Source: a phage. Taken from it: a stretch of DNA of 64,000 nt. Below are positions 1-64,000 of the stretch, piece after piece. The notes beneath the pieces were generated by a model. The model ran no database searches and was not told the origin of the DNA. It worked only from the letters and a program-made list of their open reading frames with translations. The translations under genes were made by a program, and so were the position numbers. The first letter of the stretch is position 1. Every line of letters begins with the position of its first letter. The stretch lies in sequence record NC_094493.1; one strand, given 5' to 3'.

Positions 1-1212
1 ATAAGCGATCTGCAGCAGAAGCGAATGCCTGACTGCAAGATACCTATGAAAATCAGCAATCAGGACGACATTAAGCGATACCTGATCAGTGCTGGTTGGC
101 TTCCGACAATGTGGAGAACTAAGGATGTAACTAAAGACAGCAAGAAGAAAGCTCTACCTGATGCAGATGTTGATGCACGAGTATATGCATACATGGACGA
201 GCTTTTAGAGTCAGAGTATTGTGACCTAATTATCAACTTCTGGAACAAAACTGATGCTAAGTTTCAGACAACAGTGCACAAGTTCCGAAGCTTTCCTAAC
301 TCCGAAAGGATTAAAAAGGAAGTATTCGGGAAAATACGTAGAAAAGCTAGGGCACTTATTACTTCTCCGCAACTGAAAGATACGTTTGGACACCTATGTC
401 CGAATCTTGAAAAATTGAACGGAGAGATGGCTAAGGATATCGTCTTGTGGTTATCCTTGCGAAACCGCAGATCGGTCCTTGATCCAATCAAGGAGGATAA
501 GGTTGATACTGGTCTTCTTAATCACCCACGCTTGAAGATTGACCATAAGCTTCCTGCTAAAAGCTCCGGATTAACAAACACTTCCAGACAGAAACACAGC
601 ATTTGTGCAAACATGCCTAAACCCTCTCCTAAAGTGGTTATGGGTAAGGAGATGCGTAGCTTGTGGGGTGTTCCTCCTGGATACTTTGAGATCGGTATTG
701 ACGGGTCCAACTTAGAGCAGCTTATCGGGGCTTGGGGTGCCTTTGAGTTCGACAACGGCTTGTATTATGATGTTGTAAGTAACGGGGACGCACACCAAAA
801 CAATGCTGAGGCATATACAAAAGTAGCAGGCAGAGAGGTGTCTCGTAACGACGGTAAACCTATCACGTATGGGGTTATGTACGGGGCACAAAAAGATAAA
901 GTTGCAGATATGCTGGACATCTCTCCAGAGTTGGGACAAAGGGTAATCGATGCACTCTGGGATGCCAACCCTGGTCTTAAGGGGCGCAAAGAGGATCTGG
1001 AGAAATTCTGGGAAGCAACAGGTAAGAAGTTTATCTACTCTTTTGATGGTCATGCTATCTGGACCCGATCTAAACACTCTTTACTTAATGCATACCAACA
1101 GAATGGTGGTGCATCGCTGTGTGACTTGGTTGGGATACTTATGCACCACCAAATGGTGAAGCGTGGGTGGTACGATGAAGGTGTTCGTCGTATTATTTAT
1201 TACCATAAATAA
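1..1212 (+). CDS. DNA polymerase, family A (Pol I/T7-like), C-terminal region; 5' end lies outside the window
   Basis: Frame is open from base 1. Motif A-like IDGSNLEQL and motif B-like RxxxxGKxITYGVMYG; segment after motif B aligns by eye with T7/Klenow up to just before motif C. No HDE motif before the stop. Confidence 0.65.
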   Translation: MSDLQQKRMPDCKIPMKISNQDDIKRYLISAGWLPTMWRTKDVTKDSKKKALPDADVDARVYAYMDELLESEYCDLIINFWNKTDAKFQTTVHKFRSFPNSERIKKEVFGKIRRKARALITSPQLKDTFGHLCPNLEKLNGEMAKDIVLWLSLRNRRSVLDPIKEDKVDTGLLNHPRLKIDHKLPAKSSGLTNTSRQKHSICANMPKPSPKVVMGKEMRSLWGVPPGYFEIGIDGSNLEQLIGAWGAFEFDNGLYYDVVSNGDAHQNNAEAYTKVAGREVSRNDGKPITYGVMYGAQKDKVADMLDISPELGQRVIDALWDANPGLKGRKEDLEKFWEATGKKFIYSFDGHAIWTRSKHSLLNAYQQNGGASLCDLVGILMHHQMVKRGWYDEGVRRIIYYHK

Positions 1213-1458
1213 CATTGTGGCTTCATAGAGTAATCTATGTCGAATAACCTCTTTAACTGCGGGAAGCCTAAACCTTATGGCAAGGTAATCCGCAACGAAG
1301 CGCTCAAAAGAGCGAACGCTCAGAGGCCATTCCGAAAGGAAGTAGACCAGCAAGTGCGGTCGAAATGGGAGGATTCCTGTGGTTGCTTATCATAGGAATA
1401 TGAGATGGTCCGATCCTACGTGAAAACGTATGGCTATGCACGTAATGGTGCGGGGTAG
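1213..1458 (+). other. Structured non-coding insert between the two polymerase ORFs; candidate group I intron
   Basis: In-frame stops separate two same-frame polymerase ORFs. Contains P-like TGCGGGAAG and Q-like AATCCGCAA elements in canonical order, plus several short hairpins with GAAA/GCAA loops. Confidence 0.3.
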
Positions 1459-1479
1459 CTTAACGACCTACCTGAACTA

Positions 1480-1836
1480 TTGGATGAGTACCAACTTCAA
1501 GTGCCTGACACACCGAAGTATAAGACTGTGTACACCTTCGACACAATTGAAGAACTGGAAGCATTTAAGGCAGAGCAGGAAGCCAAACTTCATGTGTTCG
1601 ACGGTCATAAGTACAAAAAGGCACGCAAGGATGAGGACGGAAACGAAGTGGTTGACAGAGACGGAAACACGGTGTACGATCCTATCCTGAACGATAACGG
1701 AAAGCTTGAACTTATCTGGAGCCCTGTGGGTGAAATGGTGGTGCATTGCTTCTGGCAAGCTTCTAAAATGATGGGAGTCCCGTTCCAGATCACAGGTGAA
1801 TACTTGTGTGGTAGTAACTGGGGTGATTGTCACTAA
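1480..1836 (+). CDS. DNA polymerase C-terminal segment (second ORF or exon 2)
   Basis: Same frame as 1-1212. Ends GVPFQITGEYLCGSNWGDCH, resembling family-A termini (T7 ...GPNWAICH, Klenow ...GENWDQAH). Listed start is TTG; frame is open back to 1459. Confidence 0.45.
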   Translation: MDEYQLQVPDTPKYKTVYTFDTIEELEAFKAEQEAKLHVFDGHKYKKARKDEDGNEVVDRDGNTVYDPILNDNGKLELIWSPVGEMVVHCFWQASKMMGVPFQITGEYLCGSNWGDCH

Positions 1837-1885
1837 TGTAAACTATCAGCACAGGGAGGTGCTGTTGAGCAAAGAGGAGACTTTT

Positions 1886-2170
1886 ATGGTAGTAGAGCCA
1901 ACAAAAACATTTACATCCATGACCATTCCTGTTATTATGCAGGTGGAGTGTGTTCAGGTATCTCAAGTGTGGCCTGGCACCAAAATCCCAACAGGGCCTG
2001 ATTTCTTTCAGGTTGGGAAAGTGTACAATGTCTGGAAGGCACCAGATTGTTACCCTTTCATTAAAGATGAACGTGGGATGCTGTGGTATCTTGGAAATGA
2101 CTTGACACTGCACCTTGGGAATGCTATTATTGCAGTATTCAGATTTAACAAGAAGGAGACCGATCAATGA
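1886..2170 (+). CDS. hypothetical protein
   Basis: ORF with RBS aagaggaga before internal ATG at 1886; same-strand gene-dense context. Confidence 0.4.
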   Translation: MVVEPTKTFTSMTIPVIMQVECVQVSQVWPGTKIPTGPDFFQVGKVYNVWKAPDCYPFIKDERGMLWYLGNDLTLHLGNAIIAVFRFNKKETDQ

Positions 2171-2394
2171 CGACTTTGGTTAAAGCTACCTTTGTAGAAG
2201 AAAAGATGACAGACATGTCATTCTTTAAAGAAGGAAAGACCTACGAGGTTTATTACGATAAAGCTCGTGCAAACAAAATGATTAAAGACGAGGAAGGGGT
2301 TGACTGGTATATCTCTCACCTGGCAAACGGTGAGTATCATATCTACGGAACCACTTTGCTTGCCAAGTTTGTAGTTGTTGAAGAGGACCTATGA
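2167..2394 (+). CDS. hypothetical protein
   Basis: ORF, RBS aaggaga, ATGA overlap with upstream gene. Confidence 0.5.
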   Translation: MTTLVKATFVEEKMTDMSFFKEGKTYEVYYDKARANKMIKDEEGVDWYISHLANGEYHIYGTTLLAKFVVVEEDL

Positions 2395-2585
2395 AAGTAA
2401 AGTATCTTGCTGAAGGTATGAATAGGTATTTTACCCTTGGTGAAGAATATTGGCCCTTTACAAACAACGGCGATGTCTACGTGAAAGATAATTTCGGCAC
2501 GCCGTGGTTTCTGCACTCTAATGGGCTGGGATACTCCATTTACTGCGGTGCAGTGAACAACACAACTCTTGCAGAGTTCGTTTAG
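2391..2585 (+). CDS. hypothetical protein
   Basis: ORF with ATGA stop-start overlap to upstream gene. Confidence 0.45.
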   Translation: MKVKYLAEGMNRYFTLGEEYWPFTNNGDVYVKDNFGTPWFLHSNGLGYSIYCGAVNNTTLAEFV

Positions 2586-2595
2586 AGGAGGTAGG

Positions 2596-2967
2596 ATGTT
2601 AGTAAAAGGTACCCACACAGTCAAACAACGTATTGAAGTTGAGATTGATGATTGTGAGCTGAAGCATATTTTACGGTCATGCTCCAACGTTTTGCTCCTT
2701 AGTATTCTTCAGGAGCGAGCGGAGAATGAGTTCTTAAATGCATTGGCAGGCCGTCCCGGTGACTTCTGTGTGCGTAAGCGTGGTGACAACAAGTCATGGT
2801 TGTGGGAAATCGATGCCGACTGGGATTACCACAAAAATGAGGGTATAGATGAGCCTATTCGTGAACTGACTGAAAACGAAGTTCAGATGTACGAAGATGT
2901 TTGCCAGTGGGCAAAAAGTCAACAAACCTACCTTGATCCTTGGTGGATGATTGAAAATAGTCGTTGA
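2596..2967 (+). CDS. hypothetical protein
   Basis: ORF; start moved to ATG at 2596, preceded by RBS gaggaggtagg. Confidence 0.5.
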   Translation: MLVKGTHTVKQRIEVEIDDCELKHILRSCSNVLLLSILQERAENEFLNALAGRPGDFCVRKRGDNKSWLWEIDADWDYHKNEGIDEPIRELTENEVQMYEDVCQWAKSQQTYLDPWWMIENSR

Positions 2968-3043
2968 CAAGAAGTAAGGTTAGATGTAAGATACTCCTCA
3001 CAAACAGAGTATTGATTGTTAAATAATTAAGGAGACCTCTAAG

Positions 3044-3298
3044 ATGAAAATCATGTTGAAACCAGAATGCGTTGCAAACGACCGAGCTTTTAAAGATTGC
3101 ACACTTGGCGCTACTTATGAAGCAGAGTTTTGTGAGAACCCTTTGGTAAAAGCCCTTTTGGAAGAAGGGGCCCCTCTATCACAAGAAGAGCTTGATGAGC
3201 TGGAAAACTCAGCACAGTGCCTTACCTTTAAAGATGATGAAGGAGACTCTGTCTGGTGCACTGTTAACGAAGTAGTTTTTGTAAAAACTGAACATTAA
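3044..3298 (+). CDS. hypothetical protein (paralogue of 3362-3619)
   Basis: Promoter-like TTGACA ~2962 upstream; RBS taaggaga; shares AF(K/R)DCT and C-terminal (V/F)CT motifs with the next gene. Confidence 0.55.
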   Translation: MKIMLKPECVANDRAFKDCTLGATYEAEFCENPLVKALLEEGAPLSQEELDELENSAQCLTFKDDEGDSVWCTVNEVVFVKTEH

Positions 3299-3361
3299 TA
3301 CTTGACAACAGCGATAGGACCTAATACAATGGTCCTATCAAAACGAAAGGGGACCACAGCA

Positions 3362-3619
3362 ATGACCAAACAATATCAACGAATTAAAGCCAAGGTTAAG
3401 CCAGACTACCTAGAGAAGGACTCTGCTTTTCGGGACTGCACAGCTGACAAAGTTTACACAGGGGCCGTCCTGTTGAACGATAAACTTGAAGTAGATGTGC
3501 TGGGTAAAGAGGCCGTTATCGAGGATGACAACGGTGACTGTGTTTTCTGCACCACACGGGAGCTAGAAGTCTTAGAATACTTCGGTGAAATCTTCAACTC
3601 CTTAGACGAGGAAGCGTAA
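3362..3619 (+). CDS. hypothetical protein (paralogue of 3044-3298)
   Basis: Start placed downstream of promoter 3302-3330; RBS aaagggga; paralogous motifs with upstream gene. Confidence 0.5.
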   Translation: MTKQYQRIKAKVKPDYLEKDSAFRDCTADKVYTGAVLLNDKLEVDVLGKEAVIEDDNGDCVFCTTRELEVLEYFGEIFNSLDEEA

Positions 3620-4008
3620 TGAAAAATATTTGGGATATCGATATCTTTGAAGCCTCTAAGCTTGACGGTGCTGATGGAGTGATTATGGTGTCTGATGGTA
3701 AGGCAACACTAACTTCCGGAGATATCATCTATGCCTTGGACGAGCTGGCGCTTCTGAAATCTACCGGTAACACTTTGGAGGAGCGTCTTCAAGGATTCGC
3801 TTTCAAAGAAGGTACAAATACAGCCATGATGTGCACCACGCGGACAGTTCAGGTTGGTAACGGTGTCTATATGATTATTGCTGTGTGTCCTAAATTCAGC
3901 AACGTCAACAAAGATGATGCTGACGCGGTCAACGATGTGGTTGTTCTCTTCGTGGGTGACGCTATGGCAGATCTGATGAATGCAGGAGAAGCAGCAAATG
4001 AAGACTGA
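3619..4008 (+). CDS. hypothetical protein
   Basis: ORF, start overlaps upstream stop (TAATG). Confidence 0.5.
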   Translation: MKNIWDIDIFEASKLDGADGVIMVSDGKATLTSGDIIYALDELALLKSTGNTLEERLQGFAFKEGTNTAMMCTTRTVQVGNGVYMIIAVCPKFSNVNKDDADAVNDVVVLFVGDAMADLMNAGEAANED

Positions 4009-4300
4009 AAACATCACCCCAGCAGGGTTCTTAAAAGTATACCGTGAACTGCTATATACTACAGAGGACAGTGTTCTAGAGTATCCAGAATATCTTTTGC
4101 TGTATAAGTATCTGCAGGAGGCTGGTGAAAATCTGCCAGTTAGTGCAGAAGGTGGTCCAAACTGGATATACAGCGCATGGAGAAAGGTTGACATTCTCCC
4201 AGACCCAGGTAAAGATATGGTAGTTTGGCAGCTTATCAACAACATCGGGATTCCAATCTTTGATGAAGCTGTTAAAATCTATTTTGAACTTGACGATTAA
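3998..4300 (+). CDS. hypothetical protein
   Basis: ORF; RBS aggagaagc before ATG at 3998. Confidence 0.45.
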   Translation: MKTENITPAGFLKVYRELLYTTEDSVLEYPEYLLLYKYLQEAGENLPVSAEGGPNWIYSAWRKVDILPDPGKDMVVWQLINNIGIPIFDEAVKIYFELDD

Positions 4301-4317
4301 TATCAGGAGACCTTAAG

Positions 4318-4563
4318 ATGGCTGAAGTAGTTGCTCGCGCAGGACAGAAAGTACGTTGTGTGGAAGTAGGTTTTGGTGGCAAAGGGTGTCAAAACTTGAC
4401 TCAAGGTAAGGAATACGCTGTTATTTCTGGTGGTGGCGACGAGAGTATTGTGTTCGAGGGCCACATCCTGGATGCTGAAAACTTTGAAATCTTTGACGAC
4501 GATGGAGATCCGATCACCTGCCTGCTGGACGGGAATTGGGGAACTTTCGAAGTGATTGGCTAA
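4318..4563 (+). CDS. hypothetical protein
   Basis: ORF with RBS caggagacc. Confidence 0.5.
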   Translation: MAEVVARAGQKVRCVEVGFGGKGCQNLTQGKEYAVISGGGDESIVFEGHILDAENFEIFDDDGDPITCLLDGNWGTFEVIG

Positions 4564-4646
4564 CAAATACCTATTGTAATTTACAGAAGGGGATGCTAAA
4601 ATAGTGTCTCCTTCTATGTTGTTCAAATAAAATCGGAGATTCCATA

Positions 4647-5012
4647 ATGGAACAAATGAACGATCAAGCGTCGGTTGCGATGAACGAGCAAGAACAACCT
4701 CAAGAATTTTTCTTAGGGTTAAGTAAAGATCAAGTGTCTCTTCTGCTAGTGCTTTCTTCTTTCATGGGAAGACTTCAGGAGCTCACACAACAGCCAGAGG
4801 CTGAACAATTATTCCAAGCTTTGCGTGAAGAAGAAAAATATCGTCGTTTGGACTATGCCTTAGGTTGGGTAGCTCAACAACGGGATATGCTGATGGCCCT
4901 CTCTGGGACCACAAGTTTTGCAATGGGCCTGTTGGCTCAAGTTCAGGACAAATTAATTCAAGCAGGGTTCGCACACACGGCAAGCACTAACGAAGAACAA
5001 GGAGACAAATAA
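4647..5012 (+). CDS. hypothetical protein
   Basis: ORF with RBS aatcggaga; ATGA overlap with next gene. Confidence 0.5.
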   Translation: MEQMNDQASVAMNEQEQPQEFFLGLSKDQVSLLLVLSSFMGRLQELTQQPEAEQLFQALREEEKYRRLDYALGWVAQQRDMLMALSGTTSFAMGLLAQVQDKLIQAGFAHTASTNEEQGDK

Positions 5013-6238
5013 TGAGCGTTATTCAACAATTCGCTAACCCAATGAATCCGCGTGAAACTGTTTTACTAGCTCACGGCATGATTAAACGTGTTAGCATCAA
5101 GCCTATTAAAGGTGCTGATCCTACAACAGGTATTAAAACCACTGTGTGGCAAGGTAAGAAAATTGAATCCAGCCACACCATCTCTTTACTGATTTCTGAA
5201 CTGGATTCCTCTGATAACCTGCTTCAAGGTGGTGAAGAAGTCTGGATCAGCATGGGTGATAAGCTGCTTAAACCAGGTCATCAAGACTCTGTCTCTGTTA
5301 AGATTGATGACAAGTGGGAAACCGTAACGCCAGGATGGATCGTAAATATCCCTTTGAAGGCAAACGAGCATAACGGTAAGACCTATTACAAGGGCTCACT
5401 GGCTAAGATGGTTAAGCTGGGTGCAGGAGAGGCTCCAGCAGCGACTCAGCAGCAAAAACAGCAACAAGGTGCACAATCACAAGGCCAGAAGCAGAAACCT
5501 CAGCAGAATGCCAATCAGGACGTTTTACGCATCTATGGTGATGTGACTCAGATTGTTGGCAACGTGGTTACTGTTAATGACCACAAGATTGGCGAAGGTG
5601 CTATGGTTGTAACTGATGAGCAGCTTAAAGACCTGGTGGTAGGTGGTCGTGTTGCAGCCATTGTTGACAAAGACACCGGAAACATTATCAGTGGTTTCAA
5701 GGCCTATCCCCCTAAGGCAGAGAACGGCACTCAAGGATCTGGTGGCAAGCGTAAATCCTCTTACGACCCTATCGGTGTGGAAACGGGGCATAGCATCAAT
5801 GCGTTGCAGATCATCCTGGATCGCGGGTTTAAGGTAGACGACCCACTGGGCGTGGCTAAAACACTGCACGTAGTCACCATTGAGCTTAAGAAAGAGTATG
5901 CTCAAGCCACCAACCGAACTGAAGATGAAGTAGGTGCCAGTGTCGGTAATGCGGTGTTGAACGCTTGTCGCCGTATTGACAAGAAAACGAAAGTTGATGA
6001 TTTTGCAGCGGCAATTACTGCAGAAGCAAAAGATGTCTTGACTAATCTGGCTGAACCGTTGTACGATTGGATCAAGAACGGTGCTGGGTCAACCGACCAT
6101 CAAGAACCTCAGGCTGCCAAACAGGAAGCAGCTCCACAGCAAAACACTGTAGACGCTCCTCCTGTAAATGATGCGGAAGATGACCCAATGGATCAGAATC
6201 CAGCACAGTACGCCTTTGATGATGACATCCCTTTTTAA
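5012..6238 (+). CDS. Hypothetical protein with Gln-rich linker and host-SSB-like acidic C-terminal tail (possible ssDNA-binding or SSB-mimic protein)
   Basis: 408 aa ORF; C-terminus ...YAFDDDIPF matches the conserved E. coli SSB C-terminal peptide; Q-rich low-complexity linker; hairpin plus T-run after the stop. Confidence 0.6.
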   Translation: MSVIQQFANPMNPRETVLLAHGMIKRVSIKPIKGADPTTGIKTTVWQGKKIESSHTISLLISELDSSDNLLQGGEEVWISMGDKLLKPGHQDSVSVKIDDKWETVTPGWIVNIPLKANEHNGKTYYKGSLAKMVKLGAGEAPAATQQQKQQQGAQSQGQKQKPQQNANQDVLRIYGDVTQIVGNVVTVNDHKIGEGAMVVTDEQLKDLVVGGRVAAIVDKDTGNIISGFKAYPPKAENGTQGSGGKRKSSYDPIGVETGHSINALQIILDRGFKVDDPLGVAKTLHVVTIELKKEYAQATNRTEDEVGASVGNAVLNACRRIDKKTKVDDFAAAITAEAKDVLTNLAEPLYDWIKNGAGSTDHQEPQAAKQEAAPQQNTVDAPPVNDAEDDPMDQNPAQYAFDDDIPF

Positions 6239-6252
6239 CAATTAGTTAACAT

Positions 6253-6282
6253 AGCCCTGCCCGAAAGGGTGGGGCATTTTTG
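6253..6282 (+). terminator. Putative intrinsic terminator
   Basis: GC hairpin (ctgccc gaaa gggtgg) followed by a T-run, directly after the stop at 6238. Confidence 0.4.
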
Positions 6283-6300
6283 TATAAGGAGATCTGAAAA

Positions 6301-6717
6301 ATGACATTAGAAGATATCATTGTTAAACCTGAGAACTATGACCAATACAACCTGTCAACTCAATCTGTAGACCTCGGATGCGCCACAGTCAGTGCATGGC
6401 TGGTTAACGGAAAAGAGCTTGACGAGTGCCTAGAAGCACACATGTCGGTGAATAAATTTCTTGATGAAAATACCCACTGGCTAGAGGGTGCAGGAGTATA
6501 TGCTTCATGGTTGGAGAGTATGGGATTCGACTACCAATCTGAAGAGGGGTGGTGGAGCTATTTAGCTATCTGCCCAGAGACGCTGCAATGCTTCATGAAA
6601 TATTCTGAAGATTTGGAGTACCGGGCGGTGGTTGATAGTGCCATTGCCCGTTATAGCCGTAAACCTTTTTCCCACGACATTAAAACTGTGGAAGAATTTG
6701 TTGAAGTTTTCTGTTGA
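6301..6717 (+). CDS. hypothetical protein
   Basis: ORF with RBS aaggagatctgaaaa ATG. Confidence 0.5.
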   Translation: MTLEDIIVKPENYDQYNLSTQSVDLGCATVSAWLVNGKELDECLEAHMSVNKFLDENTHWLEGAGVYASWLESMGFDYQSEEGWWSYLAICPETLQCFMKYSEDLEYRAVVDSAIARYSRKPFSHDIKTVEEFVEVFC

Positions 6718-6813
6718 CACAGGTTGAAAGGTGTGCAATTATAACTTCATATAACGGGAGGACGCGATGAACGAAGAAAACTGGGATGTATAACTAACAG
6801 GAGGCCACTGCCC

Positions 6814-7011
6814 ATGATTTATCGAATCCGTGTAAGAGAAGATGCACCAGGCTGTTACTTTGACTGGCGTGGGTGGTGGTTTCTCCACCCAATGGATGGA
6901 CTCACAGATAGAATGCTGGATGCTGCCCTTTACACAGATACCGACATAGAATATAATCTCTATCTGAAGGACGGTATAGATAACGGCCTGTTTGAAGCAA
7001 TTCCTGTGTAA
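6814..7011 (+). CDS. hypothetical protein
   Basis: ORF with RBS acaggagg; promoter-like TTGACA at ~6714. Confidence 0.45.
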   Translation: MIYRIRVREDAPGCYFDWRGWWFLHPMDGLTDRMLDAALYTDTDIEYNLYLKDGIDNGLFEAIPV

Positions 7012-7079
7012 GAGACTGTGATAACTATGTTTTATGATCTTCCTGTAGCGCCACCACCTGTTGAACCCGGAGAACTAAG

Positions 7080-7505
7080 ATGATTTATGAAATGCCAAAA
7101 CTGATTCGTGACGATGCCCAAAACGCTCACACCATTATTATGGGCAAACGCATGGATATTATTTGTCATAAAGATTTCTGGGAAGGAAGTTACTTCACAG
7201 AGTATTTTGGTAAACTGGACAATGGTCTGCTGATCCAGTTCTACACCGATGCGGAAAACAATATCTGCTGGGAGTTCGAAACTGAAGATATCCATAAACT
7301 TTTCACCTTCCTCGGTATTAAGGTTGAGGCCAAGTTTGAAGAAGGTGAGTGCGACGATTGTGGATTCTACGAGGTAACAGATTTCTACCTCCCGAGCGGT
7401 GAGAACCTTTACTATGAAAGCCACTTCGGTAACTCCAATATGCCACAGTGCTGGACTGAGTTTTTTGAAATTGCGGAAGAGGAGCTGGCATACCGTGATT
7501 ATTGA
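7080..7505 (+). CDS. hypothetical protein
   Basis: ORF with RBS ccggagaac. Confidence 0.5.
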   Translation: MIYEMPKLIRDDAQNAHTIIMGKRMDIICHKDFWEGSYFTEYFGKLDNGLLIQFYTDAENNICWEFETEDIHKLFTFLGIKVEAKFEEGECDDCGFYEVTDFYLPSGENLYYESHFGNSNMPQCWTEFFEIAEEELAYRDY

Positions 7506-7953
7506 TACTGTAGGGGGAGATCTAATCTCTCTTTTCAAGAAAGGGTCGGGCCACATGATCCACGGTTGTAACTGCTTTCACACAATGGGTGCAGGCATAG
7601 CGAAAGACATTGCCCGTGAGTTCCCTCAAGCACTGGCAGCCGACAAAGAGACTGCTTATGGTAATCTAGACAAGCTGGGTATGTTTTCTTGTTGGGAGCA
7701 TTTTGCCAAGAACAGGGTCGTATATGGAATCAACCTGTATACCCAGTTCTACCCAGGGCCCAATGCTGAATACTTCTCAATCATGAAAGGTTTTGAGCGA
7801 GTCAACGAGGTATTCAAAGGTGTGTCATTGCCGTTCTACATTCCTAAAATCGGATGCGGTATTGGCGGTCTAAAGTGGGAACATGTAGAAGATGTAATTA
7901 ATCTTGCAACCACAGATATTGATGTGGTTGTAGTAGAGTACAAAAAGTGTTGA
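7495..7953 (+). CDS. Macro domain protein (ADP-ribose binding / putative ADP-ribosyl hydrolase)
   Basis: Macro-domain signature VIIDTVGGDL...HGCNCFHTMGAGIAKDIA and GCGIGG. Start uncertain: GTG at 7495 overlapping the upstream stop, or ATG at 7552. Confidence 0.55.
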   Translation: MIIDTVGGDLISLFKKGSGHMIHGCNCFHTMGAGIAKDIAREFPQALAADKETAYGNLDKLGMFSCWEHFAKNRVVYGINLYTQFYPGPNAEYFSIMKGFERVNEVFKGVSLPFYIPKIGCGIGGLKWEHVEDVINLATTDIDVVVVEYKKC

Positions 7954-8007
7954 CGACCATCTTCTGAGGTGATATAGTCTCCACAACAACTAAGAGAGGA
8001 GAGCACT

Positions 8008-8178
8008 GTGGAGACTAAAATCTTAATTCTTGCTGTGGTAGATACAACCGAAGGAGCTATATTCGAATCTGCAGGAGGGTATTTCTACCTACCATACGGA
8101 AAAAGAACTTCCGAGCCAAGTAAAGATTCAATCCGCAAAGTGTTCCCGTGTGCTTTCTGGCTGGAGATTTTGGTATAA
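8008..8178 (+). CDS. small hypothetical protein
   Basis: 56 aa ORF, GTG start after RBS gagaggagagc; promoter-like TTGACG at ~7951. Below the ORF-track size cut-off. Confidence 0.25.
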   Translation: METKILILAVVDTTEGAIFESAGGYFYLPYGKRTSEPSKDSIRKVFPCAFWLEILV

Positions 8179-8204
8179 GATTGCAGAGGATTTGGGAGAG
8201 AATT

Positions 8205-8399
8205 ATGAGAAACAAGAAAGAGCTTTACTCTGGTGAGTGGATCAACGATCAACAGGTGGGAGAGGTAACCTGCTTCCGATGTTTTACCAGGTACAATCTT
8301 AAAACTGCACCAAAAAGTGTTCCAAAGACTGATGGTTATTACATAAAAGAACCTTATTGCCCAAAATGTAAATGCCGATTATACTGGAGTAACCTGTAA
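8205..8399 (+). CDS. small zinc-ribbon protein
   Basis: RBS gggagag before ATG at 8205; CxxC...CPKCKC cysteine pairs. Confidence 0.45.
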   Translation: MRNKKELYSGEWINDQQVGEVTCFRCFTRYNLKTAPKSVPKTDGYYIKEPYCPKCKCRLYWSNL

Positions 8400-8403
8400 A
8401 AGA

Positions 8404-8432
8404 TTGACATCTGAAAACTGCAGTGTATAATA
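8404..8432 (+). promoter_or_regulatory. sigma70 consensus promoter
   Basis: TTGACA, 17 bp spacer, TATAAT; perfect consensus, T5-early-promoter-like. Confidence 0.55.
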
Positions 8433-8462
8433 TATGCATAAACTAACAGAGAGTGATGTATT

Positions 8463-8654
8463 ATGGTAATTTTTAACCGGGATGGTATCATAGTTAGACA
8501 GCACCCGTTCCTTGAATACTATCAAATTGAGCAATGGTGCTACGGGGATTGCAGTCACTCCTATGGGCAAAGTTGGGGATATCGTACAGTTTTTGAATCC
8601 ACAGACCTTGACAAAGTAAGACAGAAAGTTTTAGAACTTATTAACAACAAGTGA
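8463..8654 (+). CDS. hypothetical protein
   Basis: ORF downstream of consensus promoter 8404-8432. Confidence 0.5.
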   Translation: MVIFNRDGIIVRQHPFLEYYQIEQWCYGDCSHSYGQSWGYRTVFESTDLDKVRQKVLELINNK

Positions 8655-8661
8655 GTATGAT

Positions 8662-8994
8662 ATGGTAACATTAGAAAGACGTAAAGCTATCGCCGCCACA
8701 CTGGCAGACATCTTTTGGGAGTGCAATTTAAAAGATACTAGATATTGTGGCGCATCTGTAGATGCATTGTTCCCACGGCCTACTATTGTTGCAATGGGCA
8801 ACCTGCTCGATGTGGTATATGGAGCATGGGACAAGGAAGGTGGATTCTATATCTGGCAACCTGACTACGGGACTTGGAAAGAGGTTAGTGGTTCTTCGGA
8901 CTTCACTCCTGCAGTGGCTAAAATGGATGGCTGGAAAATCTATGTCGGTAACGACATGGAACTGAAAGGCGAAATTGTTTACTGGTTACCTTAA
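8662..8994 (+). CDS. hypothetical protein
   Basis: ORF, same-strand context. Confidence 0.5.
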   Translation: MVTLERRKAIAATLADIFWECNLKDTRYCGASVDALFPRPTIVAMGNLLDVVYGAWDKEGGFYIWQPDYGTWKEVSGSSDFTPAVAKMDGWKIYVGNDMELKGEIVYWLP

Positions 8995-9015
8995 GAAAGT
9001 CCAGGAGATAAAGTT

Positions 9016-9261
9016 ATGAACAAAGGGTGGACATTTGTAGACGGCGTTAAAAACATGCCTCTAGGAAAGTATATTGTAGCCATGGCAGATGAGAATGGCA
9101 ATGTGGATTTCGGAGCTTGCGAGGTTGTTCTTGCAGGATCTGGTAACTATGTGGACAAAACCGGGATAATTAACGGTCAGTTCTACTTTGATCACAACCC
9201 TGTTGTAGCGTATATGGCTATGCCAGAGTTCAAGTTCCCAAAGGAGGGTGCAGATGTTTAA
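9016..9261 (+). CDS. hypothetical protein
   Basis: ORF with RBS caggagataaagtt ATG. Confidence 0.5.
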   Translation: MNKGWTFVDGVKNMPLGKYIVAMADENGNVDFGACEVVLAGSGNYVDKTGIINGQFYFDHNPVVAYMAMPEFKFPKEGADV

Positions 9262-9451
9262 GCTTAAATCTGCATGGAACATCGCTGTGGGGGACGAGAT
9301 CCGTATCCCAGGTGGAAAGACCATTATGAAGATATCTCGTATCGAGTACGAAGGTGATCGTGTATTTCATATCTTTGCAGAGGATGGTCGAGAAATTTAT
9401 ATACAGGCAGGCTCTCACATCTATATTCGTAAGAAAGGGGACGACAAATGA
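9254..9451 (+). CDS. hypothetical protein
   Basis: RBS aaggaggg before ATG at 9254. Confidence 0.5.
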   Translation: MFKLKSAWNIAVGDEIRIPGGKTIMKISRIEYEGDRVFHIFAEDGREIYIQAGSHIYIRKKGDDK

Positions 9452-9777
9452 CAGAGATCATCATTTCAACTGCAGGGTATGTGTTCCTGACAATCATTGC
9501 ACTGACCATTCTGGTGGTGGTATATGGAATTGTTATTCTCCCTATTCTTGAGACAATTAGTTTGTGTCGGTGTTGGAGAAAGGCTTACGGTCCACAGCCG
9601 TGGAAGGACTGGCCCCACCTGGTGCACATAGCGTTCTCTTATGCTTATGATCACGCCAGCAGTGCATGCATAACCGGGTATCACGCCCACAACTGGAGCT
9701 GGGAAGGGTTGAGGAAATGGAATGTTACAAAGACCATACCTCTGCGCATGTACAAACCTAAAAACAAAGACAGCTGA
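9448..9777 (+). CDS. putative membrane protein
   Basis: ORF with ATGA overlap; hydrophobic N-terminal helix (AGYVFLTIIALTILVVVYGIVILPIL). Confidence 0.5.
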   Translation: MTEIIISTAGYVFLTIIALTILVVVYGIVILPILETISLCRCWRKAYGPQPWKDWPHLVHIAFSYAYDHASSACITGYHAHNWSWEGLRKWNVTKTIPLRMYKPKNKDS

Positions 9778-9779
9778 TA

Positions 9780-10790
9780 CTTGAAAATTCCTGGCATATC
9801 AAGTATAAGGGGGATTTCTAAAATGGATTTCCTCCTTTTGATATTTCACCGGGCCGGATATTTTAAAATTCTTAGAAAATCAGAAAATGGATCGAAAACT
9901 AAAATGGATTTTTCAGAGTAGGCGCGACAAGCTGAATAACTCATCCTATCGTTTGCACCATATTCCAGGCCACCATTATAGATTTCCCACACATGCTAAC
10001 CTCCCTCTACTAGAACTTCCTCCACTTACCCTTGACCTTCTATGGTAACAATCTAACCACTATCTTGAAGTTGCGGTGCAGCTTTCCAGGTACTCGATCT
10101 ACTTTTCATTTCAGGGCTTGGATTTTCTGAAAATTTTTCTCGATAAATTTCTCAGTACTCGATCTGTTTTTCGTTTTCTGAATCGGATTTTCTGGAAATC
10201 GTTCCGGCTCTCGACCTGAAATTTTTGGGGACGAAATCGATTTTTCGTTTTCAGAAATGGATTTTTAAAATTTCTATATGGGAATATTTTAGTGGATACT
10301 ATTTTATAGGAAATTGTTACGGAGGGTAATTAGCGTGCTAATTAAATTTATTAAATGCGAGGAGTTCTCATTTAGAATTTTGAATGATAATCATTCTCGT
10401 TTGCAGAATAACGGGCAGGCCCGGTGATTGTCTCCCGGCCCCTACTGCCCCGGCTTGTTATTATAGTAACACACAGGACAAAGAAAGCAAGAAGTTTTTG
10501 CATAAATTTTTAGACGATAATGATAATCGTTCTCATTTCATGCAGCGCCCATCCCCGGTGGTTGTCTCCCCCGTCACCGGTGCCTGCCGTCCTTTCGATA
10601 GGTATATTTTGCCACCTGGCGGGGCCGCTGTCAACACTTTTCAAAAAAAAAAAATTCTAACCTGATGCGCTGACCGCTGCAACCTGGCGGGGCCAGCCTG
10701 GCAGGGCCTAACTGACCAGGTAGGAGAGAATGAAGGCTTGCAAACCTGGTGGGCCTATGCTATAGGATAGGTAACAATTGAAGAGGAGGT
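9780..10790. repeat. Repeat-rich non-coding region (iteron-like short repeats, tandem ~60-bp repeats, duplicated ~70-bp units)
   Basis: AAAATGGATTT recurs at least four times; tandem repeats at 10088-10275 (GTACTCGATCT...TTTTCGTTTTC...GGATTTTCTG); two related units 10383-10454 and 10515-10590; CCTGGCGGGGCC recurs. Confidence 0.6.
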
Positions 10791-10796
10791 ACAAAA

Positions 10797-10973
10797 ATGG
10801 AAGGTAATATGATCCCCCTGGAAAATGTAGCTATTAATGACGCTGAGGCTATCGCCCTGGTTGAAAAGGCTATGGCGGGAGCGTTGGAACATAAAGAAGA
10901 GTACGAAAAAATGATGGTTAACCTGGCAGGGGCGGCGGCTGGAGAATTCTACCCAAAAAATAATTTTAACTAA
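10797..10973 (+). CDS. small hypothetical protein
   Basis: 58 aa ORF with strong RBS gaggaggt, 7 nt before the ATG. Confidence 0.35.
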   Translation: MEGNMIPLENVAINDAEAIALVEKAMAGALEHKEEYEKMMVNLAGAAAGEFYPKNNFN

Positions 10974-11058
10974 TGGTTGACAGCTCGGACAGTTCTTGTT
11001 ATTCTTATCCTCGCAAGGTGAACAACACCACACCAATTAACAGAGAGGATAAAAAATC

Positions 11059-11256
11059 ATGAACGCCTACGGAATTAAAGTACGTCGCAACACTCGCCAG
11101 GTGGTCACCAATCAAGTGATTTGCCGGGTGGATGTAACCATCAACAACGGGCAAGGCCTTTATAAATTTCGTCGCGGTCATAGCTATACCCTGCAACAGC
11201 TTAACCGTTGCGCCCTGACAAAAGGTCAGATCAACCACTGGTTTAATAAAAAATAA
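11059..11256 (+). CDS. hypothetical basic protein
   Basis: Own TTGACA promoter (~10977); conserved RBS gaggataaaaaatc ATG. Confidence 0.5.
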   Translation: MNAYGIKVRRNTRQVVTNQVICRVDVTINNGQGLYKFRRGHSYTLQQLNRCALTKGQINHWFNKK

Positions 11257-11319
11257 TGTTGACATATGGTCTGACACAAAATACACTGAAATCGCAAAAG
11301 ACACTAAGAGGATAAAATC

Positions 11320-11718
11320 ATGAAAACCACTACCTTTAATTTTGATAATGCGGACTTTTCTTTTTCTGATGTCAAGAACTGCCGCCGTGATCGTGGATTT
11401 TACAAGTCTTATAATCTGGTGGGCCTGGACGATGACAATAATTTGCACGAAGTAGCTGAGATCCGGTATTATGCCGCCGCCAGTGGTAACACTCACTACT
11501 GCGTGTTTTGGATTCACGACAACAAGAACAATAAGTACGGTTATACTGGCGGCAAGGCGAGCGGTCACGGTTACGATAAAGCTAACGCAGCACTTGAGAG
11601 TGCATTAAATGCTATGGAGATCACTGCCGACGGCTGGATCTACGAAGAAGAGTTTTTGTCGGCACTTGCTGACCACCTGGGCTATAAAAAGCACATTGTG
11701 ACATGCGCCCACGAATAA
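11320..11718 (+). CDS. hypothetical protein
   Basis: Promoter TTGACA ~11258; RBS gaggataaaatc ATG. Confidence 0.55.
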   Translation: MKTTTFNFDNADFSFSDVKNCRRDRGFYKSYNLVGLDDDNNLHEVAEIRYYAAASGNTHYCVFWIHDNKNNKYGYTGGKASGHGYDKANAALESALNAMEITADGWIYEEEFLSALADHLGYKKHIVTCAHE

Positions 11719-11800
11719 AAATCATTGACACGCTGCAAAATTTAAGTAAACTAGACACAAAAGGCGGGAATGTTTCCCGCCAGCACAAAGGAAAAAGATC

Positions 11801-12205
11801 ATGAATAAGAACGTACGCCGCATCATGAACGAACTGGCAAACGATGAAAAAATTATTGACATGCACTTAGTGAACATTTGCCGCCGTTGTGTAACCTATA
11901 ACAACCGCGCCGCAAAAGCGCGTGAGATGAACGCAAAAGGCACCTTAAAGCCCTTCCAGGTGGTGGTAAAGGCCATTAAAGATGTAGCTAATACGGCAAA
12001 CCAGGTACAGGGGAACACCAACGAGAGTACCAATATTGATCCGGCTTACATCATGAAACGGATCCGGACCTGCAAGAACAAAGAGCAAGTGTATAACGTC
12101 ATAGACTGGTTGGATTCCATGGGCGACGTGGTTTATAATAGGTTTTCTGCAGCCATTGAGATCCAGCTAGACAGGTTGGACGGGAAAGTACTAAAAACTT
12201 ATTGA
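11801..12205 (+). CDS. hypothetical protein
   Basis: Promoter TTGACA ~11727; leader hairpin ggcgggaatgtttcccgcc (11763-11781); RBS. Confidence 0.55.
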   Translation: MNKNVRRIMNELANDEKIIDMHLVNICRRCVTYNNRAAKAREMNAKGTLKPFQVVVKAIKDVANTANQVQGNTNESTNIDPAYIMKRIRTCKNKEQVYNVIDWLDSMGDVVYNRFSAAIEIQLDRLDGKVLKTY

Positions 12206-12208
12206 GTT

Positions 12209-12252
12209 TATTTTTAGATGGCCTTGACTCCAGGGCCATCGATAAAGTAAAC
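12209..12252 (+). repeat. Conserved ~45-bp intergenic hairpin element, copy 1
   Basis: TATTTTTAGATGGCCTTGACTCCAGGGCCATCGATAAAGTAAAC; inverted repeat GATGGCC/GGCCATC around TTGACT; near-identical copies at 12829 and 16571. Confidence 0.6.
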
Positions 12253-12285
12253 TAATCTCAGTTAAGCGAAAAAGGGGGCTTTAAG

Positions 12286-12405
12286 ATGGGCACTACACGC
12301 CAATACACAAAGGTAACTATTATCGTCTGCGTTGTCGGTTACATCCTGGCGCAAATGTTAATGAGTAGCGCTAACAGTTTTGCAAAATTTTTCTTAAATT
12401 TTTAA
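12286..12405 (+). CDS. small hydrophobic peptide (39 aa)
   Basis: ATG after RBS aaaggggg; predicted single transmembrane helix; below ORF-track size cut-off. Confidence 0.3.
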   Translation: MGTTRQYTKVTIIVCVVGYILAQMLMSSANSFAKFFLNF

Positions 12406-12434
12406 TTGACAAGCTAACTTAGATCGGTATACTT
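12406..12434 (+). promoter_or_regulatory. sigma70-like promoter
   Basis: TTGACA, ~16-17 bp spacer, TATACT; followed by leader hairpin and RBS of gene 12485. Confidence 0.5.
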
Positions 12435-12484
12435 AAACCCGTAAACGGGAAAACTTCCCAGAACACACAAAAGGAGAAAACACC

Positions 12485-12826
12485 ATGACCACTATGACCG
12501 CCGCAGAAAAAGCTATTCAGGTTGCCGCACTGAAAAAACAGATCGCAGACCTTGAGAACAAGATCGATACCTTTGAAATCGACGAGGACAAGTACGACGA
12601 AAACTATGATGAATGGTTAGACGAGATCTACGGCGAAATCATGATCGGAAACATTTCTTTTCTTCCGTCGCGTATCCTCAAGGAGCTAGATCCTATCGCT
12701 TACCGCTGCGGATTTAGCGACTACATCGACAGCCTGGATATTGAGGACGATGAAGAATACCAGGAATTACAGACAGAGTTAGAAGAAGCAAAAGAAGAGC
12801 TTGCGGAGCTGGAAGAAAACGAGTAA
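12485..12826 (+). CDS. hypothetical acidic coiled-coil protein
   Basis: Promoter, hairpin leader, RBS aaaggagaaaacacc ATG; highly acidic. Confidence 0.55.
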   Translation: MTTMTAAEKAIQVAALKKQIADLENKIDTFEIDEDKYDENYDEWLDEIYGEIMIGNISFLPSRILKELDPIAYRCGFSDYIDSLDIEDDEEYQELQTELEEAKEELAELEENE

Positions 12827-12828
12827 GA

Positions 12829-12873
12829 TTATTTTTAGATGGCCTTGACTCCAGGGCCATCAATAAAGTAAAC
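12829..12873 (+). repeat. Conserved ~45-bp intergenic hairpin element, copy 2
   Basis: Near-identical to 12209-12252, placed directly after a stop codon. Confidence 0.6.
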
Positions 12874-12915
12874 TTTATACTGTTAACACTGAACTAATGC
12901 ATAGGAGTTAAAACC

Positions 12916-13161
12916 ATGGCAGCACTAATCACCAAATATTATGCCCCTACCAACACCAAAAGCGCCCGTATCATGGTAAAAGGCTTCGGACGTAAAAAGG
13001 TTTACACCTGGGATTATGCCTTAGACACGGAAGACAACTACACCAACGCGATGACAGATTTTATTAATGAGCTGAACACGCGGATCTTGACAAATTATAA
13101 AATTACCGATATTGCCTATATAGGGGAAGGCGGGATCTGTTTTGTCGGTATCGTCAAATAA
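12916..13161 (+). CDS. hypothetical protein
   Basis: RBS/start region ataggagttaaaaccatggc identical to that of gene 17188. Confidence 0.55.
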   Translation: MAALITKYYAPTNTKSARIMVKGFGRKKVYTWDYALDTEDNYTNAMTDFINELNTRILTNYKITDIAYIGEGGICFVGIVK

Positions 13162-13236
13162 ACTGTTTTTTCGGTGGTCCTGGTAGCAGGGCCATCTATA
13201 AAGATAGTTTATCAATACAATGAAAGGAGAAAGTAC

Positions 13237-13590
13237 ATGATCAGCGGGGCAAGTTTTATTATTGGCGCTATTGCTACGGCTTTAATTGTAAACAAGATCC
13301 AATCTAAAAATGAAAAAGAGAGCAACGCGCTCACAGAATACCCATTTTGGGTATTCAACGACAATGAAGACTACATTATCAAGTACAAGAATGAGAAGGG
13401 CGACCAGGTAACACCGCGACCGATCCCAGCTTACAAGATGCAAGAAACACTATACCGCCTAAAGGCTGGAGGCGCAAAAATCGTAGACTTTTGGGGATAT
13501 GATTGCAAGGATCAGGAGGTTATAAAGCGCCGTATCCGGGCTATTCAGGCCAATATTGAAGTTAGCAAGGGGGGAATATATGAAGATTAA
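13237..13590 (+). CDS. hypothetical protein with N-terminal transmembrane helix
   Basis: RBS aaaggagaaagtac ATG; preceded by a degenerate copy of the 45-bp element (13168-13205). Confidence 0.5.
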   Translation: MISGASFIIGAIATALIVNKIQSKNEKESNALTEYPFWVFNDNEDYIIKYKNEKGDQVTPRPIPAYKMQETLYRLKAGGAKIVDFWGYDCKDQEVIKRRIRAIQANIEVSKGGIYED

Positions 13591-13777
13591 TTTTGAGAAG
13601 ATTGTAAAGCGATCTCATGATTCCAAAGAGCTGCCGGAACGACGCCAGCGCAACAATAAACTGAATAAGCCAAAAAGATTTGGGAAGATCTGGCGGAATC
13701 ATTATGATCGTAAATTGCCGGGCCTACTTTTGGAACGTGAACGACAGGCGGAACGATACCGCCACAAAGGCAAATAA
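13580..13777 (+). CDS. hypothetical basic protein
   Basis: RBS aaggggggaatat ATG; R/K-rich; followed by terminator. Confidence 0.4.
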   Translation: MKINFEKIVKRSHDSKELPERRQRNNKLNKPKRFGKIWRNHYDRKLPGLLLERERQAERYRHKGK

Positions 13778-13784
13778 CAACCAA

Positions 13785-13812
13785 CGCCCCGCCATTGTGC
13801 GGGGCTTTTTTA
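13785..13812 (+). terminator. Intrinsic terminator
   Basis: Hairpin cgccccgccattgtgcggggc followed by TTTTTT. Confidence 0.6.
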
Positions 13813-14023
13813 TTTCTATCCTACGAATAGCGCCCCTGGTTGGCCCTGTAAACGCCATAAAAGCCCCTACCTATGCAATCCCCTTTCTTAACCTGAAAAC
13901 AGCGTCTAGGGCCGTTTTATGGCGTTAAAAATGTTATTGACAGTGATTTTATTTAAAGCTTGACACCTTGGAATAGTCCGGATATACTGACCACATCAAA
14001 GCAAGAAGGAAGGAGTAAACGCC

Positions 14024-14284
14024 ATGCGTAAATTGAAAAATTTTGATAAGGTAGATGTAGTACTGAATAATTTTTACTACTGCAATAATAAAGCCGTTTG
14101 GTGGCGTGATAGTTCCACCGATAAAGTTAAGGCGCGCTTTCTCCAAGGGCACTGGCAAGGCCGTCCAGTGATTAAAATCATGGGGCAATTGGTAGCGTTT
14201 AAAAATTGCCGCCGTGTTGATGACGTTGAAGAGATTTTAAGCATTTTGCGCCACAATAATTTAAAAAATAGTGTTGACAAGTAA
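14024..14284 (+). CDS. hypothetical protein
   Basis: Promoter-like TTGACA at ~13938/13962; RBS aaggaagga. Confidence 0.5.
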   Translation: MRKLKNFDKVDVVLNNFYYCNNKAVWWRDSSTDKVKARFLQGHWQGRPVIKIMGQLVAFKNCRRVDDVEEILSILRHNNLKNSVDK

Positions 14285-14300
14285 ATCTCGATAAGTATAC
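14273..14300 (+). promoter_or_regulatory. sigma70-like promoter
   Basis: TTGACA, 16 bp spacer, TATACT; leader begins with hairpin ggcgggaaaacttcccgcc (14311-14329). Confidence 0.5.
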
Positions 14301-14358
14301 TTAAACACACAGGCGGGAAAACTTCCCGCCACTAACAAAGAAAATAGGAGAAAATATC

Positions 14359-14982
14359 ATGACCACCGTTAACATTACCACAGGTTACAATTTATCTTTC
14401 GACGTGCTGACCGATGAACAAAAAGAAAAAGCTATTGAAATGGTCCGCGAAAGAGAAGAACACAGCGGGGATAACTTTTTTGCAGAAAGTGTAATTGAAG
14501 ACTATAAAGAACATATCTTTCCAGAGTATGGCCTTGAAGATACCAAGGTACATTGGTCCGGCTTTTGGTGCCAGGGCGACGGCGCGTCAATCAGTGCGGA
14601 AAACGTGGATTTAGAAAAATTCTTGCGTAAAGTCAAGTCTCTGACTAAATTCCGCTCAATTCGTCACTTGTTCGGCACAATGCACGATGGCGAGCTATCC
14701 GCAAGTGTTGAGCGTGATCCATATAGCCGCTATAGTCACGAAAACACTGTAAGCGGGTACATCGATACTACATGGCTAGACCTGACAGCCAAGCAAGAAA
14801 GTAAGGTTGAAGAGCTGGAAGAGCTGATCACCGAGACGGTACGGGAGCTATCCCGCAAGGTTTATGTAGACCTGGAGGAGGCCTATCTTGAACAGTTTAC
14901 TACCGAAAACCTGATCGGCCTTATTGAAGCCAATGATTGGCGGTTTAATGTGGATGAATATGGGGAGATGAGTTTTTCATAA
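14359..14982 (+). CDS. hypothetical acidic protein
   Basis: 207 aa ORF behind promoter, leader hairpin and RBS ataggagaaaatatc ATG. Confidence 0.6.
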   Translation: MTTVNITTGYNLSFDVLTDEQKEKAIEMVREREEHSGDNFFAESVIEDYKEHIFPEYGLEDTKVHWSGFWCQGDGASISAENVDLEKFLRKVKSLTKFRSIRHLFGTMHDGELSASVERDPYSRYSHENTVSGYIDTTWLDLTAKQESKVEELEELITETVRELSRKVYVDLEEAYLEQFTTENLIGLIEANDWRFNVDEYGEMSFS

Positions 14983-15071
14983 ATAAAGTGTTGCAATAAT
15001 CTAAAAACCTGCTATATTAAAACTCAAGGGGCGAGATGACTTGCCCCACACAAAACAAAGAGGAAAACATC

Positions 15072-15452
15072 ATGAAAAACACCACCAAGGCTATTGACAC
15101 CGTTATGTTTAACCTGGTTACATTCCGTGAAGATATGAAAGATCTTCCACGTGAAACTGTGTGCGACCATATCGAAAACTATCGCAAACTAATCAAAGAG
15201 TTGCCTTTAAAACGTGACCAATATGCGGCTAACGCTATGCTTAACGCCATGATCAAAAAGATGATTCAGTGTGATTTAACTCTGGCCTATGATTATGCAG
15301 GTGGTCGTTTTGCAGTATACAATCAGCCCGTGCCTGGTATGAGCACCACCGAAGAATTGCACGCGCTCAATCTAAAACAAGATGTGTGGGATAGTATGCC
15401 CCGCGTGGTGGTATGGGTAGAAAGCGGAAAGATTTACGGCGATAATTTTTAA
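15072..15452 (+). CDS. hypothetical protein
   Basis: Leader hairpin ggggcgagatgacttgcccc (15028-15047); RBS gaggaaaacatc ATG. Confidence 0.55.
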   Translation: MKNTTKAIDTVMFNLVTFREDMKDLPRETVCDHIENYRKLIKELPLKRDQYAANAMLNAMIKKMIQCDLTLAYDYAGGRFAVYNQPVPGMSTTEELHALNLKQDVWDSMPRVVVWVESGKIYGDNF

Positions 15453-15462
15453 TCAGGTAACA

Positions 15463-15491
15463 GGCGGCGGCATATTTGCCGCCTTATTGTT
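15463..15491 (+). terminator. Putative intrinsic terminator
   Basis: Hairpin ggcggcggcatatttgccgcc followed by a T-rich tract. Confidence 0.45.
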
Positions 15492-15519
15492 AATCAGAAC
15501 TGTAAAAGAGGTACATAGA

Positions 15520-15891
15520 ATGGAATTTATTATTTTGGCTATATTAGTTGCCTTGTTTAACGCCTGGATCGCTGGCAAGATGGGCAGATCCGCCTTTTTA
15601 TGGTTTATTATATCTATTTTCCTGGGAGTGGTTGCAACTATTGTATTGGTTATCCTTGCAATTGTTGACAAGGGGAATAATAGAAAGGGTAAAGTATTTT
15701 CAGACCTGTACGACGCTCAAACATTTGTCAACGCCTACTACAGCGATCTTCCAGTCTCCCTACGTTGCAGCCTTGCACAACAGGTTTTCGATGAAGCTAA
15801 AACCAGAGATCACGCCCATGAGATTTGTTTAACTGAGGCGGATCGCCTATTTGAGAGGAATAGAAAATATGTGGACCAGCCGTTTAAATAA
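15520..15891 (+). CDS. putative membrane protein
   Basis: RBS aaagaggtacatag ATG; two predicted transmembrane helices followed by a soluble C-terminal domain. Confidence 0.5.
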   Translation: MEFIILAILVALFNAWIAGKMGRSAFLWFIISIFLGVVATIVLVILAIVDKGNNRKGKVFSDLYDAQTFVNAYYSDLPVSLRCSLAQQVFDEAKTRDHAHEICLTEADRLFERNRKYVDQPFK

Positions 15892-16090
15892 TGCCACGTT
15901 AATTAATCCCTTTAGTGAAGATTTGAAGCCAGCCGCCTGGCGCGATGGATTCAATAACGAAAGCTTTATTTTCAGGCCTGATCTTAAGGAATTTTATAAC
16001 AATGGATCGAACAACGACAGAGATAATTTTTCTTGTAATGTGCGTGGTGATAATACTCCTGGGGGCCATTGCAAACCACGTCACTGCTAA
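15869..16090 (+). CDS. hypothetical protein
   Basis: ORF overlapping upstream gene end, RBS gagga; frame assignment uncertain; other small transmembrane-peptide ORFs overlap here. Confidence 0.3.
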   Translation: MWTSRLNNATLINPFSEDLKPAAWRDGFNNESFIFRPDLKEFYNNGSNNDRDNFSCNVRGDNTPGGHCKPRHC

Positions 16091-16234
16091 CAGGAGGGAA
16101 GGGGGAGACGATGACAACCAAGGATAAGCCCCGCACCGATAAGGTGCGCCGTGTTATGGTATGGCTTGAGATCATCGCCCTTGAAATATTGTTAGGCGTA
16201 GGGATGTACTTTATCGCTGTAAGTAACTGATAAC

Positions 16235-16265
16235 GGCCCCCAATCCCTGGGGGCTTAACTTTTTC
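16235..16265 (+). terminator. Intrinsic terminator
   Basis: Hairpin ggcccccaatccctgggggc followed by a T-rich tract. Confidence 0.55.
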
Positions 16266-16366
16266 AAAAATTTTTCTTCCCGGGTGTTGCAATCCGGTCC
16301 GGAATATGGATAATAACAATCAACGGGGAGCAATCCCCACCACAAAGACTAGAAAGGAGAAACAAA

Positions 16367-16567
16367 ATGAGCAATAATATCCGCGTTATTAACTTCAAAA
16401 AAGAAGAAAAAATTGCCGTGCTGATTGACGGTCAAGAAATCTTTAAAGGTGATTATGAAGATCATCAAACGGCGATTAGTATCACTCGCGTGATTGGTTA
16501 CCACAATTTTTACCCTCAAGGCGCTGAGGCAGCAGTAAAACGAATTAAAGAGATTGTAGGCCTGTAA
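16367..16567 (+). CDS. hypothetical protein
   Basis: Promoter-like TTGCAA ~16287; leader hairpin ggggagcaatcccc; RBS aaaggagaaacaaa ATG. Confidence 0.5.
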   Translation: MSNNIRVINFKKEEKIAVLIDGQEIFKGDYEDHQTAISITRVIGYHNFYPQGAEAAVKRIKEIVGL

Positions 16568-16570
16568 AAT

Positions 16571-16614
16571 TTATTTTTAGATGGCCTTGACTCCAGGGCC
16601 ATCGATAAAGTAAA
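16571..16614 (+). repeat. Conserved ~45-bp intergenic hairpin element, copy 3
   Basis: Near-identical to copies at 12209 and 12829. Confidence 0.6.
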
Positions 16615-16658
16615 TTTAAACCCTGTTAAAATAATCAGTGCAAAAAGGAGTAATGATC

Positions 16659-16958
16659 ATGTTTATCCAGGCTAATAATCTTTATTTCTTTGATGGTCAG
16701 ATCGTAGACGGCGTGGAAGTAGAGATCACTGGGTGCCCCGGTGGTCAGGCTATGATGTTCCGTAATAATGCCTTTGATGATCCCTGTATCCTCCTGGCGA
16801 TGGAAGTTACCAAGCTGGATGATAAGAAAACGCTGATTGACTATTCTATTAAAGATCATCCTGATTATCATATGATTCATGGCGATCTGTGTATCGTTGA
16901 CCGTGACAAGGTGGGCGGCATTGTGATCGCTATTGTGAACGATGTTTTCTCTAAATAA
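16659..16958 (+). CDS. hypothetical protein
   Basis: RBS aaaggagtaatgatc ATG at 16659. Confidence 0.5.
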   Translation: MFIQANNLYFFDGQIVDGVEVEITGCPGGQAMMFRNNAFDDPCILLAMEVTKLDDKKTLIDYSIKDHPDYHMIHGDLCIVDRDKVGGIVIAIVNDVFSK

Positions 16959-17187
16959 TTCCGGCAAATGATGCAAAATAAGGCCCCTGGCAGGGCCTGC
17001 AGCGATATAATCACATAAAGGCTATGCGGTTGCATGGCCTTTATTATTTTAGCGTTACAGCTGCCCCCAAGGCGCTTAAAAAATTTTTAAAGAAGTACTT
17101 GCATCAAGTCCTACAATATGGATAATAAAGGGTGTCGGGGGGCGGTGAGGCCTCCAATCATTAACCAGATAGATAGGAGTTAAAACC

Positions 17188-17472
17188 ATGGCTATTGTTA
17201 CCGTTGGCGATGTAGTAGAAATGGAAGCCAAATACTTAAAAGCGGGTATGCATATCATACGGAATGATCAAGAATTGTTATTAACCATGGTTGAATATAA
17301 TCCCGGTCAGGATTATCCTAGCGTTGACTACTTTTTCCAGTATGTTGATGAAGAATTAAAAGAGGATGAGGCTTATCAGGGTGAATTTTGTAATTTCTTT
17401 TGCCCTGATGAGGTTGTAAAAGTTATTTATCAACCTGGCGTACCTTTCCCGTTGCACGCCATCAATAAATAA
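17188..17472 (+). CDS. hypothetical protein
   Basis: Promoter-like TTGCAT ~17098; RBS/start region identical to gene 12916. Confidence 0.55.
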   Translation: MAIVTVGDVVEMEAKYLKAGMHIIRNDQELLLTMVEYNPGQDYPSVDYFFQYVDEELKEDEAYQGEFCNFFCPDEVVKVIYQPGVPFPLHAINK

Positions 17473-17534
17473 GCCTGGCGGGGCCGAAAAGGCCCCTCCT
17501 GAAATTATGAAAAAATAAAGAGGGGTAAATCATC

Positions 17535-17762
17535 ATGATTGAACAAGTTAAACGCGCCGAGGCTATTAATGGCAATGTGATCTATTTTGTCAGCAAAAAC
17601 GAAAAAGTACCATATGCGGCGGTAATAGTACAGCCTGACGGCAATTATTGGTTTACTGTATACGGATCTTATTCTTTTGGGCGTCCGGTGCATGATAGAA
17701 TTTTGAAAGTAGCGAACCCTACCGGGAAGAATATCACAGCAGAAAAATTTTTTGAAAAATAG
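17535..17762 (+). CDS. hypothetical protein
   Basis: RBS aagaggggtaaatcatc ATG. Confidence 0.5.
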   Translation: MIEQVKRAEAINGNVIYFVSKNEKVPYAAVIVQPDGNYWFTVYGSYSFGRPVHDRILKVANPTGKNITAEKFFEK

Positions 17763-17793
17763 TTGACATGACCGTATAAGACTGTAGTATATA
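17763..17793 (+). promoter_or_regulatory. sigma70-like promoter
   Basis: TTGACA, then TATATA-like -10; leader hairpin gggggcaagcccc follows. Confidence 0.45.
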
Positions 17794-17838
17794 AATCAAA
17801 GGGGGCAAGCCCCACCAACCACAAAGAGGATAAAAACC

Positions 17839-18018
17839 ATGGCTATTATTGCAAAGACCGAGATTGTAGGGTTAGATTCTATTCTCCTGGCATATGAGGA
17901 AGCTATAGAAATGTATGTGGTTTCCTACGGTGAATATATCCGTGAATATAAATCTGTTGATCTAGCTTTTGAATGTTATATTCGCCAGGTCAATAAAGCA
18001 TATGATGATTATCGTTAA
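17839..18018 (+). CDS. small hypothetical protein (59 aa)
   Basis: Conserved RBS aagaggataaaaacc ATG behind promoter and hairpin; below ORF-track size cut-off. Confidence 0.4.
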   Translation: MAIIAKTEIVGLDSILLAYEEAIEMYVVSYGEYIREYKSVDLAFECYIRQVNKAYDDYR

Positions 18019-18103
18019 AATAGTTTGACAACAATTATAAATCGGGTAGAATGTATTTCGTAGGGCGGCAATGATGCCGCTCACAACTAGAAGAGGGGTC
18101 ATC

Positions 18104-18298
18104 ATGGCGCTTAAAAAACTAACAAGCAATACTCGTTGGGATGAAATCGACGGGGAAGTTTACATTTTCGCCCGTAAACCAGGGGATCAAAAATGGTCAA
18201 AGGCTTTTACTTGCCACCCTGCAACAATAGACCTGATAAAAAGGGAAGGTCTACGTGAAGCAGTATCAAGAAGCCTACTGATCCCTTGTAAAAAATAG
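18104..18298 (+). CDS. hypothetical protein
   Basis: Promoter TTGACA ~18026; leader hairpin gcggcaatgatgccgc; RBS gaggggtcatc ATG. Confidence 0.45.
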   Translation: MALKKLTSNTRWDEIDGEVYIFARKPGDQKWSKAFTCHPATIDLIKREGLREAVSRSLLIPCKK

Positions 18299-18494
18299 TT
18301 GGACAATACGCGGTTACCTGGTAAAGTGTACGACATAGGGCGGGGCAATAAGGCAACGCCCATTAATGAGGGTGGAATCATGTTAGAGAAAATTTTCACG
18401 GTTGTAGTAGTGGGCCTGGCGTTATCGGTTGGAGTAGTTGCAACTATGGCTAACATGATCCTATCTTCCCACGGTATTGGATAAGGTGAATCAA

Positions 18495-18710
18495 ATGATC
18501 ACGAATAAAACAGGTAAAACAGAATTTTTACGCGGCTTGCAGATCGGCAAGCCTGAGATCTGGTATTGCACTAAAACACCACGTGACGAAATGAAAGATT
18601 TTACCGCCACGCTGAAGCGGGTAAAGATATCTATCACGCAGAAAAAAGCCTTGATAGTGGTTGAAGGTGAGATCCCCCAAACCGTTGTTATAGTTGAGCG
18701 TACAGCATAG
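18495..18710 (+). CDS. hypothetical protein
   Basis: RBS aaggtgaatcaa ATG. Confidence 0.4.
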   Translation: MITNKTGKTEFLRGLQIGKPEIWYCTKTPRDEMKDFTATLKRVKISITQKKALIVVEGEIPQTVVIVERTA

Positions 18711-18798
18711 TTTAATTTATAGAGATACCTGAAAATTAACCAATAAAGCATAAACAGGCGGTAACCGCCTTAAACGTAGCAGAAAGAGGATAGACACA

Positions 18799-19083
18799 AT
18801 GAAAAAGATGATCGCAGTGGTTGCCCTGGTTGTTGGACTTAATGCGCCTGTAATGGCTAAAGAGCTGGCAAAAGAGGTTAATCTAACGGATATTCATGCC
18901 GTCAATCAAATCGGGGTTACTTATCGCTTATGCCTTGCCGCTAAAACTTTTAATGACGGCACAACAGAGTACTACGGATTCGAGGGTATCCGGTGCGGTG
19001 AGCTTGCTCGCGACCTTAAGGAAGATCCAGATCTGGAAGATCTACCCATCACCGTAAACGGTAAAGCTTACGTAAACCGTTAA
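18799..19083 (+). CDS. putative secreted/periplasmic protein
   Basis: N-terminal signal-peptide-like MKKMIAVVALVVGLNAPVMA; leader hairpin ggcggtaaccgcc; RBS agaggatagacaca ATG. Confidence 0.55.
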   Translation: MKKMIAVVALVVGLNAPVMAKELAKEVNLTDIHAVNQIGVTYRLCLAAKTFNDGTTEYYGFEGIRCGELARDLKEDPDLEDLPITVNGKAYVNR

Positions 19084-19233
19084 CCATGAGAAAGATAACC
19101 ATCACCTTGGGGATTGTGGTAGCAATACTGGCGCTCTTTCCCCTTATGGTTAGGTATGTGCTGATCAGTGTTGTCCTGATAGTCAGTGATCTATTGGAAA
19201 CGGTTGGCACCTTGTTTTAAAGAGCGATAAAAA

Positions 19234-19425
19234 ATGAATATCGAACAAGTTAGAAAGGTATTAGCGGTACTGCGTTATCATAATCATAGAAAGGTCATAG
19301 ACGATCCTGATTATGTTGATTCAAGCCTGGAAGAGGATACACTACAAGCCATAAGTAACATGCAAGAATTGCTAAAGCGCATGACAGAGAAAAACCGACC
19401 GGACTACATAGGCGAAAAAATATAA
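19234..19425 (+). CDS. hypothetical protein
   Basis: ORF; followed by a hairpin plus T-run (19441-19472). Confidence 0.45.
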   Translation: MNIEQVRKVLAVLRYHNHRKVIDDPDYVDSSLEEDTLQAISNMQELLKRMTEKNRPDYIGEKI

Positions 19426-19440
19426 TATTTATAAACTACA

Positions 19441-19472
19441 AAACAGGGCTTGCAATGGTCCTGTTTTTTGTT
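19441..19472 (+). terminator. Putative intrinsic terminator
   Basis: Imperfect hairpin acagggcttgcaatggtcctgt followed by TTTTTT. Confidence 0.45.
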
Positions 19473-19484
19473 ATACTTATTCCA

Positions 19485-19530
19485 CGGCAGGCACCTGGCG
19501 ACGGGGGGAGACAATCACCGGGCCTGCCTG
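19485..19530. repeat. Inverted copy of the element found at 10413-10454 and 10553-10589
   Basis: Reverse complement matches core CCGGTGATTGTCTCCC plus flanking GGCAGG and GGTGCCTGCC; the element is itself a long hairpin. Confidence 0.5.
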
Positions 19531-19640
19531 TCATATAAGAACTATAAAAACCGTTGACATCTGCCATGGGGTGGGGTAACATTTATCTTGAAGGGGCAAG
19601 ACGTTTGCCCCACACAACAACCAGAAGAGAGGAAAACATC

Positions 19641-19913
19641 ATGTCAAGCTGGATTAATCAAGAGGTCGAATCACGTTTTAATGCTATATGGGATCTCATC
19701 GAAAAAGAGGACGGAACATCAAGCCCTTACCTCAATAATCTTGAATTCCATTTTGTGGAAGCGATGAACGCAGAACATGATCACGAAGGTGGTGCGGACG
19801 AGTTCGCTAAAGGGTATGGCTTCAACAATGCCAACGAAATGATCGAGGCGGTTGTACTCCAGGCTGAGGAAGATTATCAATTAAAAACGCTTGAATTCTG
19901 CCGCCGTAAGTAA
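19641..19913 (+). CDS. hypothetical protein
   Basis: Promoter TTGACA 19555 with -10 TAACAT; leader hairpin ggggcaagacgtttgcccc (19593-19611); RBS gaggaaaacatc ATG. Confidence 0.55.
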   Translation: MSSWINQEVESRFNAIWDLIEKEDGTSSPYLNNLEFHFVEAMNAEHDHEGGADEFAKGYGFNNANEMIEAVVLQAEEDYQLKTLEFCRRK

Positions 19914-19974
19914 TAAGATAATGACACGGGCCAAAAGGCCCACTAAACCAGGACCACATAAAGAGGAAAACATC

Positions 19975-20238
19975 ATGAAACGTCTTGACCAGCTCAAACT
20001 AGTTCAGTACATGGCTTACAGAATTCTTGAAGTCCAAAAAGGTAGCAAAAAAGAAGTTTGCGAGAAAGCGTACAAGATCTTTACTCGCAAAAAAGACGAT
20101 TGGATGTTACGCCAGACTAAAAAGGCTGACATCTTGGGGTACCTGGAAGAAGAGATCCGGCTTGAAGAACAAGAAGAGATCCGCCGTAGTGAGGCAGATT
20201 ATCAGGCAGCTTGGGAAAACTGGATGAGCAACAAATAA
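19975..20238 (+). CDS. hypothetical protein (basic, coiled-coil-like)
   Basis: Leader hairpin gggccaaaaggccc; RBS gaggaaaacatc ATG identical to gene 19641. Confidence 0.55.
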   Translation: MKRLDQLKLVQYMAYRILEVQKGSKKEVCEKAYKIFTRKKDDWMLRQTKKADILGYLEEEIRLEEQEEIRRSEADYQAAWENWMSNK

Positions 20239-20382
20239 TACAACAAGTTACATGGTCAGGGGCAATAAAGCCCCTTGATTACATAAAAATTATGCTATCC
20301 CTTGTTGACAGGGATCGGCAGTTTTGCTATATTCTTTTTTGAAGGGAAGTTGTAAGAAAATTAACTAAGAGGTAAAAACACC

Positions 20383-20802
20383 ATGAACATTAAATCTGAT
20401 AATCCGGCATATAGCTTTGATAACGCTTTTTGTCACGGTCCGGCGGCGAAAGGATTCGAAATCGATGGTAAACTAGTTATTGTTAATGTTGACGGGGAAG
20501 AGGTTGCAGTATATCCGGTGGCAGACGTTAAAAGCCGTCTACAATGCCGCATGGATGTTACCGCCTATCAGCTTGATCCGGTCCGGGTAGTTGCCCTGGT
20601 CCTGGAAGAAGAAATTAAAGCAATGCACCACAGCAACAAGTTTATTGGTGACGCTCAAGATAATATGCAGGTATGCCGCTATAAAGTTAATGAAGTGCTT
20701 AAAGAGTACGGCTATAAGGATTTAATGATCAAGCGTGATGAAAAATTCCGCTACCGTAACGACCTGGCAAATCGGATTTTTGAAATATACGAATCATTAT
20801 AA
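20383..20802 (+). CDS. hypothetical protein
   Basis: Promoter TTGACA ~20305 with -10 TATATT; RBS agaggtaaaaacacc ATG; terminator follows. Confidence 0.55.
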   Translation: MNIKSDNPAYSFDNAFCHGPAAKGFEIDGKLVIVNVDGEEVAVYPVADVKSRLQCRMDVTAYQLDPVRVVALVLEEEIKAMHHSNKFIGDAQDNMQVCRYKVNEVLKEYGYKDLMIKRDEKFRYRNDLANRIFEIYESL

Positions 20803-20820
20803 TTTTTTAACTGAATTATC

Positions 20821-20846
20821 AAGGGGCTTAGGCCCCTTTCTTTTTG
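20821..20846 (+). terminator. Intrinsic terminator closing the + strand block
   Basis: Hairpin aggggcttaggcccct followed by TTTCTTTTT. Confidence 0.65.
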
Positions 20847-20849
20847 TCT

Positions 20850-23290
20850 GCTCTTCCCCCTACCATAAACGGCCCTACCTGGCAAGTGGAATAATTGACG
20901 AGCCATCAATCCCACACACTGTACAAATATACATGTAAAATAGCTATTGCATAACCTTTCATTGTGTGGTAGCAGGGCTATTTTTACCCGTTTTCCCTTC
21001 CAAAATTGCACGTAATGCCGCTATTGCACAAATTTTAACCTGATGCACATCTCCAATATCTTGTCAACAACTAAAAATCTTTATAAGTCATACACTTACA
21101 CAACATAGAAAGCGTGTCCTACGCGAAAAATCGAGTATAACTATAGCCGCCAGATCTCAGAATTCACGTACGCACGCCATTCTATAGCCTGCAAAGTATT
21201 TATTCCAACCACAGAATAACGGAATAGTCAATACCTGCATAAAATAATTATTCGTGTAAACTGCATAACATAAATCAGCTCAGGTGTCAACATTTTTCGT
21301 AAACAGTCCGAAATTATCACGATGAGTTATCATAAACAGAGAAATCTTTAGTCGTCTAATGTTTACTGTACATTACTATACTGACTGGAATCATTAGATG
21401 ACTAAGAGAAAGATAAGAAATAATTAATAATGTGATTATTTTACCTGTAACAATAAGGCAACTATGCAAACGAATGGCATGGCGCGACGGAGTCGCGACA
21501 TAATATAAAAGCAGTAACCATCACCCCCGTGATAGTTTGTCTGCAATCTATTAATCAGATCATAGTTGCCTTGTATTTAGTTAATCATGACATAACAAGC
21601 AAGGCAACTATAGATCTTCTAATAGTTGCCCTGCTTTTATATTATGTCATAGAAACACCCGAAGGGGTGACCAAAGGTCACCTGGCATAGCCAGCGAAAG
21701 ATTATTAACTTGCTAATCGTTATCATGCAAACGAATGGCATGGCTTATAATTTTTGAGCAAATAGTCTATACGTGAACAGTGAGGCATGCAATAGTAACA
21801 ATTGTTATTATATCCAGTGTTTAGTTTGCCCAGTGTGTCACTATTATGTCATATTATGTCACAGTATGTCAGACAAGTTTTTCTCCTCTTTGTCAAGTGC
21901 TGCATGAAAAATTTACAAGCTGGTATGGTAGCATTTTTGCGGTCCTGTTTACATTCAGTAATGTATGTATAATCCTTGTTGTGTGGGCGTTTAGACGTCT
22001 AGACGGTTGGAAGTCCACAGGTCAATATCTAATCTATCGGCTGCTAACTATATCCCACACAAATAGTAAGAAATATGATTGTTATATGCGTAAACAGTAA
22101 CTCATGTTATCAATCCCTGTATGTATCGCCAGTGGTGCGCATAATGGGTATTATGTTAAATTGCCCGTAATGATAATGGTTCTCACAATGATATGTATTC
22201 TCATTCCCCCACACAAAATAGATTGCAAATGTTGTGCCACTATGTGAACGGCCTCACCTATTAATTTGCCTCACTGCCTCGATATTTGAGAATTGTTATA
22301 AGAATGAGAATGATTCCCATTTCGTCCGCCTGGCAGCACTCCTGTAGGACAAGCACAAAATCGTGGCATAGCTGGACCTGTTCAGATATTTCTGGCTGGC
22401 TCTTCAGGTCTGTGTGGGAAAAGCCAACCCCCTCCGGCGGCGGGGAGGGTGTCAATTAAAAAATTTATGGGGTATATGAAGCGCTCTTCAGGTAAGGCAT
22501 GTACTATGGGATGAAACCCTCTTCAGGCAATGATATTTGTGGGTGTGATATTTGCTGGAAAGCCAGATATGACGGGACTCCCGGCGGGGCAGGGGTAGTA
22601 CAGACAGGGAAAATATGGGGATGTAGTTGGGTGAATTGATCGGGCAGGTAGAGTACGGAATATGTTACAAGTATGTTAAATATGGAGGGTGAATATCTGC
22701 AGGATTTGTGTGTAAAATCAAAGACTTAAGTAGTGTTGTGGTATTTTCTATAAATAATTCAAGTTTAATAGGTAATATTTGTCTCTATCCACTTTGTGTG
22801 GTAAACAAATTCAAATGAGATTGGTTTACAAGTGTATACATAATATGCAAATTAAAGATACAAGAAACCCCCCTCCCCCTTCGGCTACCATTCACCTTTT
22901 CCTCTGACTGGTACTTAAACACTTATTCAGACTCTTCAGGTTATCACCCATACACCATATGGCAGTGACTGGTGTCCTCCGGCCCCTCTTTCGTCACCCG
23001 TCCGCTTCGCCATGCTAATGCCATAGCCAAATGTTCGGTTGTTCACCCTGTTCACTCAGGTGTATCTCCATACCCCTTCAAACCGAAGAGAACAGAAAAC
23101 CCGAATTACTCGGTAAAAGAAAAGAGAAGAACTTAATTTTATCAGGATAGGCAAGAATGTCAAGGCATGACTGCTCACTAAACAAGCAAACAGTCATGTG
23201 TGGGAGGTAAGTGATTGTGGTGGTAGGAAATTTAGTTGAAAGATGTGTTATAGGTGCTTCCAGCACTTTAGCCTGGCAGCTAATTGTGTG
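20850..23290. other. ~2.4 kb non-coding, repeat-rich convergence region between the + and - gene blocks
   Basis: No convincing ORF. Short direct repeats (AACGAATGGCATGGC x2; GGCAACTAT/ATAGTTGCC in both orientations; TATGTCA x3; CTCTTCAGG x3); GC hairpins around 22430 and 22580. Confidence 0.5.
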
Positions 23291-23572
23291 TCAGTCCAGC
23301 GGTTCATCCTCTACTTCACTGAAATCAATGTTCATGGTCTCTTCCCAACCATCGATCTCAGCACAAGAGTGGAGTTCTTTAGGGTTTACTCCCAAAGCCT
23401 CAGCAACAGAGTCTATATTTAACACCTCTGGCAGGTATGATTCATCGAATTCAAGGTAAATCAGGCCACGAGTGTTGTCAACTCCACCAAATATTTCTAT
23501 CTTCATGAAATCTCCTCTGGAAATGAGAGTGTGAACAGGGTTTATACGTTCCAATGCACTGGAATTATGCAC
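23291..23572 (-). CDS. hypothetical acidic protein
   Basis: ORF; true start may be the internal ATG at 23506 (MKIEIFGG...), matching N-termini of neighbouring paralogues. Confidence 0.45.
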   Translation of the reverse strand: MHNSSALERINPVHTLISRGDFMKIEIFGGVDNTRGLIYLEFDESYLPEVLNIDSVAEALGVNPKELHSCAEIDGWEETMNIDFSEVEDEPLD

Positions 23573-23626
23573 GTTTGCCTCTTCAGACCATGCTTTAGCA
23601 TGAGGAACCTGTGTGGGCTCGGTGCT

Positions 23627-24040
23627 TCATAGTCTACCACCCCTGAACTCTTCGTGCTCAGGCATAATAGAGAACCAGATATCTACGATGTCTTCCCACG
23701 TTAGGTCATCAGCCTCAGGATCTACCTGGAGCGAAGATGGAGAATCTTCAGAATCGAAGTTTTCCTCTTTCACTGGCTCAGCCAAGGGACATATAGTCAC
23801 TCCTTTGGATGTCTCTTCAAATGCATGTGTGTTTATCATGTTCCACCCGTGAGTATTCCGGCAACAGCCACTATGGACGTAATGATCATCAGGATCACCA
23901 CCAAAACCTCTGACAATGTTTTCATTGTGTGTCCCATATTCTCCAAACGATGTGTGGATACTATCACTGGAGCGGAAATGTGTCAACAGAAACGTCGCGA
24001 GGGTTTGGTTAAAATCCGAGCGTATGGTGATTTGGGTCAA
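23627..24040 (-). CDS. hypothetical protein
   Basis: ORF in - strand gene-dense block. Confidence 0.45.
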   Translation of the reverse strand: MTQITIRSDFNQTLATFLLTHFRSSDSIHTSFGEYGTHNENIVRGFGGDPDDHYVHSGCCRNTHGWNMINTHAFEETSKGVTICPLAEPVKEENFDSEDSPSSLQVDPEADDLTWEDIVDIWFSIMPEHEEFRGGRL

Positions 24041-24199
24041 AACGGACGTGCGTTCTCGCTACGCTCGAAATATAAAGTTGTTTGTAGGAAGCTCTTAAAC
24101 GCTCTGTAATGAGATTAACTACCCAAGGTATTCAATCGTGCACCAGACAAAGAAAAGGACGCCACAGAGCGTCCTAGGTGTCTTAAATTTGATATTTTG

Positions 24200-24511
24200 C
24201 TATACCCATGAGGGCTTATCAAGATTGGAGTAGCTAAAAGGTGTCAAAAGGTGACTGTCAAAATCTCTCAAACTATCCAGATCTTTTTCCTCGTCCTGGC
24301 ACCATCTGTGCCTACATTTATTGTTGTAGTGCATAGAATGCATAGCGTTCTGCAACTTAACAGGTACAAGTGATTCAGGAGTAGATAGTATTGTTGGGTA
24401 TGCCAGAACCACCTCAAACAGTGGAAACACATCGAAACTAAAGTCTACCTCTGCAGAGGTTGATGGCATATAGGAGTATTTAGCCGCCTTTGTAGACATA
24501 ATCCACCTCAC
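24200..24511 (-). CDS. hypothetical protein
   Basis: ORF; 4-nt overlap with upstream gene. Confidence 0.5.
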   Translation of the reverse strand: MRWIMSTKAAKYSYMPSTSAEVDFSFDVFPLFEVVLAYPTILSTPESLVPVKLQNAMHSMHYNNKCRHRWCQDEEKDLDSLRDFDSHLLTPFSYSNLDKPSWV

Positions 24512-24834
24512 ACAGGTTTGATAATACCTTTACCGAATAACTCTTTGTATCTAATCTTGTCCGGATCCCCCTCCTGGATAATTTCGAAGACAATATCCAA
24601 CCCTGGGATAATCACTTCTCCAGTGTCAAGTTTGGCAAGAACAAAACCAGAAGGTTGAATGGTTTCCCAGTTGCGACGATTGGAATAGAAGACCTCGAAA
24701 ATATCACCGACCTTGATCTGTTGATCAAGATGTTCAAGATTCTCTTTCATATAGACGCAGCGTATTTTTCGTGCAGGCCATAGACCACCTGCATCACGTT
24801 CATTCAATTCTTTTACAGTGATCGGTATACCCAT
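24508..24834 (-). CDS. hypothetical protein
   Basis: ORF, coupled arrangement. Confidence 0.5.
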   Translation of the reverse strand: MGIPITVKELNERDAGGLWPARKIRCVYMKENLEHLDQQIKVGDIFEVFYSNRRNWETIQPSGFVLAKLDTGEVIIPGLDIVFEIIQEGDPDKIRYKELFGKGIIKPV

Positions 24835-24856
24835 CTCAAATCTCCTTCATAGATAG

Positions 24857-24884
24857 TAAAAAGAGGGGCCCAAGCCCCTCTTTG
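24857..24884 (-). terminator. Putative intrinsic terminator
   Basis: Hairpin agaggggcttgggcccctct followed by a T-run on the - strand. Confidence 0.5.
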
Positions 24885-24887
24885 TCA

Positions 24888-25193
24888 TTATTCTACAGAG
24901 CGTTTGAACAGAATGTCTGCCTCAGACATGTGCTCAACCTCTTCTTCGATTTTAGCTCGACGTTTTTCAGCCTCATAGCGAATATCGAACTCGGTAGCCA
25001 CCAGAGATTTGATGAATTTAGGAGAATACAGGTGATCCTGCTTCTCAACGAGAATGATATCCTTAATGGCATCTTTCAGATCTTTAATCTGAAGCTGGAG
25101 TTCCACCAGTTCTTCGATTGTTTTGCGAAGGCGATCACGTTCTGCAGTGTCAGAAGGAAGAGAGGTGAACAGTTCAACTTTAGATTTAGCCAT
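24888..25193 (-). CDS. hypothetical coiled-coil protein
   Basis: ORF with charged heptad-like sequence. Confidence 0.5.
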   Translation of the reverse strand: MAKSKVELFTSLPSDTAERDRLRKTIEELVELQLQIKDLKDAIKDIILVEKQDHLYSPKFIKSLVATEFDIRYEAEKRRAKIEEEVEHMSEADILFKRSVE

Positions 25194-25221
25194 AGTAAGA
25201 GTCTCCTTATGTTGTTTTAAA

Positions 25222-25473
25222 TTAACGTTCTACAAAAATACCGTTCAGTTCAATAACCAAGAATTTCTGGTCTTCACTATCGTCTCGTGCCAGCACCTCA
25301 CAGACGTATCGGTCATCCCCATCATCATCGCAGTCAAATACAAGACTGAGGACTTTATCATGATAAACTTTCGCCACTACCGCCTCGTAAGTATTGCCGA
25401 TTGTGAATCCAAGATAATCTCCAATGCATTTGACAACAACATGATCACCAGCATTCAAGTCAATCTTCGTCAT
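25222..25473 (-). CDS. hypothetical protein
   Basis: ORF; start placed at internal ATG (MTKIDLNAGD). Confidence 0.45.
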   Translation of the reverse strand: MTKIDLNAGDHVVVKCIGDYLGFTIGNTYEAVVAKVYHDKVLSLVFDCDDDGDDRYVCEVLARDDSEDQKFLVIELNGIFVER

Positions 25474-25628
25474 TACTGCGCTCCTTGGGTAATAATACTG
25501 TATGTAAAACTTTAACCAGAGATGTGAATAACGCCCCAAAACACACCGATAGCGCTAAAACAGACAAGGCCATCATTAAAGCTTCAGTAAAATCAGTCAC
25601 CCCTCACCTCTTGTTAGTCACTATACTG

Positions 25629-25892
25629 TCATTTATCCTTGCCGTCAAGAACTTTTTTAAATCTTTCAGGGATATCGCCTGTTCTTAGATAGCTCATGAC
25701 CTCACAAGGTTCCCACTTAAATTTCTTACAAAGCAGGGCGGCTGAGATTGTTTCATTGCGAAAAGAAAGGATATTAATATCCCATTCTGAGAACCCCAAC
25801 TTCCGAAGGGTAGCTACAGAAATCCTCACCGCAACCCAGCAGCAAAAACATGCAACAAACGCCACTGCTATAACCCACATCAGGATGTTCAT
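25629..25892 (-). CDS. putative membrane protein
   Basis: N-terminal hydrophobic helix MNILMWVIAVAFVACFCCWVAV. Confidence 0.45.
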   Translation of the reverse strand: MNILMWVIAVAFVACFCCWVAVRISVATLRKLGFSEWDINILSFRNETISAALLCKKFKWEPCEVMSYLRTGDIPERFKKVLDGKDK

Positions 25893-25981
25893 ACAAGCAC
25901 CTTACTGAAATACAAGACACAGTGTTAAGGTTACTGACCAGCAAATAATTAATAGTGCCGTTGCAACCTTGGCAAGATTTA

Positions 25982-26269
25982 TCATAGTGCCTCTAAGATT
26001 TCATATCCTTCTGGTCGGAATACAAGCCACTCCGTGGCTCCGTTTGGTCGATACGCTTTATACAGAACAACCTGATCTCGGCACATGCACATGGCTACAT
26101 AGTTTTCATCCACACCTGCAGCCTGCATTGCATCTTCTTCTCCGGCAACCGCCTTGCTTACAACTTCCTTGGTAGGAAGGTGTGCGATCAGCTCGTCACC
26201 ATCATTAATTCCAAAATGGCTTAGTTCTCCATTGGTATCTTTAATCTTAATCTTAACCAGATCTTTCAT
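25982..26269 (-). CDS. hypothetical protein
   Basis: ORF, coupled to neighbours. Confidence 0.5.
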   Translation of the reverse strand: MKDLVKIKIKDTNGELSHFGINDGDELIAHLPTKEVVSKAVAGEEDAMQAAGVDENYVAMCMCRDQVVLYKAYRPNGATEWLVFRPEGYEILEAL

Positions 26270-26598
26270 TAGTCTTTCTCCAGGTTCAAAGGCCCTAAGA
26301 TTTCATATGCCAGATTAGAAGTTACCAGAGGATCTTCTGCATCTTTAGTATTGTACCACCCGTGAATAACCAGAGTCCCACTTTGTTTCATGTCCAACTG
26401 GAACTCTTCTGCCGTTTCCTCATCCAGCTCCAAGATTTCCATAAGGTATTTGATGTTAGGAAGGTATGCAGCTGTTACAGTTCCCTCCACCAAACCTTCG
26501 GGCCAACCTACATCTGGATGACAAGTAGGAACCAGGTTGGTCAGCTTAATGGTGTACGCTTTTTCTGCACGAGCCTTCAGTAACGGGTCAATCTTCAT
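26269..26598 (-). CDS. hypothetical protein
   Basis: ORF, 1-nt overlaps on both sides. Confidence 0.5.
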   Translation of the reverse strand: MKIDPLLKARAEKAYTIKLTNLVPTCHPDVGWPEGLVEGTVTAAYLPNIKYLMEILELDEETAEEFQLDMKQSGTLVIHGWYNTKDAEDPLVTSNLAYEILGPLNLEKD

Positions 26599-26948
26599 TA
26601 TTCGTCCTCCTCTTCGGTGCCTGCTTCCAGCAATAAGTTAAGAATATCTTCTGCACAAGGCTCATAGAACTCTTGGCCTTCATTATCGATGATTTTGTAG
26701 TCATCTCCACGAATAATCAGAGGATCACTCTCAAAATTATCAAGACCTTTAACAACGACAACACGATCAATTGCCATCATTGTAAGAACTTTATCGACAT
26801 CTTCCTCTGCTACACCATACTGCAGCAGAATGTCTTTAGTAGGAGGAACAGCATCCACCACAACACCGTTACCAAAACCTTCCGGGAGTTTAGCTAAAAT
26901 ATCTTCCGGAACCACATTCACATCAAAACCGGTAATTTCTACTTTCAT
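26598..26948 (-). CDS. small acidic protein (MK(V/I)-hairpin paralogue family)
   Basis: N-terminus MKVEITGF and acidic C-terminus; resembles 26949, 28373, 29899, 30143, 33798. Confidence 0.55.
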   Translation of the reverse strand: MKVEITGFDVNVVPEDILAKLPEGFGNGVVVDAVPPTKDILLQYGVAEEDVDKVLTMMAIDRVVVVKGLDNFESDPLIIRGDDYKIIDNEGQEFYEPCAEDILNLLLEAGTEEEDE

Positions 26949-27209
26949 TTACAGCACCTCTTCGTCAACTACTTCATAAAAATGGCCTGGGATTGCAATA
27001 GCGTTCTCACCTTCACCTACAAACACAGTTCCGTCAAGAATCAACATCATAAGAATTTCTGGAATATCCTCTTCCGGAACGTTGCCAAAACCTTTAATCA
27101 GCGTGTAGGTTGGAAGATTTACCTCTAAGATGCCACCATCTTTAGAGCGGAAATCAACACCATCCTGAATCTCTGCCATTTCAAGGTTTTTCAGTTTAAT
27201 CTTCATCAA
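26949..27209 (-). CDS. small acidic protein (paralogue family)
   Basis: MMKIKLKNL... ending ...FYEVVDEEVL. Confidence 0.55.
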   Translation of the reverse strand: MMKIKLKNLEMAEIQDGVDFRSKDGGILEVNLPTYTLIKGFGNVPEEDIPEILMMLILDGTVFVGEGENAIAIPGHFYEVVDEEVL

Positions 27210-27285
27210 TCAGTCTCCCGTCTTGTTAAGATGAAGGTATTATTTCACACAGGGTTGGTGTTGTCAACACCTGTGTGCAAGAAAA

Positions 27286-27681
27286 TTACTGAAACAGTGC
27301 GGATAAATTACCTTCTGGTGGGAACTTATCTGCCAAAAACGGTGTTAGCACAGTAGCCTTCTGAAGATCTGGGGTCCACTCGTTGTTCAGAACATCCCAG
27401 TAGTACGCAATGTTGCTGTGTGGGTGCCGCATTACGAACTTTTTCCCTTCGTAGTCATCTGAAACCTCTACAGAAGAAATAACAACAGAATCTTCAAGGG
27501 TTTCTTCATAGAAAGATCCGCCTTCAAATTTCCAACGAGATGCAAGAGCCCCTGCCTTGAACGCTGCAGATAACGGACTGTCGGCAAGAACATACATTTC
27601 TTGCACTCTGCCGCTGCGATCTTTACTTCTTACGTTGTACACAGTATCTGAGCTATACTCAACACGGTATAGGCTTACCAT
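27286..27681 (-). CDS. hypothetical protein (paralogue of 29488-29886)
   Basis: Shares HPxSxxxxYWxxxxxxWTP motif with the 132 aa protein at 29488. Confidence 0.55.
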   Translation of the reverse strand: MVSLYRVEYSSDTVYNVRSKDRSGRVQEMYVLADSPLSAAFKAGALASRWKFEGGSFYEETLEDSVVISSVEVSDDYEGKKFVMRHPHSNIAYYWDVLNNEWTPDLQKATVLTPFLADKFPPEGNLSALFQ

Positions 27682-28013
27682 TACCGCACCTCCTCAATAA
27701 CTTCCACATCTGAACCTACCACAAATGCAAAAGGACAGGTTTCATGAAAGACATCCGGATCGCCGCCAAGCTTGCTAACAATTTCTCCACCACTAATAAA
27801 CACAAGCTCACCGATATTCATCAGATTGCTGAAATAGTATCCATAATGATTGAAGAATGCAGCAGGGTCAGGTAGACTAGTAGCCTCAAGTTCTACATCT
27901 GTTGAGATTACTTTCTTATCATAACCTCTCGCCTTCTGAGATGCAAGATCCGCAGAATCTTCAGGCGACCGGAGATGCACAGGAATTGTTTCACCAATAA
28001 AGCGTACTTTCAT
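27681..28013 (-). CDS. hypothetical protein
   Basis: ORF; start placed at ATG 28013 (MKVRFIG), immediately after the upstream stop. Confidence 0.45.
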   Translation of the reverse strand: MKVRFIGETIPVHLRSPEDSADLASQKARGYDKKVISTDVELEATSLPDPAAFFNHYGYYFSNLMNIGELVFISGGEIVSKLGGDPDVFHETCPFAFVVGSDVEVIEEVR

Positions 28014-28017
28014 ATTA

Positions 28018-28281
28018 TCACCCAACAACCATAGCTTCAAAAGGGGTCATGAACGAATAAACGGCATCATCATCTGCTTCAGGGAATGCTCCCAAAGACT
28101 TCATGTCTGAGCCCTTGACAAATACAAGGTTTTGATCAAAAGCTTCTTGGGGATCAATCCGATACATATTTCGTAGAATGTCGCTTACCTCCTCATCAAG
28201 AGGTGAGTATGCTGTGCACGTTTTTCCGATCAAGCTTTGAGAATCAGGGTATCCACCTGAAGTTTTAAAATAAACAATCAT
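28018..28281 (-). CDS. hypothetical protein
   Basis: ORF in coupled array. Confidence 0.5.
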   Translation of the reverse strand: MIVYFKTSGGYPDSQSLIGKTCTAYSPLDEEVSDILRNMYRIDPQEAFDQNLVFVKGSDMKSLGAFPEADDDAVYSFMTPFEAMVVG

Positions 28282-28372
28282 ATAGTATCACCTCTGGTAA
28301 GAGATTGGGATTCCTTTCCCACAAATAATTACAAATCTTCCTTATCGAGGAAGTATGCTAATCCAAGCAGGA

Positions 28373-28642
28373 TTATTCCTCTACAATCTCATACACATCA
28401 GGAGTTACAATCAACTCTTCTCCGTTACCCGGTGCAACAAACACCACCAAACCTTCAGGTGTGTGCTTTTTAGCCATCTCGATAACATCTTCGCGCAGAG
28501 CTGGCTCCATCAGATCAAAACCTTCACCCAGGGCATCACTAACCACCTTCATATAGTCCACTGGTTGTGCTTCAACAATCATGCCTTCAACCAGTCCACA
28601 GTTTTTGTCTGCCAGCTCAGTTTTGAATAATTTAATTTTCAT
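28373..28642 (-). CDS. small acidic protein (paralogue family)
   Basis: MKIKLFKTEL... ending ...TPDVYEIVEE. Confidence 0.55.
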   Translation of the reverse strand: MKIKLFKTELADKNCGLVEGMIVEAQPVDYMKVVSDALGEGFDLMEPALREDVIEMAKKHTPEGLVVFVAPGNGEELIVTPDVYEIVEE

Positions 28643-28779
28643 TTAGAGGTCTCCTCAATTATTTGATATTAATAGCCGTAACCTAACACATTAACTACAA
28701 TTGCGATTGCAAACATAATTTCAAAGCATGCAATCTCTACATTTGGGACTAATTTCTTAATCACACCCATTGTAGCACC

Positions 28780-29097
28780 TCATTCTCCAAAGTCAATCTT
28801 TACTTTGCCTTTCCCCTTACCTTTCTTTCCACCACATTTAGCCAGCTGACGTGCTGCAACATCTACCATACGGTCAGTTGCCTCGTAAGCATCACTGCCT
28901 TTAGCTTTGGCAATAACTTCTTTTCCAGAATTGTCAAAAATGAACGCCATAACTTCCTGGTGATCATTTTCAACTTTTACACTCACACGTGCATAGTTGG
29001 CAGAGGGGTGCAAACGCTCCAGCTTAGACATTTTGTGGGAAATGAAAGACACCATACCTTCAGTGATTTCTACGTTGCCAGTGATTTCAATTTGCAT
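28780..29097 (-). CDS. hpf: Ribosome hibernation promoting factor / ribosome-associated inhibitor (HPF/RaiA, YfiA family) homologue
   Basis: MQIEITGNVEITEGM...KLE...VSVKVEN...AKGSDAYEATDRMVDVAARQL aligns by eye with E. coli HPF (MQLNITGNNVEITEAL...KLE...VLKVEK...AEGQDMYAAIDGLIDKLARQL); extra Lys/Gly-rich C-terminal tail. Confidence 0.7.
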   Translation of the reverse strand: MQIEITGNVEITEGMVSFISHKMSKLERLHPSANYARVSVKVENDHQEVMAFIFDNSGKEVIAKAKGSDAYEATDRMVDVAARQLAKCGGKKGKGKGKVKIDFGE

Positions 29098-29179
29098 AAC
29101 GTGTTCCTTTTAAAGAAGAGGGAACCAAACCCTCTTTGAAAACAATGATACTAAATCTGAAGCGTTGTGTCAACAGTTT

Positions 29180-29470
29180 TTACAGATTGTTGTCGATAGT
29201 ATTTAAAATATCTACAGCAAGATCTGCCATTTTTCGAACATACTCTGCAAACTCAACAGGATCCTTGATCAAAGAATTTACAGGGTCGTACCCTAGAGCG
29301 TTCAAAATGGCTGCAGCATCTACAACCTTTTCATCATTTGCAAAGATCTCTCCGTCAAACTTATAGGTCCATTTTGAGTCAATCTTGGCAGGGCATGGCT
29401 GGTCCATGCTTGTTACACCATCGTCTTTAACCTCTCCTGCGTTATCAATATTCAGAACTAAATCCATCAT
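29180..29470 (-). CDS. hypothetical acidic protein
   Basis: ORF in coupled array. Confidence 0.5.
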   Translation of the reverse strand: MMDLVLNIDNAGEVKDDGVTSMDQPCPAKIDSKWTYKFDGEIFANDEKVVDAAAILNALGYDPVNSLIKDPVEFAEYVRKMADLAVDILNTIDNNL

Positions 29471-29487
29471 AGTGGCACCTCACTGTT

Positions 29488-29886
29488 TCAGTTTAGCTTT
29501 TCTTCAACAACCCCATAGCTTGGGACAGAATCAAGAGCTTTCTGGTTTAAAAGTGGTGTAGCAGAATCTGCAAACGGTGTCCAAGTTTTTGTTCTGGAAT
29601 TCCAGTAATGCTTCACTCTGGAATCTGGATGCACTATAACAAAAACTTTTTCACTTGTCAACACATTAATTTCTTCTACACCCTTGCTGATAATTTCTCC
29701 GTCATAGCCCCCAGTCTGGTATCCTTCGTACCAGGTTCTTGCATAGGCATAGCCAGCCTGCCAGCATGCAGCCTCCTCCGAGGTGGAGACTACGTAGAAG
29801 TCCTTCTCAAATTCCGGAATACGCCCTTGCTTTACGCTCCAAGCTCCGCGAATTTTCATTGTAACTTTGAACAGTTTATTTTTCAC
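29488..29886 (-). CDS. hypothetical protein (paralogue of 27286-27681)
   Basis: Shared HP..S...YW......WTP motif. Confidence 0.55.
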   Translation of the reverse strand: MKNKLFKVTMKIRGAWSVKQGRIPEFEKDFYVVSTSEEAACWQAGYAYARTWYEGYQTGGYDGEIISKGVEEINVLTSEKVFVIVHPDSRVKHYWNSRTKTWTPFADSATPLLNQKALDSVPSYGVVEEKLN

Positions 29887-29898
29887 AACGGTTACCCA

Positions 29899-30153
29899 TC
29901 ACAGCTCTACAATATCTGCATCTGACCCTACCCCAAAGGCATAATAGGACTCTTCCCCGAAATAATATTCAGGTGCACCAGCGGTGATCAGGTCTGATCC
30001 TAAGATAAACACCACGTTGTGGCCTACATAACTGTGATGTTGCCGCACAGGATCATCCCACGGCAACCCTTCAAAGTATACCGCAGGGACGACCTTTCCT
30101 TTCAGGAAGGATTGCCCCAAGTAGACGTTAGAATCAAGAATTTTAACCTTCAT
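29899..30153 (-). CDS. small acidic protein (MKVK-LD paralogue)
   Basis: MKVKILDSNVYLGQ...DLITAGA...; closely related to 30143 and 33798. Confidence 0.55.
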   Translation of the reverse strand: MKVKILDSNVYLGQSFLKGKVVPAVYFEGLPWDDPVRQHHSYVGHNVVFILGSDLITAGAPEYYFGEESYYAFGVGSDADIVEL

Positions 30154-30370
30154 GATCGTCCTCCACTATCTCTACATCCTCACCTAGGGCAAAGTTGTAG
30201 GTCCACTGACTGTCAAAGCATTCCTGAGATGCACCAGCGGCAATAAGATCTGCCCCTTTTATTTTTAAAAGGTCAGGGTAATCTTCGTTAGGGACAGCAG
30301 TAAACACTTTCCCCACTAAAGGCTCCTGACCAATATAGAATCTTGAATCTAAAACTTTAACTTTCATCAA
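30143..30370 (-). CDS. small acidic protein (MKVK-LD paralogue)
   Basis: MMKVKVLDSRFYIGQ...DLIAAGA...; tandem with 29899. Confidence 0.55.
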   Translation of the reverse strand: MMKVKVLDSRFYIGQEPLVGKVFTAVPNEDYPDLLKIKGADLIAAGASQECFDSQWTYNFALGEDVEIVEDDHEG

Positions 30371-30654
30371 CGGTCTCCATCAGGTGGTTGTGGGACGTAA
30401 ACACTGTTACGAATATCGTCCGCAGTATAGTAATAAGTGTCTCCAACCCTATCTCTGGCTGCAATGTACTCTGCTATACCAATAAGTGCCATTGATTTGG
30501 TGGCGTATCTTCCCCACTCGTTAGCTCCCCAGTAGAATTTAGACCAATAGGGAATAAGACCGAACAAATATACCTTTTGACGAACTTCCCAGTAAGTGCC
30601 TTTCCCGACAAGTTTAAACTCAACTTCACCACTGTTAATCTTTTTCATTATCAA
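30367..30654 (-). CDS. hypothetical protein
   Basis: ORF, 4-nt overlap coupling. Confidence 0.5.
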   Translation of the reverse strand: MIMKKINSGEVEFKLVGKGTYWEVRQKVYLFGLIPYWSKFYWGANEWGRYATKSMALIGIAEYIAARDRVGDTYYYTADDIRNSVYVPQPPDGDR

Positions 30655-30947
30655 TCTCCCTCTACCGTGGTCGGATTGTCAGTAAGAAATTGAGCATTAG
30701 CTGGAGGCACACCTGACATTTTCCACACGACCATAAGTTTGTAACCAGGCACTCTATTAAGCGCAGATCGAGTAGAGTTTGTGCACGTATACTTTCGCTT
30801 TCCAAACCCGTTCTCCATCATAATCCAGTACCCAGTATCTTTGTCACCAGGTATTGGTAGACCACCTTCATCAACCCACTGAATGGACCACGGCACGATG
30901 GCTACAGCTTTATATTTAAACTTTTTAAACCACTCAAAAAGTTTCAT
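30651..30947 (-). CDS. hypothetical protein
   Basis: ORF, coupled. Confidence 0.5.
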   Translation of the reverse strand: MKLFEWFKKFKYKAVAIVPWSIQWVDEGGLPIPGDKDTGYWIMMENGFGKRKYTCTNSTRSALNRVPGYKLMVVWKMSGVPPANAQFLTDNPTTVEGD

Positions 30948-31042
30948 AATTCAGCCTCGCATAGACATAATCACTATAAACAGGCAAACAATGAATCCGA
31001 ATGCCACGCCACCCATAAACGTTAATATTGATGCAATCATAG

Positions 31043-31228
31043 TCAATCAGCCTCGCTTGGCAACTCTTCCACCTTAACATGCCGAAAAGTGTTACCGTAA
31101 TGGTTGATCCATGACATCAGCTCACTTTCTTGCTCTTCCTCTGGGATGAACTCTCGAATACTGACAAGTTTTAAGAAAACCCAATCACAATCTGCACCCA
31201 TTCTACCAGACAGACAATAGTGCTTCAT
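31043..31228 (-). CDS. hypothetical protein
   Basis: Short ORF in array. Confidence 0.35.
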   Translation of the reverse strand: MKHYCLSGRMGADCDWVFLKLVSIREFIPEEEQESELMSWINHYGNTFRHVKVEELPSEAD

Positions 31229-31247
31229 AAAAACCCTCCATCCTGGT

Positions 31248-31448
31248 TTAGAATACTGCCTCTTTTAATGATCCAAGGAGCAGCAGGTGTGAAATCTGAT
31301 CCACATCCATGGTAGATTCAATCTCCTCTTTTTTGAAAGGTTCTCGGCAAAACAGTACTACATTTGGGTTTTCGCTACGCACTATATAATACAGATCGTT
31401 CAAATCATTCTCATAGTAGGTATTAAATTTAAGAATTTTGTCACTCAT
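31248..31448 (-). CDS. hypothetical protein
   Basis: ORF; 4-nt overlap with upstream gene. Confidence 0.45.
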   Translation of the reverse strand: MSDKILKFNTYYENDLNDLYYIVRSENPNVVLFCREPFKKEEIESTMDVDQISHLLLLGSLKEAVF

Positions 31449-31732
31449 TTTCTAATCCTCTTCTTAGATTTTTGTGCAGAAACGCTTTCTGCAATACGAG
31501 ACAGGCGTTCTTCTGAAGCTTTACCTACCCCAGGTTTCTTGAGCGGGTTATCTTTATGACCGCAATCCAATTGGATGCTAGATACCTCCCCAACCTTGTA
31601 AGTCAATTCTAACAAAAGGTTGTCGTCCTTGTCAAATGTTTTTACGATAAATTTTTTATCGTCCTCCTGAACTTCATACCTAGTACCTGCAGTATACAGC
31701 ATGGTGCCATCAGTGTAGGATATCCAAATCAT
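31445..31732 (-). CDS. hypothetical protein
   Basis: ORF, coupled. Confidence 0.5.
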   Translation of the reverse strand: MIWISYTDGTMLYTAGTRYEVQEDDKKFIVKTFDKDDNLLLELTYKVGEVSSIQLDCGHKDNPLKKPGVGKASEERLSRIAESVSAQKSKKRIRK

Positions 31733-32076
31733 TGCACCTCCTTCTGCTGCAACAGCATTAACTCTTTGTTGGAAATCTTTACTGCTGTCTTTATTGTTCC
31801 ATCTTCACGGAACCACGACCAGAATTCTACAGTGTCACCACTATCAAGCAAGGCATGACCATGGTAAAAATCCTTGTCCTTAGACAGTTTCTCATCTATA
31901 TCTGCATCGACACATTCGTGATCCATAGCATTTTGCCTGAATGCATCGGTTATGCCAATGCATGCCTTGCTCTCAAGACTGGTATATCCGATATCTTTTA
32001 ATTCAGTTTCCCAAGTCCAGTATCCTACAAAAGCCACAACAGCTACCCACATTAATATCGATTTAATCTTTGACAT
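31729..32076 (-). CDS. hypothetical protein with N-terminal signal/anchor
   Basis: Hydrophobic N-terminus MSKIKSILMWVAVVAFVGYWTW. Confidence 0.5.
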   Translation of the reverse strand: MSKIKSILMWVAVVAFVGYWTWETELKDIGYTSLESKACIGITDAFRQNAMDHECVDADIDEKLSKDKDFYHGHALLDSGDTVEFWSWFREDGTIKTAVKISNKELMLLQQKEVQ

Positions 32077-32136
32077 TCTCTCTACCTCTTTCTTAATTTG
32101 TTTAATTATGGCACATCCTTTGTGCCTTGTTGCACA

Positions 32137-32598
32137 CTACTTAAACAACAGTTCAAAATAGTGCAAAATTAACAGAAGTTGAATTACGCCTAGCACAACA
32201 GCAAGTATGTTAATCTTAGAATCAAAAAACTTCTTAACTTTTACCCTAAAAGGTTCCTTAATGTCCTTTACGATCCTATCTATAGATGACCTCATATCCC
32301 TGATTACCATCCTGAACATTAAAGACGGATGATCCCTCTCTGTAACGGAATCGAAAACATACTCTCTTTGATCACAAGGGCCGCCAGCTCTGCGTATTAA
32401 CCTCTCCACAGAGACCTCGTACGACACACCTGTAACGTAATCATCTATGACAAGGAGTGACGGGTCTTTATCGTCCAAGGGTATCAAAGTTATCTTTCCA
32501 GATTTTGTTAAAATTTCTCCTTTTTCAAGTAAGGTGTACCAATGCTCTCTGCCAAGACTGTTGAGGCACGTTTTTACATATTTAACAAACATCGTCAC
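32137..32598 (-). CDS. hypothetical protein with C-terminal transmembrane helix
   Basis: 153 aa ORF; hydrophobic C-terminus ILAVVLGVIQLLLILHYF. Confidence 0.5.
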   Translation of the reverse strand: MTMFVKYVKTCLNSLGREHWYTLLEKGEILTKSGKITLIPLDDKDPSLLVIDDYVTGVSYEVSVERLIRRAGGPCDQREYVFDSVTERDHPSLMFRMVIRDMRSSIDRIVKDIKEPFRVKVKKFFDSKINILAVVLGVIQLLLILHYFELLFK

Positions 32599-32780
32599 CC
32601 CTCATCGCACGTCTGATATAACCACTCTATAAAATCTTGATACCATTCGCCCTCTGAGCGCTCCGTAGGCCAATAATCTTCACCCTCTCGTGCATTAAAA
32701 TCTGAGTATTCAACTTTCCACTCCTTTACCAGCTCGTGGAGAAGGTTTTCAGCCTGCTCTAAAGATTTATTTTTTGCCAT
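32595..32780 (-). CDS. hypothetical protein
   Basis: ORF; start placed at ATG 32780 after RBS aaggaga (MAKNKSLEQ...). Confidence 0.45.
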   Translation of the reverse strand: MAKNKSLEQAENLLHELVKEWKVEYSDFNAREGEDYWPTERSEGEWYQDFIEWLYQTCDEG

Positions 32781-32999
32781 TGCTGTCTCCTTTTTCAAGA
32801 TAGTTATACATCAGAACTGCACCACCTAAGATGGCTACCAGTAACAATACCCCAGATAGCATCTCAATAAACATGGCTTGAAACACTGGAAGGTCTCCCT
32901 AAATTAACGCACCATTTTAAATACATGCTCTTTTCCCATAAAGGTGCCTGGCTAAGATCTGCGTAGAACGCAATCTCTTTAAGAACAGTATAAACAGTT

Positions 33000-33236
33000 T
33001 TAGGTGCGGTCTCCATCCCTACTCTCCTTTTTCTCCTTACGGATATTCTTGTAGTAATCAACTAGGCACATTATTACAATGAAGATAACAATAGGCCAAA
33101 AAGGTGCAGCAGTGATGATGGTGATAAAATCATCAAACTTCACCTTTCGTCTAGCTACTATGCATACACCTGTCAAGAATACCGCTGTTATAACGGCTAT
33201 TACCAGGTAACCTATTAGCACAGCATTTATACTCAT
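33000..33236 (-). CDS. putative membrane protein (two transmembrane helices)
   Basis: Strongly hydrophobic, with a basic C-terminus. Confidence 0.45.
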   Translation of the reverse strand: MSINAVLIGYLVIAVITAVFLTGVCIVARRKVKFDDFITIITAAPFWPIVIFIVIMCLVDYYKNIRKEKKESRDGDRT

Positions 33237-33267
33237 TAGTCCTCCCTTTTGTAGGTTAAATTATATA

Positions 33268-33801
33268 CTACAGATGGTTGCTTATGGTGTCAAGAAAATT
33301 ATCTCGTTCTTTCTCGGAGTTTTCACGGGTGTAGCTGAAAAACATATCTAGAATAACCTTATTGATATATTCCAGCTCCTCTGTGTTCAGGTACTTAGCA
33401 GGATCTACAATGACATCCCAAATATCATACAGACCACACTCATGATATCCATAACGCCACTCAATTGTCAAGCTGAGCGGCAAATCTTTACCGTCACAAA
33501 CAACCTTCCATCTACATATGTTGGTATCTGGGCGTATCTGTGCACGGTATACCTGTACAAAATCCAATTTGAATTTGAGGTATTCGTCATACAATTTAAG
33601 CACAAAGCTCTCGATTTGTGGAGACACTTTTGCAGCAAACTGTGCGTATTTGTATTTGCACTGGATGATCTTTCTGCGTTTTGCAGTTAAATTTTTTGCC
33701 GCCAGTTGTTCTTCAGTGTATCTCCACCTACGATCAACAAACGCAACAGGGTCTTTGTCCCCATAGAGGTCTTCCCAGTTAATCAGAAGCATACCTGTCA
33801 C
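33268..33801 (-). CDS. hypothetical protein
   Basis: 177 aa ORF. Confidence 0.5.
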   Translation of the reverse strand: MTGMLLINWEDLYGDKDPVAFVDRRWRYTEEQLAAKNLTAKRRKIIQCKYKYAQFAAKVSPQIESFVLKLYDEYLKFKLDFVQVYRAQIRPDTNICRWKVVCDGKDLPLSLTIEWRYGYHECGLYDIWDVIVDPAKYLNTEELEYINKVILDMFFSYTRENSEKERDNFLDTISNHL

Positions 33802-34031
33802 TCCTCCACAACTTCAAGGCCTTTACCGCCTCGCTCTGGCAGATTACTTAAAGATAGGTAATACATATAATCAGGAGAGATCCTGCCAGACTCTGCACCT
33901 GCAGATAGTAAATCTTTTCCCTTAACCATGACAACATTATCGTTTGCAGATAGTCGTTTTGCTTCCACAATTTTACCAACGCAGTCAACCAAGGAAGGGT
34001 ACCCTAAATCTGTAAGAAATTTAACTTTCAT
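33798..34031 (-). CDS. small acidic protein (MKVK-LD paralogue)
   Basis: MKVKFLTDLGYPSL...DLLSAGA...GLEVVEE. Confidence 0.55.
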   Translation of the reverse strand: MKVKFLTDLGYPSLVDCVGKIVEAKRLSANDNVVMVKGKDLLSAGAESGRISPDYMYYLSLSNLPERGGKGLEVVEE

Positions 34032-34070
34032 GCTACCTCCTACCTCTACCGTCCCTGGTAAGATAAATTA

Positions 34071-34469
34071 TTACTGAACAAAGCGCGGAGCTGGGAAGGA
34101 TAACTCTTCTAAAGAGAAGATTTCATTCCCCACAATCCATGTTGCAGGATCATCTGGGTTGACTGGATAGATAATCATCACCTCGTCAGTGTTACATACC
34201 CGCTTTTTACCTGTGGAGTCATCAGCAACCAGCATGCGCGGTTCTTCAGAAATGCACAGGTAGCCTCCTCGGCCCACTGTTCCTTCCACAGGGTCTTGCC
34301 CTTTGATCACGATGATTATCTTCTCTCCTGTGGTGATATTACCTTGCACACTCACCGTTTGACCAACTTTAGATGTGCCGAACTTGGTGGTTTCAAACAT
34401 TAAATCTCGAATTACTGTTGCATAGTCTCCAGACACTTTCTTACCTTCTTTAGTGATCTCAATCTTCAT
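34071..34469 (-). CDS. hypothetical protein
   Basis: 132 aa ORF. Confidence 0.5.
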   Translation of the reverse strand: MKIEITKEGKKVSGDYATVIRDLMFETTKFGTSKVGQTVSVQGNITTGEKIIIVIKGQDPVEGTVGRGGYLCISEEPRMLVADDSTGKKRVCNTDEVMIIYPVNPDDPATWIVGNEIFSLEELSFPAPRFVQ

Positions 34470-34732
34470 ACACTGGGCTCCTTAAATGAATCTATGTAAT
34501 CAATTAAATCCCAAGCATCCCTATGACCTGTCAGAGGGTATACTTCTCCAAGAGGGATCATAGCAATAAGTCTATCAAAAACCCAATCTGGGCGCAACAT
34601 TTTATGGTGATACTCCCACTCACCTTCTACAGATTTTTTCTGAGTAATCAGGATCTCTGTGTAGTGTTTCGCCTGTCTTGAGTAAATTGAAAATGACTTG
34701 TACATAAATGACCCCCTTGTTGAGAACAACAA
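34466..34732 (-). CDS. hypothetical protein
   Basis: ORF, 4-nt overlap. Confidence 0.45.
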   Translation of the reverse strand: MLFSTRGSFMYKSFSIYSRQAKHYTEILITQKKSVEGEWEYHHKMLRPDWVFDRLIAMIPLGEVYPLTGHRDAWDLIDYIDSFKEPSV

Positions 34733-34739
34733 TACATAA

Positions 34740-35021
34740 CTACCAGGTTACTGTCAAGTAGGCAACCGTGTTATTTTTCTCTGGAGAGATGCCAACAACA
34801 TCTACCTGCAGACCTCCTGCCCTCAAATCCCCAACAATATGCGGGAAGTAATCTGAGAGATGTGAGGGTAGATTTATCGAAAATCCGCATCCCAGAAAGC
34901 CTGCTAACGCTTTATTTTGTATCTCCCCTACAATCGCATCATAAATGGAGTTAAGCTCGTCAGGGAGCGTTACAGGACGTTTTAGCGCTAACTGGTGCAA
35001 CTTGTCCTTAGCACTCATTTT
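34740..35021 (-). CDS. hypothetical protein
   Basis: Start placed at ATG overlapping the upstream stop by 1 nt (MKMSAKD...). Confidence 0.45.
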   Translation of the reverse strand, partial: KMSAKDKLHQLALKRPVTLPDELNSIYDAIVGEIQNKALAGFLGCGFSINLPSHLSDYFPHIVGDLRAGGLQVDVVGISPEKNNTVAYLTVTW

Positions 35022-35554
35022 CATTTCAAATCTGCCTCTGGTGGTGCCAACCACATAAATGGCGGCAAGTTTAGACGGTTTTTCTTGTCCCATACAAAAT
35101 ATGCATATGCCTGCCCATCCGTTCTACCATTGGATTGGAATGACGGGCGCTTAGATATTGTGATCACAGTGGTAGGTGCATTATCAAGCCACCATTCAAA
35201 TCTGGCCTTGCTTTCCAGAAAATTAAGACGCAAAAGCATAATAACTACGTCGGCATCTTTCAACGCCTTGTCCACAAACTCACGAGCCAGGCTGTACGGC
35301 GGGTTGGTGATAATACAGTCAACATGGTTGTATTCTGTATTCAGATAGTCAACACCTTCTTGGATTTCTCCCCATGCAGATCCTAATGGCATACGGGAGT
35401 AGAACACACCTGAGGCACTATTCCTGCAAGGCTCTAAGTAGGTCCAGTCTTCTGGGAACGTAATAAGGTCATACAGCCCTTCTGCACACCACTCCGGTGT
35501 CACATACTCATCGTAGGCGTTACGTTGTTCATCAGGTTTTCTAGCACAAGTCAT
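35021..35554 (-). CDS. DNA methyltransferase (amino-methyltransferase, NPPY motif)
   Basis: IITNPPYS catalytic motif IV of N6-adenine/N4-cytosine methyltransferases; 177 aa. Confidence 0.55.
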   Translation of the reverse strand: MTCARKPDEQRNAYDEYVTPEWCAEGLYDLITFPEDWTYLEPCRNSASGVFYSRMPLGSAWGEIQEGVDYLNTEYNHVDCIITNPPYSLAREFVDKALKDADVVIMLLRLNFLESKARFEWWLDNAPTTVITISKRPSFQSNGRTDGQAYAYFVWDKKNRLNLPPFMWLAPPEADLK

Positions 35555-35564
35555 GCAAATCTCC

Positions 35565-35596
35565 AGATCATAAAAGCCCTCCGAAGAGGGCTTTAG
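35565..35596 (-). terminator. Putative intrinsic terminator
   Basis: - strand hairpin agccctcttcggagggct followed by TTTAT. Confidence 0.5.
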
Positions 35597-35605
35597 AATT
35601 AATGT

Positions 35606-36655
35606 TTAAGCTTCTTCGACAATTCCTGCACCCAGGATTTTTTCATTGAGCTCTTTTGCTGTTTTAATGATATTGTCCATCAGACGCTTGCGGGTCTTAT
35701 CTTTCACCTTAACCTCTTCACCGCCGTTCAGAGTAGTCTTCAATTGAGACAGAATATCCTGAAGTTCAACGACAGAGAATCTCTGCAGATCTTCTGAAGT
35801 AATCTCACCCAGGGCAATTCTGACGGTCTCGCCACTTTCCATCTGCAGATTCAGGAACACAGTGTGAACATCACCTTTCGAACCACCCGCTTTTGCAGAT
35901 TCAACCGCATGAACTAACTCATCTAAAGATGTGCACTGGTGAATCTCCGGAAGACCTGCTTCACCTAACACGCCTTCTTCATCACCTTTTGCCAGAAGCT
36001 TTTTCGGTTTTTGTCCGTTCTGGATGCGTTGTATGTTGCCTTCATCCAGAATAATAGCTCCAGTGCGTGCTGCCAGCTCTTCTCCGTCCAACCACACTTC
36101 GCCACCAGCTGTGATGGATGCGATCTCATCTTCTGTTAGCACCCCACCGTAGTATTTTTCGATCAGGCGTTCAAAACGTTTTTTCCAGTAGCTGACCTGA
36201 GTATTCATGTTCACACCGTTACCATAAGTGCCACCTTGATAGTAGTGGAACATAAACTCTGTGTCCGGAGCCACAGTACGTTCTTTACAACCAAGCCATA
36301 AGATTGTTCCAGCAGAGCAGCACATCCCTTCAGCATGTGCAACAACGCTTGCCTGAGACTCTCGGAATGCCTGCAGATAAGCCATTGCAATGTGCACGCA
36401 ACCCCCAGGGCTATTGATGATCACCCGAATGCTTTCTTCCGGCTGAGCCATACGGATCGTCTGCAGACGAGACATATGATCTTGTAAGTCTTCCAAATCG
36501 TCGATATAAAGAACGTGGTCAACAACAGGTGTTGGGTAGCTGTATGTTTCCATGATACCGCCCGGCATACCAAACATTTTATTACTCATAGGTTCGAAAC
36601 CGTTCTGTTTTTCTTTCATGCCGTGTACCATGGCTCTGCGAGGTGTTAAATTCAT
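35606..36655 (-). CDS. ClpP-family serine peptidase with N- and C-terminal extensions
   Basis: VINSPGGCV...GMCCSAG (Ser site) ...FMFHYYQGG (His) aligns with ClpP INSPGG...GQAASMG...MIHQPLGG. Confidence 0.6.
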   Translation of the reverse strand: MNLTPRRAMVHGMKEKQNGFEPMSNKMFGMPGGIMETYSYPTPVVDHVLYIDDLEDLQDHMSRLQTIRMAQPEESIRVIINSPGGCVHIAMAYLQAFRESQASVVAHAEGMCCSAGTILWLGCKERTVAPDTEFMFHYYQGGTYGNGVNMNTQVSYWKKRFERLIEKYYGGVLTEDEIASITAGGEVWLDGEELAARTGAIILDEGNIQRIQNGQKPKKLLAKGDEEGVLGEAGLPEIHQCTSLDELVHAVESAKAGGSKGDVHTVFLNLQMESGETVRIALGEITSEDLQRFSVVELQDILSQLKTTLNGGEEVKVKDKTRKRLMDNIIKTAKELNEKILGAGIVEEA

Positions 36656-36715
36656 GAGAAATCCTTAATATTGGAAGTTGAAAGCTATTTATTTAAACCT
36701 GATTCACATTTACCT

Positions 36716-37027
36716 TTATTTAGCAATCACTATGGAATACTTACGATTGTCAGAAGCATCACAACTCAATGATTGCCAGTCTACCACATACCACGTATCA
36801 TTGTCAACAATTACTTTATCGCCTGTTCTGTAGCAAGTGCTGCTTTCAATAATTCTAGACTCGATAAAGAATCTGTGTCGGCGCTCACGTAGCAACGCTA
36901 AGTTAATTATATTACCACCGCTGTCCTTGGTCCACACATTCTTGGATCCCTTATTTGCCAAAATTGTCTCTCCGTTATAGACAAACAGGCAGTATATTTT
37001 ATTCAGTTTCTCTTGTATTGTAGCCAT
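36716..37027 (-). CDS. hypothetical protein
   Basis: ORF with its own promoter at 37056-37084. Confidence 0.5.
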   Translation of the reverse strand: MATIQEKLNKIYCLFVYNGETILANKGSKNVWTKDSGGNIINLALLRERRHRFFIESRIIESSTCYRTGDKVIVDNDTWYVVDWQSLSCDASDNRKYSIVIAK

Positions 37028-37055
37028 ACTGTCCTTCTCTCTGTTTTGTCCGATA

Positions 37056-37084
37056 ATAATATCTAAAGCTTACCTATTTGTCAA
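37056..37084 (-). promoter_or_regulatory. sigma70-like promoter (- strand)
   Basis: - strand reads TTGACA, 17 bp spacer, TATTAT. Confidence 0.5.
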
Positions 37085-37128
37085 CAACTGTTTTAGATAT
37101 TTAAGGGTGGAATAACCACCCTTCTGTA

Positions 37129-37917
37129 TTACTCGGAAACAGGGGTCCAAATATGATTTGCACGATCCTCAATAAGATTGAGTGCGATCTGACGACCCAA
37201 CCCAGAACGAACGACATCGTCTGGACTATCAAAGCTGATCATTCCAACCTCAGGATCTGGATGACGAGTAAAGAAATCCGTCACCCATGCAAGGCCAGAT
37301 TTACCAGGGATGTCACGTTGGCTATTATCACCCATAATTACAAGGGTGGCTTGATCAGAGATCCTTGTGATAATTGACAACATTTCTTCAGGGTTAGTTT
37401 GCTGTGCCTCGTCAATCAGGACAAAGCATCGCTCATCGAAACTACGACCACGAATGCTTTCAACTTCACAAATCTCGATACGGCTGTTCTGACCGTCTCC
37501 CAGCATTGCGGCAAAAGCACCTTTGCCAACACGACGACAAATCGTGTCCATCATGCTTCGAAGATAGGGCCACAGTTTCTGCATTGCATTTCCAGGTTTA
37601 AATCCTGAAGTCTTTCCTGTCTGAACGTAAGGACGTGCAACAATAATCTTATCAATCTCGTTCTTACGCAGAAGATCACCTGCATATGCAGATGCCATGA
37701 ATGTCTTACCGGATCCAAACACACCGTTTACAATAATAATCTTACGTGACCCTAGATAATCAAGATACTTTTGCTGCTTCTTATTCATTGGTCGGAGAGC
37801 TGGAGCGGTGTGCTCTCTTTCGTCAGCAAATTTCTCAGCAGCCTTACGCAGGCGATCAGATTTGCGAGCCTCTCTAGCTTCATCACGCATGCGTTTTGTT
37901 TCTTTAGCTCGACCCAT
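37129..37917 (-). CDS. phoH: PhoH-like ATPase
   Basis: Walker A GVFGSGKT; PhoH-type conserved blocks (IVARP, DEAQ, GDxxQ). Confidence 0.8.
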   Translation of the reverse strand: MGRAKETKRMRDEAREARKSDRLRKAAEKFADEREHTAPALRPMNKKQQKYLDYLGSRKIIIVNGVFGSGKTFMASAYAGDLLRKNEIDKIIVARPYVQTGKTSGFKPGNAMQKLWPYLRSMMDTICRRVGKGAFAAMLGDGQNSRIEICEVESIRGRSFDERCFVLIDEAQQTNPEEMLSIITRISDQATLVIMGDNSQRDIPGKSGLAWVTDFFTRHPDPEVGMISFDSPDDVVRSGLGRQIALNLIEDRANHIWTPVSE

Positions 37918-37955
37918 GTTGGGACTCCTTTCAGATTGAGATGTGCCAAGTACTT

Positions 37956-38306
37956 TTACTGCAACAGTTTTTCAATAGCCGCTTCCATGCTGCTTGCAAC
38001 AGCCTGAACTCGGATATTCATCTCTTCTTGGTGGATCAGCTCCTTAAGCTCTTTAATGGTAAATTCTTTAGAGAAACCTTCCACCATAATCTTGTGCAAG
38101 GCTTCTTGCGTGTCTACTTGCAAGAACTTTTCCAGTTTGTTGGCAGAGGCTTCTAAATCAGCCCGAATACGAGGGTCATCTGTGCGATTCAGCATTAGGC
38201 GTAAGCCATCAAGATTAGTAGAAATAGCATCTGCATGTTGAGTAACTAACCGTGGCAAAATGAGATCTACAAACTTATTAGCCAAATCGATACGTTCTTG
38301 TGTCAC
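37956..38306 (-). CDS. hypothetical protein
   Basis: ORF with GTG start overlapping the upstream small ORF stop. Confidence 0.45.
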   Translation of the reverse strand: MTQERIDLANKFVDLILPRLVTQHADAISTNLDGLRLMLNRTDDPRIRADLEASANKLEKFLQVDTQEALHKIMVEGFSKEFTIKELKELIHQEEMNIRVQAVASSMEAAIEKLLQ

Positions 38307-38416
38307 TGTTGCACCCCCTCTTCATCTTCATGATGTTTCTTTTCACGCTTGTGTTTTTTCTTAAGCTCAAGCGCAATCTCTTTCTTGTACGCCTTCTTCA
38401 AGGCTTTTTTAGCCAT
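38303..38416 (-). CDS. small Lys-rich protein (37 aa)
   Basis: Strong RBS aggaggtgccaa ATG; MAKKALKKAYKKEIALELKKKHKREKKHHEDEEGVQQ; below ORF-track cut-off. Confidence 0.35.
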   Translation of the reverse strand: MAKKALKKAYKKEIALELKKKHKREKKHHEDEEGVQQ

Positions 38417-38478
38417 TTGGCACCTCCTCTGCTTTCATTACGGCAATTATAACCAACTCAACAAAGCTTTGTCAACAA

Positions 38479-38952
38479 CTAGTCTACCTGAACCCAACCG
38501 CCTGATACTTTTTTAAACATTCTTTGGTTATCACTGCCTCGGAACGGTTTCTTGGTTGGTAAATCTTTTACATACTTACCGTCAATGATGATATCAGCCA
38601 GTTTAAGAACATCACTAGAGATATGGTCAAATGTGAACCCAGTATATACAAGAATAGTTTTCTTGTCACCAAATTTTTCCTTAATTTTCTCCATCAGGCT
38701 AATAATATCTGGCTCATTATAGTATGCTAAGGGTTCTCCACCCAGCAGAGAGATACCGCACACAGACGGGTTATCTAAATCTGACAAGATTTTTTGCAAG
38801 TCTTCTTCAGTAAACTCTCTCCCCTTATCTTTTGACCAAAATGCCTGATTAAAGCAACCATGGCAAGCGTGTGGGCACCCAGATACCCATAAGGCAGTTC
38901 TAATACCTGGCCCTTCGGTGTAAGATATTTCTGTGTATCCGGCAATATTCAT
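38479..38952 (-). CDS. nrdG: Anaerobic ribonucleotide reductase activating protein (radical SAM)
   Basis: CPHACHGC radical-SAM cluster motif; directly downstream of nrdD. Confidence 0.75.
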   Translation of the reverse strand: MNIAGYTEISYTEGPGIRTALWVSGCPHACHGCFNQAFWSKDKGREFTEEDLQKILSDLDNPSVCGISLLGGEPLAYYNEPDIISLMEKIKEKFGDKKTILVYTGFTFDHISSDVLKLADIIIDGKYVKDLPTKKPFRGSDNQRMFKKVSGGWVQVD

Positions 38953-39065
38953 AGATACTCCGCATCACATTTAGGGCAATGCCAAATAAAATCGTCCAGT
39001 GCCTTGCACCAACGAAGATTGCAACGACAACCACACTTGCAAATTTTATAAATACCTGTAGACAT
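38949..39065 (-). CDS. small Cys-rich (zinc-ribbon-like) protein, 38 aa
   Basis: RBS aggaggtacagt ATG; MSTGIYKICKCGCRCNLRWCKALDDFIWHCPKCDAEYL; stop overlaps the nrdG start (ATGA). Confidence 0.4.
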   Translation of the reverse strand: MSTGIYKICKCGCRCNLRWCKALDDFIWHCPKCDAEYL

Positions 39066-39128
39066 ACTGTACCTCCTAGCTCACTGTATGTCAATAATAT
39101 GCCACATCCTTGTGGCTTTTGTCAAGTA

Positions 39129-41252
39129 TCAGCAACCACAACTTCCGTAGTGCTTAACCCGTTCTATAACTTCCGCTTGCTTACCTTTATTGTAAGGACG
39201 GGAGTTTGGACTAGACAGGTACCCGGATACACGTCTGATCACACTGATCGTTCCCTCTTCATGGTTTCCACACTCTGGGCATACGAATCCCTTAGCTGTT
39301 GCACTGAACTCACCAGAGAAACCACACTTAAGACATTTATCCACAGGCTGGTTGATACCAAAATACATAATGTGTTTATATCCGAAATCAACAAGAGCTT
39401 CCAAAGCATCTAAGTTGTTTTTCAGATTTGGTGTCTCTACGTATCCGATGTTGCCACCAGAAGAGATCATAGCAAAACCTTCCTCATACTCCCACTTATC
39501 AAAAGGAGAGCTATTGATCCATACTGGCTGATGGAAACTGTTGGTGAGATATTCATGCTCGTGCTTCAACACTTCAGGATATTCACGATCCAGACAGGTT
39601 GCAGCTTTATAGCATAGACTCTCAGAAGGGGTGCCGTACAAGCTAAACGCTAGTCTACTTTCCTTCTTGTATCGCTCACAAGCATCTCTCATGTGCTGAA
39701 GTATTCCAAGAGCTAAAGCCTTGTCACCCTCCCTGCCCAAAATCTGACAGGTTTCATACACACCAATATACCCAATACTGATGGAAGCGTACCCGTCATA
39801 GAAGAGTTTATCAATACTCTCTTCAGGATCCAGGCGAGCAAGAGCGCCTTCACACCACATGATAGGGTTCTGCCCTGCCTTTGTTCCTTTTAGACGGTTA
39901 ACCCTTACAAGGTGAGCTTCATACGCCAAATCCAGATACTCGTCAAGAACTGCAAAGAAATCAACACCTTCCGTTTTAGCTTTTGCCGCAATCATTGGTA
40001 GGTTAAGGCTAACAACGCCTAAGTTAAATCTGCCAAGGTATTTCTCCTCGCCTGTTTCCAAGTCATTATATTTGCTAAGAAAACTCCGGCAACCCATGCT
40101 CGTTACTTTACCATCTGTCGAGCCTGTCACTTTACGATTTAGTGGAACAGAAACAAAGTCAGGATAAATCCGCTCTGCAGAGCATTCCAGAGCTAATCGT
40201 TTCAAATCATAGTTAGGATCTCCAGGGTTCATGTTGACACCCTCTTCTAGGAAGAACAGCACTTTAGGGAACACAGGTGTGATACGTTCTTCACCAAGAC
40301 CCATTTTGTGGACTTTCAAGTAATTTTTGGTAATCATTCTACCAAAGACCGAGGTATCCAGTCCTAAACTTAATGTGATGAATGGAGTTTGCCCGTTGAC
40401 AGAAGTTAACGTATTGATTTGATAGAGCAAAGTCTGCATGCTGTCAAATACGTCTTTATCTGTCATTTGCATTGCAACAGTCTCAGCATCTGGCAACCAA
40501 TGTTCCTGGCAAAATTTAAGGTTCTTCTCATAGGTCGCTTCAGCATACTGTGCCAGATAATGATCAATATGGCTCATAGTCTGACCCCCATATTGAGCAC
40601 TAGCTACTGCACTAGAGATTTGGCTAAGGATTGTTGTTGCAACCCCTATTGACTTAGGCTTACTGACATGGGCGTTACCAATGTTGAATCCGTTTTCCAA
40701 CATATCTGGATAATTTACCAAACAACAGTTTGTTAACGGACTGATCAAGTAGTCAAGATCATGCACATGGATGAAGCCTCTATTGTGCTCTTCTGAGACA
40801 CGGTCTGGCAGGATCTGTGTTGATGCAAGGTGTTTGCTAAGGATGCCTGCAAGCAGGTCACGATGAGTGTGTACATGATTGGTAGGCTTATTTGCGTTTT
40901 CTTTTGTAAATTCATCACAAGTGCGATCCAAGAAGCCACTAATATCTGCAAGCAGTTTTCCACCTGCCTCTCTGTTATTATCTCTTGTCTGCCTATACTG
41001 GATGTATTCTCTGGCTGCACATTTTAAACCCATATCCATAAGAGCGTCTTCAACAAGGATATGGATATTTTTTACAGAGATCGTGCACTGGTCGGTTGGT
41101 AGATTGTTAGCAACAACTTCATTAACCGCGCAGGCGATCCGGTAAGCTTCTTCTTCAGTATGCCCAGACTCAAGTAAGGCGGACTCTGCCGCCTTGATCA
41201 CCTTAATTCCGTTATAGACCTCTTCTCTACCATCCCGTTTTACAACTTTCAC
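39129..41252 (-). CDS. nrdD: Anaerobic ribonucleoside-triphosphate reductase (class III)
   Basis: 707 aa; N-terminal ATP-cone-like; C-terminal glycyl-radical region RVSGYL and terminal Cys cluster. Confidence 0.8.
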   Translation of the reverse strand: MKVVKRDGREEVYNGIKVIKAAESALLESGHTEEEAYRIACAVNEVVANNLPTDQCTISVKNIHILVEDALMDMGLKCAAREYIQYRQTRDNNREAGGKLLADISGFLDRTCDEFTKENANKPTNHVHTHRDLLAGILSKHLASTQILPDRVSEEHNRGFIHVHDLDYLISPLTNCCLVNYPDMLENGFNIGNAHVSKPKSIGVATTILSQISSAVASAQYGGQTMSHIDHYLAQYAEATYEKNLKFCQEHWLPDAETVAMQMTDKDVFDSMQTLLYQINTLTSVNGQTPFITLSLGLDTSVFGRMITKNYLKVHKMGLGEERITPVFPKVLFFLEEGVNMNPGDPNYDLKRLALECSAERIYPDFVSVPLNRKVTGSTDGKVTSMGCRSFLSKYNDLETGEEKYLGRFNLGVVSLNLPMIAAKAKTEGVDFFAVLDEYLDLAYEAHLVRVNRLKGTKAGQNPIMWCEGALARLDPEESIDKLFYDGYASISIGYIGVYETCQILGREGDKALALGILQHMRDACERYKKESRLAFSLYGTPSESLCYKAATCLDREYPEVLKHEHEYLTNSFHQPVWINSSPFDKWEYEEGFAMISSGGNIGYVETPNLKNNLDALEALVDFGYKHIMYFGINQPVDKCLKCGFSGEFSATAKGFVCPECGNHEEGTISVIRRVSGYLSSPNSRPYNKGKQAEVIERVKHYGSCGC

Positions 41253-41527
41253 TTTTTCTCTCCAAAACCATTCTTAACAAAAGAGATGAAATCGTCGGCA
41301 CCGCCTATATGGACACTTTCAAGATTGCTTTCTAAGAAGATCTGCGGCAACGTTCTGGGTACGATTGGACTGCACTTCTCAATAAGCTCTTCTTTTGTGT
41401 AACCCTCGCCAAGTGTCTTATATACAAAAGGCAGACCTTTACTGACTGCAAATTCTTTTGCTCTTACACAATGTGGGCAGTTATCTTTACCGTAAATAAT
41501 AAAGAAAAAAGATTTTTCACAGCTCAT
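41249..41527 (-). CDS. Glutaredoxin/NrdH-like redoxin
   Basis: CPHC active-site motif in a thioredoxin-fold-sized protein next to nrd genes. Confidence 0.6.
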   Translation of the reverse strand: MSCEKSFFFIIYGKDNCPHCVRAKEFAVSKGLPFVYKTLGEGYTKEELIEKCSPIVPRTLPQIFLESNLESVHIGGADDFISFVKNGFGEKK

Positions 41528-41530
41528 GTA

Positions 41531-42619
41531 TTAAAACTCCCAAATTTCTTCTTCAGCGTCATTAACAGTTGTGTTGACGCGGTAGTCAGTGTTCGACATT
41601 TCTTGGTTCGCCGTCTGTTGCAATGAAGGTTTCATCCACACCTGCATAAACGGTAGAGGGTCCTTTGTTGGCGGCACAAAGTCTTTGTCGATGCCGTAGT
41701 AATCATAAATCGGTGAGCAGTTATAGTCAACCCATTCTTTAAGCAACGGTGAGTTAAGACCTATAATCGCTCTTCCTTCGCTGAAAATATAGTCACTCCA
41801 ACCGTACTCTTTGGTTCGTACTTCATCAAGAATCTCTTTTAACTCCCCTTTTATCTCAAGGAAGCTTTTCTCCCATGCCGGATCATTAAGCAGGATATCA
41901 ATGATGGCAAAATCACCTTTCGAATGTAGCATTTCGTCAAGCATGATTTTTTGAACAAGCTGCGCCACCTGAACAAAAATACCCTGTTCAGCTACTGCGA
42001 AAGTGCATGCAAAACTTGCAATAAACTCAATACTTTCCAGGGCTAAAAGTGCAAAAAGCGCTCTAAGAATGCATTTCCGCACAATATCTTCTTCAACACT
42101 AGAAGGATCCAGTCGGTATTTTGCACCAATAACCTCAAGCTCTTGCATGTATTTGACAATAACGCCGGATCTGCTCAGAACGTTTTGGTTTTCCTGAATC
42201 TCTTCTATAATCTCACGGGCATTGGGGAGGCATTGTCTAACAATCTCTGAGTAAGTTAGTGCGTGAAGAACTTCAATCTCTGACTGTTTCATCAATAGAG
42301 TGAAAAGCTCACTATTGGTGATAAATGGTGAAAACAGACAAATGATAGATCTTGCCGCAACGCTATCAGCCTCCCATTGCCACATCAAGGTCTGCACCAT
42401 CACGTCATAAGTTGACTTTGAGCATGTTACAAAATCTGAAATAGATTGCGACAAATCCACTTCATCCTCTGCCCAGTCTTGTTCTTTTTGTTTTTTGTAT
42501 AGTTCAAACAGTTGTGGATATTTTTTGTTGATAGAGTCGTACATACCCATTTGCTGTCCTAGAAACAGCGGATAGTCACCAGTTTTATGAGCGGTGTTCT
42601 CAGCATTAAATACAGCCAT
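41531..42619 (-). CDS. nrdB: Ribonucleotide reductase class Ia beta subunit
   Basis: 362 aa; RNR small-subunit-like conserved helices; adjacent to nrdA. Confidence 0.75.
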   Translation of the reverse strand: MAVFNAENTAHKTGDYPLFLGQQMGMYDSINKKYPQLFELYKKQKEQDWAEDEVDLSQSISDFVTCSKSTYDVMVQTLMWQWEADSVAARSIICLFSPFITNSELFTLLMKQSEIEVLHALTYSEIVRQCLPNAREIIEEIQENQNVLSRSGVIVKYMQELEVIGAKYRLDPSSVEEDIVRKCILRALFALLALESIEFIASFACTFAVAEQGIFVQVAQLVQKIMLDEMLHSKGDFAIIDILLNDPAWEKSFLEIKGELKEILDEVRTKEYGWSDYIFSEGRAIIGLNSPLLKEWVDYNCSPIYDYYGIDKDFVPPTKDPLPFMQVWMKPSLQQTANQEMSNTDYRVNTTVNDAEEEIWEF

Positions 42620-42626
42620 TATTCTA

Positions 42627-42655
42627 ACCTCTAAAATGGGGCCGAAGCCCCTTTA
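42627..42655 (-). terminator. Putative attenuator/terminator between nrdA and nrdB
   Basis: - strand hairpin aggggcttcggcccct (UUCG loop) followed by ATTTTAG. Confidence 0.45.
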
Positions 42656-42658
42656 AAA

Positions 42659-44974
42659 TTATAGTGCACAACTTTCGCAATACTGATCTTCAACTGAACT
42701 ATCTGCAGTCAAAGGATAGTTCTTTCTGGTTTCATCTTCAGCCTGTTTCTTGGCATGAAGTTCCTCTGCCAAGGAGTCACCAGCACCAACCCTAGAGTTT
42801 AAATAATACCATGTCTTCATTCCGAATTTAGTGGCACGGATAAGGTACCCTAGCTGCTCCTTCATTGAAATTTTACCATCTTTCAACTTGGTGTAGTCTA
42901 TGTACAAATCCGCGCTGATTGCCTGACCTGTGAATTTTTGAATCACAGCATACATATCGATCATGTCGTTAGTATCAACGTCCCAAGCCGAAGTGTAATA
43001 CTCTTTCAACTCATCATAGTCAGGAACGATAAACAGCACCTGCCCTTGTGGCGACTTTTTAAAGATAATGTGCTCACGGACAGGATAGACCCCGTTAGTG
43101 GTGTTTGTTGCCAGCGAAGAGCTTTCATTAGGCATATATGCTTCAAGAACGCTATTACGTAGCCCACCATTTTCAATGATTTCTTTACGTAACCCTTCCC
43201 AATCCTGTTTAAGAGAAGGATCTTTCACCACGCTATCGACCTCTTTGTTATAGGTGTCGATTGGTAACCAACCTTCTGGATATTTTGTTTTATGCATCCA
43301 CTCGCAGACACCACGCTCTTTTGCCAACCGTAAACTTGCCTTATGCAAGCTGTAGCTGTGAAGTTCTGCAAGATCGTGAACGAGCTGTTTACTTTCAGGA
43401 GATCCGTAAGTAACCTTGTGGCTGGCAATAAAATGTGCAACATTGGTAAGGCCAACCCCGATGGATCTGCGTTTTTTAACTGTGCTTTCCATATTTTCAT
43501 ACGGATATGTCATGATTTCCATAACATTGTCAATCATAAGCACCGTATAGTATGCAACATCCTCATACTCCTCTGGAGTAACCCTCCCAGCTACAAGAGA
43601 TGACAGGAAGCACAATGCAACCTCTCCATCATCAGCATCGTACTTGAAGATATTACGCATATCTGAATAGCCTTTTGTCGGGAGGGCTATTTCTGCACAC
43701 AGGTTACTTGAATAGATCACATCTTTAAAAGGTGTATGTCTATTCATCTCATCTGTCCAGTATACATACAGCCTTCCCACCTCAGTACGCTGCGTGATCA
43801 GTTCAACAGCAAGATCTCTAGCCCGGATCCATGTTTTAGGAATACTGTCATCTTTAGCAATACGATCAACCTCTGCATCAAACTCCTCCATAGACATGGT
43901 GAAGATACCCTCATGCAGTTGAGGCGCGTGCTTATAAGAAACAAGCATCCAATCCAAATTCTTAGCCACACGGTTGATAAACGACCTATTAATACCGATG
44001 GAGTAGTCCATGGTGTTGATTCTTTTTGAAGCAACAGTCATAGGGTTTCTCAAACGGATTAGCTCATCAATCTGCGGGTCCAGTGCAAGGAATGATACTG
44101 TTGCAGAACCGCCACGTGATTGTTGTCTGTTCTCCTTAACACCAGCATCAATACCTCGATAATATGGAATCTTACCCATATGTTTAATAGTGTTACCACG
44201 AACACCATCGCCTGCAGATCTTGAGGATAAGTAGTAGCCGATACCTGCCTGGTTAACCGTCATTGTGTACGCAACTTCACGTGCCACACCAATAGATTTT
44301 GCTGTATCGTCAGCTTTTATTACACAACAAGATGCATACCCTGTCTTACCTGTGCGCAGCCCGTTTAAGTACGGTGTCGGGGCATTGATCTTTAAGTCGG
44401 ACAGATAAGTGTATAATTTTACAACATCGTTGATACGACGTTCTTTCGGCATATTCTTCATGACAGCCATTGCTATCCCCATAAACATCATCTGGGGAGA
44501 TTCAAACAGGGTGTCTTTAAGAGTATCTTTGATCCCGTATTTGTCGCGAAACTGTTTAAGGACTGCATAGCCGTAACCGAGATCTTTACTGTGGTCAATA
44601 ACAGCGTCTAAAGTGTTTAGCTCGGTAAAGCTATAACCCATATCCTCCCAATAACCTTTCTCAACCATGTCATTGTAAAATGATGGTAAGGAAGGGATCT
44701 TTGTAAACCCTCCAAAAGCCTCTTTATAGATCTGACCAATAAGAACACGACCAGCCATACGGGAATGTGCTTCGTCTTTACGGCTAACACAAGAGTCTAT
44801 AATAGCTTGGTTAACTTCTTTGGTTGTACATCCATCATACAACCGCTTGTAGGCATCCAGTGCAATATGTGACCAATTGCCGTTACCATCGTCACCGAAA
44901 ATAGCTGCCTTATTTAAACGTTCTGGATCGAATGCCACTTCACATCCGTTGCTTTTAATTACCTTGGTGATCAA
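42659..44974 (-). CDS. nrdA: Ribonucleotide reductase class Ia alpha subunit
   Basis: 771 aa; N-terminal ATP cone; NLCAEIALP active-site region. Confidence 0.8.
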   Translation of the reverse strand: MITKVIKSNGCEVAFDPERLNKAAIFGDDGNGNWSHIALDAYKRLYDGCTTKEVNQAIIDSCVSRKDEAHSRMAGRVLIGQIYKEAFGGFTKIPSLPSFYNDMVEKGYWEDMGYSFTELNTLDAVIDHSKDLGYGYAVLKQFRDKYGIKDTLKDTLFESPQMMFMGIAMAVMKNMPKERRINDVVKLYTYLSDLKINAPTPYLNGLRTGKTGYASCCVIKADDTAKSIGVAREVAYTMTVNQAGIGYYLSSRSAGDGVRGNTIKHMGKIPYYRGIDAGVKENRQQSRGGSATVSFLALDPQIDELIRLRNPMTVASKRINTMDYSIGINRSFINRVAKNLDWMLVSYKHAPQLHEGIFTMSMEEFDAEVDRIAKDDSIPKTWIRARDLAVELITQRTEVGRLYVYWTDEMNRHTPFKDVIYSSNLCAEIALPTKGYSDMRNIFKYDADDGEVALCFLSSLVAGRVTPEEYEDVAYYTVLMIDNVMEIMTYPYENMESTVKKRRSIGVGLTNVAHFIASHKVTYGSPESKQLVHDLAELHSYSLHKASLRLAKERGVCEWMHKTKYPEGWLPIDTYNKEVDSVVKDPSLKQDWEGLRKEIIENGGLRNSVLEAYMPNESSSLATNTTNGVYPVREHIIFKKSPQGQVLFIVPDYDELKEYYTSAWDVDTNDMIDMYAVIQKFTGQAISADLYIDYTKLKDGKISMKEQLGYLIRATKFGMKTWYYLNSRVGAGDSLAEELHAKKQAEDETRKNYPLTADSSVEDQYCESCAL

Positions 44975-45201
44975 TTTGCTTCCTCCACTTCACTAACGTA
45001 TTTATCAAGGCAGGTATCAGTATCTTGCTGGATAAAAGTATCCTCTTCTACAGAGATATTTATAATTTTACCTGTATACTCGTCATAATAGACATCATCA
45101 TACATTTTAATATCGTTTGTCAGGCCATTGAACCAAAGCCAACCAACATACTCTGCCCGACTTGCAAAACCAAGATCCTTCCACTTGGAGTTATGACTCA
45201 T
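44971..45201 (-). CDS. hypothetical protein
   Basis: ORF; start placed at internal ATG (MSHNSKWKD) to avoid a long overlap. Confidence 0.4.
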   Translation of the reverse strand: MSHNSKWKDLGFASRAEYVGWLWFNGLTNDIKMYDDVYYDEYTGKIINISVEEDTFIQQDTDTCLDKYVSEVEEAN

Positions 45202-45211
45202 CTTCACCACC

Positions 45212-45712
45212 TTAGCTTTCAATACCGAATAATTTTTCCAGGCGATGCAGATCTTCAAAATTGAAAGGTTCATCAACAATATGAATATCTTCAGCCTTTT
45301 CAGATTGTTTTGTATACTTTCTTACATTAACACGATCCTCTACAGGGATATCATACGGGAGATCTTGAACAAGCATTGCCTCACCAGGTGCTTTATCTAC
45401 ATCTAAAATATCTACACCGTTATACATTTGTGGGTATCTAAAGTCTGCACGCATGACACCAGCAAATACATCTGCCTTTCGATAATGTGTTGGCTTATTT
45501 TTGCATCGAACGTTTTTTCCACGAAGAACATCAATACTTTTTAAATCAAACCCTACGGCAAAGAGTGCAGCTCGGAGACCGTTTCGTGTGCGAACGTTAA
45601 ACCCGGGGACGGTAGATAGAAAATCTAAAGTAACTGAAATAAATGTCTTTTTAGGAATCATAACATTACTCATATCTGTCTCCATTTCTGGCTCACCAAC
45701 AAAGTGAGCCAT
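45212..45712 (-). CDS. hypothetical protein
   Basis: 166 aa ORF behind consensus promoter 45714-45742. Confidence 0.5.
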   Translation of the reverse strand: MAHFVGEPEMETDMSNVMIPKKTFISVTLDFLSTVPGFNVRTRNGLRAALFAVGFDLKSIDVLRGKNVRCKNKPTHYRKADVFAGVMRADFRYPQMYNGVDILDVDKAPGEAMLVQDLPYDIPVEDRVNVRKYTKQSEKAEDIHIVDEPFNFEDLHRLEKLFGIES

Positions 45713-45713
45713 T

Positions 45714-45742
45714 ATTATAGATTATCTAATACTATTAGTCAA
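45714..45742 (-). promoter_or_regulatory. sigma70 consensus promoter (- strand)
   Basis: - strand reads TTGACT, 17 bp spacer, TATAAT. Confidence 0.55.
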
Positions 45743-45771
45743 CACAAAAGTTACCTATCGCTGTGATAGGA

Positions 45772-46755
45772 TTAACCTTTCACGAAGTGGTTATTAAGCA
45801 GTTGTCTGTGCTGAACCCACCCACAAAAGTTGGCAGACCAGAATTTACCATCACGGTCTTGATGGGTTACACCTTCCTGCCAAGTACTGATGTCTTGTGT
45901 GATTTCACATGAAGACAGGTAGTAGTTTAAACGTTCCATTGCGTTATCGTGATCCATAGGTGTTGCCTGGTGCTCGTAAGGGCTTGCATGAATACGATCC
46001 CCACCAATCAATTTTTTAGCCACACTATCTGCCTTTTCAAACGTGCTGTCAATATTTCGATAAGATACTTGTGCACAGCAACTAGCACTGATAGACAGAG
46101 CTTCTTTAGTATCGAGAATGCAGAGCTTTCCTTCTGTGTCACGTACAGCGTAGTTAAACTCTCCGTCCAAATAAACGTGCTCTACATATGGGGTGTGCCA
46201 TTGACCCGGTTTAAGGATTTCAGGAGTGCTATTCTCAAGAGCCTCCCACATACAATTAGCTAACATCTGAATCGTAGGATCCGCATCGTGCCAGCAACGG
46301 AGGTGGAAAAAATTATTCCACTCGGTGCTTGTTACAACTGTTTTCATGCGCTGGAACGGCTCCACTAAGCGGTTACATACTTGCTTATGGTAACCAGCAA
46401 GGGCGAACTTCTCTGCATGCCAAGCGGCGTTTTTTGCAGCTTCTTTCCAAAACTCTTCAGGAGTTAGCTCCATGTCAGTGTACTCTACACGGATCTTTTG
46501 ATCGTGTTCCCCACCATCTTCCATTCCTCGCTTATTTACACCGAAGCGAACTGGCATTGCCGGATTCTCCACAATCTGTTGCAGCATCTTGCCGACAGGT
46601 ACTGCACGGGAAGACATGGCGTTTCGGCTGAACACTCGGTGCGTCATAAGCTCTGAGTGAATAATTCGAGGATACTCTAGTTCAAAAGTGGTGATACGCT
46701 TACCTTTCTCGGAAATGCTGTCAGCAATAATCTTTGCAGTGCACAGTTTTAGCAT
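45772..46755 (-). CDS. thyX: Flavin-dependent thymidylate synthase (ThyX-like)
   Basis: THRVFSRNAMSSRA resembles the ThyX RHR-x7-S signature; sits in the nucleotide-metabolism cluster. Confidence 0.5.
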   Translation of the reverse strand: MLKLCTAKIIADSISEKGKRITTFELEYPRIIHSELMTHRVFSRNAMSSRAVPVGKMLQQIVENPAMPVRFGVNKRGMEDGGEHDQKIRVEYTDMELTPEEFWKEAAKNAAWHAEKFALAGYHKQVCNRLVEPFQRMKTVVTSTEWNNFFHLRCWHDADPTIQMLANCMWEALENSTPEILKPGQWHTPYVEHVYLDGEFNYAVRDTEGKLCILDTKEALSISASCCAQVSYRNIDSTFEKADSVAKKLIGGDRIHASPYEHQATPMDHDNAMERLNYYLSSCEITQDISTWQEGVTHQDRDGKFWSANFCGWVQHRQLLNNHFVKG

Positions 46756-46955
46756 TATTTAGCTCTCCTTGTTTTAATTTTGGAAATTTCGTCTGGGTTT
46801 ATGTTGGCCTTAAATGCAAGGTATCTGTTGAACATGTCAGAGCACATATCTTGGGTGATCCTAGAGGCATACACTAGCTTACCTCCTAGATCATACACCT
46901 CTAGCCAGTCACCGTATCTGACTACAGGATCGCCACCTTTAGAACATCTGCCCAT
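46755..46955 (-). CDS. hypothetical protein
   Basis: ORF, coupled. Confidence 0.45.
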   Translation of the reverse strand: MGRCSKGGDPVVRYGDWLEVYDLGGKLVYASRITQDMCSDMFNRYLAFKANINPDEISKIKTRRAK

Positions 46956-46956
46956 T

Positions 46957-47550
46957 TCAAATACCTTCTAAAAACTTTCCTATTTTATACCAGCTATTGG
47001 CGGTATAGTCAACACTGACCTTTAACTCCTCGAATTGCTCATAAGGCGTATCTTTTAGGATTTTAATAACTTCAGGTCGTGAAGCGAATTGGTTAAGGTA
47101 TTCATGCCTGTCGTCAATTATAACATCTACAGCCACATTTCCTTTGAAATGTGTGGCGTAGAAGCCGTGACCCTGGGTGTGATCGTCCAGATCCATAAAA
47201 TCACTGGTCCAACGCTTTAAGAACCTTGATTTAGATGCAAGGTGACCTTTCTTGCATACCGAGATAAATGCAAGCTTGTGACCACGAGCCACCAAATCTT
47301 TCATAACCTCAATAGCCCCCTCTTCAGGCTTAAGAAAGTCGTAGAGGAATGGGTCACTCCAGAAATCAAAAGGCCCTATGATGTTTTCTTTGGGGCGATC
47401 AGGCCAATACTTTGACAGATCGTAATACATCAGTCCATTAGAAGGTTTAGCGACTGTCTTACTGGCTGGACCATACAAACGCTCCAACCACTCCCACCAT
47501 GCTGTTCCTGAATCTACCAGTGTCAAATCTACATCAATTCCGATTAACAT
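46957..47550 (-). CDS. HAD-family phosphatase, putative 5'-(deoxy)nucleotidase
   Basis: N-terminal DxD motif (IGIDVDLTLVDSG) typical of HAD nucleotidases; next to dNMP kinase. Confidence 0.45.
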   Translation of the reverse strand: MLIGIDVDLTLVDSGTAWWEWLERLYGPASKTVAKPSNGLMYYDLSKYWPDRPKENIIGPFDFWSDPFLYDFLKPEEGAIEVMKDLVARGHKLAFISVCKKGHLASKSRFLKRWTSDFMDLDDHTQGHGFYATHFKGNVAVDVIIDDRHEYLNQFASRPEVIKILKDTPYEQFEELKVSVDYTANSWYKIGKFLEGI

Positions 47551-48161
47551 TCTTCTTGGGCCTCTTTAGCATCAATATACTTGCACACAATCTCCGATGC
47601 ACACTCCCAAGGTGCACCTTCAGGGTTTACAACATCGAACTCAATCCCTTTTATTCCGTTCTTTTCCAGACTTAGATAGGTTCTGGAATCATTTCCCCAG
47701 TCATATCCGACACGGTGAATACGGAACAACAACAGATCTCCACCTGTGCTGTATGCGTACTCGCTAAGGCATGCCAGCTCCTCTTTGAATCCACCATCGG
47801 AGTAAACAACAACCCCTTTACCTTTAGGGAAATCTTTCTTCAAGGATGTGACTGCGGCCTTACCGAAAGCATCTTCACCAAAGATAGGTTTAATCAGATT
47901 TTCACTACAATGGATCATCCACTCTCGCGGAGAAACATGCTTACCGTCTATCATTAAGAAAGGGCAAGGCTCTTCTTTGTAGTGGCGGTCATAAAGTGCA
48001 TTCCAGAGTTGAGGAGTTACACCAGCTGCCTTAATTGCCACGCTGAAGAGCATCTCCTTAACCTCACGATGGTGTGAGTTAGGAATAGCTTCCAACAAGA
48101 GATCTGCAATGTGATCCTTACCACTACTAGGTGGGGCGTTAAGAACAATAATATCCATCAA
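47544..48161 (-). CDS. Deoxynucleoside monophosphate kinase
   Basis: P-loop LNAPPSSGKDHIADL resembles T4 gp1 (GVKRSGKDTTADF). Confidence 0.6.
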   Translation of the reverse strand: MMDIIVLNAPPSSGKDHIADLLLEAIPNSHHREVKEMLFSVAIKAAGVTPQLWNALYDRHYKEEPCPFLMIDGKHVSPREWMIHCSENLIKPIFGEDAFGKAAVTSLKKDFPKGKGVVVYSDGGFKEELACLSEYAYSTGGDLLLFRIHRVGYDWGNDSRTYLSLEKNGIKGIEFDVVNPEGAPWECASEIVCKYIDAKEAQEEC

Positions 48162-48361
48162 AAACCTCCGTGGTATTCTTCAACTGCATCAATAATACTT
48201 TTACACTTATCTACCAGCTCGTTAGCCACTACAGCATCGTCTTCCCAAACAGCCTCTTCAATCTGATCAAGCAATGATCGCATCTTATCCATCATTTCTG
48301 GGATAAAGTTTTCTGAAAAGCTGTCTGGAACTGTTAACCTTAGTGTCATTGCGGTCTCCAA
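48158..48361 (-). CDS. hypothetical acidic protein
   Basis: ORF, coupled. Confidence 0.45.
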   Translation of the reverse strand: METAMTLRLTVPDSFSENFIPEMMDKMRSLLDQIEEAVWEDDAVVANELVDKCKSIIDAVEEYHGGF

Positions 48362-48376
48362 TCATACTATGCGTTA

Positions 48377-48835
48377 TTAGAAGTTTGTTTTTACACGTCC
48401 CTTTTCATCTACCTCATTGTTAGCTAAAAGCGTTACAAAGTCTGTGAAACGGACATGAAGAACTCTTTTCTTGTCAAGGTATCCTAAAGCCACCCCTGAA
48501 AAATTTAGCATCAAGGGGGCTAAAGAAGCTCTAGCACTGAAATGCTGTTGTTCTACTCTTCCTACACCCTTAGTGTAGGATGGGTTAAGATTGTAAGTTC
48601 TGAATCCCAGTTTTGTTGGAGCTTTAGAATTAAAAACAACTTTATAGCGTTTCTTACTCAACTTATGCTCCAGGATAAGAATTCCCTTATCACCCTTGAT
48701 AAGTTGAAAATCTGTAAAGTGCTCTTTTAAGACGAAAGGTAGTGCCAGTCCCATCGCCTGCCCTCTTTGTACCGCTGTCTCACCAAAAGCTTTCGCATCA
48801 GTGAGTTCTTTGGTCAAGTCTATGCTTTTGATCAT
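48377..48835 (-). CDS. hypothetical protein
   Basis: ORF with RBS ggagacc; overlaps the 3' end of the upstream methyltransferase ORF. Confidence 0.45.
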   Translation of the reverse strand: MIKSIDLTKELTDAKAFGETAVQRGQAMGLALPFVLKEHFTDFQLIKGDKGILILEHKLSKKRYKVVFNSKAPTKLGFRTYNLNPSYTKGVGRVEQQHFSARASLAPLMLNFSGVALGYLDKKRVLHVRFTDFVTLLANNEVDEKGRVKTNF

Positions 48836-49646
48836 ACCTGGTCTCCAAAATGTATTGTAGTTCTTTCTTGCCTATACTCTTCATTCCAGCAGTCTTACCT
48901 GCTTCTTCTTGAAAAGAAGAATAGCATTCAGCAAACACTCTGTCAACACCGTCAACTAAAGATTTTATGAAATATGTCGATTCTTCAGATTTTGGGTCAT
49001 CATCTCCCAATACTTTTCCAGCATTATACCCAACACGTCTTACACAGAAGTCGTAGTCATCTGGAGTGCTAAAAGAAAATAACTTATTCTCTCCAATCTC
49101 TACAGGATCCCTATTACACGCCTTTTTCTCCCAAATTTGGAAAACACACGGCACGTCATAAGGTTTGCCATTAAGTAAAAACGAATTCTTAGGGCACCTT
49201 TCGCTGTAGACAAGGTGCATCGACATGTCCAGTTTGTTTGCAAAAAATATTTTTTCAAATGTCCGTGGCAAGATGAAGGCTATAGCCCCTCCAAGCTCTA
49301 GCAATGATGCACAATGGTTGAAGAATTTGCAAGCTAAAGATGAATTCTTGCCAAATGGTGGGTTACCTATGAAGACATCTGCCTTGGGATGCACCTCCAA
49401 GAAGTTTGCCTGAATGCACGGTGTTGGTCCTTCAAATTCAGGATCTGGTACTAAATCGTACGACAGTATCTCTGAAAATAGTTTTGAAAAAGAACCCCTT
49501 CCAGCAGAAGGCTCAACGTATGCACAATTCCCATACTTATCTTTTACTTTACCAACAAGATATTCTGCATACTCAGGGTTTGTGTAATATTTGTCGTTGG
49601 ACTCTTTCTTACTCAAAGTGCCTCCAAAAGGAAAAGGGAGGCGCAA
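48798..49646 (-). CDS. DNA N6-adenine methyltransferase (NPPF motif)
   Basis: FIGNPPFG motif IV; 282 aa. Confidence 0.55.
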   Translation of the reverse strand: MRLPFPFGGTLSKKESNDKYYTNPEYAEYLVGKVKDKYGNCAYVEPSAGRGSFSKLFSEILSYDLVPDPEFEGPTPCIQANFLEVHPKADVFIGNPPFGKNSSLACKFFNHCASLLELGGAIAFILPRTFEKIFFANKLDMSMHLVYSERCPKNSFLLNGKPYDVPCVFQIWEKKACNRDPVEIGENKLFSFSTPDDYDFCVRRVGYNAGKVLGDDDPKSEESTYFIKSLVDGVDRVFAECYSSFQEEAGKTAGMKSIGKKELQYILETRYDQKHRLDQRTH

Positions 49647-49658
49647 GCCTCCCTCTAC
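49626..49658 (-). terminator. Putative intrinsic terminator
   Basis: - strand hairpin gggaggcttgcgcctccc followed by TTTTCC. Confidence 0.5.
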
Positions 49659-49661
49659 TTG

Positions 49662-50645
49662 TTAGATTATCTGAATCAGGGTGTTTTTCATCTCTTCTCT
49701 GGTACGGATGTTGTTACGATCACGAACAACAGATCCACAACCTTCGCAGCGGTATGTTTTAAATGCACTCAGCTGAGTATACGCCAAAGCTTCTTCCTCG
49801 TGAAGGTGTTCTCCACCACAGCGTGGGCAACGAACCTTTGGCTCCTCGTCCTGGTAGTACAATGACATGTTTGGGTGCTGCTTAGCAAACGGGCGAGCCA
49901 GCAAATACAAGCCTTCCAGAGACAGGATATCACCAACATTATACTCCCGCATCTGTTTAAATGCCTCAAGATCGCCATGGACACACTTGATCCACATTTC
50001 AAATGTGTGGTCAATCAGTTTCTGTCGGGCCAGTTGGAAGTATTTGCATGCATACTCTAAAGTGTTTGCATTCAAACGGAATGCCTTCTTGATCATTTTA
50101 AGGGTGTCAACCTCTTTGTAGGGGCTTGTTGGAGGCAACCCGTGAAATGCAAATCGTTGGTTGGCCCACCCGCAGTCAAAACCTGAATTGTGGGCTACTG
50201 CGACATCGCATTTATCCAGATAATACCACAAATCCTGAATCAATTCGAGATCATTGTGAATATCCTCATCCCACATTTTGTAATCTGGAAGAGCGCAGTC
50301 AACCACACTAGGGCTGTCTAACCACTTACCTGCGAAAGTTAGCATATAGGGCATAACTTCAATACCACAGGTTTGAATGTTGGTCTTATAGTGCCCAAAG
50401 AACCAGCCGTTTGTTGGGGATGTCTCTGTATCATACACCCAAACTTTAGCACCTTTGTGCTCTTCAAGGAAGCGCTCCGTTGCTTCTCCTACAATCTCCG
50501 ACATATTCTCTTGTGCACGTTTAAGCTGTAGTCGGATCCAGCTCTCACGTGACTCACGGCCTAAAAATTCACGAGCAATTTGTCTATTAGTGTATCCTTG
50601 TTGCTTTAGTGTTAAAATTTGCTCAAGAGTTAACTTTGTCATCAT
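49662..50645 (-). CDS. DnaQ-like 3'-5' exonuclease with C-terminal zinc ribbon
   Basis: VYDTETS (Exo I-like) and HNSGFD (Exo II-like) motifs; C-terminal CPRCGG...CEGCGS. Confidence 0.5.
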   Translation of the reverse strand: MMTKLTLEQILTLKQQGYTNRQIAREFLGRESRESWIRLQLKRAQENMSEIVGEATERFLEEHKGAKVWVYDTETSPTNGWFFGHYKTNIQTCGIEVMPYMLTFAGKWLDSPSVVDCALPDYKMWDEDIHNDLELIQDLWYYLDKCDVAVAHNSGFDCGWANQRFAFHGLPPTSPYKEVDTLKMIKKAFRLNANTLEYACKYFQLARQKLIDHTFEMWIKCVHGDLEAFKQMREYNVGDILSLEGLYLLARPFAKQHPNMSLYYQDEEPKVRCPRCGGEHLHEEEALAYTQLSAFKTYRCEGCGSVVRDRNNIRTREEMKNTLIQII

Positions 50646-50657
50646 CGTTAAGATTCC

Positions 50658-50879
50658 TTAGTAAAACTGAAGAATGTCTTTTAAAGCGAAGTCACGATAT
50701 TCGCCCTTGTCTACATCGAAGGCACGCATCAACCACTGCTCTTCTTTATGATACTCTGTAGAGCCAAACCATAAATTAGGCTCAGTAACGCAGCGATCTG
50801 CAACAACACCTTTCCAGTTACGGTATTTCATCCTGATCAGGACTGAGTCGCAAGGATTGAATACCTTTTTCATCCCCAT
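50658..50879 (-). CDS. hypothetical protein
   Basis: ORF with RBS gaggagag; overlaps the 3' end of the upstream ORF. Confidence 0.4.
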   Translation of the reverse strand: MGMKKVFNPCDSVLIRMKYRNWKGVVADRCVTEPNLWFGSTEYHKEEQWLMRAFDVDKGEYRDFALKDILQFY

Positions 50880-51423
50880 AGAAATCTCTCTCCTCAGTTT
50901 TCTTTATAAACTCCTGCATGTAGAGCTCAATAGCCTCATGCTTGGTGCACTCTGGATTAATGACAAGATTGAGATCTGATTCTGCTCGTGCAATAATCGT
51001 AGCTTTAGAGCATCTCCTCAAGAACTTTGTCATATCATCTCTGTAGTTTTTGTGGAGCGGGAAGTCGCTGTAGTCTTTCTCCAAATAGTCAGCCATCCGG
51101 CGCAACGCCTCTGATAAACTGCAATCTGTATACTCGTTACAGTATTTCATCCAGTATTTAAGCACATACCCCTCAAAGGTATTAGTGCATTGAGACAAAA
51201 CACCCCTGCAACGACCAGTCAGATGATCATGATCTAAACAAGGCTTACGAAGTGGCTCGCACAAGATCGGATCAAGACCATCCTGCTCCTCTGACAATTC
51301 TTTTCGAAAGTTGGCTATGTCCTTAGAATCTTTTAACCACCCGTTATGAACTGGGGCTTTGACAGCTTTCTTTCTTATTTTACGCTTTGCGATAATCCCT
51401 CCAGATGAGCCCTGCCTATCCAA
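50818..51423 (-). CDS. Endonuclease VII-like / HNH-type nuclease
   Basis: CEPLRKPCLDHDHLTGRCRGVLSQCTN resembles the T4 Endo VII zinc/His-Me finger core; start uncertain (overlaps neighbours). Confidence 0.45.
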   Translation of the reverse strand: MDRQGSSGGIIAKRKIRKKAVKAPVHNGWLKDSKDIANFRKELSEEQDGLDPILCEPLRKPCLDHDHLTGRCRGVLSQCTNTFEGYVLKYWMKYCNEYTDCSLSEALRRMADYLEKDYSDFPLHKNYRDDMTKFLRRCSKATIIARAESDLNLVINPECTKHEAIELYMQEFIKKTEERDFYGDEKGIQSLRLSPDQDEIP

Positions 51424-52004
51424 TAAGCATCTGCGAGATCGGCCTTACCTTGTACCAAATTGATCCCGTCTAGGAACCCAGGTTCAGATACTTCGCAGGC
51501 CTTAACCATCAACTTTTTATCCATTGTAACAGGTTTCTTCACAGTATGCTCTTTACCTGTCTTTTTGTCAAGCTTTTTCTTCTCCTCAAAAGCAAGTTCT
51601 TCAGGAAGATGACTACGAGCAAACTTTTTGGCAGTTGTTGGTGTCACTGTGTGGACCTTAAACAGGCCGTCATTTTCACAATCAGCTAAGGCATCCCAAA
51701 GCATAATTTCAAGACCGTAAAACAACCCAGCCAGTTCACGTGTGGCATCCCCGCGTGATCCAAAGGAAAGCCCTTCCATAACCACGGTGTCAACGTGATG
51801 CGTGTGGATATAATATCTGACCTGTTTGCAGATCCAGTCAATACGCTCAGCAGCTGTTGCAAAAGAAACCGTCCCTGGTTTCTTCTCTTTTGCAGATGAG
51901 CTTTGAGTTCGTAACACAACCTTATGAACAGGCTTTCCATCGTCCCATACAACGCAAGCTGTGTGTGTCAACGACTGGTCTATGGATAATAGACGCTCTC
52001 TCAT
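51375..52004 (-). CDS. RuvC-like Holliday junction resolvase (putative)
   Basis: N-terminal LSIDQSLTHTACVVWD and C-terminal DLADAYWIGRAHL resemble RuvC-fold catalytic blocks. Confidence 0.4.
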   Translation of the reverse strand: MRERLLSIDQSLTHTACVVWDDGKPVHKVVLRTQSSSAKEKKPGTVSFATAAERIDWICKQVRYYIHTHHVDTVVMEGLSFGSRGDATRELAGLFYGLEIMLWDALADCENDGLFKVHTVTPTTAKKFARSHLPEELAFEEKKKLDKKTGKEHTVKKPVTMDKKLMVKACEVSEPGFLDGINLVQGKADLADAYWIGRAHLEGLSQSVK

Positions 52005-52336
52005 GCTTCCTCATCCTCCTCTCCTTCATCAGGAGCATAAGCCTTATCTTTGAACAAGACGAGAGAGCAAAGCTTAACATCTGTTTCCACACTGGTGAAC
52101 ATGCATAACCGCTCGCCCTCAATCAACTCACAATCCTCTTTTAAAACAGCAGACCATACACGGTCATCTGCGTAATCATCTGTGTACAGGATGTATGAAA
52201 TAGTGTCATCTTCATACAACCGCCACATACCTGTGGCAACAATAAATGTATTTTTTGTTTTAATGGTCCCTGTTGTATGATCATCCTCAAAAACAGCTTC
52301 CATAATTGCATTATCTACAGAATTTTTAGTCATCAA
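52001..52336 (-). CDS. hypothetical acidic protein
   Basis: ORF, coupled. Confidence 0.45.
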   Translation of the reverse strand: MMTKNSVDNAIMEAVFEDDHTTGTIKTKNTFIVATGMWRLYEDDTISYILYTDDYADDRVWSAVLKEDCELIEGERLCMFTSVETDVKLCSLVLFKDKAYAPDEGEEDEEA

Positions 52337-53472
52337 ATTGCTCCAACATTTCTAAGAACGTTAACAAGTTTTGTTCGATCATTGAATGTTCGCTTCATAT
52401 ACAAACAGTCAAAAATTATACTCATCCACTGACCTACGGAAATTCTACGATCAATACCATTGAAGTCAGTATACTTAACAACACCTTTCGGGAACCACTT
52501 CTTGTACTGATCAATAATAGCCGCCCACATCTCCTTTGGAGTGCTGCACTGAGACAGTAGGTAGAATGCTGAGGCATCCCCGAACTTACCCTTACCGATA
52601 AGTCCTTGATACGGCTTGATGTTGTCAGCAGAGTCACCACACAGCATTTGGTATCCGAAGAACAGCATTCCGTAACCACCAACCTCTCCATTAGGCTTCA
52701 TGAAGATGTTACCCATACCGTTATCGATCAGCATAGGGGTTTCCCTTACAAAATCTCCCTTATCATTTCGCATGGGATCGAACACAAGCCCCGGTAGTGT
52801 TCTTTGGTCCTTATCAATAGAGATAATAAACTTGTTGAACTTACCTGTTTTTTGGTAGTGGTTCCAACCTTCAAATTGCTGGATAGCTAACCAGTCGTCA
52901 GCCTCGATACCGTTGATCACTTGAGCATTATACTGCTTTTGGAGATACTGTCTTGCATCTCCAAGCAGCAGTGGTCGAAGAGTATTGTTACGGTTGGCTT
53001 TATATCTTTCCGGCATTGGGAGATCTAGTCTGAAGTTACCTGTGCCTCCCAGCACCCCAACGCACCGATCTTCCGGAATACCGAGATAATTAAGGACTGC
53101 ATTAGCTTTACACTTAATTGTGTGCAAGCAGTTCTCTACAGGATCTGGGGTTTGGATATCCAAGACATCGAAATCTTCTCGTGTCCACGGAATAAACTCC
53201 TTGCCAGCCTTTTTACATGCAGCTTCACGGTTGGTATTCTCAGCTTTTAACCAACCACCAACGGTGTTCTTCTGCCGCCCCCAGAACTCTGTTCGTGTTT
53301 TAAACATCTTCTTACGTCCGGAGGCTTTGTGTGTTACCTCAATTGTCCTTTTTTCACAACTTGCTGCAGCTTGATATGCAACCTGATCGAAGTCATAATA
53401 AACTATAGCGTCAGGTTCAAGAAGATCAGCCAGACAATCTATGGACTCAATAAGCGGATATTCTCTACTCAA
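52333..53472 (-). CDS. 5'-3' exonuclease / flap endonuclease
   Basis: CGDSADNIKPYQGLIGKGKFGDA matches the helix-hairpin-helix region of T5 D15/FEN family (GDxxDNIxG). Confidence 0.6.
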   Translation of the reverse strand: MSREYPLIESIDCLADLLEPDAIVYYDFDQVAYQAAASCEKRTIEVTHKASGRKKMFKTRTEFWGRQKNTVGGWLKAENTNREAACKKAGKEFIPWTREDFDVLDIQTPDPVENCLHTIKCKANAVLNYLGIPEDRCVGVLGGTGNFRLDLPMPERYKANRNNTLRPLLLGDARQYLQKQYNAQVINGIEADDWLAIQQFEGWNHYQKTGKFNKFIISIDKDQRTLPGLVFDPMRNDKGDFVRETPMLIDNGMGNIFMKPNGEVGGYGMLFFGYQMLCGDSADNIKPYQGLIGKGKFGDASAFYLLSQCSTPKEMWAAIIDQYKKWFPKGVVKYTDFNGIDRRISVGQWMSIIFDCLYMKRTFNDRTKLVNVLRNVGAI

Positions 53473-53773
53473 AGACCCTCCTGTTAGTTATTCTGCAAGA
53501 TGGTTGGATGCTGTAATGGAATGCATCATCACTCTCTGCAATAAGTGACTCAACATCCCAATACTTTTCAAAAAGGAACGGATTAGACCCCCAGTGGTGG
53601 GTTATTTTCATCAAGGAGTCTGGTATCATATAACCACAGATCTTAATTACATCGCCAGGTTGAATTGTGTTTTCATGAAGGTTGCTTGCCTTCTTCAGAA
53701 TCATACCTTTATGATTCTCGTTTGCATACAACTGGACAATATCTTTATCTTCAATAATAAAAATTTTAAGCAT
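53465..53773 (-). CDS. hypothetical protein
   Basis: ORF, coupled. Confidence 0.45.
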   Translation of the reverse strand: MLKIFIIEDKDIVQLYANENHKGMILKKASNLHENTIQPGDVIKICGYMIPDSLMKITHHWGSNPFLFEKYWDVESLIAESDDAFHYSIQPSCRITNRRVFE

Positions 53774-53832
53774 ATCTAGTTCTCCTAGTTTATAGATATC
53801 TGACCGATAATATCAGATTAATAACACTTTTG

Positions 53833-54126
53833 TCAAGACTTTTTAGTCTTTCTTGGAGAGCTTTTTGTTGATCTTTTCCTTTTGTGGTAGATTCCAAGTG
53901 CAGCGTTTTCTTGGGCGCACGTTTTAACAGTTCTCAGACAAGAACTTTCAGCTTTAGGCAGGTTTAACTCCCACCAACCAAGCCAGTAAAGTTCTGATTC
54001 AGACAACTGCTCAGATTCAGCCTTCCGATACAAGGCTTGCATACCTCTGATGATATCGTCCAGAGGTGTATCGAATACAAAAGCTGTCTTATCGAATTTC
54101 TCTTTTACAGGTTTCTTAGCCATCAA
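53833..54126 (-). CDS. hypothetical protein
   Basis: ORF with basic C-terminus. Confidence 0.45.
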   Translation of the reverse strand: MMAKKPVKEKFDKTAFVFDTPLDDIIRGMQALYRKAESEQLSESELYWLGWWELNLPKAESSCLRTVKTCAQENAALGIYHKRKRSTKSSPRKTKKS

Positions 54127-54580
54127 GGTAACCCTCTATCCACGAAAAGTCAGTCTTCCATTCTGGAACTTTACTAAGCTCACGCCACTCTGCAAAGCAG
54201 TCTCGGTAATAGGCCTCTGCCATACCCTTGGTGATCTTATTCACCTTAGCTAACTGACTAACTGCCTGAGCATACTTTCCACGGATATTTGCTAACCCAG
54301 GATGCACCGATGTGTGACAATCTGGGCACAACGCTATCAGTCCGACAAGCCGGATCACTCCCTCTTCGAAAGTGTAAAGTTCATGACACTCCACTGGGTG
54401 TTTGCTGCCTTTACCGCCGCACACCTCACAGGTGTAGTTGGCTTCTCTATAGCACTTCTTGCGGATCTTATCCCACTCACTCTTCTTCACAGCGTTTCGG
54501 AGGTTATTATACCAAGCTGTTTCTGGGATCAGTTGCACAATAAGCCTGCGTTCAGACTTCATTAAACGTCCGTCTTCCAC
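54116..54580 (-). CDS. HNH endonuclease
   Basis: CEVCGG...HPVECHEL...CPDCH HNH/zinc motifs. Confidence 0.6.
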   Translation of the reverse strand: MEDGRLMKSERRLIVQLIPETAWYNNLRNAVKKSEWDKIRKKCYREANYTCEVCGGKGSKHPVECHELYTFEEGVIRLVGLIALCPDCHTSVHPGLANIRGKYAQAVSQLAKVNKITKGMAEAYYRDCFAEWRELSKVPEWKTDFSWIEGYLDG

Positions 54581-54589
54581 GTATTCTCC

Positions 54590-54796
54590 TCACTCAAAGA
54601 AATGGGTGCGAGGACAAGATCCAGCCTCGCCTTGTTTCACAAGCTCGTAGAGCTCACCTTGACTTGTCTCATAAAGGCAAATACGTTTACCATTGTCCCG
54701 ATATACATCGACAAGATACGCTGTTTCACCTGCAAACACGACACCACAGGCCAGACATGCTGCCATGAACAAAATTGCCAACAGAAAGTCTTTCAT
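54590..54796 (-). CDS. putative lipoprotein
   Basis: Signal peptide with lipobox-like LAC/AAC (MKDFLLAILFMAACLACG); 68 aa; beside the lysozyme gene. Confidence 0.5.
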   Translation of the reverse strand: MKDFLLAILFMAACLACGVVFAGETAYLVDVYRDNGKRICLYETSQGELYELVKQGEAGSCPRTHFFE

Positions 54797-54859
54797 GGTT
54801 AAACCCTCCTAAACATTTTATGAGGTAACAATACCACGTCCGTGTGGTTATGTCAATGA

Positions 54860-55330
54860 TCAATCAAGGACAACACCGCCTGCCTTTTTAAACACCTCGA
54901 TCAACTTCTCAATCTTCTGTTCATGCTGACCATATCCAGCACCAGGCAACGAAGCCCAGCGGGAACGGCATTTATGGATAGCCTCGTGGATACGCCCTTC
55001 GTCAATGTCGGCGAGAGCCTTGCACTCACGGATCAGTTGCAACGCAATCTTGTCCTGACTGGCAGGGCCAAAATCTGGCAATCCTAACTGTTCCATGTAG
55101 TGTTTAGCAAACTTCTCCAAAACCTGGTAACGCCCAGCAGCGGAGGAGGTAAGTTTAGCATTTAGCTTAACGTAAACACCGGGATGCTTGCTGTAATCGC
55201 TGAACAGCTTGCCTCCGACTATGACATCGTATCCCCGATCCTTGGTAGGTTGTCTACCATTATCTGTGCCTTCCGAATATGCGATCATATCCAAGAAAGC
55301 CTTTCGTTGAACATTTTTATCAAGTTTCAT
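54860..55330 (-). CDS. Endolysin, lambda R-type lytic transglycosylase
   Basis: Near-colinear by-eye match to lambda R (QRKAFLDMIAYSEGTDNGRQ...GYDVIVGG...AGRYQ...WASLPGAGYGQ). Confidence 0.8.
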   Translation of the reverse strand: MKLDKNVQRKAFLDMIAYSEGTDNGRQPTKDRGYDVIVGGKLFSDYSKHPGVYVKLNAKLTSSAAGRYQVLEKFAKHYMEQLGLPDFGPASQDKIALQLIRECKALADIDEGRIHEAIHKCRSRWASLPGAGYGQHEQKIEKLIEVFKKAGGVVLD

Positions 55331-55472
55331 TTTTCATACTCTCCAGTTCACTCATAACGAGCCCCGATCAGCACCACTGTGTGGTGTGGCTAGGTTGCAC
55401 AGTTCATACATCAGGGCATATGTAGGTGCAAATTGAAAACACTTATTCAATTGGCTACTAAACATACCTAAA

Positions 55473-56756
55473 TTATTCCAGCACCTCCCAAGTGTCTGGG
55501 TTAACATTTCGGACGCAGATACCGACAGGGAATTGGTAGTTGTTGTCTTCTGTCCTTGCTTGATATTTGAAGGTGACAAACTTGCCGATCATTTCCTGCA
55601 TTCTGTCATAGCTACGCTCCTCGTGCGTACCTTTCATCTTCATTTTAACAACAATACCTTCCTTGTCAACACAGATAAGAACACCTTCATCATTCTTATC
55701 TTTCTCAACGTCAATAACTTTCACCTCTGCGTCGTTGAACTTTTTCCATTTCAATGCTTCAGATGTTCTCTGACCGTACTCATATTTACCACAGAAGTTA
55801 CGCATAATGGTACCTTCATATCCTTCGGACATGAATATACCAACAGATTCTTCGCAATGATCAACTGTGTACGCAAGCTCTGCGTCAACAACCTTGATAT
55901 GGTCAAGCATCAGAGTGGTAACGGTATCCTCTGCATCCATAAGATCCTTGCAGCGTCCAGACTCTGTTTCGGGATCCCACCACACCTTGTCGCTAGGAAT
56001 ATCAAAAATGTGATACTCCAGATCGTAGCTACAGTACCCACCGTAACGCAAATCATCACGAACAGGCTCAACATCGACAGGAATATCTACCTTGTTGAAG
56101 TTTTTATATGTTGATAAGCCGGACTTAATTGCGGCATGACGGCGTTTTTTATCTGCCTCATAGTCTTTATCGATCTCGGCCTGAATCTCTTCCTGTGTGC
56201 GCCACCGTTTAGCAAGAGACACTATTTTCTGCAAAGGAAGACCATGAATGTATAGTTCCCCATCAAGTTGTTTAATCCCAGTGGTAGAATGGAAAGAACG
56301 AAGTTGCTCTAAAAGCTTTCCTTGAATAGGGTAGGACTTATTACCACGGGAAATAAATTTAGGCTCACCATTTTGGAAAACAACAAGCAGACGAAGGCCA
56401 TCTAACTTACGCAAGATCCAGCAAGGTAGTTTAAGTGCCTTGCCACGCTTCAGGTAGTCATGCACCAGCATGGGTAAAAGATCAACACCCTGCTCGCAAT
56501 CTTCCATGTTTTCAACATACCCCAGACGGACTTGTTTTTCCCACTTGCTGATAGCCTCAAGCTCGGCCTGTTGCTCAGCTGTAGTCTCATTGGCACGACC
56601 TACGTTCTTAGGTGTGCATACCGTCTCTTTGTACTGCAATTTACCGTCAAGCTTGCCAAACTCTACGATAACCTTTTCGCCATCAGTGAATACTTTCCAC
56701 TGTTGGTAGCTGCCATCTTTGTTCAGTGCGTACAGTGTTGTTTTGATTTGATGCAT
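55473..56756 (-). CDS. ATP-dependent DNA ligase
   Basis: Nucleotidyltransferase motif I KLDG (ILRKLDGLRLLV); 427 aa. Confidence 0.6.
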   Translation of the reverse strand: MHQIKTTLYALNKDGSYQQWKVFTDGEKVIVEFGKLDGKLQYKETVCTPKNVGRANETTAEQQAELEAISKWEKQVRLGYVENMEDCEQGVDLLPMLVHDYLKRGKALKLPCWILRKLDGLRLLVVFQNGEPKFISRGNKSYPIQGKLLEQLRSFHSTTGIKQLDGELYIHGLPLQKIVSLAKRWRTQEEIQAEIDKDYEADKKRRHAAIKSGLSTYKNFNKVDIPVDVEPVRDDLRYGGYCSYDLEYHIFDIPSDKVWWDPETESGRCKDLMDAEDTVTTLMLDHIKVVDAELAYTVDHCEESVGIFMSEGYEGTIMRNFCGKYEYGQRTSEALKWKKFNDAEVKVIDVEKDKNDEGVLICVDKEGIVVKMKMKGTHEERSYDRMQEMIGKFVTFKYQARTEDNNYQFPVGICVRNVNPDTWEVLE

Positions 56757-57025
56757 TACTCGGCCTCTTCCTTAAAAATTTTAAACATCTCTTCTTTACT
56801 CATTACCAACCAGTCTCCCATAAAGTCAACTAGCCAATCTCCCTGGTACAAGACAAGGTTACCAAAAGGCTCGACAAGCTCACACATGCGACGAAGATCT
56901 CTGGTCCGAACAGGTGACGATGTAAACACACCTGTATCAATCCACCGTTGCAGATCAGATACTGATGAAGAGCTTCCGTCAAACTGGTGGGCTTCTACAG
57001 GTTTAGCAAGATTAAATAACGGCAT
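56756..57025 (-). CDS. hypothetical protein
   Basis: ORF, coupled. Confidence 0.45.
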   Translation of the reverse strand: MPLFNLAKPVEAHQFDGSSSSVSDLQRWIDTGVFTSSPVRTRDLRRMCELVEPFGNLVLYQGDWLVDFMGDWLVMSKEEMFKIFKEEAE

Positions 57026-57320
57026 TGCAGTCCTCCTTCTGTAGTAGGTCTTTTATAGGATAAACAAGTAAGTGTGGATCGGAATAACGTATAGTCTTAT
57101 TCTGCCACACTATGAACTTTATTACAACCAAATTTACAATATCTTTATCACCATGTAGCCCAACACACACATTTGTCCATATTTTGTGGTTGAAGATCTT
57201 GCTATCGATGTAGATTTTAGTGTCAAACTTATCTTCCATTCTACCTATAAGTTTGATCAGCTCCTTCATCTGGTCGCCAAACACAGCATCTTTTTCAAGA
57301 TCTCTGGAATGCTTGTACAT
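57012..57320 (-). CDS. hypothetical protein
   Basis: ORF. Confidence 0.45.
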   Translation of the reverse strand: MYKHSRDLEKDAVFGDQMKELIKLIGRMEDKFDTKIYIDSKIFNHKIWTNVCVGLHGDKDIVNLVVIKFIVWQNKTIRYSDPHLLVYPIKDLLQKEDCNAVI

Positions 57321-57382
57321 AACTAACTACCTCGCTGCATACTTTCCATAATAAGTAAAGCCGGGATTACCCGGCTATGTTG

Positions 57383-58096
57383 TCAAATATACTCTGTTAC
57401 ATCCTTGAAGCTCGAAGGCTTCATGATCTTACCTTTACTGTCAAGGAATATGATAACTTTATTACCGTTGTAGAATTCTTCCTTAGCAACAAAACCTTCA
57501 TATCGACCATCAAAGCGTCGCTCAAGATCTTTAATCTCCAACTCGATGAGTTGTTCAGCAGGCATATCTGCACTGGCACCGTGTGAATACCGTAGATGGT
57601 TGACCCGTGCAAACTTGCTGTCATTCGATTTGAGAACCTTACGCATCATCCCGCACACATCGCCGCGAAGCTGGAACAGCAAAGCTGTTGACAACTCTGC
57701 TAAGCGGTAAGCAGACGCTCTTTGCTTAGAGGTGTTTTTCGCAGCGATCAGTGTATCATAGAACTCACCAATCTTGAACTTAATACCTCGTGGATTATCA
57801 AACAGGTTTGACCACTTTTCGTGATTGTCATTAACAAGATAAGCGGCATAACTTGTGACAACATGAAGATCGCAGGCCTCTTTTAGCAAGTGATCTCCAC
57901 CATCACCTTTCTCCAGCTCTTCCAAAACTTCATTGAACTCTTCCTCAATGAAGCTAAGCTGTAATTCGAATGGTGTGTATGATTTTTTCACCTTAGCTGC
58001 CACACGGTTCCAGTTTTCCACCCAGTTGGCAGACCAAAGGTAGTTTTCAGGCTGAGACAGTTTTTCCAGGTTGTCGATCAGTTTAGTATTCAGCAT
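57383..58096 (-). CDS. MazG-like nucleoside triphosphate pyrophosphohydrolase domain protein
   Basis: EEEFNEVLEELEKGD...KEACDLHV matches the MazG EExxE...E...D metal-binding helix pattern. Confidence 0.5.
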   Translation of the reverse strand: MLNTKLIDNLEKLSQPENYLWSANWVENWNRVAAKVKKSYTPFELQLSFIEEEFNEVLEELEKGDGGDHLLKEACDLHVVTSYAAYLVNDNHEKWSNLFDNPRGIKFKIGEFYDTLIAAKNTSKQRASAYRLAELSTALLFQLRGDVCGMMRKVLKSNDSKFARVNHLRYSHGASADMPAEQLIELEIKDLERRFDGRYEGFVAKEEFYNGNKVIIFLDSKGKIMKPSSFKDVTEYI

Positions 58097-58109
58097 TAAA
58101 GGTCTCCTT

Positions 58110-58871
58110 TTAAAGTTCCATAAAGTTTTCTACAGTTTCAATAAATACTTTATCAGAGAAAGCGTCAACAGCACCGTTAAACCATACAGGGATCCCGCGA
58201 TCCTCATATTGATAAAGGTCGCTACGTGAAATGCCACTTCCATCTGCACTCTGCGAATCATACTTGTTTACAATCAGCAGTTTTGTGCCTTTACAAGTAG
58301 CAGGAAACAATTCCCAGTTAAAATTAATAACTGTGTTAGAACAACCTACCAGGATAACCATATCATTGCTTGTGAGAGATGTCAACAGGTCATACATGTC
58401 TGTATACTTAGGAGCAACCTCACCGAAGAACACTACATTGGGCTTAACCCAGGTATACTTACCTGTATCTACCTCCGTGTATCCGATATTTTTAATTACA
58501 TCATTACCTTCAGCATCTTCGTAGGTGATTTCAGGCAAATACCCGTGGACATGTAAAATATCTTCATGTTTTACACCAGCACGCTCCAGCAAATCATCTA
58601 CATTGGTGGTAAGGTTGATCACACGACCAGACCAGCGGGAATACCACTCAGCGATCCGAAGATGTGCAAGGTTAGGATCAACACTGCCCAGAGCTACACG
58701 ACGTGCATTGTAAAAGTCATGCACCTTATAGTAGTTCTTGGCAAAGGTGTGGATGTTGCACACCTCATCTATGCTGAAATTCTCCCACATTGCAGTACTA
58801 CCAGATCGGAAAGTGGGAATACCAGATTCAGCGCTCAAACCAGCACCGGAGATAATAATCAGTCGTCGCAT
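58110..58871 (-). CDS. Sir2-family NAD-dependent protein (zinc-ribbon-less sirtuin-like)
   Basis: GAGLSAESGIPTFR, TTNVDDLLERAG, HVHG, PNVVFFGE, VILVGCS sirtuin motifs; no CxxC pairs. Confidence 0.65.
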   Translation of the reverse strand: MRRLIIISGAGLSAESGIPTFRSGSTAMWENFSIDEVCNIHTFAKNYYKVHDFYNARRVALGSVDPNLAHLRIAEWYSRWSGRVINLTTNVDDLLERAGVKHEDILHVHGYLPEITYEDAEGNDVIKNIGYTEVDTGKYTWVKPNVVFFGEVAPKYTDMYDLLTSLTSNDMVILVGCSNTVINFNWELFPATCKGTKLLIVNKYDSQSADGSGISRSDLYQYEDRGIPVWFNGAVDAFSDKVFIETVENFMEL

Positions 58872-58879
58872 AAGTGCCC

Positions 58880-59230
58880 TCAGTAGATGTTTTGTTTAAT
58901 CTCTATTCCAAACTTTTTAAACGAGTCAGCTGCAAGCATGAATTTACGAGCCGCTGATGGATTAGAAGTATGTACGAAAATCTTCACGTTGTCAACCACG
59001 GGAGGCTTACCGAATACAAATTTTTCCTCCAACATGGATAGGCAATCGTATCCTTCGAATACTTCTCCTAGGTCGTTGTCCATATGCCACTCAGAAACGC
59101 GTCTGTAGAGCTTTCCCTTATCGTTAATAAAATCCATAAACTCGGAGGAATTCTTCAGCCAAACAGCGTCTGGGAGCCCGTAATTTGACGGATCTCTTAA
59201 GTCATCTAGCCACACAATCAACTTCTTCAT
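58880..59230 (-). CDS. hypothetical protein
   Basis: 116 aa ORF between the Sir2-like and RNA ligase genes. Confidence 0.45.
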   Translation of the reverse strand: MKKLIVWLDDLRDPSNYGLPDAVWLKNSSEFMDFINDKGKLYRRVSEWHMDNDLGEVFEGYDCLSMLEEKFVFGKPPVVDNVKIFVHTSNPSAARKFMLAADSFKKFGIEIKQNIY

Positions 59231-60162
59231 TGCATATAGTTCTCGTTGTGGAAATAGTAATCAAGTATCTCACGGCGTTCCTGCTCCAGGAGGCAGTTCC
59301 ACACATCCTCTGTGTAATTGCTACGAATGAAGTTTACCATGCCGTAAAACTCTTCGTCAACACGTTTAAAGATATCATCATCCCAAATCTTCCAAGCTTT
59401 ACCCCTCATTACGGCCTTCCGTGCCAGATAGTATGGAGACTTGATCTTCAGCTGCAGATCATAAGGGTAGTAAGGCTTACGAATCATATACCCTTCACCT
59501 CTTGTTTCTGCAGCTAATTCTTTTGCATAGCTGAACGGAATTTCACGCACAGTGTGAGGACGTTTTGCACCAAGGTATTTGGCAATCCCATCTAAAGCTG
59601 CTTCTGGTAGCATTATTCCAGAATCATTATATCTGCAACCTATCAAATATGCGCCATGATCTTCCTGAACAATATGCGGATCTGAAGGGTGACAAATTTC
59701 AAACATGAATGTCATGTTTTCATTGCCCATAACCTTCTTGATAAGATCTAAATTACCACATTGCTCTTGGATGGTTTCCTTTGCAAGGTTACAATATGGA
59801 GAATCAAGAGACCCGGTTGTTGAGAACAATAGTTCACCTTTATGAGATGATACCACACCGAGGAATCCGTTCTTTTTCTCTACCGCAGTAACAAGTTTAC
59901 TGTCCGGTAGGTTGGTGGAGTTTTCTCCTAAGTTGAATACTTTTGTGAAAGGCCATGCCACAACATTCCCCTCATTGCCAACAACAATACCTCGGCACTC
60001 CAGTAAACGCGGAGACAAATGCCACAGATTGTTGTAGAATACTTTTCTGGCATATTTATAGATCTTTAATCCAAGATCTGGATAATACCGACTGGTTACA
60101 AGACCTTTGTCTACTAGGTCATCTGCATTAAAATACTTCATCATACGTTCCTCATTTGTCAT
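59227..60162 (-). CDS. RNA ligase, T4 Rnl1-like
   Basis: LLECRGIVV...KVFNLGEN...EKKNGFL...LFSTTGS aligns with T4 Rnl1 ALECRGIMF...KFFNLNEN...TKEDGSL...LFKSKGS; motif I reads KKNG rather than KxDG. Confidence 0.6.
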   Translation of the reverse strand: MTNEERMMKYFNADDLVDKGLVTSRYYPDLGLKIYKYARKVFYNNLWHLSPRLLECRGIVVGNEGNVVAWPFTKVFNLGENSTNLPDSKLVTAVEKKNGFLGVVSSHKGELLFSTTGSLDSPYCNLAKETIQEQCGNLDLIKKVMGNENMTFMFEICHPSDPHIVQEDHGAYLIGCRYNDSGIMLPEAALDGIAKYLGAKRPHTVREIPFSYAKELAAETRGEGYMIRKPYYPYDLQLKIKSPYYLARKAVMRGKAWKIWDDDIFKRVDEEFYGMVNFIRSNYTEDVWNCLLEQERREILDYYFHNENYMQ

Positions 60163-60262
60163 TTTGTCAGTCTATCCTGCCACACAAATAACCTAGTGTC
60201 AACACTTGAAATTAACAAAACAGTTAGGTATACTATCATTAAAATTAAAACGGAGGGTTGCT

Positions 60263-60673
60263 ATGTCTAAAATGCTATATATCGTGCGTGGTCTGCCAGG
60301 GTCTGGCAAATCAACACTGGCAAATGCGCTATCTTTAGAAGGTCTGTATCCACATTTTGAGAACGACATGTTCTGGTATGACGATGACGGCAATTACAAC
60401 TGGGATGCAAGTAAAGTAACACTCGCAGCAAAATGGTGCAAAGATAACGTAGAAGATATGATGCGTATGGGATACGACCGTATCGTGGTAAGTAATACGT
60501 TTACAAAAGAAAAACATGTGCAGGAATATGTTGACATGGCAATCAGTCACGGGTATAGTTATACCGTGATCGTGGTTGAAAACCGCCACGGTAATAAAAG
60601 CATTCATGATGTTCCAGACAAGGTTGTGGATCGTATGGAACGCCAGCTTAAAAACTGCATTAAACTTAAATGA
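60263..60673 (+). CDS. P-loop polynucleotide kinase-like protein
   Basis: Walker A GLPGSGKST resembles T4 Pnk kinase N-terminus; RBS ggaggg; divergent from the RNA ligase gene. Confidence 0.5.
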   Translation: MSKMLYIVRGLPGSGKSTLANALSLEGLYPHFENDMFWYDDDGNYNWDASKVTLAAKWCKDNVEDMMRMGYDRIVVSNTFTKEKHVQEYVDMAISHGYSYTVIVVENRHGNKSIHDVPDKVVDRMERQLKNCIKLK

Positions 60674-60680
60674 GGAATGT

Positions 60681-61235
60681 ATGAAATACTTTGTAACAAG
60701 CGACACACACTTTCTCCACCAGCGGGTCATGGAGTTTGATTCATGTCAAAAACACAGATCTCAGTATGATCACAATCTTGACAGTATGAATGCGGGAATC
60801 ATCACCAAGTGGAACTCTGTTGTGTCACCTGCAGACACTGTGTTTCACTTGGGAGATATTGCGTGCACTAATGATAAGAATATCAACAAATTGCTCCCAG
60901 ATGTTCTAAATATGTTGAACGGACATATTATTCTTGTTCGTGGTAACCATGACACAAGGACGACTGTCAGAATTATGAAAGAGTTCGGTCATGAGGTTGT
61001 AGATTATTACGAGCTTCGCCACAACAAGAATTTGATCTGTATGAGCCATTACCAGTTTGCAAAGTGGAACAGAAAGCCTCACGGATCAGTCCAACTGTTC
61101 GGTCATGCTCACGGAACCACACAGCAGTTGTTTGGCAGGCAGTTTGATGTCGGTTGGGATGTGTGGGGGAGACTCTTACCATTAGAAGAGGCATACCGTA
61201 TTGCAATGAGTCTTGCTATTGACAGCGGGGAGTAA
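60681..61235 (+). CDS. Calcineurin-like metallophosphoesterase
   Basis: SDTHF, HLGDI, GNHD, GHAHG metallophosphatase motifs; RBS aaatgagga. Confidence 0.65.
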   Translation: MKYFVTSDTHFLHQRVMEFDSCQKHRSQYDHNLDSMNAGIITKWNSVVSPADTVFHLGDIACTNDKNINKLLPDVLNMLNGHIILVRGNHDTRTTVRIMKEFGHEVVDYYELRHNKNLICMSHYQFAKWNRKPHGSVQLFGHAHGTTQQLFGRQFDVGWDVWGRLLPLEEAYRIAMSLAIDSGE

Positions 61236-61282
61236 TCCCTGCTATTTTAAAGAAAATTGCCACACAAGGAGAATCAGGAGAT

Positions 61283-61633
61283 ATGAAAGATGGGGATAAG
61301 CTGCTATATCTTAAAGTCCCCCTTGAAATACTGTCTATGTCAAAAGTTTTGAATGACACAACTGGGGAGGTTGTTGTTCTTGACTTATATGACAAGATCG
61401 TATACTGCTACCTGCACAACTGGTATAAGCTTGGAGGAAATTCACGCTTCACACCCAGCACAAGGAAAATTGCAGCAGATGTTGGGATAAAGAAAACAAA
61501 AGCAGCAGCGTGCGTTAAAACTTTAGAATGTGCAGGAGTGGTTGAAATATCCACACAAGGGAGAGGTAAAAGATGTACATTTTCCAAAGTTTTGCCACCA
61601 GAAGAGGTTATTCGAATGTCAACAACTGGTTAG
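61283..61633 (+). CDS. HTH DNA-binding protein (putative replication initiator or regulator)
   Basis: Helix-turn-helix-like STRKIAADVGIKKTKAAACVKTLECAGVVE; immediately upstream of the palindrome array. Confidence 0.5.
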   Translation: MKDGDKLLYLKVPLEILSMSKVLNDTTGEVVVLDLYDKIVYCYLHNWYKLGGNSRFTPSTRKIAADVGIKKTKAAACVKTLECAGVVEISTQGRGKRCTFSKVLPPEEVIRMSTTG

Positions 61634-61706
61634 ACCAGTAAAAACTTAAATATCTGTACTATAAGGATTCGTATGTTTTATGTTCGCTCTGGAACAGAGG
61701 TCAGTA

Positions 61707-61790
61707 ACTGTCCGTGATACGGACACTACTGTCCGTCACGCGGACACATCTGCCCGTAATACGGACACTAACTGTCCGTGATACGGACAC
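61707..61790. repeat. Four tandem 21-bp imperfect palindromes (iteron/operator array)
   Basis: ACTGTCCGTGATACGGACACT repeated four times head-to-tail with minor variation; each is a GTCCGT-N3-ACGGAC palindrome. Confidence 0.75.
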
Positions 61791-61920
61791 ATAAAGAATA
61801 TAACTAAAATAACTAAATAATAAAAATAAAAGATCTAGTACTTATGGTACTAAGTACATATACTTAACTTATGTAGAATATACTAGATCCTAAGTACCAT
61901 GTTTTAAAATTATTACTTAC
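61791..61920. other. AT-rich tract adjacent to the palindrome array (possible DNA unwinding element)
   Basis: About 80 percent A+T over ~130 bp, with palindromes AGTACTTA/TAAGTAC. Confidence 0.45.
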
Positions 61921-62160
61921 TATAGGTAGTGTCGGCCCTTCATTGGCACTCGCCTACGAGGGGCGAGATGCCGGGCCTCCTTGGTGCACACAATAACAGA
62001 AGTGCATACATGCAGGTCTGTTAACATGTGTGGGAGCGAAGCGATAGCGCAGGCCAAAGGCCGAGCACTGATGTGGACCACCGACGAAAGCTTGCCAGCG
62101 CCGTAAGGAGTCGGTTGAGAGTCTCCCGCGCGAGCTTGGATGAAGTTTATGTGTGGAAAC
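61921..62160. ncRNA. GC-rich structured island (candidate ncRNA)
   Basis: Sharp rise in G+C with many short complementary segments; the only ORF is a - strand R/P/C-rich artefact. Confidence 0.25.
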
Positions 62161-62292
62161 TGACAAGAAGGCCCCTAAATCGCTCCACAGCTATATAAAC
62201 TATACCAGGTAATGCAATCGCACCAGTTTGATAGAAAAGCTCGTTACAAAGTGATACAGTGAGTTTTTCTATAACTTGAAGAGGAGGCGGCT

Positions 62293-62871
62293 ATGGGTTC
62301 ACGCAAAGATGACCGTGAAAAGATTGCAAAACGTTATCAGAATGAAGAACAGATGGAGAAAACTTTCAAATGGAAGCCTGGTTTCCAGCGTAATCATTCT
62401 AACGCTCGTGATCGTAAGCATCCAGATAAGTGGCTAACACCGCCAAATGATGGCATGCAGGTTGGTGATGAGAAGGAGATGTCACCTGGAAAAGATGGCA
62501 ACTACATTCGCACTAAGGAAGCTGGTCCAAAGGATGACAGCTATCTTGTAGATAAGGTTCTTAATGGTATTGATGTAGATGTTGACACTGCACGAAACCT
62601 TTTTCTTGGTTGGTATCGTACAGGGTTTTTCGACATCAAGGCTATTCGTCGTGTTTGTGATATTAAAAAGTCTGCCTATGATGATGACTCCCTACATCGC
62701 ACTCTGAGACAATACTCAGAGAGATACGGTCATCCAGTTATCACTCTTGACGATATTAACGAAGTGATGTATCATGCAGAGGTTGTTGCAGGTAGATTCG
62801 GTGATGCATATCTAGATATCCTTTCTGCAAAGGATGAGGTAATGTTAAATAAGATTTACTATGAACGCTGA
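62293..62871 (+). CDS. hypothetical protein
   Basis: 192 aa ORF with strong RBS gaagaggaggcggct ATG. Confidence 0.55.
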   Translation: MGSRKDDREKIAKRYQNEEQMEKTFKWKPGFQRNHSNARDRKHPDKWLTPPNDGMQVGDEKEMSPGKDGNYIRTKEAGPKDDSYLVDKVLNGIDVDVDTARNLFLGWYRTGFFDIKAIRRVCDIKKSAYDDDSLHRTLRQYSERYGHPVITLDDINEVMYHAEVVAGRFGDAYLDILSAKDEVMLNKIYYER

Positions 62872-62881
62872 GGGGTGCTTA

Positions 62882-63070
62882 ATGAACAATCCGGTAGCAA
62901 AGAACTGTAATAAGTTCAACAAGTCTGCAATTCACACTGACAGGAAAAAGAGCTGGTCTCCTGACATTGACGAGGAGCTTGAGAGTTACTTTGAAGACAT
63001 GGTCACCAATGCAGATGAGGTTGCGATTAAAGAATACGCAGACAGGAAGGATAAGGCCGGAATCTGTTGA
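62882..63070 (+). CDS. hypothetical protein
   Basis: RBS gaggggtgctta ATG. Confidence 0.45.
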   Translation: MNNPVAKNCNKFNKSAIHTDRKKSWSPDIDEELESYFEDMVTNADEVAIKEYADRKDKAGIC

Positions 63071-63146
63071 CAAAAATAGTGTTACCTGATAAGATCTGCA
63101 ATATGATGTGATGCAATTTTAACTTACGAGGTCTACAGGTAATGCT

Positions 63147-63389
63147 ATGTTTAAGGTTAAGCTCGTTTTTCGTTCCATGAATGAGGATTATTTAGAAGAT
63201 GAAGGTGAATTTCGTGCACTGGATGATGCAATAGATTTTGCCAACGACTTAGCTTGTATGAATACAGGTTATGGGCTATGTTGTTGGGATGGTGGTGTTC
63301 AGATCGGTGATAGCAAGATCTTCTACTTCTACCCTGAGCCTGATAACAAACAAATTAAGTATGTTTTATTTATTTGTGCTTTACAATGA
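63147..63389 (+). CDS. hypothetical protein
   Basis: 80 aa ORF. Confidence 0.4.
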   Translation: MFKVKLVFRSMNEDYLEDEGEFRALDDAIDFANDLACMNTGYGLCCWDGGVQIGDSKIFYFYPEPDNKQIKYVLFICALQ

Positions 63390-63469
63390 GGTTGTTTTCG
63401 TGTATCATGATGAATATCCAATTTAAAGATGAATTTGATGGCTTTATCTCTGGATGCTTTGAAACAGGG

Positions 63470-63690
63470 TTCGGAGAAGGCTGAGTTCCCCTTAGAGGGC
63501 TTGATAGTGCACCACACTTAAAATGGTAGGGGCAGCCAGCACATGACGATGTGACCCCAGCCAACCTGTAACAAGGTCGAGCCGAAGCGCGGGTAATAGG
63601 CCTCTGGTAACCCACTTGTTGGGTCTTGCTGGTCCAGGACGCTGGACAAGTCGCAGGGAATACCACCCTGCGGCGAACTTGACAATCAGT
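63470..63690. ncRNA. GC-rich structured island (candidate ncRNA)
   Basis: High G+C with many complementary segments, upstream of promoter-like TTGACA at ~63679; - strand ORF there has artefactual composition. Confidence 0.25.
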
Positions 63691-63735
63691 ATTTGCTATG
63701 ATAAAATCCACCTATCACGTGATAATGGAGGAAAC

Positions 63736-64000
63736 ATGGCGGATACAACTAAAAAGCGTCGCCGTAGAGGCAGACCTCTGAAAGAGGAGTCCAACGCCAT
63801 TCAGCTAGAGAAGAACATCCTTGATATGAAGGAATCTTTTATAGCGATGGTTCCAGAAGCTCACAAAGTTTTAAGAGAGCTGATGTTGGACCCGAAAACC
63901 AAACAAAATATTCGTCAAAGCATTGCAGAGTATGTTCTTGATAAGGCAGACCGAATGCAGGAAGAATATGATGAGATGTTTGGTGAAGAGGAAGAGGTGG
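63736..64000 (+). CDS. hypothetical protein, partial (3' end outside the window)
   Basis: RBS ggaggaaac ATG; basic N-terminus (KKRRRRGRP) then acidic region; ORF open to window end. Confidence 0.5.
   Translation, partial: MADTTKKRRRRGRPLKEESNAIQLEKNILDMKESFIAMVPEAHKVLRELMLDPKTKQNIRQSIAEYVLDKADRMQEEYDEMFGEEEEV

What the first reader, a model, noticed from the sequence alone, without database searches (positions are those of the whole stretch)
10797..20850. Array of ~26 small genes, most with its own consensus promoter, a 5'-terminal leader hairpin and a near-identical ribosome-binding region
Most genes in this 10 kb block share the same expression layout: TTGACA and a TATAAT-like -10 box, then within a few nucleotides of the predicted transcription start a 5-8 bp GC hairpin (GGCGGGAAAACTTCCCGCC at 14311, GGGGCAAGACGTTTGCCCC at 19593, GGCGGGAATGTTTCCCGCC at 11763), then CACAAA, then AGGA-AAAA-C-ATG. 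The proteins themselves are unrelated and mostly 35-140 aa. A hairpin at the extreme 5' end is a known way to protect mRNA from 5'-end-dependent decay, so this looks like a standardised high-expression cassette system for diverse small proteins, possibly host-takeover or anti-defence factors. The block also differs in composition and signal style from the rest of the window.
Basis: partly seen in the sequence, partly recalled or inferred. Interest (0 to 1): 0.8.

Follow-up and report, generated by a model that had tools for sequence, protein, structure and literature searches.

The report
Promoter–hairpin cassettes driving phage early genes
In an rV5-like E. coli phage, 29 small genes of unknown function are wired with repeated ~80-base control units (host-type promoter, often a GC hairpin a few bases into the transcript, a standard ribosome site), a new geometric variant of cassettes known from T4-like phages.

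Summary
The window is an rV5-like coliphage (Vequintavirus). Window 10797-20850 holds 29 + strand ORFs of 34-207 aa. They fall into 29 different PHROG families, all of unknown function. The described layout is real but over-counted. Eighteen genes have a sigma70-like promoter directly upstream. Ten or eleven of those carry a GC hairpin starting 8-11 nt after the -10 box (shuffles give 0.1). The ribosome-site context (A-rich spacer, ATC/ACC before ATG) is specific to this block.

The hairpins lack U tracts and sit downstream of the promoter, so they are not terminators of the preceding gene. Six canonical terminators lie elsewhere in the block. The same layout recurs about 20 and 15 times in Phapecoctavirus and Justusliebigvirus early regions.

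In 11 Vequintavirus genomes the hairpin is kept in 98 of 101 orthologous sites, although loops mutate, invert or are replaced. Gene gain, loss and inter-subfamily exchange break at the -35/UP element, the ribosome site or the stop codon.

The closest known system is the PeSL (promoter-early stem-loop) cassette of T4-like phages. There the stem-loop sits inside the promoter; here it is transcribed. A role in 5'-end mRNA stabilisation is plausible but unproven: start sites are unmapped, and the predicted 3-4 unpaired 5' nucleotides are borderline.

The parts
10797..20802 (+). Array of 29 small ORFs (34-207 aa) = rV5 ORFs 197-164, early hyperplastic region
   Evidence: 29 distinct PHROG families, all unknown function
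11725..11800 (+). Class A cassette: TTGACA-16-TAAACT, hairpin 11763-11781 (GGCGGGAA/TGT/TTCCCGCC, -14.6 kcal/mol), CACAAA, Shine-Dalgarno sequence, ATG 11801
   Evidence: z -3.9
12406..12484 (+). Weak class A cassette: TTGACA-16-TATACT, short hairpin 12447-12459 (offset 13, -5.9 kcal/mol); 74% identical over 66 nt to the cassette at 14274
   Evidence: D5; z -1.2
14274..14358 (+). Class A cassette: TTGACA-16-TATACT, hairpin 14312-14330
   Evidence: z -5.2
14991..15071 (+). Class A cassette: TTGCAA-16-TATATT, hairpin 15028-15047
   Evidence: z -4.2
16287..16366 (+). Class A cassette: TTGCAA-16-GATAAT, hairpin 16325-16338
   Evidence: z -2.7
17098..17187 (+). Class A cassette (weaker -35): hairpin 17138-17155 with a G.U pair at the position that is G-C or A-U in orthologs
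17763..17838 (+). Class A cassette: TTGACA-16-TAGTAT, hairpin 17801-17813
18025..18103 (+). Class A cassette: TTGACA-16-TAGAAT, hairpin 18063-18082. Homology to rV5 breaks at 18034, just after the -35 hexamer
   Evidence: z -2.7
18300..18379 (+). Class A cassette: TGGACA-16-TAAAGT, hairpin 18338-18361. The cassette and the start of its gene (18285-18470) are 97% identical to Justusliebigvirus inny
   Evidence: z -4.0
19554..19640 (+). Class A cassette: TTGACA-17-TAACAT, hairpin 19593-19611
   Evidence: z -3.4
19891..19974 (+). Class A cassette with a weak promoter overlapping the upstream stop codon, hairpin 19928-19941. Its ribosome-site 17-mer (19953-19969) flanks an extra gene in rV5
10977..11005 (+). 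Class B: consensus-like promoter without a stable hairpin. Others at 11259-11287, 13960-13988 and 20305-20333
12205..12253 (+). Class C: 49-nt repeat. A 7-bp stem GATGGCC/GGCCATC carries the -35 hexamer TTGACT in its loop, followed by TAAACT. Copies at 12826-12874 and 16568-16616 (96%); degenerate copy at 13161-13209
   Evidence: D1; sequence read directly
13786..13805 (+). Canonical intrinsic terminator (stem plus T run). Others at 15462-15484, 16235-16255, 17015-17044, 19440-19467 and 20821-20838. They divide the block into 6 units
18756..18770 (+). GC hairpin with no recognisable promoter, 28 nt before ATG 18799. A similar one (GGGGCCgaaaaGGCCCC, about 17480-17496) precedes ATG 17535

Best explanation
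This is the early 'hyperplastic' region of an rV5-like phage. Most of its small orphan genes carry a self-contained regulatory cassette of about 75-90 nt, packed between the upstream stop codon and the ATG.

The cassette parts, in order, are:
- an A/T-rich stretch that usually contains the upstream stop codon;
- a near-consensus host sigma70 promoter;
- in the main class, a GC-rich hairpin (G-rich 5' arm, C-rich 3' arm) starting 8-11 nt after the -10 box, which is about +3/+4 of the transcript;
- an A/C-rich, U-poor, unstructured spacer;
- a strong Shine-Dalgarno sequence and an A-rich spacer ending in ATC or ACC before ATG.

Host RNA polymerase fires from each cassette immediately after infection. 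Transcripts run on to the next of six true terminators, so they are nested.

The hairpin is transcribed. It acts as a structure, not as a sequence. Most likely it is a 5'-proximal mRNA element that limits 5'-end-dependent decay and insulates a standard, open ribosome site from upstream sequence. For read-through transcripts it is also an internal punctuation hairpin.

Because the -35/UP element, the hairpin arms and the ribosome site are repeated many times, they also serve as short homologies. Through them, single genes are inserted, deleted, replaced and exchanged between phages, as proposed for PeSL cassettes.

Shown here: the anatomy, its statistics, its conservation and the breakpoints. 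Inferred: the start site, the stabilising effect and the recombination mechanism.
For: Identity and context: the window is 92-96% identical to rV5-like phages, and the block equals rV5 ORFs 197-164.

Fixed geometry: 10 of 18 promoters carry a hairpin at offset 8-11, against 0.1 in shuffles. Offsets are scattered outside the block.

Start-site signal: in 45 cassettes from three genera, position 7 after the -10 box is C in 30 and position 8 is a purine in 39. That is the expected Y-R start motif.

Not terminators: the 10 nt after the hairpins are 49% A and 17% T. The longest T run is 1 or less in 35 of 45. Real terminators lie elsewhere.

Folding: the hairpin is the minimum-energy and centroid structure, with the Shine-Dalgarno sequence and AUG open.

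Structure rather than sequence is conserved:
- The hairpin is kept in 98 of 101 orthologous sites in 11 genomes.
- Each cassette shows 2-7 hairpin variants, mostly in the loop.
- Three loops are exact inversions: TGT>ACA, AAC>GTT, GACGT>ACGTC.
- One hairpin is replaced by another type.
- One stem position shows the series G-C > G.U > A-U.

Breadth: about 20 copies in Phapecoctavirus and about 15 in Justusliebigvirus. A covariance model finds 17 and 10 at E <= 0.01, full-length matches all on the gene strand.

The block-specific ribosome-site style is shown.

Shuffling:
- The rV5/window break is at 18034, just after a -35 hexamer.
- An extra rV5 gene is flanked by the duplicated 17-nt ribosome-site sequence.
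- Modules shared with Stephanstirmvirinae at 80-93% identity start at the UP/-35 element or the Shine-Dalgarno sequence and end at stop codons, in a different gene order.
- Another 4-kb part of the window matches only Vequintavirus.
Against: - No 5' ends are mapped.
- With the start at position 7 or 8, most transcripts keep 3-4 unpaired 5' nucleotides. That is enough for RppH and RNase E (PMC8833179).
- Four equally strong promoters have no hairpin. At least two hairpins have no recognisable promoter.
- The alignment-based covariation test is inconclusive. Paired cells are 74% against 71% in shuffles, and a one-column slide pairs 82%, because G runs pair with C runs in shifted registers.
- The G.U versus A.C asymmetry is too small to identify the functional strand.
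- Similarity between cassettes could partly reflect common descent or gene conversion.
Confidence: 0.6

Rival explanations
1. The stem-loops are terminators or attenuators for transcription arriving from upstream, as originally proposed for PeSL elements. They would limit the build-up of read-through across a dense promoter array.
For: In RB49/phi1, one PeSL stem-loop placed between a strong promoter and lacZ reduced expression as much as rrnB T1 (PMC2839356). The hairpins here are stable and GC-rich.
Against: No U tract follows them: 17% T, and the longest T run is 1 or less in 35 of 45. The block has six canonical terminators at other sites. A terminator has no reason to keep a fixed 8-11 nt offset from the -10 box of the next promoter.
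Confidence: 0.12
2. The hairpins matter only at the DNA level. They are inverted repeats that form hairpins or cruciforms and act as recombination hot spots or cassette junctions. Any presence in mRNA is incidental.
For: Three exact loop inversions and one whole-hairpin replacement occur among close relatives. Crossovers were mapped to the stem-loop loop in RB49 mini-circles (PMC2839356). Mosaic junctions fall at cassette elements.
Against: Most observed junctions lie at the -35/UP element, the ribosome site or the stop codon, not in the hairpin. The tight offset to the -10 box, the constant G-first orientation on the coding strand and the U-poor open leader point to a transcript-level constraint.
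Confidence: 0.12
3. The hairpins protect 3' ends or guide processing of the upstream cistron. After cleavage of read-through transcripts they would block 3'-exonucleases, as REP elements or the T7 RNase III hairpins do.
For: There are only 6 terminators for 29 genes, so most cistrons lack their own 3' hairpin. Hairpins also occur between genes without a recognisable promoter, at 18756 and about 17480.
Against: This does not explain the fixed distance to the -10 box. In class A, the hairpin lies beyond the next promoter, not right after the stop codon.
Confidence: 0.1
4. The inverted repeats are operators at about +4 to +22 for a phage-encoded dimeric repressor that shuts off the early promoters.
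For: They are dyad-symmetric and overlap the initially transcribed region, a classic operator position. In Stephanstirmvirinae the arms are fairly uniform, of the type (G)GGCGG(G/C)AA.
Against: Arm sequences differ between cassettes (GGCGGGAA, GGGCGGC, GGGGCAA, GGGGA, GGGCC). The half-site spacing varies from 3 to 14 nt. Loops invert and hairpins are swapped without loss.
Confidence: 0.06

Closest known systems
PeSL (promoter-early stem-loop) regulatory cassettes of T4-like phages RB49/phi1, PST/T4 and nt-1/KVP40 (Arbiol et al. 2010, PMC2839356; Comeau et al. 2014, PMC4122927)
   Same: Both sit in intergenic DNA of a hyperplastic region full of small orphan genes. Both have an A/T-rich stretch holding the upstream stop codon, a sigma70-consensus early promoter, a GC stem-loop with a G tract then a C tract, and a standardised Shine-Dalgarno sequence and start. 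Indels and replacements between relatives break at the cassettes. The class C repeat here, with the stem-loop over the -35 hexamer, matches a published PeSL subclass.
   Different: [quoted passage not shown] Here the main class sits at a fixed 8-11 nt after the -10 box and is transcribed. There is no sequence relationship: the covariance model finds only E about 0.02 in 50 kb of RB49. The host phages differ (Vequintavirinae and Stephanstirmvirinae, not Straboviridae). Terminator activity and mini-circles are untested here.
5'-terminal stem-loop mRNA stabilisers of E. coli (ompA and papA 5' UTRs; Emory, Bouvet and Belasco 1992, cited in PMC3997798) and synthetic 5' hairpin stabilisers
   Same: Both are sequence-independent stable hairpins very near the 5' end, followed by an open ribosome-binding region. 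Here the loop and arm sequence vary freely while pairing is kept.
   Different: The predicted single-stranded 5' segment is 3-4 nt. That is the limit of what blocks RppH and RNase E (PMC8833179). No half-life or start-site data exist. In ompA the element is a single gene's UTR, not a repeated cassette.
Intrinsic (Rho-independent) terminators
   Same: GC-rich hairpins of 5-8 bp with short loops, in intergenic DNA.
   Different: There is no U tract. They lie downstream of a promoter and are followed by an A/C-rich leader and a ribosome site. On the opposite strand, three (11781-11763, 14330-12 and 16342-21) look weakly terminator-like.
Integron gene cassettes with attC hairpin sites
   Same: Both involve small, unrelated, mostly orphan genes in an array. 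Each gene is bounded by an imperfect inverted repeat, and content varies by presence or absence between relatives.
   Different: No integrase was looked for or seen. Each gene here has its own promoter. Junctions map mostly to the promoter or ribosome site rather than to the hairpin. This is an analogy only.

Membership tests
PeSL cassettes (T4-like phages) | Intergenic location in a hyperplastic region rich in small orphan genes | tested here: met
   29 ORFs of 34-207 aa fall in 29 different PHROG families of unknown function. One Pfam match is above cut-off. Gene content varies among relatives.
PeSL cassettes (T4-like phages) | Strong sigma70-consensus early promoter preceded by an A/T-rich stretch that contains the upstream stop codon | tested here: met
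   Sixteen promoters score at least 9/12 and two score 8/12. The -35 hexamer starts 0-8 nt after the stop codon or overlaps it.
PeSL cassettes (T4-like phages) | Adjacent GC stem-loop (G tract then C tract) within, upstream of, or just downstream of the promoter hexamers | tested here: met
   The feature is present, but the main class has a different and fixed position, 8-11 nt after the -10 box. The class C repeat has the stem-loop over the -35 hexamer. [quoted passage not shown]
PeSL cassettes (T4-like phages) | Shine-Dalgarno sequence and start codon at the 3' end of the motif | tested here: met
   The hairpin end lies 18-33 nt before the ATG. The ribosome-site context is standardised.
PeSL cassettes (T4-like phages) | Stem-loop acts as a transcription terminator or attenuator | not testable with these tools
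   No U tract follows the hairpins. RB49 stem-loops also lack a canonical U tract, so sequence alone cannot decide.
PeSL cassettes (T4-like phages) | Recombination between cassettes causes indels or replacement of orphan genes; mini-circles form | tested here: inconclusive
   Junctions at the -35/UP element, the ribosome-site 17-mer and stop codons fit the model. The sample is about a dozen junctions. Mini-circles cannot be tested.
PeSL cassettes (T4-like phages) | Sequence homology to RB49/phi1 PeSL motifs | tested here: not met
   The covariance model built from these hairpin leaders finds only E = 0.018-0.04 in 50 kb of RB49 that includes its hyperplastic region. The resemblance is in architecture, not descent.
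5'-terminal stem-loop mRNA stabiliser (ompA type) | Hairpin no more than about 2-4 nt from the transcript 5' end | tested here: inconclusive
   The start site is predicted only: C at position 7 in 30 of 45 and a purine at position 8 in 39 of 45. This gives a mode of 3 unpaired nt (start at position 8) or 4 (start at position 7).
5'-terminal stem-loop mRNA stabiliser (ompA type) | Effect depends on the structure, not on the stem-loop sequence | tested here: met
   The hairpin is retained in 98 of 101 orthologous sites despite loop inversions, indels, a hairpin swap and a G-C > G.U > A-U series. The formal covariation count is inconclusive.
5'-terminal stem-loop mRNA stabiliser (ompA type) | Prolongs mRNA half-life through the RppH/RNase E 5'-end pathway | not testable with these tools
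   This needs rifampicin-chase half-life measurements in wild-type, rppH and rne backgrounds.
Intrinsic terminator | GC hairpin immediately followed by a U tract | tested here: not met
   The 10 nt after the hairpins are 17% T, and the longest T run is 1 or less in 35 of 45. None of the class A hairpins is called on the + strand.

The most novel reading that the evidence does not exclude
The +3/+4 hairpin is a self-marking device. It would exempt phage early mRNAs from a phage-boosted, 5'-end-dependent decay of host mRNA. rV5 gp11 is reported to be Srd-like (PMC3606486). From my own knowledge, untested here, T4 Srd stimulates RNase E. The same inverted repeat would act at the DNA level as a recombination site, making each leader plus ORF a portable unit traded between phage subfamilies.
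Probability: 0.15. Interest if true: 0.8.

Novelty: new variant of a known kind. Interest (0 to 1): 0.5.

Why it matters
- It would extend mobile promoter/stem-loop cassettes beyond T4-like phages to two further subfamilies of large coliphages. It would also show a distinct design in which the hairpin is part of the transcript.
- That gives a concrete, testable model for how phages express and trade dozens of orphan early genes, the pool where anti-defence and host-takeover factors are usually found.
- It provides exact junction motifs for tracing single-gene exchange between phage lineages.
- It offers a natural library of compact promoter / 5' hairpin / ribosome-site parts for E. coli engineering and for phage-genome design.

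Tried and rejected
- Rfam scan of 10300-21300 at E <= 1: two chance-level hits only.
- Covariance model plus count of structure pairs: it did not give clean covariation, because G-run/C-run stems pair in shifted registers and two hairpin sub-types align one column apart.
- G.U versus A.C asymmetry, to identify the functional strand: too few cases (4 against 1 internal).
- IMG/VR search with the 207-aa protein: only 2 close loci, so little gain for the ortholog survey.
- Function of the proteins: Pfam, PHROGs, NCBIfam (ten proteins) and PDB (one protein) gave nothing beyond a T7 gp1.1-like domain.
- Literature searches for start-site or transcriptome data on Vequintavirinae or Stephanstirmvirinae: nothing usable. 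One hit concerned a T5-like phage.
- The genome papers on rV5, Certrevirus CB7 and Felix O1 describe sigma70-like promoters but no downstream hairpin.
- In the searched library, papers that discuss PeSL elements concern T4-like phages, jumbo phages and cyanophages; none concerns rV5-like phages.
- Rejected on sequence grounds: the hairpins as terminators of the preceding gene, N4-type promoter hairpins, RNase III sites (stems too short) and a dimeric operator.

Full report
**What the window is.** Megablast of 10797-20850 finds 253 phage records. Sixty-one cover at least 80% of the query at 92-96% identity, and nearly all are rV5-like coliphages of the genus Vequintavirus. The block corresponds to rV5 ORFs 197-164, all annotated as hypothetical. 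The rV5 record annotates six sigma70-type promoters and two terminators here. The rV5 genome paper describes 33 sigma70-like promoters genome-wide and says nothing about hairpins behind them (PMC3606486).

**Genes.** I count 29 + strand ORFs of 34-207 aa. All start with ATG and have a Shine-Dalgarno sequence. Each matches a different PHROG family, and all 29 families have unknown function. This shows the ORFs are conserved phage genes and unrelated to each other. The only Pfam match above cut-off is Phage_1_1 (T7 gp1.1-like) for 13580-13777. NCBIfam (ten proteins) and PDB (one protein) add nothing. The suggestion of host-takeover or anti-defence roles therefore remains untested.

**Checking the layout.** The upstream regions fall into classes.
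- Class A is a sigma70-like promoter followed by a GC hairpin. It precedes the genes starting at 11801, 14359, 15072, 16367, 17188, 17839, 18104, 18380, 19641 and 19975, with a weak case at 12485.
- Class B is an equally good promoter with no stable hairpin (11059, 11320, 14024, 20383).
- Class C is a 49-nt repeat present three times at 96% identity, plus one degenerate copy. Its 7-bp stem GATGGCC/GGCCATC carries the -35 hexamer TTGACT in the loop (12286, 12916, 16659; variant at 13237).
- The remaining genes are translationally coupled, or follow a terminator or a hairpin without a recognisable promoter.

So 18 of 29 genes have their own promoter, and 10-11 of 29 have the promoter-plus-hairpin layout.

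**The class A geometry is far from chance.**
- Ten of 18 promoters have a hairpin of -7.5 kcal/mol or better starting 8-11 nt after the -10 box. In 300 shuffles the mean was 0.1 and the maximum 2.
- The offset is exactly 10 nt in seven cases.
- Behind promoter-like sites elsewhere in the 64-kb window, hairpin offsets are scattered.
- Eight of 11 leaders fold with z <= -2.4. The hairpin is both the minimum-energy and the centroid structure, and the Shine-Dalgarno sequence and AUG are unpaired.

**The ribosome-site style is specific to the block**.

| Feature | Block (29 genes) | Other rV5 genes (81) |
|---|---|---|
| C directly before the start codon | 66% | 11% |
| ATC or ACC before the start codon | 17 of 29 | not among the six commonest triplets |
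| Shine-Dalgarno spacing of 7-8 nt | 19 of 29 | 29 of 81 |
| A content of the spacer | 48% | 31% |

Sixteen of 28 intergenic distances are 61-91 nt. Base composition does not differ from the rest of the window.

**Are the hairpins terminators?** No. They lie downstream of the promoter. In 45 cassettes, the 10 nt after them are 49% A and 17% T, and the longest T run is 1 or less in 35. Six canonical terminators (stem plus T run) sit at 13786, 15462, 16235, 17015, 19440 and 20821. They divide the block into six units with internal promoters, so transcripts must be nested.

**Where would transcription start?** Across 45 cassettes from three genera, position 7 after the -10 box is C in 30 and position 8 is a purine in 39. 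That is the usual pyrimidine-purine start motif at the usual distance. It puts the hairpin at about +3/+4. The unpaired 5' segment has a mode of 3 nt if the start is at position 8, or 4 nt if it is at position 7.

[quoted passage not shown] From memory, the classical ompA work placed the limit for protection at about 2-4 nt; I did not read that paper, and only its reference is listed in PMC3997798. The geometry is therefore borderline, and protection is plausible rather than demonstrated.

**Relatives.**
- The same design is more regular in Stephanstirmvirinae. A typical unit is TTGACA-16-TAAGAT-gtatCACATAg-GGCGGGAAGTGGTTTCCCGCC-...-GAGAG...ATCATG. It occurs about 20 times in 10 kb of Phapecoctavirus tuntematon and about 15 times in Justusliebigvirus inny.
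- A covariance model built from 21 hairpin leaders finds 5 window copies at E < 1e-4. It finds 17 in tuntematon and 10 in inny at E <= 0.01. Full-length matches are all on the gene strand.
- In Certrevirus (CR9, DU_PP_IV) only a few copies have this geometry. [quoted passage not shown]

**Structure or sequence?** I compared the 11 window cassettes with their orthologs in 10 further Vequintavirus genomes, 101 sites in all.
- The hairpin is retained at 98 sites.
- Each cassette shows 2-7 hairpin variants, mostly in the loop.
- Three loops are exact inversions: TGT>ACA at 11801, AAC>GTT at 14359 and GACGT>ACGTC at 15072.
- At 18380 the whole hairpin is replaced by a different type while its flanks stay conserved.
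- At 17188 one stem position runs G-C (most genomes), G.U (this window) and A-U (one genome).

This argues for a structural constraint and against a sequence-specific operator.

The formal alignment-based count is inconclusive. Paired cells are 74% against 71% in shuffles, and sliding by one column gives 82%, because G runs pair with C runs in several registers. Counts of G.U against A.C are too small to identify the strand.

**Mosaic junctions**.
- Homology to rV5 and to two other relatives (isim, vB_EcoM_12A_SA_NWU) stops at 18033-18034, just after the -35 hexamer at 18025-18030. It resumes at 18438.
- rV5 has an extra gene (ORF166) flanked by a duplicated 17-nt ribosome-site sequence (19953-19969).
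- Other indels sit directly after stop codons (16966-16971, 19426-19466).
- Segments shared with the other subfamily are single-gene modules at 80-93% identity. The segments 17532-17761, 17827-18020 and 18285-18708 begin at the UP/-35 element or the Shine-Dalgarno sequence and end at the stop codon. They lie in a different order in inny.
- The first part of the 18285-18708 module (18285-18470, the cassette and the start of its gene) is 97% identical to inny, closer than to the one Vequintavirus genome compared directly (A51.2, 85.7%).
- By contrast, another 4-kb part of the window (30000-34000) matches only Vequintavirus at blastn sensitivity. The block matches 334 records, including phages of Salmonella, Cronobacter and Pectobacterium and jumbo phages.

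**Closest known system.** The PeSL (promoter-early stem-loop) cassettes of T4-like phages share most of the anatomy:
- an A/T-rich stretch with the upstream stop codon;
- a sigma70-consensus promoter;
- a G-tract/C-tract stem-loop;
- a Shine-Dalgarno sequence and start;
- a location in hyperplastic orphan-gene regions;
- junctions of indels (PMC2839356, PMC4122927).

I read the RB49 hyperplastic region directly. [quoted passage not shown] The authors interpret it as a terminator or attenuator.

The element here works like a PeSL, but it is a separate lineage and a new geometric variant.
- The stem-loop has a fixed position after the start site.
- It lacks sequence homology to RB49; the covariance model finds only E about 0.02 in RB49.
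- It occurs in different phage subfamilies.

In the searched library, none of the papers that discuss PeSL elements concerns rV5-like phages. Papers on rV5 and Certrevirus describe only the promoters.

**Mechanism, with confidence.**
- Confident: these are self-contained immediate-early expression cassettes read by host RNA polymerase.
- Likely: the hairpin is a transcribed, sequence-independent structural element tied to the start site.
- Plausible: it slows 5'-end-dependent decay and insulates a standard open ribosome site.
- Likely as a consequence: the repeated -35/UP, hairpin and ribosome-site sequences supply the homologies for single-gene shuffling.

Rival readings (attenuator, pure DNA recombination site, 3'-end protector, operator) are each weaker, for the reasons given in their entries. 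The first three could coexist with the main reading.

**Verdict.** The feature is a new variant of a known kind, of moderate interest.

Noticed in passing
window 10516-10534 and about 10380-10402: GATAATGATAATCGTTCTC matches the E. coli Fur-box consensus with 2 mismatches (0.08 such matches expected by chance). A second similar palindrome lies 136 nt upstream. Both sit in the roughly 500-nt non-coding stretch before the block, each followed by a related GC-rich segment (ccggtgattgtctccc). Similar palindromes occur in the Pectobacterium phage locus L008.
   Followed up: partly
window 10615, 10683, 10697, 10922, 16986, 17474 (+ strand); 9622, 20882 (- strand); 55058: The motif CCTGGYRGGGCC occurs 9 times with at most 1 mismatch, against 0.39 expected. 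Three copies lie within 100 nt just upstream of the first gene of the block. Its function is unknown.
   Followed up: partly
window 12205-12253, 12826-12874, 16568-16616 (96% identical); 13161-13209 (65%): A 49-nt repeat whose 7-bp stem (GATGGCC/GGCCATC) carries the -35 hexamer TTGACT in its loop. The degenerate copy keeps the stem but has lost the -35 hexamer. This resembles the PeSL subclass with the stem-loop over the -35 hexamer.
   Followed up: partly
hairpins at window 11763-11781, 14312-14330 and 15028-15047, against loci L011, L003 and L019: The hairpin loops are exact reverse complements in some relatives (TGT/ACA, AAC/GTT, GACGT/ACGTC). This is a sign of flip-flop inversion between the arms at the DNA level. 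Loops are far more variable than the roughly 7% background divergence.
   Followed up: partly
window 18285-18708 against L006 7001-7423: The promoter-hairpin cassette and its two small genes are 90% identical overall to Justusliebigvirus inny, a different subfamily, and 97% identical over the first 186 nt. That is closer than to the one Vequintavirus genome compared directly (A51.2, 85.7%), which suggests recent inter-subfamily transfer.
   Followed up: partly
window 60531-60600: There is one further strong promoter (TTGACA-17-TATAGT) with a hairpin 9 nt after the -10 box (ATCGTGGT...GCCACGGT). It lies far outside the block, where the + strand genes resume.
   Followed up: no
GenBank records MG0656xx (for example L020, L021): Many of the closest database matches (up to 99.7% identity) are UNVERIFIED records named 'Campylobacter phage'. 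By sequence they are ordinary rV5-like coliphages, so the host labels are probably wrong.
   Followed up: no
window 13580-13777: This 65-aa protein is the only one in the block with a Pfam match above cut-off (PF08200, T7 gene 1.1 protein family, E = 3.8e-10). It overlaps the preceding gene by 11 nt.
   Followed up: no

What the first reader, a model, noticed from the sequence alone, without database searches (positions are those of the whole stretch)
12209..16614. Near-identical 45-bp hairpin element placed directly after three different stop codons
TATTTTTAGATGGCCTTGACTCCAGGGCCATC(G/A)ATAAAGTAAA occurs at 12209, 12829 and 16571, with a degenerate copy at ~13168. The GATGGCC/GGCCATC stem encloses a TTGACT loop. 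It is not a canonical terminator (no downstream T-run) and not a good promoter, yet it is nearly invariant, more so than the flanking genes. It may be an RNA processing site, a protein-binding site or a small repeat unit that propagates within the array.
Basis: seen in the sequence. Interest (0 to 1): 0.5.

Follow-up and report, generated by a model that had tools for sequence, protein, structure and literature searches.

The report
Repeated hairpin cassette between phage genes
Four copies of a ~55-base sequence that folds into a long two-part RNA hairpin sit on the stop codons of small early genes of an rV5-like E. coli phage; they probably mark where early messages are cut or protected (three may also restart transcription), and recombination between them deletes gene cassettes.

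Summary
The window is the early small-gene region of a Vequintavirus (rV5-like myovirus). It holds three near-identical copies (12209, 12830, 16572) and one diverged copy (13164). About three copies per genome occur in 120 GenBank relatives, and none in bacterial genomes.

Each copy is a 50-55 nt bipartite hairpin on the sense strand:
- an AU-rich lower stem of 10-13 bp that includes the upstream stop codon;
- a 2/3-nt asymmetric internal loop;
- a 10-bp GC-rich upper stem and a tetraloop.

The diverged copy keeps this fold through compensatory and wobble changes but has no TTGAC. Pairing is therefore the conserved feature.

The geometry resembles T7-type RNase III processing signals, down to the canonical UA/UG distal box. 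The three canonical copies also read as a weak sigma-70 promoter (TTGACN-18-TAAAYT).

Hybrid copies in five relatives show recombination between copies that removes the intervening cassette.

Best reading: a Vequintavirus counterpart of the T4-type PeSL cassettes, with an RNA processing or stability hairpin at its core. The fold and the recombination are shown. RNase III cleavage and promoter activity are inferred. I rate it a new member of a known kind, of modest interest.

The parts
12205..12253 (+). Copy 1, a bipartite hairpin. Lower stem 12205-12214 pairs with 12244-12253. Internal loop is 12215-12216 (UA) opposite 12241-12243 (GAU). Upper stem 12217-12226 pairs with 12231-12240. Tetraloop 12227-12230 (ACUC). 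The last base of the upstream stop codon TGA (12203-12205) is in the stem.
   Evidence: -26.2 kcal/mol, z -7.2; the minus strand folds at only -16.4. CM score 82.2 bits on + versus 40.6 on -.
12825..12875 (+). Copy 2, a bipartite hairpin. Upper stem 12838-12847 pairs with 12852-12861. Lower stem 12829-12835 pairs with 12865-12871, then one A x A mismatch, then 12825-12827 pairs with 12873-12875. The stop codon TAA 12824-12826 overlaps the stem.
   Evidence: -21.1 kcal/mol, z -6.1; 79.9 bits.
13158..13212 (+). Diverged copy with the same architecture. The lower stem is 13 bp (13158-13170 with 13200-13212). Internal loop is UC opposite UAU. Upper stem 13173-13182 pairs with 13187-13196 and has two G.U pairs. 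Tetraloop is GUAG. There is no TTGAC. The stop codon TAA 13159-13161 lies inside the stem.
   Evidence: -27.6 kcal/mol, z -8.1; the minus strand folds at only -11.3; compensatory changes relative to the canonical copies; 71.6 bits.
16567..16617 (+). Copy 3, a bipartite hairpin. Lower stem 16567-16577 pairs with 16607-16617. Upper stem 16580-16589 pairs with 16594-16603. The stop codon TAA 16565-16567 abuts the stem.
   Evidence: -24.7 kcal/mol, z -7.0; 80.1 bits. The G-C pair of copy 1's lower stem is A-U here, with both sides changed (columns 8/54).
12224..12253 (+). Putative sigma-70 promoter overlay of copy 1. The -35 TTGACT (12224-12229) lies in the top of the upper stem and the loop. The spacer is 18 bp. 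The -10 TAAACT (12248-12253) lies in the 3' strand of the lower stem. The same overlay occurs at 12845-12874 (copy 2) and 16587-16616 (copy 3, -10 TAAATT). It is absent from the diverged copy.
   Evidence: 9 of 12 matches each. PhagePromoter predictions over copies 2 and 3 in the Gotham record. Sequence match only.
12243..12244 (+). Predicted RNase III-type cleavage position, CAUCGAU|AAAG, on the 3' side of the internal loop and 11 positions from the tetraloop. Equivalent positions are 12864|12865, 13199|13200 and 16606|16607.
   Evidence: Inferred by mapping the distal and proximal box rules of Pertzev & Nicholson 2006 (PMC1540722) and the T7 R-site folds onto the fold. Not tested.
12254..12829 (+). 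Cassette between copies 1 and 2: a 39-aa ORF (12286-12405), the strong promoter TTGACA-16-TATACT (12406-12433) and a 113-aa ORFan (12485-12826). It is absent from four relatives, which carry a single hybrid copy instead.
   Evidence: ECP26, ime, magaca and IMG/VR contig L119.
12876..13157 (+). Cassette between copy 2 and the diverged copy: an 81-aa ORFan (12916-13161). It is absent from phage 241Ecol014PP, where the left half of copy 2 is fused to the right half of the diverged copy.
   Evidence: 26-nt overlap at the junction.

Best explanation
The element is an intercistronic regulatory cassette specific to Vequintavirus (rV5-like) phages. It is the functional counterpart of the PeSL ('promoter-early stem-loop') cassettes of T4-type phages.

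Its conserved core is an RNA structure. In the sense transcript, each copy folds into a 20-23 bp bipartite hairpin that begins on the stop codon of the upstream ORFan.

The hairpins lie inside predicted polycistronic early units. One example is P12406 - gene - copy 2 - gene - diverged copy - two genes - terminator 13786. So they are most likely read through and act after transcription.

The most likely agent is host RNase III. I predict a cut on the 3' side of the asymmetric internal loop (...AU|AAAG). That would leave the upstream message with a protective 10-bp GC hairpin at its 3' end and free the downstream message, as happens with T7 early mRNAs.

The three canonical copies probably also carry a weak sigma-70 promoter: a T-rich upstream tract, TTGACN in the apical loop, an 18-bp spacer and TAAAYT. 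The same ~50 nt would then end one gene's message and can start the next.

Because the copies are ~96-100% identical over ~50 bp, they recombine. This deletes or moves the cassettes between them and homogenises the copies, which explains the near-invariance.

Shown: the repeat, the strand-specific fold and its covariation, and the recombinant junctions.
Inferred: read-through, RNase III cleavage (my estimate ~0.45), promoter activity of the canonical copies (~0.5).
For: Fold: all four copies fold at -21 to -28 kcal/mol (z -6 to -8) on the + strand. The - strand gives -11 to -16. CM scores are 72-82 bits on + and 34-41 on -.

Covariation, over 38 distinct sequences from ~25 genomes:
- 92.7% of cells are paired, against 36-56% when the partners are slid.
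- The upper helix is 100% paired, and its four varying pairs all keep pairing (A-U/G.U, C-G/U.G, U.G/C-G/U-A, G-C/G.U).
- The lower helix has both-sided changes at four inner pairs, for example G-C 18 / A-U 11 / G.U 5.
- A more distant relative (85% identity) keeps the hairpin at -22.6 kcal/mol despite two 1-nt insertions.

RNase III likeness:
- 20-23 bp in total, with the asymmetric internal loop at the 11th position from the loop, as in the T7 R0.3 and R1.1 folds.
- Counting from the loop, the pairs are G-C, U-A, U.G, C-G, C-G, G-C, G-C, U-A, A-U, G-C, then A x G.
- That gives the canonical UA/UG distal box, the middle-box C-G of R1.1, A-U at proximal-box position 2, and no G-C at position 4 (PMC1540722).

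Read-through: the gene after the promoter-less diverged copy (13237-13590) shows coding-type conservation, 96.8% at positions 1+2 against 85.2% at position 3. So that hairpin cannot be an efficient terminator.

Promoter overlay:
- 9 of 12 match and PhagePromoter calls in the Gotham record.
- Loop variation in the canonical copies falls only on loop positions 3-4, so TTGAC is kept.
- Two unrelated hairpins in the window also hold a -35 in their loop, at 19440 and about 20296.
- Relatives SSBI34 and FKP3 have other promoter-inside-hairpin cassettes.

Recombination:
- Hybrid copies with exact junctions occur in ECP26, ime, magaca and L119 (copy 1 x copy 2, 621 bp lost) and in 241Ecol014PP (copy 2 x diverged copy).
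- The loop variants ACAC and ACUU are each found at all three loci in different genomes.

Context: the flanking genes are all PHROG families of unknown function. Other cassette indels in the region have their breakpoints at promoters. This is the 'hyperplastic region' behaviour described for PeSLs (PMC2839356).
Against: There is no RNA-end or expression data for any Vequintavirus in the searchable literature. Cleavage, read-through and promoter activity are therefore all untested.

Proximal-box positions 1 (U-A instead of G-C) and 3 (G-C instead of A-U) depart from the optimal RNase III consensus. The diverged copy also lacks the U.G of the distal box. In a minimal substrate these changes lower reactivity.

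Most of the covariation comes from comparing four paralogous sites and closely related genomes (90-97% identity). The number of independent events is therefore small, roughly ten.

The promoter match is weak: an 18-bp spacer and a 4/6 -10 hexamer. It is absent from one of the four copies.

GenBank annotators disagree about the element: 'terminator' in Murica and 'promoter' in Gotham.
Confidence: 0.55

Rival explanations
1. It is essentially a host-type (sigma-70) early promoter. The hairpin is secondary, serving as an attenuator of upstream transcription as in classical PeSLs, or being incidental.
For: TTGACT-18-TAAACT preceded by a T-rich tract. PhagePromoter predictions in the Gotham record. 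TTGAC is invariant in the canonical copies while the sixth position takes all four bases. Other hairpins hold -35 or -10 boxes in this window and in relatives. PeSL subclasses with a stem-loop over the -35 are described (PMC2839356).
Against: The diverged copy has no -35, yet it is 95% conserved and keeps the whole fold by compensatory changes. In L126 two 1-nt insertions move the spacing from 18 to 20 bp while the hairpin is kept. The strand upstream of the -35 covaries with the -10 region, which a promoter does not require. The match is only 9 of 12 with a suboptimal spacer, whereas the region's real early promoters score 10-11 of 12.
Confidence: 0.2
2. It is a transcription terminator or attenuator that works without a U-tract and stops early transcripts at the end of each upstream gene.
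For: A stable GC-rich hairpin sits immediately after stop codons. The Murica record annotates the diverged copy and copy 3 as terminators. A PeSL stem-loop reduced reporter expression as strongly as a strong terminator (PMC2839356).
Against: No T-run follows the upper or the full hairpin on either strand. The same region has canonical terminators with T-runs at 13786, 15462, 16235 and 17015. The conserved gene 13237-13590 lies downstream of the promoter-less diverged copy and would then have no source of transcripts.
Confidence: 0.12
3. It is an operator. The inverted repeat GATGGCC...GGCCATC in double-stranded DNA binds a dimeric phage or host regulator that controls the overlapping -35.
For: A near-perfect palindrome centred on a -35-like hexamer, with near-invariant sequence.
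Against: The diverged copy differs at three positions of one arm only. This leaves G.U or U.G wobbles on the + strand but mismatched half-sites in duplex DNA. The conserved U.G pairs in both stems make the DNA palindrome imperfect. The AU-rich lower stem also covaries, which a 7-bp half-site model does not explain.
Confidence: 0.05
4. It is a selfish or neutral dispersed repeat (MITE-like), or a single-stranded DNA hairpin used in replication or priming, with no role in gene expression.
For: Dispersed near-identical copies, recombination between them, and sharing of variants between loci.
Against: The copy number is fixed at three or fewer canonical copies, at the same loci and in the same orientation, in 120 genomes. 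There are no target-site duplications or terminal inverted repeats beyond the hairpin itself. The family is absent from 185,579 bacterial genomes. Every copy has the same placement on a stop codon in the sense orientation. The diverged copy keeps the fold under selection.
Confidence: 0.05

Closest known systems
PeSL (promoter-early stem-loop) cassettes of T4-type phages (Arbiol et al. 2010, PMC2839356; Comeau et al. 2014, PMC4122927)
   Same: - Repeated ~50-100 bp intergenic motifs in an ORFan-rich, plastic early region.
- The upstream stop codon lies in an AT-rich stretch.
- A sigma-70-like -35/-10 is combined with a stable stem-loop; one described subclass has the stem-loop over the -35.
- A Shine-Dalgarno sequence and the next start codon follow.
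- Indels between related phages are bounded by the motif, with a single chimeric motif left at the junction.
   Different: - A different phage lineage (Vequintavirinae, not T4-like) and an unrelated sequence.
- Only 3+1 copies rather than ~50.
- The stem-loop is a long bipartite 20-23 bp hairpin with an asymmetric internal loop and no poly-G/poly-C or U-tract.
- One copy has the hairpin without any promoter, so here the RNA fold, not the promoter, is the conserved core.
- Promoter and terminator activities and mini-circles have not been tested for this element.
Phage T7 early-mRNA RNase III processing signals (R0.3, R0.5, R1, R1.1, R1.3)
   Same: - Intercistronic hairpins in polycistronic early transcripts of an E. 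coli phage.
- A ~10-bp GC-rich upper stem with a tetraloop, an asymmetric internal loop that is one nt longer on the 3' side, and a weaker lower stem.
- A 3' loop sequence ending in AU before the predicted cut (T7 UAU|GAU; here NAU|AAAG).
- The canonical UA/UG distal box and A-U at proximal-box position 2.
- T7 sites also lie beside promoters.
   Different: - No sequence homology.
- The internal loop is 2/3 here rather than 4/5.
- Proximal-box positions 1 and 3 are non-consensus.
- Cleavage has not been demonstrated.
- The copies are near-identical repeats that recombine, which is not a feature of the T7 sites.
Rho-independent terminators
   Same: A GC-rich hairpin immediately after a stop codon. 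Annotated as such in one GenBank record.
   Different: There is no U-tract. The T-rich run lies upstream of the hairpin and pairs with the A-rich run downstream.

Membership tests
PeSL (T4-type promoter-early stem-loop cassette) | Sigma-70-like -35 and -10 boxes with an AT-rich upstream region | tested here: inconclusive
   Three copies have TTGACT-18-TAAAYT (9 of 12) after TATTTTTA. The diverged copy has no -35. This is a consensus match only; activity is unknown.
PeSL (T4-type promoter-early stem-loop cassette) | A stable stem-loop within or overlapping the promoter | tested here: met
   Folds of -21 to -28 kcal/mol, z -6 to -8, with the -35 in the apical loop.
PeSL (T4-type promoter-early stem-loop cassette) | Upstream stop codon in the AT-rich 5' part; Shine-Dalgarno and start codon of the next gene at the 3' end | tested here: met
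   The stop codons lie in or against the lower stem. GGAG-type Shine-Dalgarno sequences and ATG follow 33-43 nt after the element.
PeSL (T4-type promoter-early stem-loop cassette) | Located in a plastic region rich in ORFans | tested here: met
   All eight flanking proteins match PHROG families of unknown function. Multiple cassette indels separate close relatives.
PeSL (T4-type promoter-early stem-loop cassette) | Indels between related phages are bounded by the motif, leaving one chimeric motif | tested here: met
   Hybrid copy 1/copy 2 in ECP26, ime, magaca and L119. Hybrid copy 2/diverged copy in 241Ecol014PP.
PeSL (T4-type promoter-early stem-loop cassette) | Demonstrated promoter and terminator or attenuator activity; excised mini-circles | not testable with these tools
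   Needs reporter assays and outward-facing PCR on infected cells.
E. coli RNase III processing signal (T7 R1.1 type) | About two helical turns (20 bp or more) of double-stranded RNA | tested here: met
   A 10-bp upper stem plus a 10-13 bp lower stem.
E. coli RNase III processing signal (T7 R1.1 type) | Asymmetric internal loop at the scissile position, about 11 bp from the apical loop, giving a single 3'-side cut | tested here: met
   The 2/3 internal loop begins at position 11 from the tetraloop. T7 R0.3 and R1.1 fold likewise with a 4/5 loop. This concerns geometry only.
E. coli RNase III processing signal (T7 R1.1 type) | Distal box UA/UG next to the loop (a positive determinant) | tested here: met
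   U-A then U.G at positions 2-3 from the loop in 29 of 30 distinct canonical sequences; the exception has U-A at the second position. The diverged copy has U-A then C-G.
E. coli RNase III processing signal (T7 R1.1 type) | Proximal box: G-C, A-U/U-A, A-U, A-U/U-A; no G-C/C-G at positions 2 and 4 | tested here: inconclusive
   Observed U-A, A-U, G-C, A x G. Positions 2 and 4 are acceptable. Positions 1 and 3 are off consensus.
E. coli RNase III processing signal (T7 R1.1 type) | rnc-dependent cleavage in vivo or in vitro | not testable with these tools
   No transcript-end data for any Vequintavirus was found.
Rho-independent terminator | A U-rich tract directly after a GC-rich hairpin | tested here: not met
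   GAUAAAGUAAA follows the upper stem, and no T-run follows the full hairpin. The copies are not among the terminator-like sites of the scan.
Any curated RNA family (Rfam 15, including CRISPR repeat families) | Covariance-model match | tested here: not met
   No hit on the copies up to E = 1 over 15 kb, or up to E = 10 over 1 kb.

The most novel reading that the evidence does not exclude
The cassette could be a portable 'gene insulator' for a large myovirus. A single ~55-nt module would be cut by host RNase III, ending and stabilising the upstream message. About 16 nt further on, it would restart transcription from a promoter embedded in the same hairpin. Read-through and newly started transcripts would then give nearly the same downstream mRNA. 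Its sequence identity would also let any ORFan flanked by two modules be excised, lost or moved. That would extend T7-style RNase III punctuation of early mRNA to an unrelated phage lineage and give PeSL-type cassettes a concrete RNA mechanism. Relatives with other promoter-inside-hairpin families (SSBI34, FKP3) would use the same principle.
Probability: 0.25. Interest if true: 0.5.

Novelty: new member of a known kind. Interest (0 to 1): 0.35.

Why it matters
rV5-like phages are widely isolated and are used for E. coli O157 biocontrol and in therapy cocktails, yet their early gene regulation is unstudied. The genome paper lists only sigma-70 promoters and terminators. Database records label this element 'promoter' in one genome and 'terminator' in another.

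Recognising it as a structured, strand-specific RNA hairpin cassette has three uses:
- It gives a testable model for how early polycistronic messages are punctuated.
- It explains recurrent gain and loss of ORFan cassettes between otherwise ~93% identical phages.
- It shows that the PeSL principle extends beyond T4-like phages.

Practically, it corrects conflicting annotation. It also marks natural, tolerated sites for inserting or removing genes when engineering these phages.

Tried and rejected
- A loose 14-base pattern scan of IMG/VR returned almost only chance hits. Only three of its loci (from two contigs) carried real copies. The stricter 22-base pattern found two viral contigs and four metagenome contigs (seven loci).
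- A scan of 185,579 bacterial and archaeal genomes found nothing. The element is therefore neither a host nor a prophage repeat.
- Rfam scans found no family, CRISPR-repeat models included. I dropped the idea of a CRISPR-repeat mimic (Racr-like) or any known riboregulator.
- A covariance model of the element found no further copies in the 64-kb window. The next best hits score under 14 bits.
- Literature searches for the exact sequence, for Vequintavirus transcriptomes, and for stem-loop promoters in PVP-SE1 or rV5-like phages found nothing relevant. The rV5 genome paper does not mention the element.
- Terminator reading: rejected as the main function, because there is no U-tract and a conserved gene lies downstream of the promoter-less copy.
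- Double-stranded DNA operator reading: rejected, because pairing survives only through + strand wobbles.
- Type III antitoxin (ToxI-like) mimic: not pursued, because the copies are dispersed rather than tandem.
- Codon-position conservation for three genes (15073, 15521, 16112) used wrong frames and is not cited.

Full report
WHAT THE WINDOW IS

A megablast of 11000-18000 finds 198 phage records. The best are 93-96% identical over the full length, and all are Vequintavirus (rV5-like myoviruses of ~137 kb), including the type phage rV5. The region is a run of small + strand genes with strong host-type promoters (TTGACA-16/17-TATACT) and a few canonical terminators. All eight proteins flanking the finding belong to PHROG families of unknown function. 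One of them (13580-13777) is a homologue of T7 gp1.1.

CHECKING THE OBSERVATION

The 24-nt core occurs exactly three times on the + strand, and none is expected by chance. The repeat family has four members: 12205-12253, 12826-12874 and 16568-16616 (96-100% identical), and 13161-13209 (65%). Each begins 3-5 nt after a stop codon, and none is followed by a T-run.

In GenBank, 120 records carry the element, in 346 places. That is about three per genome, all in Vequintavirus. It is absent from 185,579 bacterial and archaeal genomes and matches no Rfam family.

Against ten relatives the elements are 96.5% identical, versus 93.7% for the genes and 93.0% for other intergenic DNA. That is the level of codon positions 1+2 and well above third positions. 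'More invariant than the genes' is true, but only modestly.

WHAT IT REALLY IS

All four copies form the same bipartite hairpin on the + strand:
- an AU-rich lower stem of 10-13 bp;
- an internal loop of 2 nt (5' side) and 3 nt (3' side);
- a 10-bp upper stem (GAUGGCCUUG with CAGGGCCAUC, including one U.G);
- a tetraloop.

Energies are -21 to -28 kcal/mol, with z-scores of -6 to -8. The reverse strand folds much worse, at -11 to -16. The T-rich run before the stem and the 'ATAAAGTAAA' after it are simply the two strands of the lower stem. In every case the upstream stop codon lies in or against that stem.

The diverged copy is the informative one. It shares the 3' arm of the upper stem. Its 5' arm differs at three positions, each of which keeps pairing only through wobble (A-U to G.U, C-G to U.G, U.G to C-G). 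Its lower stem has true compensatory changes. Its loop is GUAG, and it has no TTGAC.

I collected 38 distinct sequences from about 25 genomes and metagenome contigs. On this alignment:
- 92.7% of cells are paired, against 36-56% for slid controls.
- The upper helix is paired in every sequence.
- Four inner pairs of the lower helix show both-sided changes.
- The two single substitutions seen in canonical upper stems both keep pairing (G-C to G.U, U.G to U-A).
- An 85%-identical relative has one-base insertions in the loop and in the internal loop and still folds at -22.6 kcal/mol.
- One genome (Gotham) has a decayed copy 1, with a 5-nt deletion that destroys the upper stem.

A covariance model finds only these four copies in the window.

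A caveat applies. The genomes are close (90-97% identical) and much of the covariation is between paralogous sites. Independent events therefore number about ten, not dozens.

HOW IT PROBABLY WORKS AT THE RNA LEVEL

The predicted signals place each hairpin inside a multi-gene unit:
- P11725 - gene - copy 1 - small ORF;
- P12406 - gene - copy 2 - gene - diverged copy - two genes - terminator 13786;
- P16287 - gene - copy 3 - gene - terminator 17015.

The gene after the promoter-less diverged copy is under coding constraint. That hairpin must therefore allow read-through.

A 20-23 bp hairpin with an asymmetric internal loop, lying between cistrons of an E. coli phage's early mRNA, is the architecture of the T7 RNase III processing signals. 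Folding the T7 intergenic regions gives the same picture. There is a ~10-bp GC-rich upper stem with a tetraloop, then an internal loop one base longer on the 3' side. The 3' strand reads ...CCUUUAU GAU.

I mapped the rules of Pertzev & Nicholson (PMC1540722) onto the canonical copies, counting from the loop:
- position 1: G-C;
- positions 2-3: U-A, U.G. This is the canonical distal box, and the U.G is the most stringent position;
- position 4: C-G;
- position 5: C-G, as in R1.1;
- position 6: G-C, a substitution reported to enhance cleavage;
- position 7: G-C;
- position 8: U-A (proximal box 1, off consensus);
- position 9: A-U (proximal box 2, acceptable);
- position 10: G-C (proximal box 3, off consensus);
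- position 11: A x G (proximal box 4, non-Watson-Crick, as in native R1.1).

The predicted cut is after (G/A/U)AU, at 12243|12244, 12864|12865, 13199|13200 and 16606|16607. It would leave the upstream message ending in a 10-bp GC hairpin. This is an inference from geometry and partial rule-matching. No transcript-end data exist for these phages.

THE PROMOTER OVERLAY

The three canonical copies match TTGACT-18-TAAAYT (9 of 12) behind a T-rich tract. PhagePromoter marked copies 2 and 3 in the Gotham record.

In favour of a real promoter:
- Among canonical copies the loop varies only at its third and fourth bases (ACUC, ACUU, ACAC, ACCC, ACGC). TTGAC is therefore kept while the sixth -35 position is free.
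- Two unrelated hairpins in the window also hold a -35 in their loop, at 19440-19477 and about 20296-20333.
- The relatives SSBI34 and FKP3 have families of ~22-bp hairpins that wrap a TTGACG...TATAAT promoter.

Against a real promoter:
- The match is weak.
- One copy lacks it.
- In L126 the spacing becomes 20 bp while the fold is kept.

I put promoter activity at about even odds. The Murica record calls two of the copies terminators. The absence of any U-tract and the need for read-through argue against that as the main role.

RECOMBINATION

This part is shown directly.

Four genomes have one element whose left flank is that of copy 1 and whose right flank is that of copy 2. They are ECP26, ime, magaca and IMG/VR contig L119. 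The 621-bp cassette between the copies is gone. That cassette holds the 39-aa ORF, promoter P12406 and the 113-aa ORFan. Their flanks, their loops and the type of diverged copy they carry differ between genomes. This suggests more than one event, or later exchange.

Phage 241Ecol014PP has the left half of copy 2 fused to the right half of the diverged copy. It lacks the 81-aa gene between them.

In magaca the sequence diverges about 12 nt after copy 3.

The same loop variants appear at all three loci in different genomes, which points to copy-to-copy conversion.

Other cassette indels in the region have their breakpoints at the repeated sigma-70 promoters: YP-6 at 14268/14981 and 17768/18015, and L119 at 18072/18318.

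COMPARISON WITH WHAT IS KNOWN

This behaviour is what Arbiol et al. described for PeSL cassettes in T4-type phages. Those are repeated promoter-plus-stem-loop motifs in ORFan-rich plastic regions. The upstream stop codon lies in an AT-rich part, with a Shine-Dalgarno sequence at the 3' end. Stem-loops sit in several positions, including over the -35, and indels are bounded by chimeric motifs (PMC2839356; PMC4122927). The sequence-level features that can be tested here are met, except that the promoter match is weak.

The differences are:
- the lineage (Vequintavirinae);
- the low copy number;
- the long bipartite, U-tract-less hairpin;
- one copy that has the fold without a promoter.

The term PeSL appears in only four papers of the searchable library, none on rV5-like phages. 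The rV5 genome paper does not describe the element.

VERDICT

This is a real, conserved, strand-specific RNA hairpin cassette that also acts as a recombination substrate. I classify it as a new member of the PeSL kind with T7-like RNase III-substrate geometry. The fold and the recombination are shown. The processing and promoter activities are inferred and are directly testable by end-mapping in rnc+ and rnc- hosts. Interest is modest (0.35).

Noticed in passing
window 10043-10386 (repeats at 10080-10126, 10145-10191, 10219-10265): A 344-nt non-coding stretch holds three ~65-nt tandem direct repeats (70-74% identical) and a 16-bp hairpin at 10221-10258. It could be an iteron or origin-like region.
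   Followed up: no
window 11725-11790, 12406-12471, 14274-14339, 17763-17815: A second cassette class. Strong promoters (TTGACA-16/17-TATACT or similar) are followed within ~10-25 nt by a short GC hairpin in the 5' UTR, such as GGCGGGAAAACTTCCCGCC. These look like 5' stabiliser stem-loops. Copies 12406 and 14274 are 74% identical over 66 nt.
   Followed up: partly
window 14268/14981, 17768/18015, 18072/18318; loci L124, L119: Single-gene cassettes are missing in phage YP-6 and in contig L119, with breakpoints at the repeated sigma-70 promoter sequences. Promoters as well as the hairpin element therefore act as recombination points.
   Followed up: partly
window 19440-19477 and 20296-20333: Two unrelated hairpins carry a -35 hexamer in their loop. 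The first is AAAACAGGGC-TTGCAATG-GTCCTGTTTT plus a T-run, then TATACT, which looks like a terminator overlapping a promoter. The second is TCCCT-TGTTGAC-AGGGA, within TTGACA-17-TATATT.
   Followed up: partly
window 13580-13777: This 65-aa protein matches Pfam PF08200 (bacteriophage T7 protein 1.1) at 40.5 bits, above the 21-bit cut-off. In T7, gene 1.1 lies directly after RNase III site R1.1.
   Followed up: no
L140 (Salmonella phage SSBI34) 5923, 6632, 8836, 9756, 10392, 11177; L141 (Klebsiella phage FKP3) 5262, 5514: These relatives have their own repeated cassettes. A ~22-bp hairpin encloses a whole promoter, with TTGACG/T in the lower stem and TATAAT in the loop, for example TTGACGTTGGTTTATGCC....TATAAT....GGCATAGGCAAACG.
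   Followed up: partly
window 16659-16958 and 16958-16971: The gene after copy 3 is the most divergent in the region (85.6% identical, third positions 71%) and is replaced by another allele in phage magaca. Several relatives (YP-6, 241Ecol014PP, Murica, ECP26, ime, magaca) carry an extra 351-nt gene inserted just after it.
   Followed up: no
window 20797-21848: A ~1-kb stretch has no plausible ORF, many long inverted repeats and a strong terminator at 20821. It lies where the + strand early genes end.
   Followed up: no
GenBank MG0656xx records (e.g. L133): About 20 'Campylobacter phage' records, marked UNVERIFIED, are 92-97% identical to E. coli rV5-like phages across this region. The host label is probably wrong, or the stocks were contaminated.
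   Followed up: no
window 61699-61790: Three copies of a 28-nt repeat (GGACACTAACTGTCCGTGATACGGACAC), spaced 42 and 22 nt apart, each containing a short hairpin.
   Followed up: no
L123 (rV5_ev146, an evolved rV5 derivative): A 511-bp deletion (window 11787-12298) removes the 134-aa gene and copy 1. Its junction is a 10-nt microhomology, not the element. A larger deletion follows after 13725.
   Followed up: no

What the first reader, a model, noticed from the sequence alone, without database searches (positions are those of the whole stretch)
20850..23290. 2.4 kb gene-free, repeat-rich region where the + and - transcription blocks converge
This is the longest non-coding stretch in the window. 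It holds several families of short direct and inverted repeats (AACGAATGGCATGGC, GGCAACTAT/ATAGTTGCC, TATGTCA, CTCTTCAGG) and GC hairpins, with intrinsic terminators on its flanks. Candidate roles are a replication origin, a packaging or DNA-injection control site, or a cluster of small RNAs.
Basis: seen in the sequence. Interest (0 to 1): 0.55.

Follow-up and report, generated by a model that had tools for sequence, protein, structure and literature searches.

The report
Phage genome ends and terminal repeat
The 2.5 kb gene-free stretch is where the linear DNA of this rV5-like coliphage begins and ends, holding a 459-bp terminal repeat, its two cut sites and flanking signal sequences, a feature already reported for close relatives.

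Summary
Window 20803-23290 is non-coding, is far the longest ORF-free stretch in the window, is unusually rich in repeats, and lies between converging + and - gene blocks.

The window is a Vequintavirus (rV5-like myovirus). The rV5 paper drew this stretch as an unexplained 'non-coding' box. It holds the physical ends of the virion DNA.

- The direct terminal repeat (DTR) is window 21872-22330, 459 bp.
- It maps base-for-base onto the repeat annotated in phage Gotham (459 bp) and reported for HdK5 and EdH4 (458 bp).
- At least nine public records begin or end exactly at 21872 or 22330.
- Both cut-site sequences are conserved in a sister clade and in Klebsiella phage KPP-1, whose PhageTerm-determined ends align to the same columns.

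Their likely role as packaging signals is my inference:
- 10-bp-phased TATGTCA units abut one cut.
- Arrays next to that cut vary in copy number between relatives.
- Repeat families change together between clades.

Two blocks are more conserved than the neighbouring genes. One is a roughly 150-nt multi-helix structure kept by compensatory changes in three clades. Its function is unknown.

A replication origin is not supported. Small RNAs remain possible.

Verdict: a known kind of feature, already published for this genus; the sub-elements are uncharacterised.

The parts
20803..23290 (.). Whole non-coding terminal region. In a circular or concatemer map it is the junction between the two ends of the linear genome.
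   Evidence: ORF and codon-position tests. Conserved at 92-97% in 121 phage records. Drawn as a 'non-coding' box in the rV5 paper, PMC3606486.
20821..20838 (+). Intrinsic terminator closing the + strand gene block (AAGGGGCTTAGGCCCCTT followed by a T-run).
   Evidence: Annotated as a terminator in phages Murica and Alma.
21041..21171 (.). Two sequence islands conserved in the sister clade: TGATGCACAT..TGTCAACAACTAAAAATCTTTATAA, and GAAAAATCGAGTATAACTATAG..TTCACGTA. Role unknown; possibly a promoter-like or protein-binding site.
   Evidence: nhmmer alignment to L005.
21464..21483 (+). Copy 1 of the perfect 20-nt direct repeat ATGCAAACGAATGGCATGGC. The two copies bracket block A.
   Evidence: The sister clade keeps a pair at the same places with a changed sequence, ATGCAACGATAACATGGCGC x2.
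21497..21648 (-). Block A, an ultra-conserved multi-helix structure. It has an 18-bp outer stem (21497-21514 / 21631-21648), a hairpin at 21516-21537 with a GGGG loop, and a long hairpin built from the GGCAACTAT/ATAGTTGCC repeats (about 21557-21617).
   Evidence: 98-100% identity across Vequintavirus. MFE is -69.3 kcal/mol on the - strand and -62.6 on the + strand, with z about -11. The same architecture with different helix sequences occurs in the L005 clade and in KPP-1.
21653..21700 (.). 48-nt cassette of three small hairpins, variably present. On the - strand its first hairpin looks like a terminator.
   Evidence: Absent in Gotham, Alma and others. Found at other positions and in several copies in L024, L026, L030 and L038.
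21725..21744 (+). Copy 2 of the 20-nt direct repeat.
21750..21871 (.). Indel-rich arrays of short repeats whose copy number differs between phages. GTRAACA units have a period of about 20 bp. Three TATGTCA units lie at 21845, 21855 and 21865 (10-bp period) and run right up to the cut.
   Evidence: Alignment. In the sister clade all three cut-adjacent units read TATGCCT instead.
21867..21897 (.). Cut site R with its conserved 26-mer: TGTCA|GACAAGTTTTTCTCCTCTTTGTCAAG. The cut lies between 21871 and 21872.
   Evidence: Gotham record end maps here. Records Pr121LW, YN3 and ECP2309 end here. The 26-mer has at most 1 mismatch in all relatives. It aligns with the KPP-1 and L005-clade ends.
21872..22330 (.). 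Direct terminal repeat (DTR), 459 bp. It is present once here and at both ends of the virion DNA.
   Evidence: Gotham repeat_region 1-459 and 136567-137025. HdK5 and EdH4 have 458 bp. Records with the DTR exactly at a record end are listed.
21982..22019 (.). Palindromic element inside the DTR (TAGACGTCTA / GTCTAGAC). The sister clade has a different palindrome, ACTAGTGCACTAGT, at the same place.
   Evidence: This part of the DTR is 98-100% conserved.
22281..22335 (.). Cut site L with conserved approach sequence: GATATTTGAGAAT...CATTTCGTCCGCC|TGGCA. The cut lies between 22330 and 22331.
   Evidence: Gotham record start maps here. bov11CS3, bov10K2, bov22_2 and HdK5 start here. Aligns with KPP-1 GTCCGTC|TAGCA and L005 GCCTGCC|TAATA.
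22400..22584 (+). Three CTCTTCAGG units (22400, 22484, 22519), a G+C-rich hairpin at 22430-22449, and a conserved island at 22511-22584. A fourth CTCTTCAGG lies at 22932.
   Evidence: The units and the island are kept in the sister clade.
22850..23165 (-). Block B, 97-100% conserved. On the - strand it carries a promoter: TTGACA at 23163-23158 and an extended -10, TGATAAAAT, at 23144-23136. About 15 nt after the expected start there is a hairpin (23113-23101) and a U-run. It also holds GTTCAC x2 and a C-run box.
   Evidence: The extended -10 is kept as TGCTATAAT or TGATATAAT, and the hairpin is kept by compensatory changes, in the sister clade.

Best explanation
This stretch is the terminal region of a linear phage genome that has short, fixed direct terminal repeats. 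The virion DNA starts at window 21872 and ends at 22330 after one full turn of the map. The 459 bp between those points is therefore present at both ends.

Inference by analogy with T7 and T3: in the cell, genomes join head to tail through this repeat, leaving one copy per junction. The terminase recognises the junction and cuts at TGTCA|GACAAG (21871/21872) and GTCCGCC|TGGCA (22330/22331). The repeat is duplicated so that each packaged genome carries two copies.

The roughly 1 kb of non-coding DNA on each side holds the signals. These are 10-bp-phased TATGTCA units and variable arrays touching one cut, CTCTTCAGG units beyond the other cut, and two highly conserved blocks. The region also holds the terminator that stops the + gene block from reading into the ends.

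Shown: the position of the ends, the conservation of both cut sites across genera, the non-coding nature, the conservation pattern and the covariation.

Inferred: that the repeat arrays are terminase (small-subunit) binding sites, the T7-like duplication step, and any role of blocks A and B.
For: - The window is a Vequintavirus. The region matches 121 phage records at 92-97% identity and is mostly unannotated in them.
[quoted passage not shown] They are annotated at 1-459 and 136567-137025.
- blastn places Gotham base 1 at window 22330 and its last base at window 21872.
- Records from several laboratories start or end exactly at these two points: Pr121LW, YN3, ECP2309, bov10K2, bov11CS3, bov22_2, HdK5 and EcoIv14a_Aya.
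- Klebsiella phage KPP-1 (genus Mydovirus) has a 514-bp DTR found by coverage and PhageTerm (PMC9862379). It lies in the same kind of gene-poor gap between converging blocks. Both its ends align to the same alignment columns as the window's ends, with conserved motifs.
- The 26-mer and 24-mer at the two cuts are conserved with at most 1-2 mismatches in all relatives fetched.
- The region is as conserved as, or more conserved than, the flanking genes, except for an indel-rich array zone touching cut R.
- Repeat families are kept as families while their sequence changes between clades.
Against: - No reads from this particular phage were available. Its ends are inferred by homology (93-97% identity in the DTR), not measured.
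- Some papers on relatives report circular permutation or headful packaging: the bov phages by PhageTerm, BpE1AUH, and phiTE and PVP-SE1. The bov records nevertheless start exactly at the DTR.
- Phage CM1 carries a perfect 523-bp tandem duplication equal to window 21800-22330. Its junction is at cut L, but its other limit is 72 bp beyond cut R. This could mean a different right-hand cut in phages with this array type.
- No terminase binding has been shown for any of the repeats.
Confidence: 0.85

Rival explanations
1. The region, or part of it such as block A or the AT-rich stretch at 21200-21450, is an origin of DNA replication. Repeats would act as initiator binding sites and the AT-rich DNA as the unwinding element.
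For: - GC content is the lowest in the window, 36% for 21001-22000 against about 43% overall.
- There are several families of short repeats, including four GGCAACTAT sites in both orientations and a 20-mer pair bracketing a structured block.
- From my own knowledge: T7 has secondary origins near its ends.
- Block A's single-strand structure could be a priming signal.
Against: - There is no DnaA box within one mismatch in the region, against 34 in the rest of the window.
- Cumulative GC skew peaks here, which is terminus-like. Its minimum is near 59-60 kb, where the blocks diverge.
- Transcription converges on the region rather than leaving it.
- The rV5 authors' skew analysis found only changes tied to transcription direction.
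- Nothing here needs an origin to be explained once the ends are placed.
Confidence: 0.1
2. The conserved blocks are genes for small non-coding RNAs. One would be a structured RNA of about 150 nt from block A on the - strand. One or more would come from the block B promoter on the - strand. This could hold alongside the packaging role of the rest of the region.
For: - Block B has a near-consensus sigma-70 promoter with an extended -10 that is kept in the sister clade. It is followed by a hairpin kept through compensatory changes.
- Block A folds with z about -11. Its helices are kept with different sequences in three clades, and its loops accept insertions.
- In four of four cases tested, the strand equivalent to the window's - strand folds better, by 4-13 kcal/mol. 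That is expected if G-U pairs matter.
- The wobble pairs in hairpins 21516-21537 and 23101-23113 are valid only on the - strand (seen directly in the sequence).
Against: - There is no Rfam match even at E up to 1.
- No promoter conserved across phages lies upstream of block A. The TATAAT seen in Gotham-type phages is replaced by the hairpin cassette in this window.
- Perfect inverted repeats in double-stranded DNA covary equally well if they bind a dimeric protein or form a cruciform.
- The comparison rests on only three clades.
- No transcriptome for this genus was found.
Confidence: 0.25
3. The region controls stepwise DNA injection, like the injection stop signal in the T5 terminal repeat.
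For: The region lies at the genome ends and is rich in repeats and hairpins.
Against: From my own knowledge, T5-type two-step transfer uses a roughly 10-kb repeat carrying pre-early genes. Here the repeat is 459 bp with no ORF under selection. No gene near either end points inward from the end.
Confidence: 0.04

Closest known systems
T7/T3 concatemer junction (short direct terminal repeat, fixed ends)
   Same: - A short exact repeat at both ends of a linear genome: 160 bp in T7, 459 bp here.
- Two different, specific cut sequences flank a single repeat copy in the junction.
- Arrays of short repeats lie immediately beside the repeat, like T7's SRL and SRR arrays.
- The surrounding DNA is non-coding.
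- KPP-1 was classed as T7-type by PhageTerm.

The T7 facts are from my own knowledge (Dunn and Studier 1983; Fujisawa and Morita 1997).
   Different: - The host phage is a 137-kb myovirus, not a podovirus.
- About 2.5 kb is non-coding, far more than in T7.
- Both gene blocks point towards the ends, whereas T7 genes all read away from the left end.
- There is no sequence similarity to T7.
- The terminase lies outside the window and was not compared.
Annotated terminal repeats of Vequintavirus Gotham, HdK5 and EdH4, and of Mydovirus KPP-1
   Same: Within the genus it is the same element at 93-97% identity and the same coordinates. In KPP-1 it is the same architecture with the same cut-site motifs.
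   Different: Those reports give only a repeat length. None describes the cut-site consensus, the repeat arrays or the conserved blocks. The rV5 reference paper leaves the region unexplained.
SPP1 pac and lambda cosB (small-terminase binding repeats beside the cut)
   Same: Short, helically phased repeat boxes lie on either side of the cleavage position. Here they are TATGTCA at a 10-bp spacing touching cut R and CTCTTCAGG units beyond cut L. They drift in sequence together, as expected for sites that co-evolve with a binding protein.
   Different: SPP1 packages by the headful and lambda makes cohesive ends; neither has fixed direct repeats. Binding is not shown here. The SPP1 and lambda facts are from my own knowledge.
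phi29 pRNA and single-strand initiation (ssi) signals such as the phage G4 complementary-strand origin
   Same: Block A is a structured element of about 150-200 nt encoded a few hundred bases from a genome end. It has several helices kept by covariation, and one strand is favoured.
   Different: There is no sequence or Rfam similarity, no evidence that it is transcribed or single-stranded, and no link to the packaging motor. This is a resemblance recalled from memory, not a test.

Membership tests
Short direct terminal repeat (T7-type) genome ends | The same sequence is present at both ends of the virion DNA. | tested here: met
   Met in homologous records. Gotham, HdK5 and YN3 each carry the window's 21872-22330 sequence at both record ends. 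The window itself is a collapsed map with one copy.
Short direct terminal repeat (T7-type) genome ends | Fixed, unique end positions, seen as read-start pile-ups and twofold coverage over the repeat. | not testable with these tools
   No reads were available. Reported for Gotham and KPP-1. Supported indirectly by at least nine records ending to the base at 21872 or 22330.
Short direct terminal repeat (T7-type) genome ends | Specific cut-site sequences conserved among relatives. | tested here: met
   The 26-mer and 24-mer at the cuts have at most 1-2 mismatches in all relatives. Ends determined independently in two genera fall in the same alignment columns.
Short direct terminal repeat (T7-type) genome ends | The large terminase subunit groups with those of short-DTR phages. 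| not tested
   The terminase gene is not in the window.
Bacterial-type replication origin (DnaA boxes, AT-rich unwinding element, skew minimum) | DnaA boxes. | tested here: not met
   None within one mismatch in 20803-23290; 34 elsewhere in the window.
Bacterial-type replication origin (DnaA boxes, AT-rich unwinding element, skew minimum) | Minimum of cumulative GC skew. | tested here: not met
   The region is at the maximum. The minimum is near 59-60 kb.
Bacterial-type replication origin (DnaA boxes, AT-rich unwinding element, skew minimum) | Iterons next to an AT-rich stretch. | tested here: inconclusive
   Repeat families and a 36% GC stretch exist, but the packaging signals explain them equally well.
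Known RNA families (Rfam 15) and tRNA/tmRNA | A match to a covariance model or to the tRNA fold. | tested here: not met
   No match in the region at the gathering threshold or at E up to 1. No tRNA in the window.
phiTE pseudo-ToxI antitoxin-mimic locus | Tandem 36-nt ToxI-like repeats at the syntenic locus. | tested here: not met
   The phiTE locus lies between tRNA genes upstream of the terminase gene, not at the convergence point. No tandem 36-nt units occur here. The 36-bp 'repeat_region' in phage navn is an unrelated short repeat inside the DTR.
T5-type terminal repeat with first-step transfer and injection stop signal | A long repeat carrying pre-early genes. | tested here: not met
   The repeat is 459 bp and contains no ORF under coding selection.
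Protein-coding genes (small ORFs annotated in some records) | The reading frame is kept in relatives, with a third-position excess of substitutions. | tested here: not met
   Codon-position counts are flat and frames are often broken for all 26 internal ORFs. Flanking genes show a clear signal.

The most novel reading that the evidence does not exclude
Block A (21497-21648) is a functional single-stranded structured element shared by at least three clades of Vequintavirinae. It would be either a new non-coding RNA or a single-stranded DNA signal, lying a few hundred bases from the terminal repeat. It would take part in processing, replicating or packaging the genome ends. Loose analogies are phi29 pRNA and ssi priming signals.
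Probability: 0.15. Interest if true: 0.6.

Novelty: already known. Interest (0 to 1): 0.33.

Why it matters
It explains the 'non-coding' box that the rV5 reference paper left open. It also shows that most of the 121 public genomes of this group are deposited as arbitrarily opened circles with the true ends buried inside.

Knowing the exact ends and the conserved cut-site motifs lets annotators place the termini of Vequintavirinae genomes without read data. That matters for engineering and for quality control of therapeutic phages.

The conserved blocks and co-evolving repeat arrays give a concrete set of candidate terminase recognition sites to test. How short-DTR packaging works in a large myovirus is essentially unstudied.

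Tried and rejected
- **phiTE pseudo-ToxI lead.** An rV5-like phage with a known ncRNA at about 106.7 kb looked promising. The locus is not syntenic, and there are no 36-nt tandem units here.
- **Rfam and tRNA.** Rfam at the gathering threshold and at E up to 1, and a tRNA scan, found nothing in the region.
- **Small ORFs.** ORFs annotated in PMBT16, Murica, APCEc02 ('structural protein'), A51.2 and others are rejected by the codon-position and frame test.
- **Distant DNA similarity.** Distant blastn found no phage beyond the 121 Vequintavirus records. An nhmmer profile found the IMG/VR sister clade (L005) but gave no significant global match to KPP-1. KPP-1 was compared by motif and local alignment instead.
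- **Pattern search of metagenome contigs.** It gave four more sister-clade loci and five chance matches (L033, L035-L037, L040), which I discarded.
- **Phage I29.** Its 546-bp duplication comes with a 120-bp snap-back palindrome and is not bounded by the ends. I treat it as an assembly artefact.
- **Conserved TTGACA inside the 26-mer at cut R.** I examined it as a -35 element. No usable -10 lies at 16-18 nt in any of the three clades, so I do not call it a promoter (seen directly in the sequence).
- **Literature.** Two searches for a Vequintavirus transcriptome found none.
Full report
**What the window is.** The region 20850-23290 matches 121 phage records at 92-97% identity, nearly all of them Escherichia phages of the genus Vequintavirus (rV5-like myoviruses). 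In most records nothing is annotated under it. The rV5 genome paper shows a grey box labelled 'non-coding' that 'contained no ORFs' and gives it no function. Its authors expected bidirectional terminators between genes 163 and 164 and could not locate an origin from skew (PMC3606486).

**Checking the observation.**
- The last + strand gene stops at 20802 and the last - strand gene at 23291, leaving 2,488 bp. Nowhere else in the window does the coding strand of a complete block leave more than 279 nt uncovered.
- I aligned the region and 1.5 kb of each flank with 16 relatives. For every ORF of 30 aa or more I counted variable sites by codon position.
- The flanking genes give [11,6,60], [7,4,27] and [17,10,47]. 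All 26 ORFs inside the region give flat counts, and most are broken in relatives. The tiny ORFs some records annotate there are not genes.
The 20-nt perfect direct repeat and the 18-nt perfect inverted repeat exceed the shuffle means of 10.9 and 12.0 nt. They also exceed every other 2.5-kb chunk of the window but one.
- A good terminator closes the + block at 20821-20838. The - side has only a weak hairpin 178 nt past the stop.

**What it is.**
- A genome announcement reports that Vequintavirus Gotham has 459-bp terminal repeats and one specific packaging start (PMC7471380). Its record annotates the repeat at 1-459 and 136567-137025.
- blastn maps Gotham base 1 to window 22330 and its last base to window 21872, so the repeat is window 21872-22330, exactly 459 bp.
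- Korf et al. independently report 458-bp terminal redundancies for HdK5 and EdH4 (PMC6563267).
- Searching the 459 bp alone shows records from several laboratories that begin or end exactly at these points: bov10K2, bov22_2, bov11CS3, HdK5, YN3, Gotham, EcoIv14a_Aya, Pr121LW and ECP2309. Three of them carry the repeat at both ends.
- The non-coding region is therefore the two non-coding ends of a linear genome, joined through one copy of the repeat in a circularised map.

**Conservation beyond the genus.**
- Klebsiella phage KPP-1 (Mydovirus) has a 514-bp repeat found by coverage and PhageTerm (PMC9862379). It lies in the same kind of gene-poor gap between converging blocks.
- KPP-1 has no blastn-level similarity to the window. 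Even so, its two reported ends align to the same columns as the window's ends.
- A sister clade from IMG/VR and metagenomes (L005, L024, L026, L030, L034, L038, L041) has the same motifs, with an implied repeat of about 670 bp.

| End | Window | KPP-1 | Sister clade (L005) |
|---|---|---|---|
| Cut R | TGTCA\|GACAAG...CTTTGTCAAG | TGCTA\|AACACA...CCTTGTCAAG | TGCCT\|AACAAA...TTTTGTCAAC |
| Cut L | GTCCGCC\|TGGCA | GTCCGTC\|TAGCA | GCCTGCC\|TAATA |

- Within Vequintavirus, the 26-mer and 24-mer at the cuts have at most 1-2 mismatches.

**Anatomy of the arms.**
- The region as a whole is as conserved as the neighbouring genes, or more so. Against the more distant relative L006 it is clearly more conserved.
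- The exception is 21650-21871, an indel-rich zone touching cut R. It is built from short units whose copy number differs between phages: GTRAACA at a period of about 20 bp, and TRTGTCA at 10 bp, three of which run up to the cut in this window.
- In the sister clade all three cut-adjacent units read TATGCCT. The 20-mer pair reads ATGCAACGATAACATGGCGC at both sites. CTCTTCAGG is kept unchanged.
- Repeat families that drift together are what binding sites for a co-evolving protein look like. I infer, but have not shown, that they are terminase recognition sites. Comparable cases are the arrays beside the T7 repeat, the SPP1 pac boxes and lambda cosB (my own knowledge).

**Block A (21497-21648).**
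- It is 98-100% conserved and folds into an 18-bp outer stem enclosing two hairpins, with z about -11 on either strand.
- The sister clade has the same architecture with different helix sequences. Ten of 31 consensus pairs changed on both sides and stayed paired.
- KPP-1 has an equivalent at a similar distance from its repeat.
- Loops accept insertions of 45-90 nt while the stems are kept.
- In all four cases tested, the strand equal to the window's - strand folds better.
- This points to a functional structure. Inverted DNA repeats covary in the same way if they bind a dimeric protein, only three clades are compared, and no conserved promoter precedes the block. I cannot say whether it acts as RNA or DNA.

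**Block B (22850-23165).**
- It carries a near-consensus promoter on the - strand with an extended -10 that is kept in the sister clade.
- The promoter is followed almost at once by a hairpin kept by compensatory changes and a U-run.
- What it transcribes is unknown.

**Rivals.**
- An origin is not supported. There are no DnaA boxes, the region is at a skew maximum rather than a minimum, and transcription converges on it.
- T5-style injection control does not fit a 459-bp gene-free repeat.
- Small RNAs are possible alongside the packaging role but are unproven. There is no Rfam match and I found no transcriptome for the genus.

**Caveats.**
- The ends of this particular phage are inferred by homology.
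- Some papers on relatives report permuted genomes.
- Phage CM1 carries a perfect 523-bp tandem duplication equal to window 21800-22330. Its junction sits exactly at cut L but reaches 72 bp beyond cut R. I cannot explain this. It may be an assembly product that kept both repeat copies, which would imply a different right-hand cut in phages with this array type.

**Verdict.** This is a real and well-observed feature with an ordinary explanation: the genome ends and direct terminal repeat, already published for the genus. The cut-site consensus across genera, the co-evolving arrays and the two conserved blocks are undescribed details, not a new kind of system.

Noticed in passing
window 1197-1432 (+): A group I intron (Rfam RF00028, 64.7 bits) lies at the end of an ORF (25-1212) with family A DNA polymerase similarity. 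The polymerase gene appears to be split by the intron.
   Followed up: partly
window 20383-20802 (+): The 139-aa gene next to the non-coding region is missing in Gotham, PMBT16, Alma and APCEc02. It is 91-94% identical at the protein level in two much more distant IMG/VR phages (L005, L007) whose surrounding DNA has diverged. It looks like a mobile accessory gene. It has no Pfam match.
   Followed up: partly
window 21653-21700; L024 10052, 11535, 12487, 12535; L030 5771, 6907; L026 254; L038 3667: A cassette of about 45 nt made of three small hairpins (CACCCGAAGGGGTG / GACCAAAGGTC / CTGGCATAGCCAG) is present or absent between close relatives. It sits at different places, including inside loops of block A. 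It occurs in up to four copies in sister-clade terminal regions, with compensatory changes in its hairpins. It behaves like a miniature mobile element.
   Followed up: partly
L003 (Shigella phage CM1) 2958-4003; L029 (phage I29) 1788-2927: CM1 has a perfect 523-bp tandem duplication equal to window 21800-22330, with its junction exactly at cut L. I29 has a 546-bp duplication with a 120-bp snap-back palindrome, which is probably an assembly artefact.
   Followed up: partly
whole window, e.g. 15046 (-), 19610 (-), and 8 sites in 20803-23290: TGTGTGG/CCACACA occurs 34 times in 64 kb, against about 8 expected. Eight are in the non-coding region, against 1.3 expected there. Upstream of some + strand genes it appears as hairpin-CCCCACACAAAA-RBS. 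In the region and in the sister clade it often follows CTCTTCAGG. It may be a phage-specific regulatory motif; compare the rV5 late motif TggTAaAAtA.
   Followed up: partly
window about 59713-62200: This is the only other chunk of the window with a long exact direct repeat (22 nt). It coincides with the point where the - and + blocks diverge and with the minimum of cumulative GC skew. It is a better candidate for an origin or early promoter region than the finding.
   Followed up: no
phage records MG065644-MG065682: Nineteen records named 'Campylobacter phage' with host Campylobacter jejuni are 94-97% identical to this coliphage region. They look like mislabelled or contaminating Vequintavirus genomes.
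   Followed up: no
L030 (OLOT01000016.1) about 5665-5760: A G+C-rich insertion of about 90 nt sits in the loop of the block A hairpin that corresponds to window 21516-21537. The stem is left intact.
   Followed up: no
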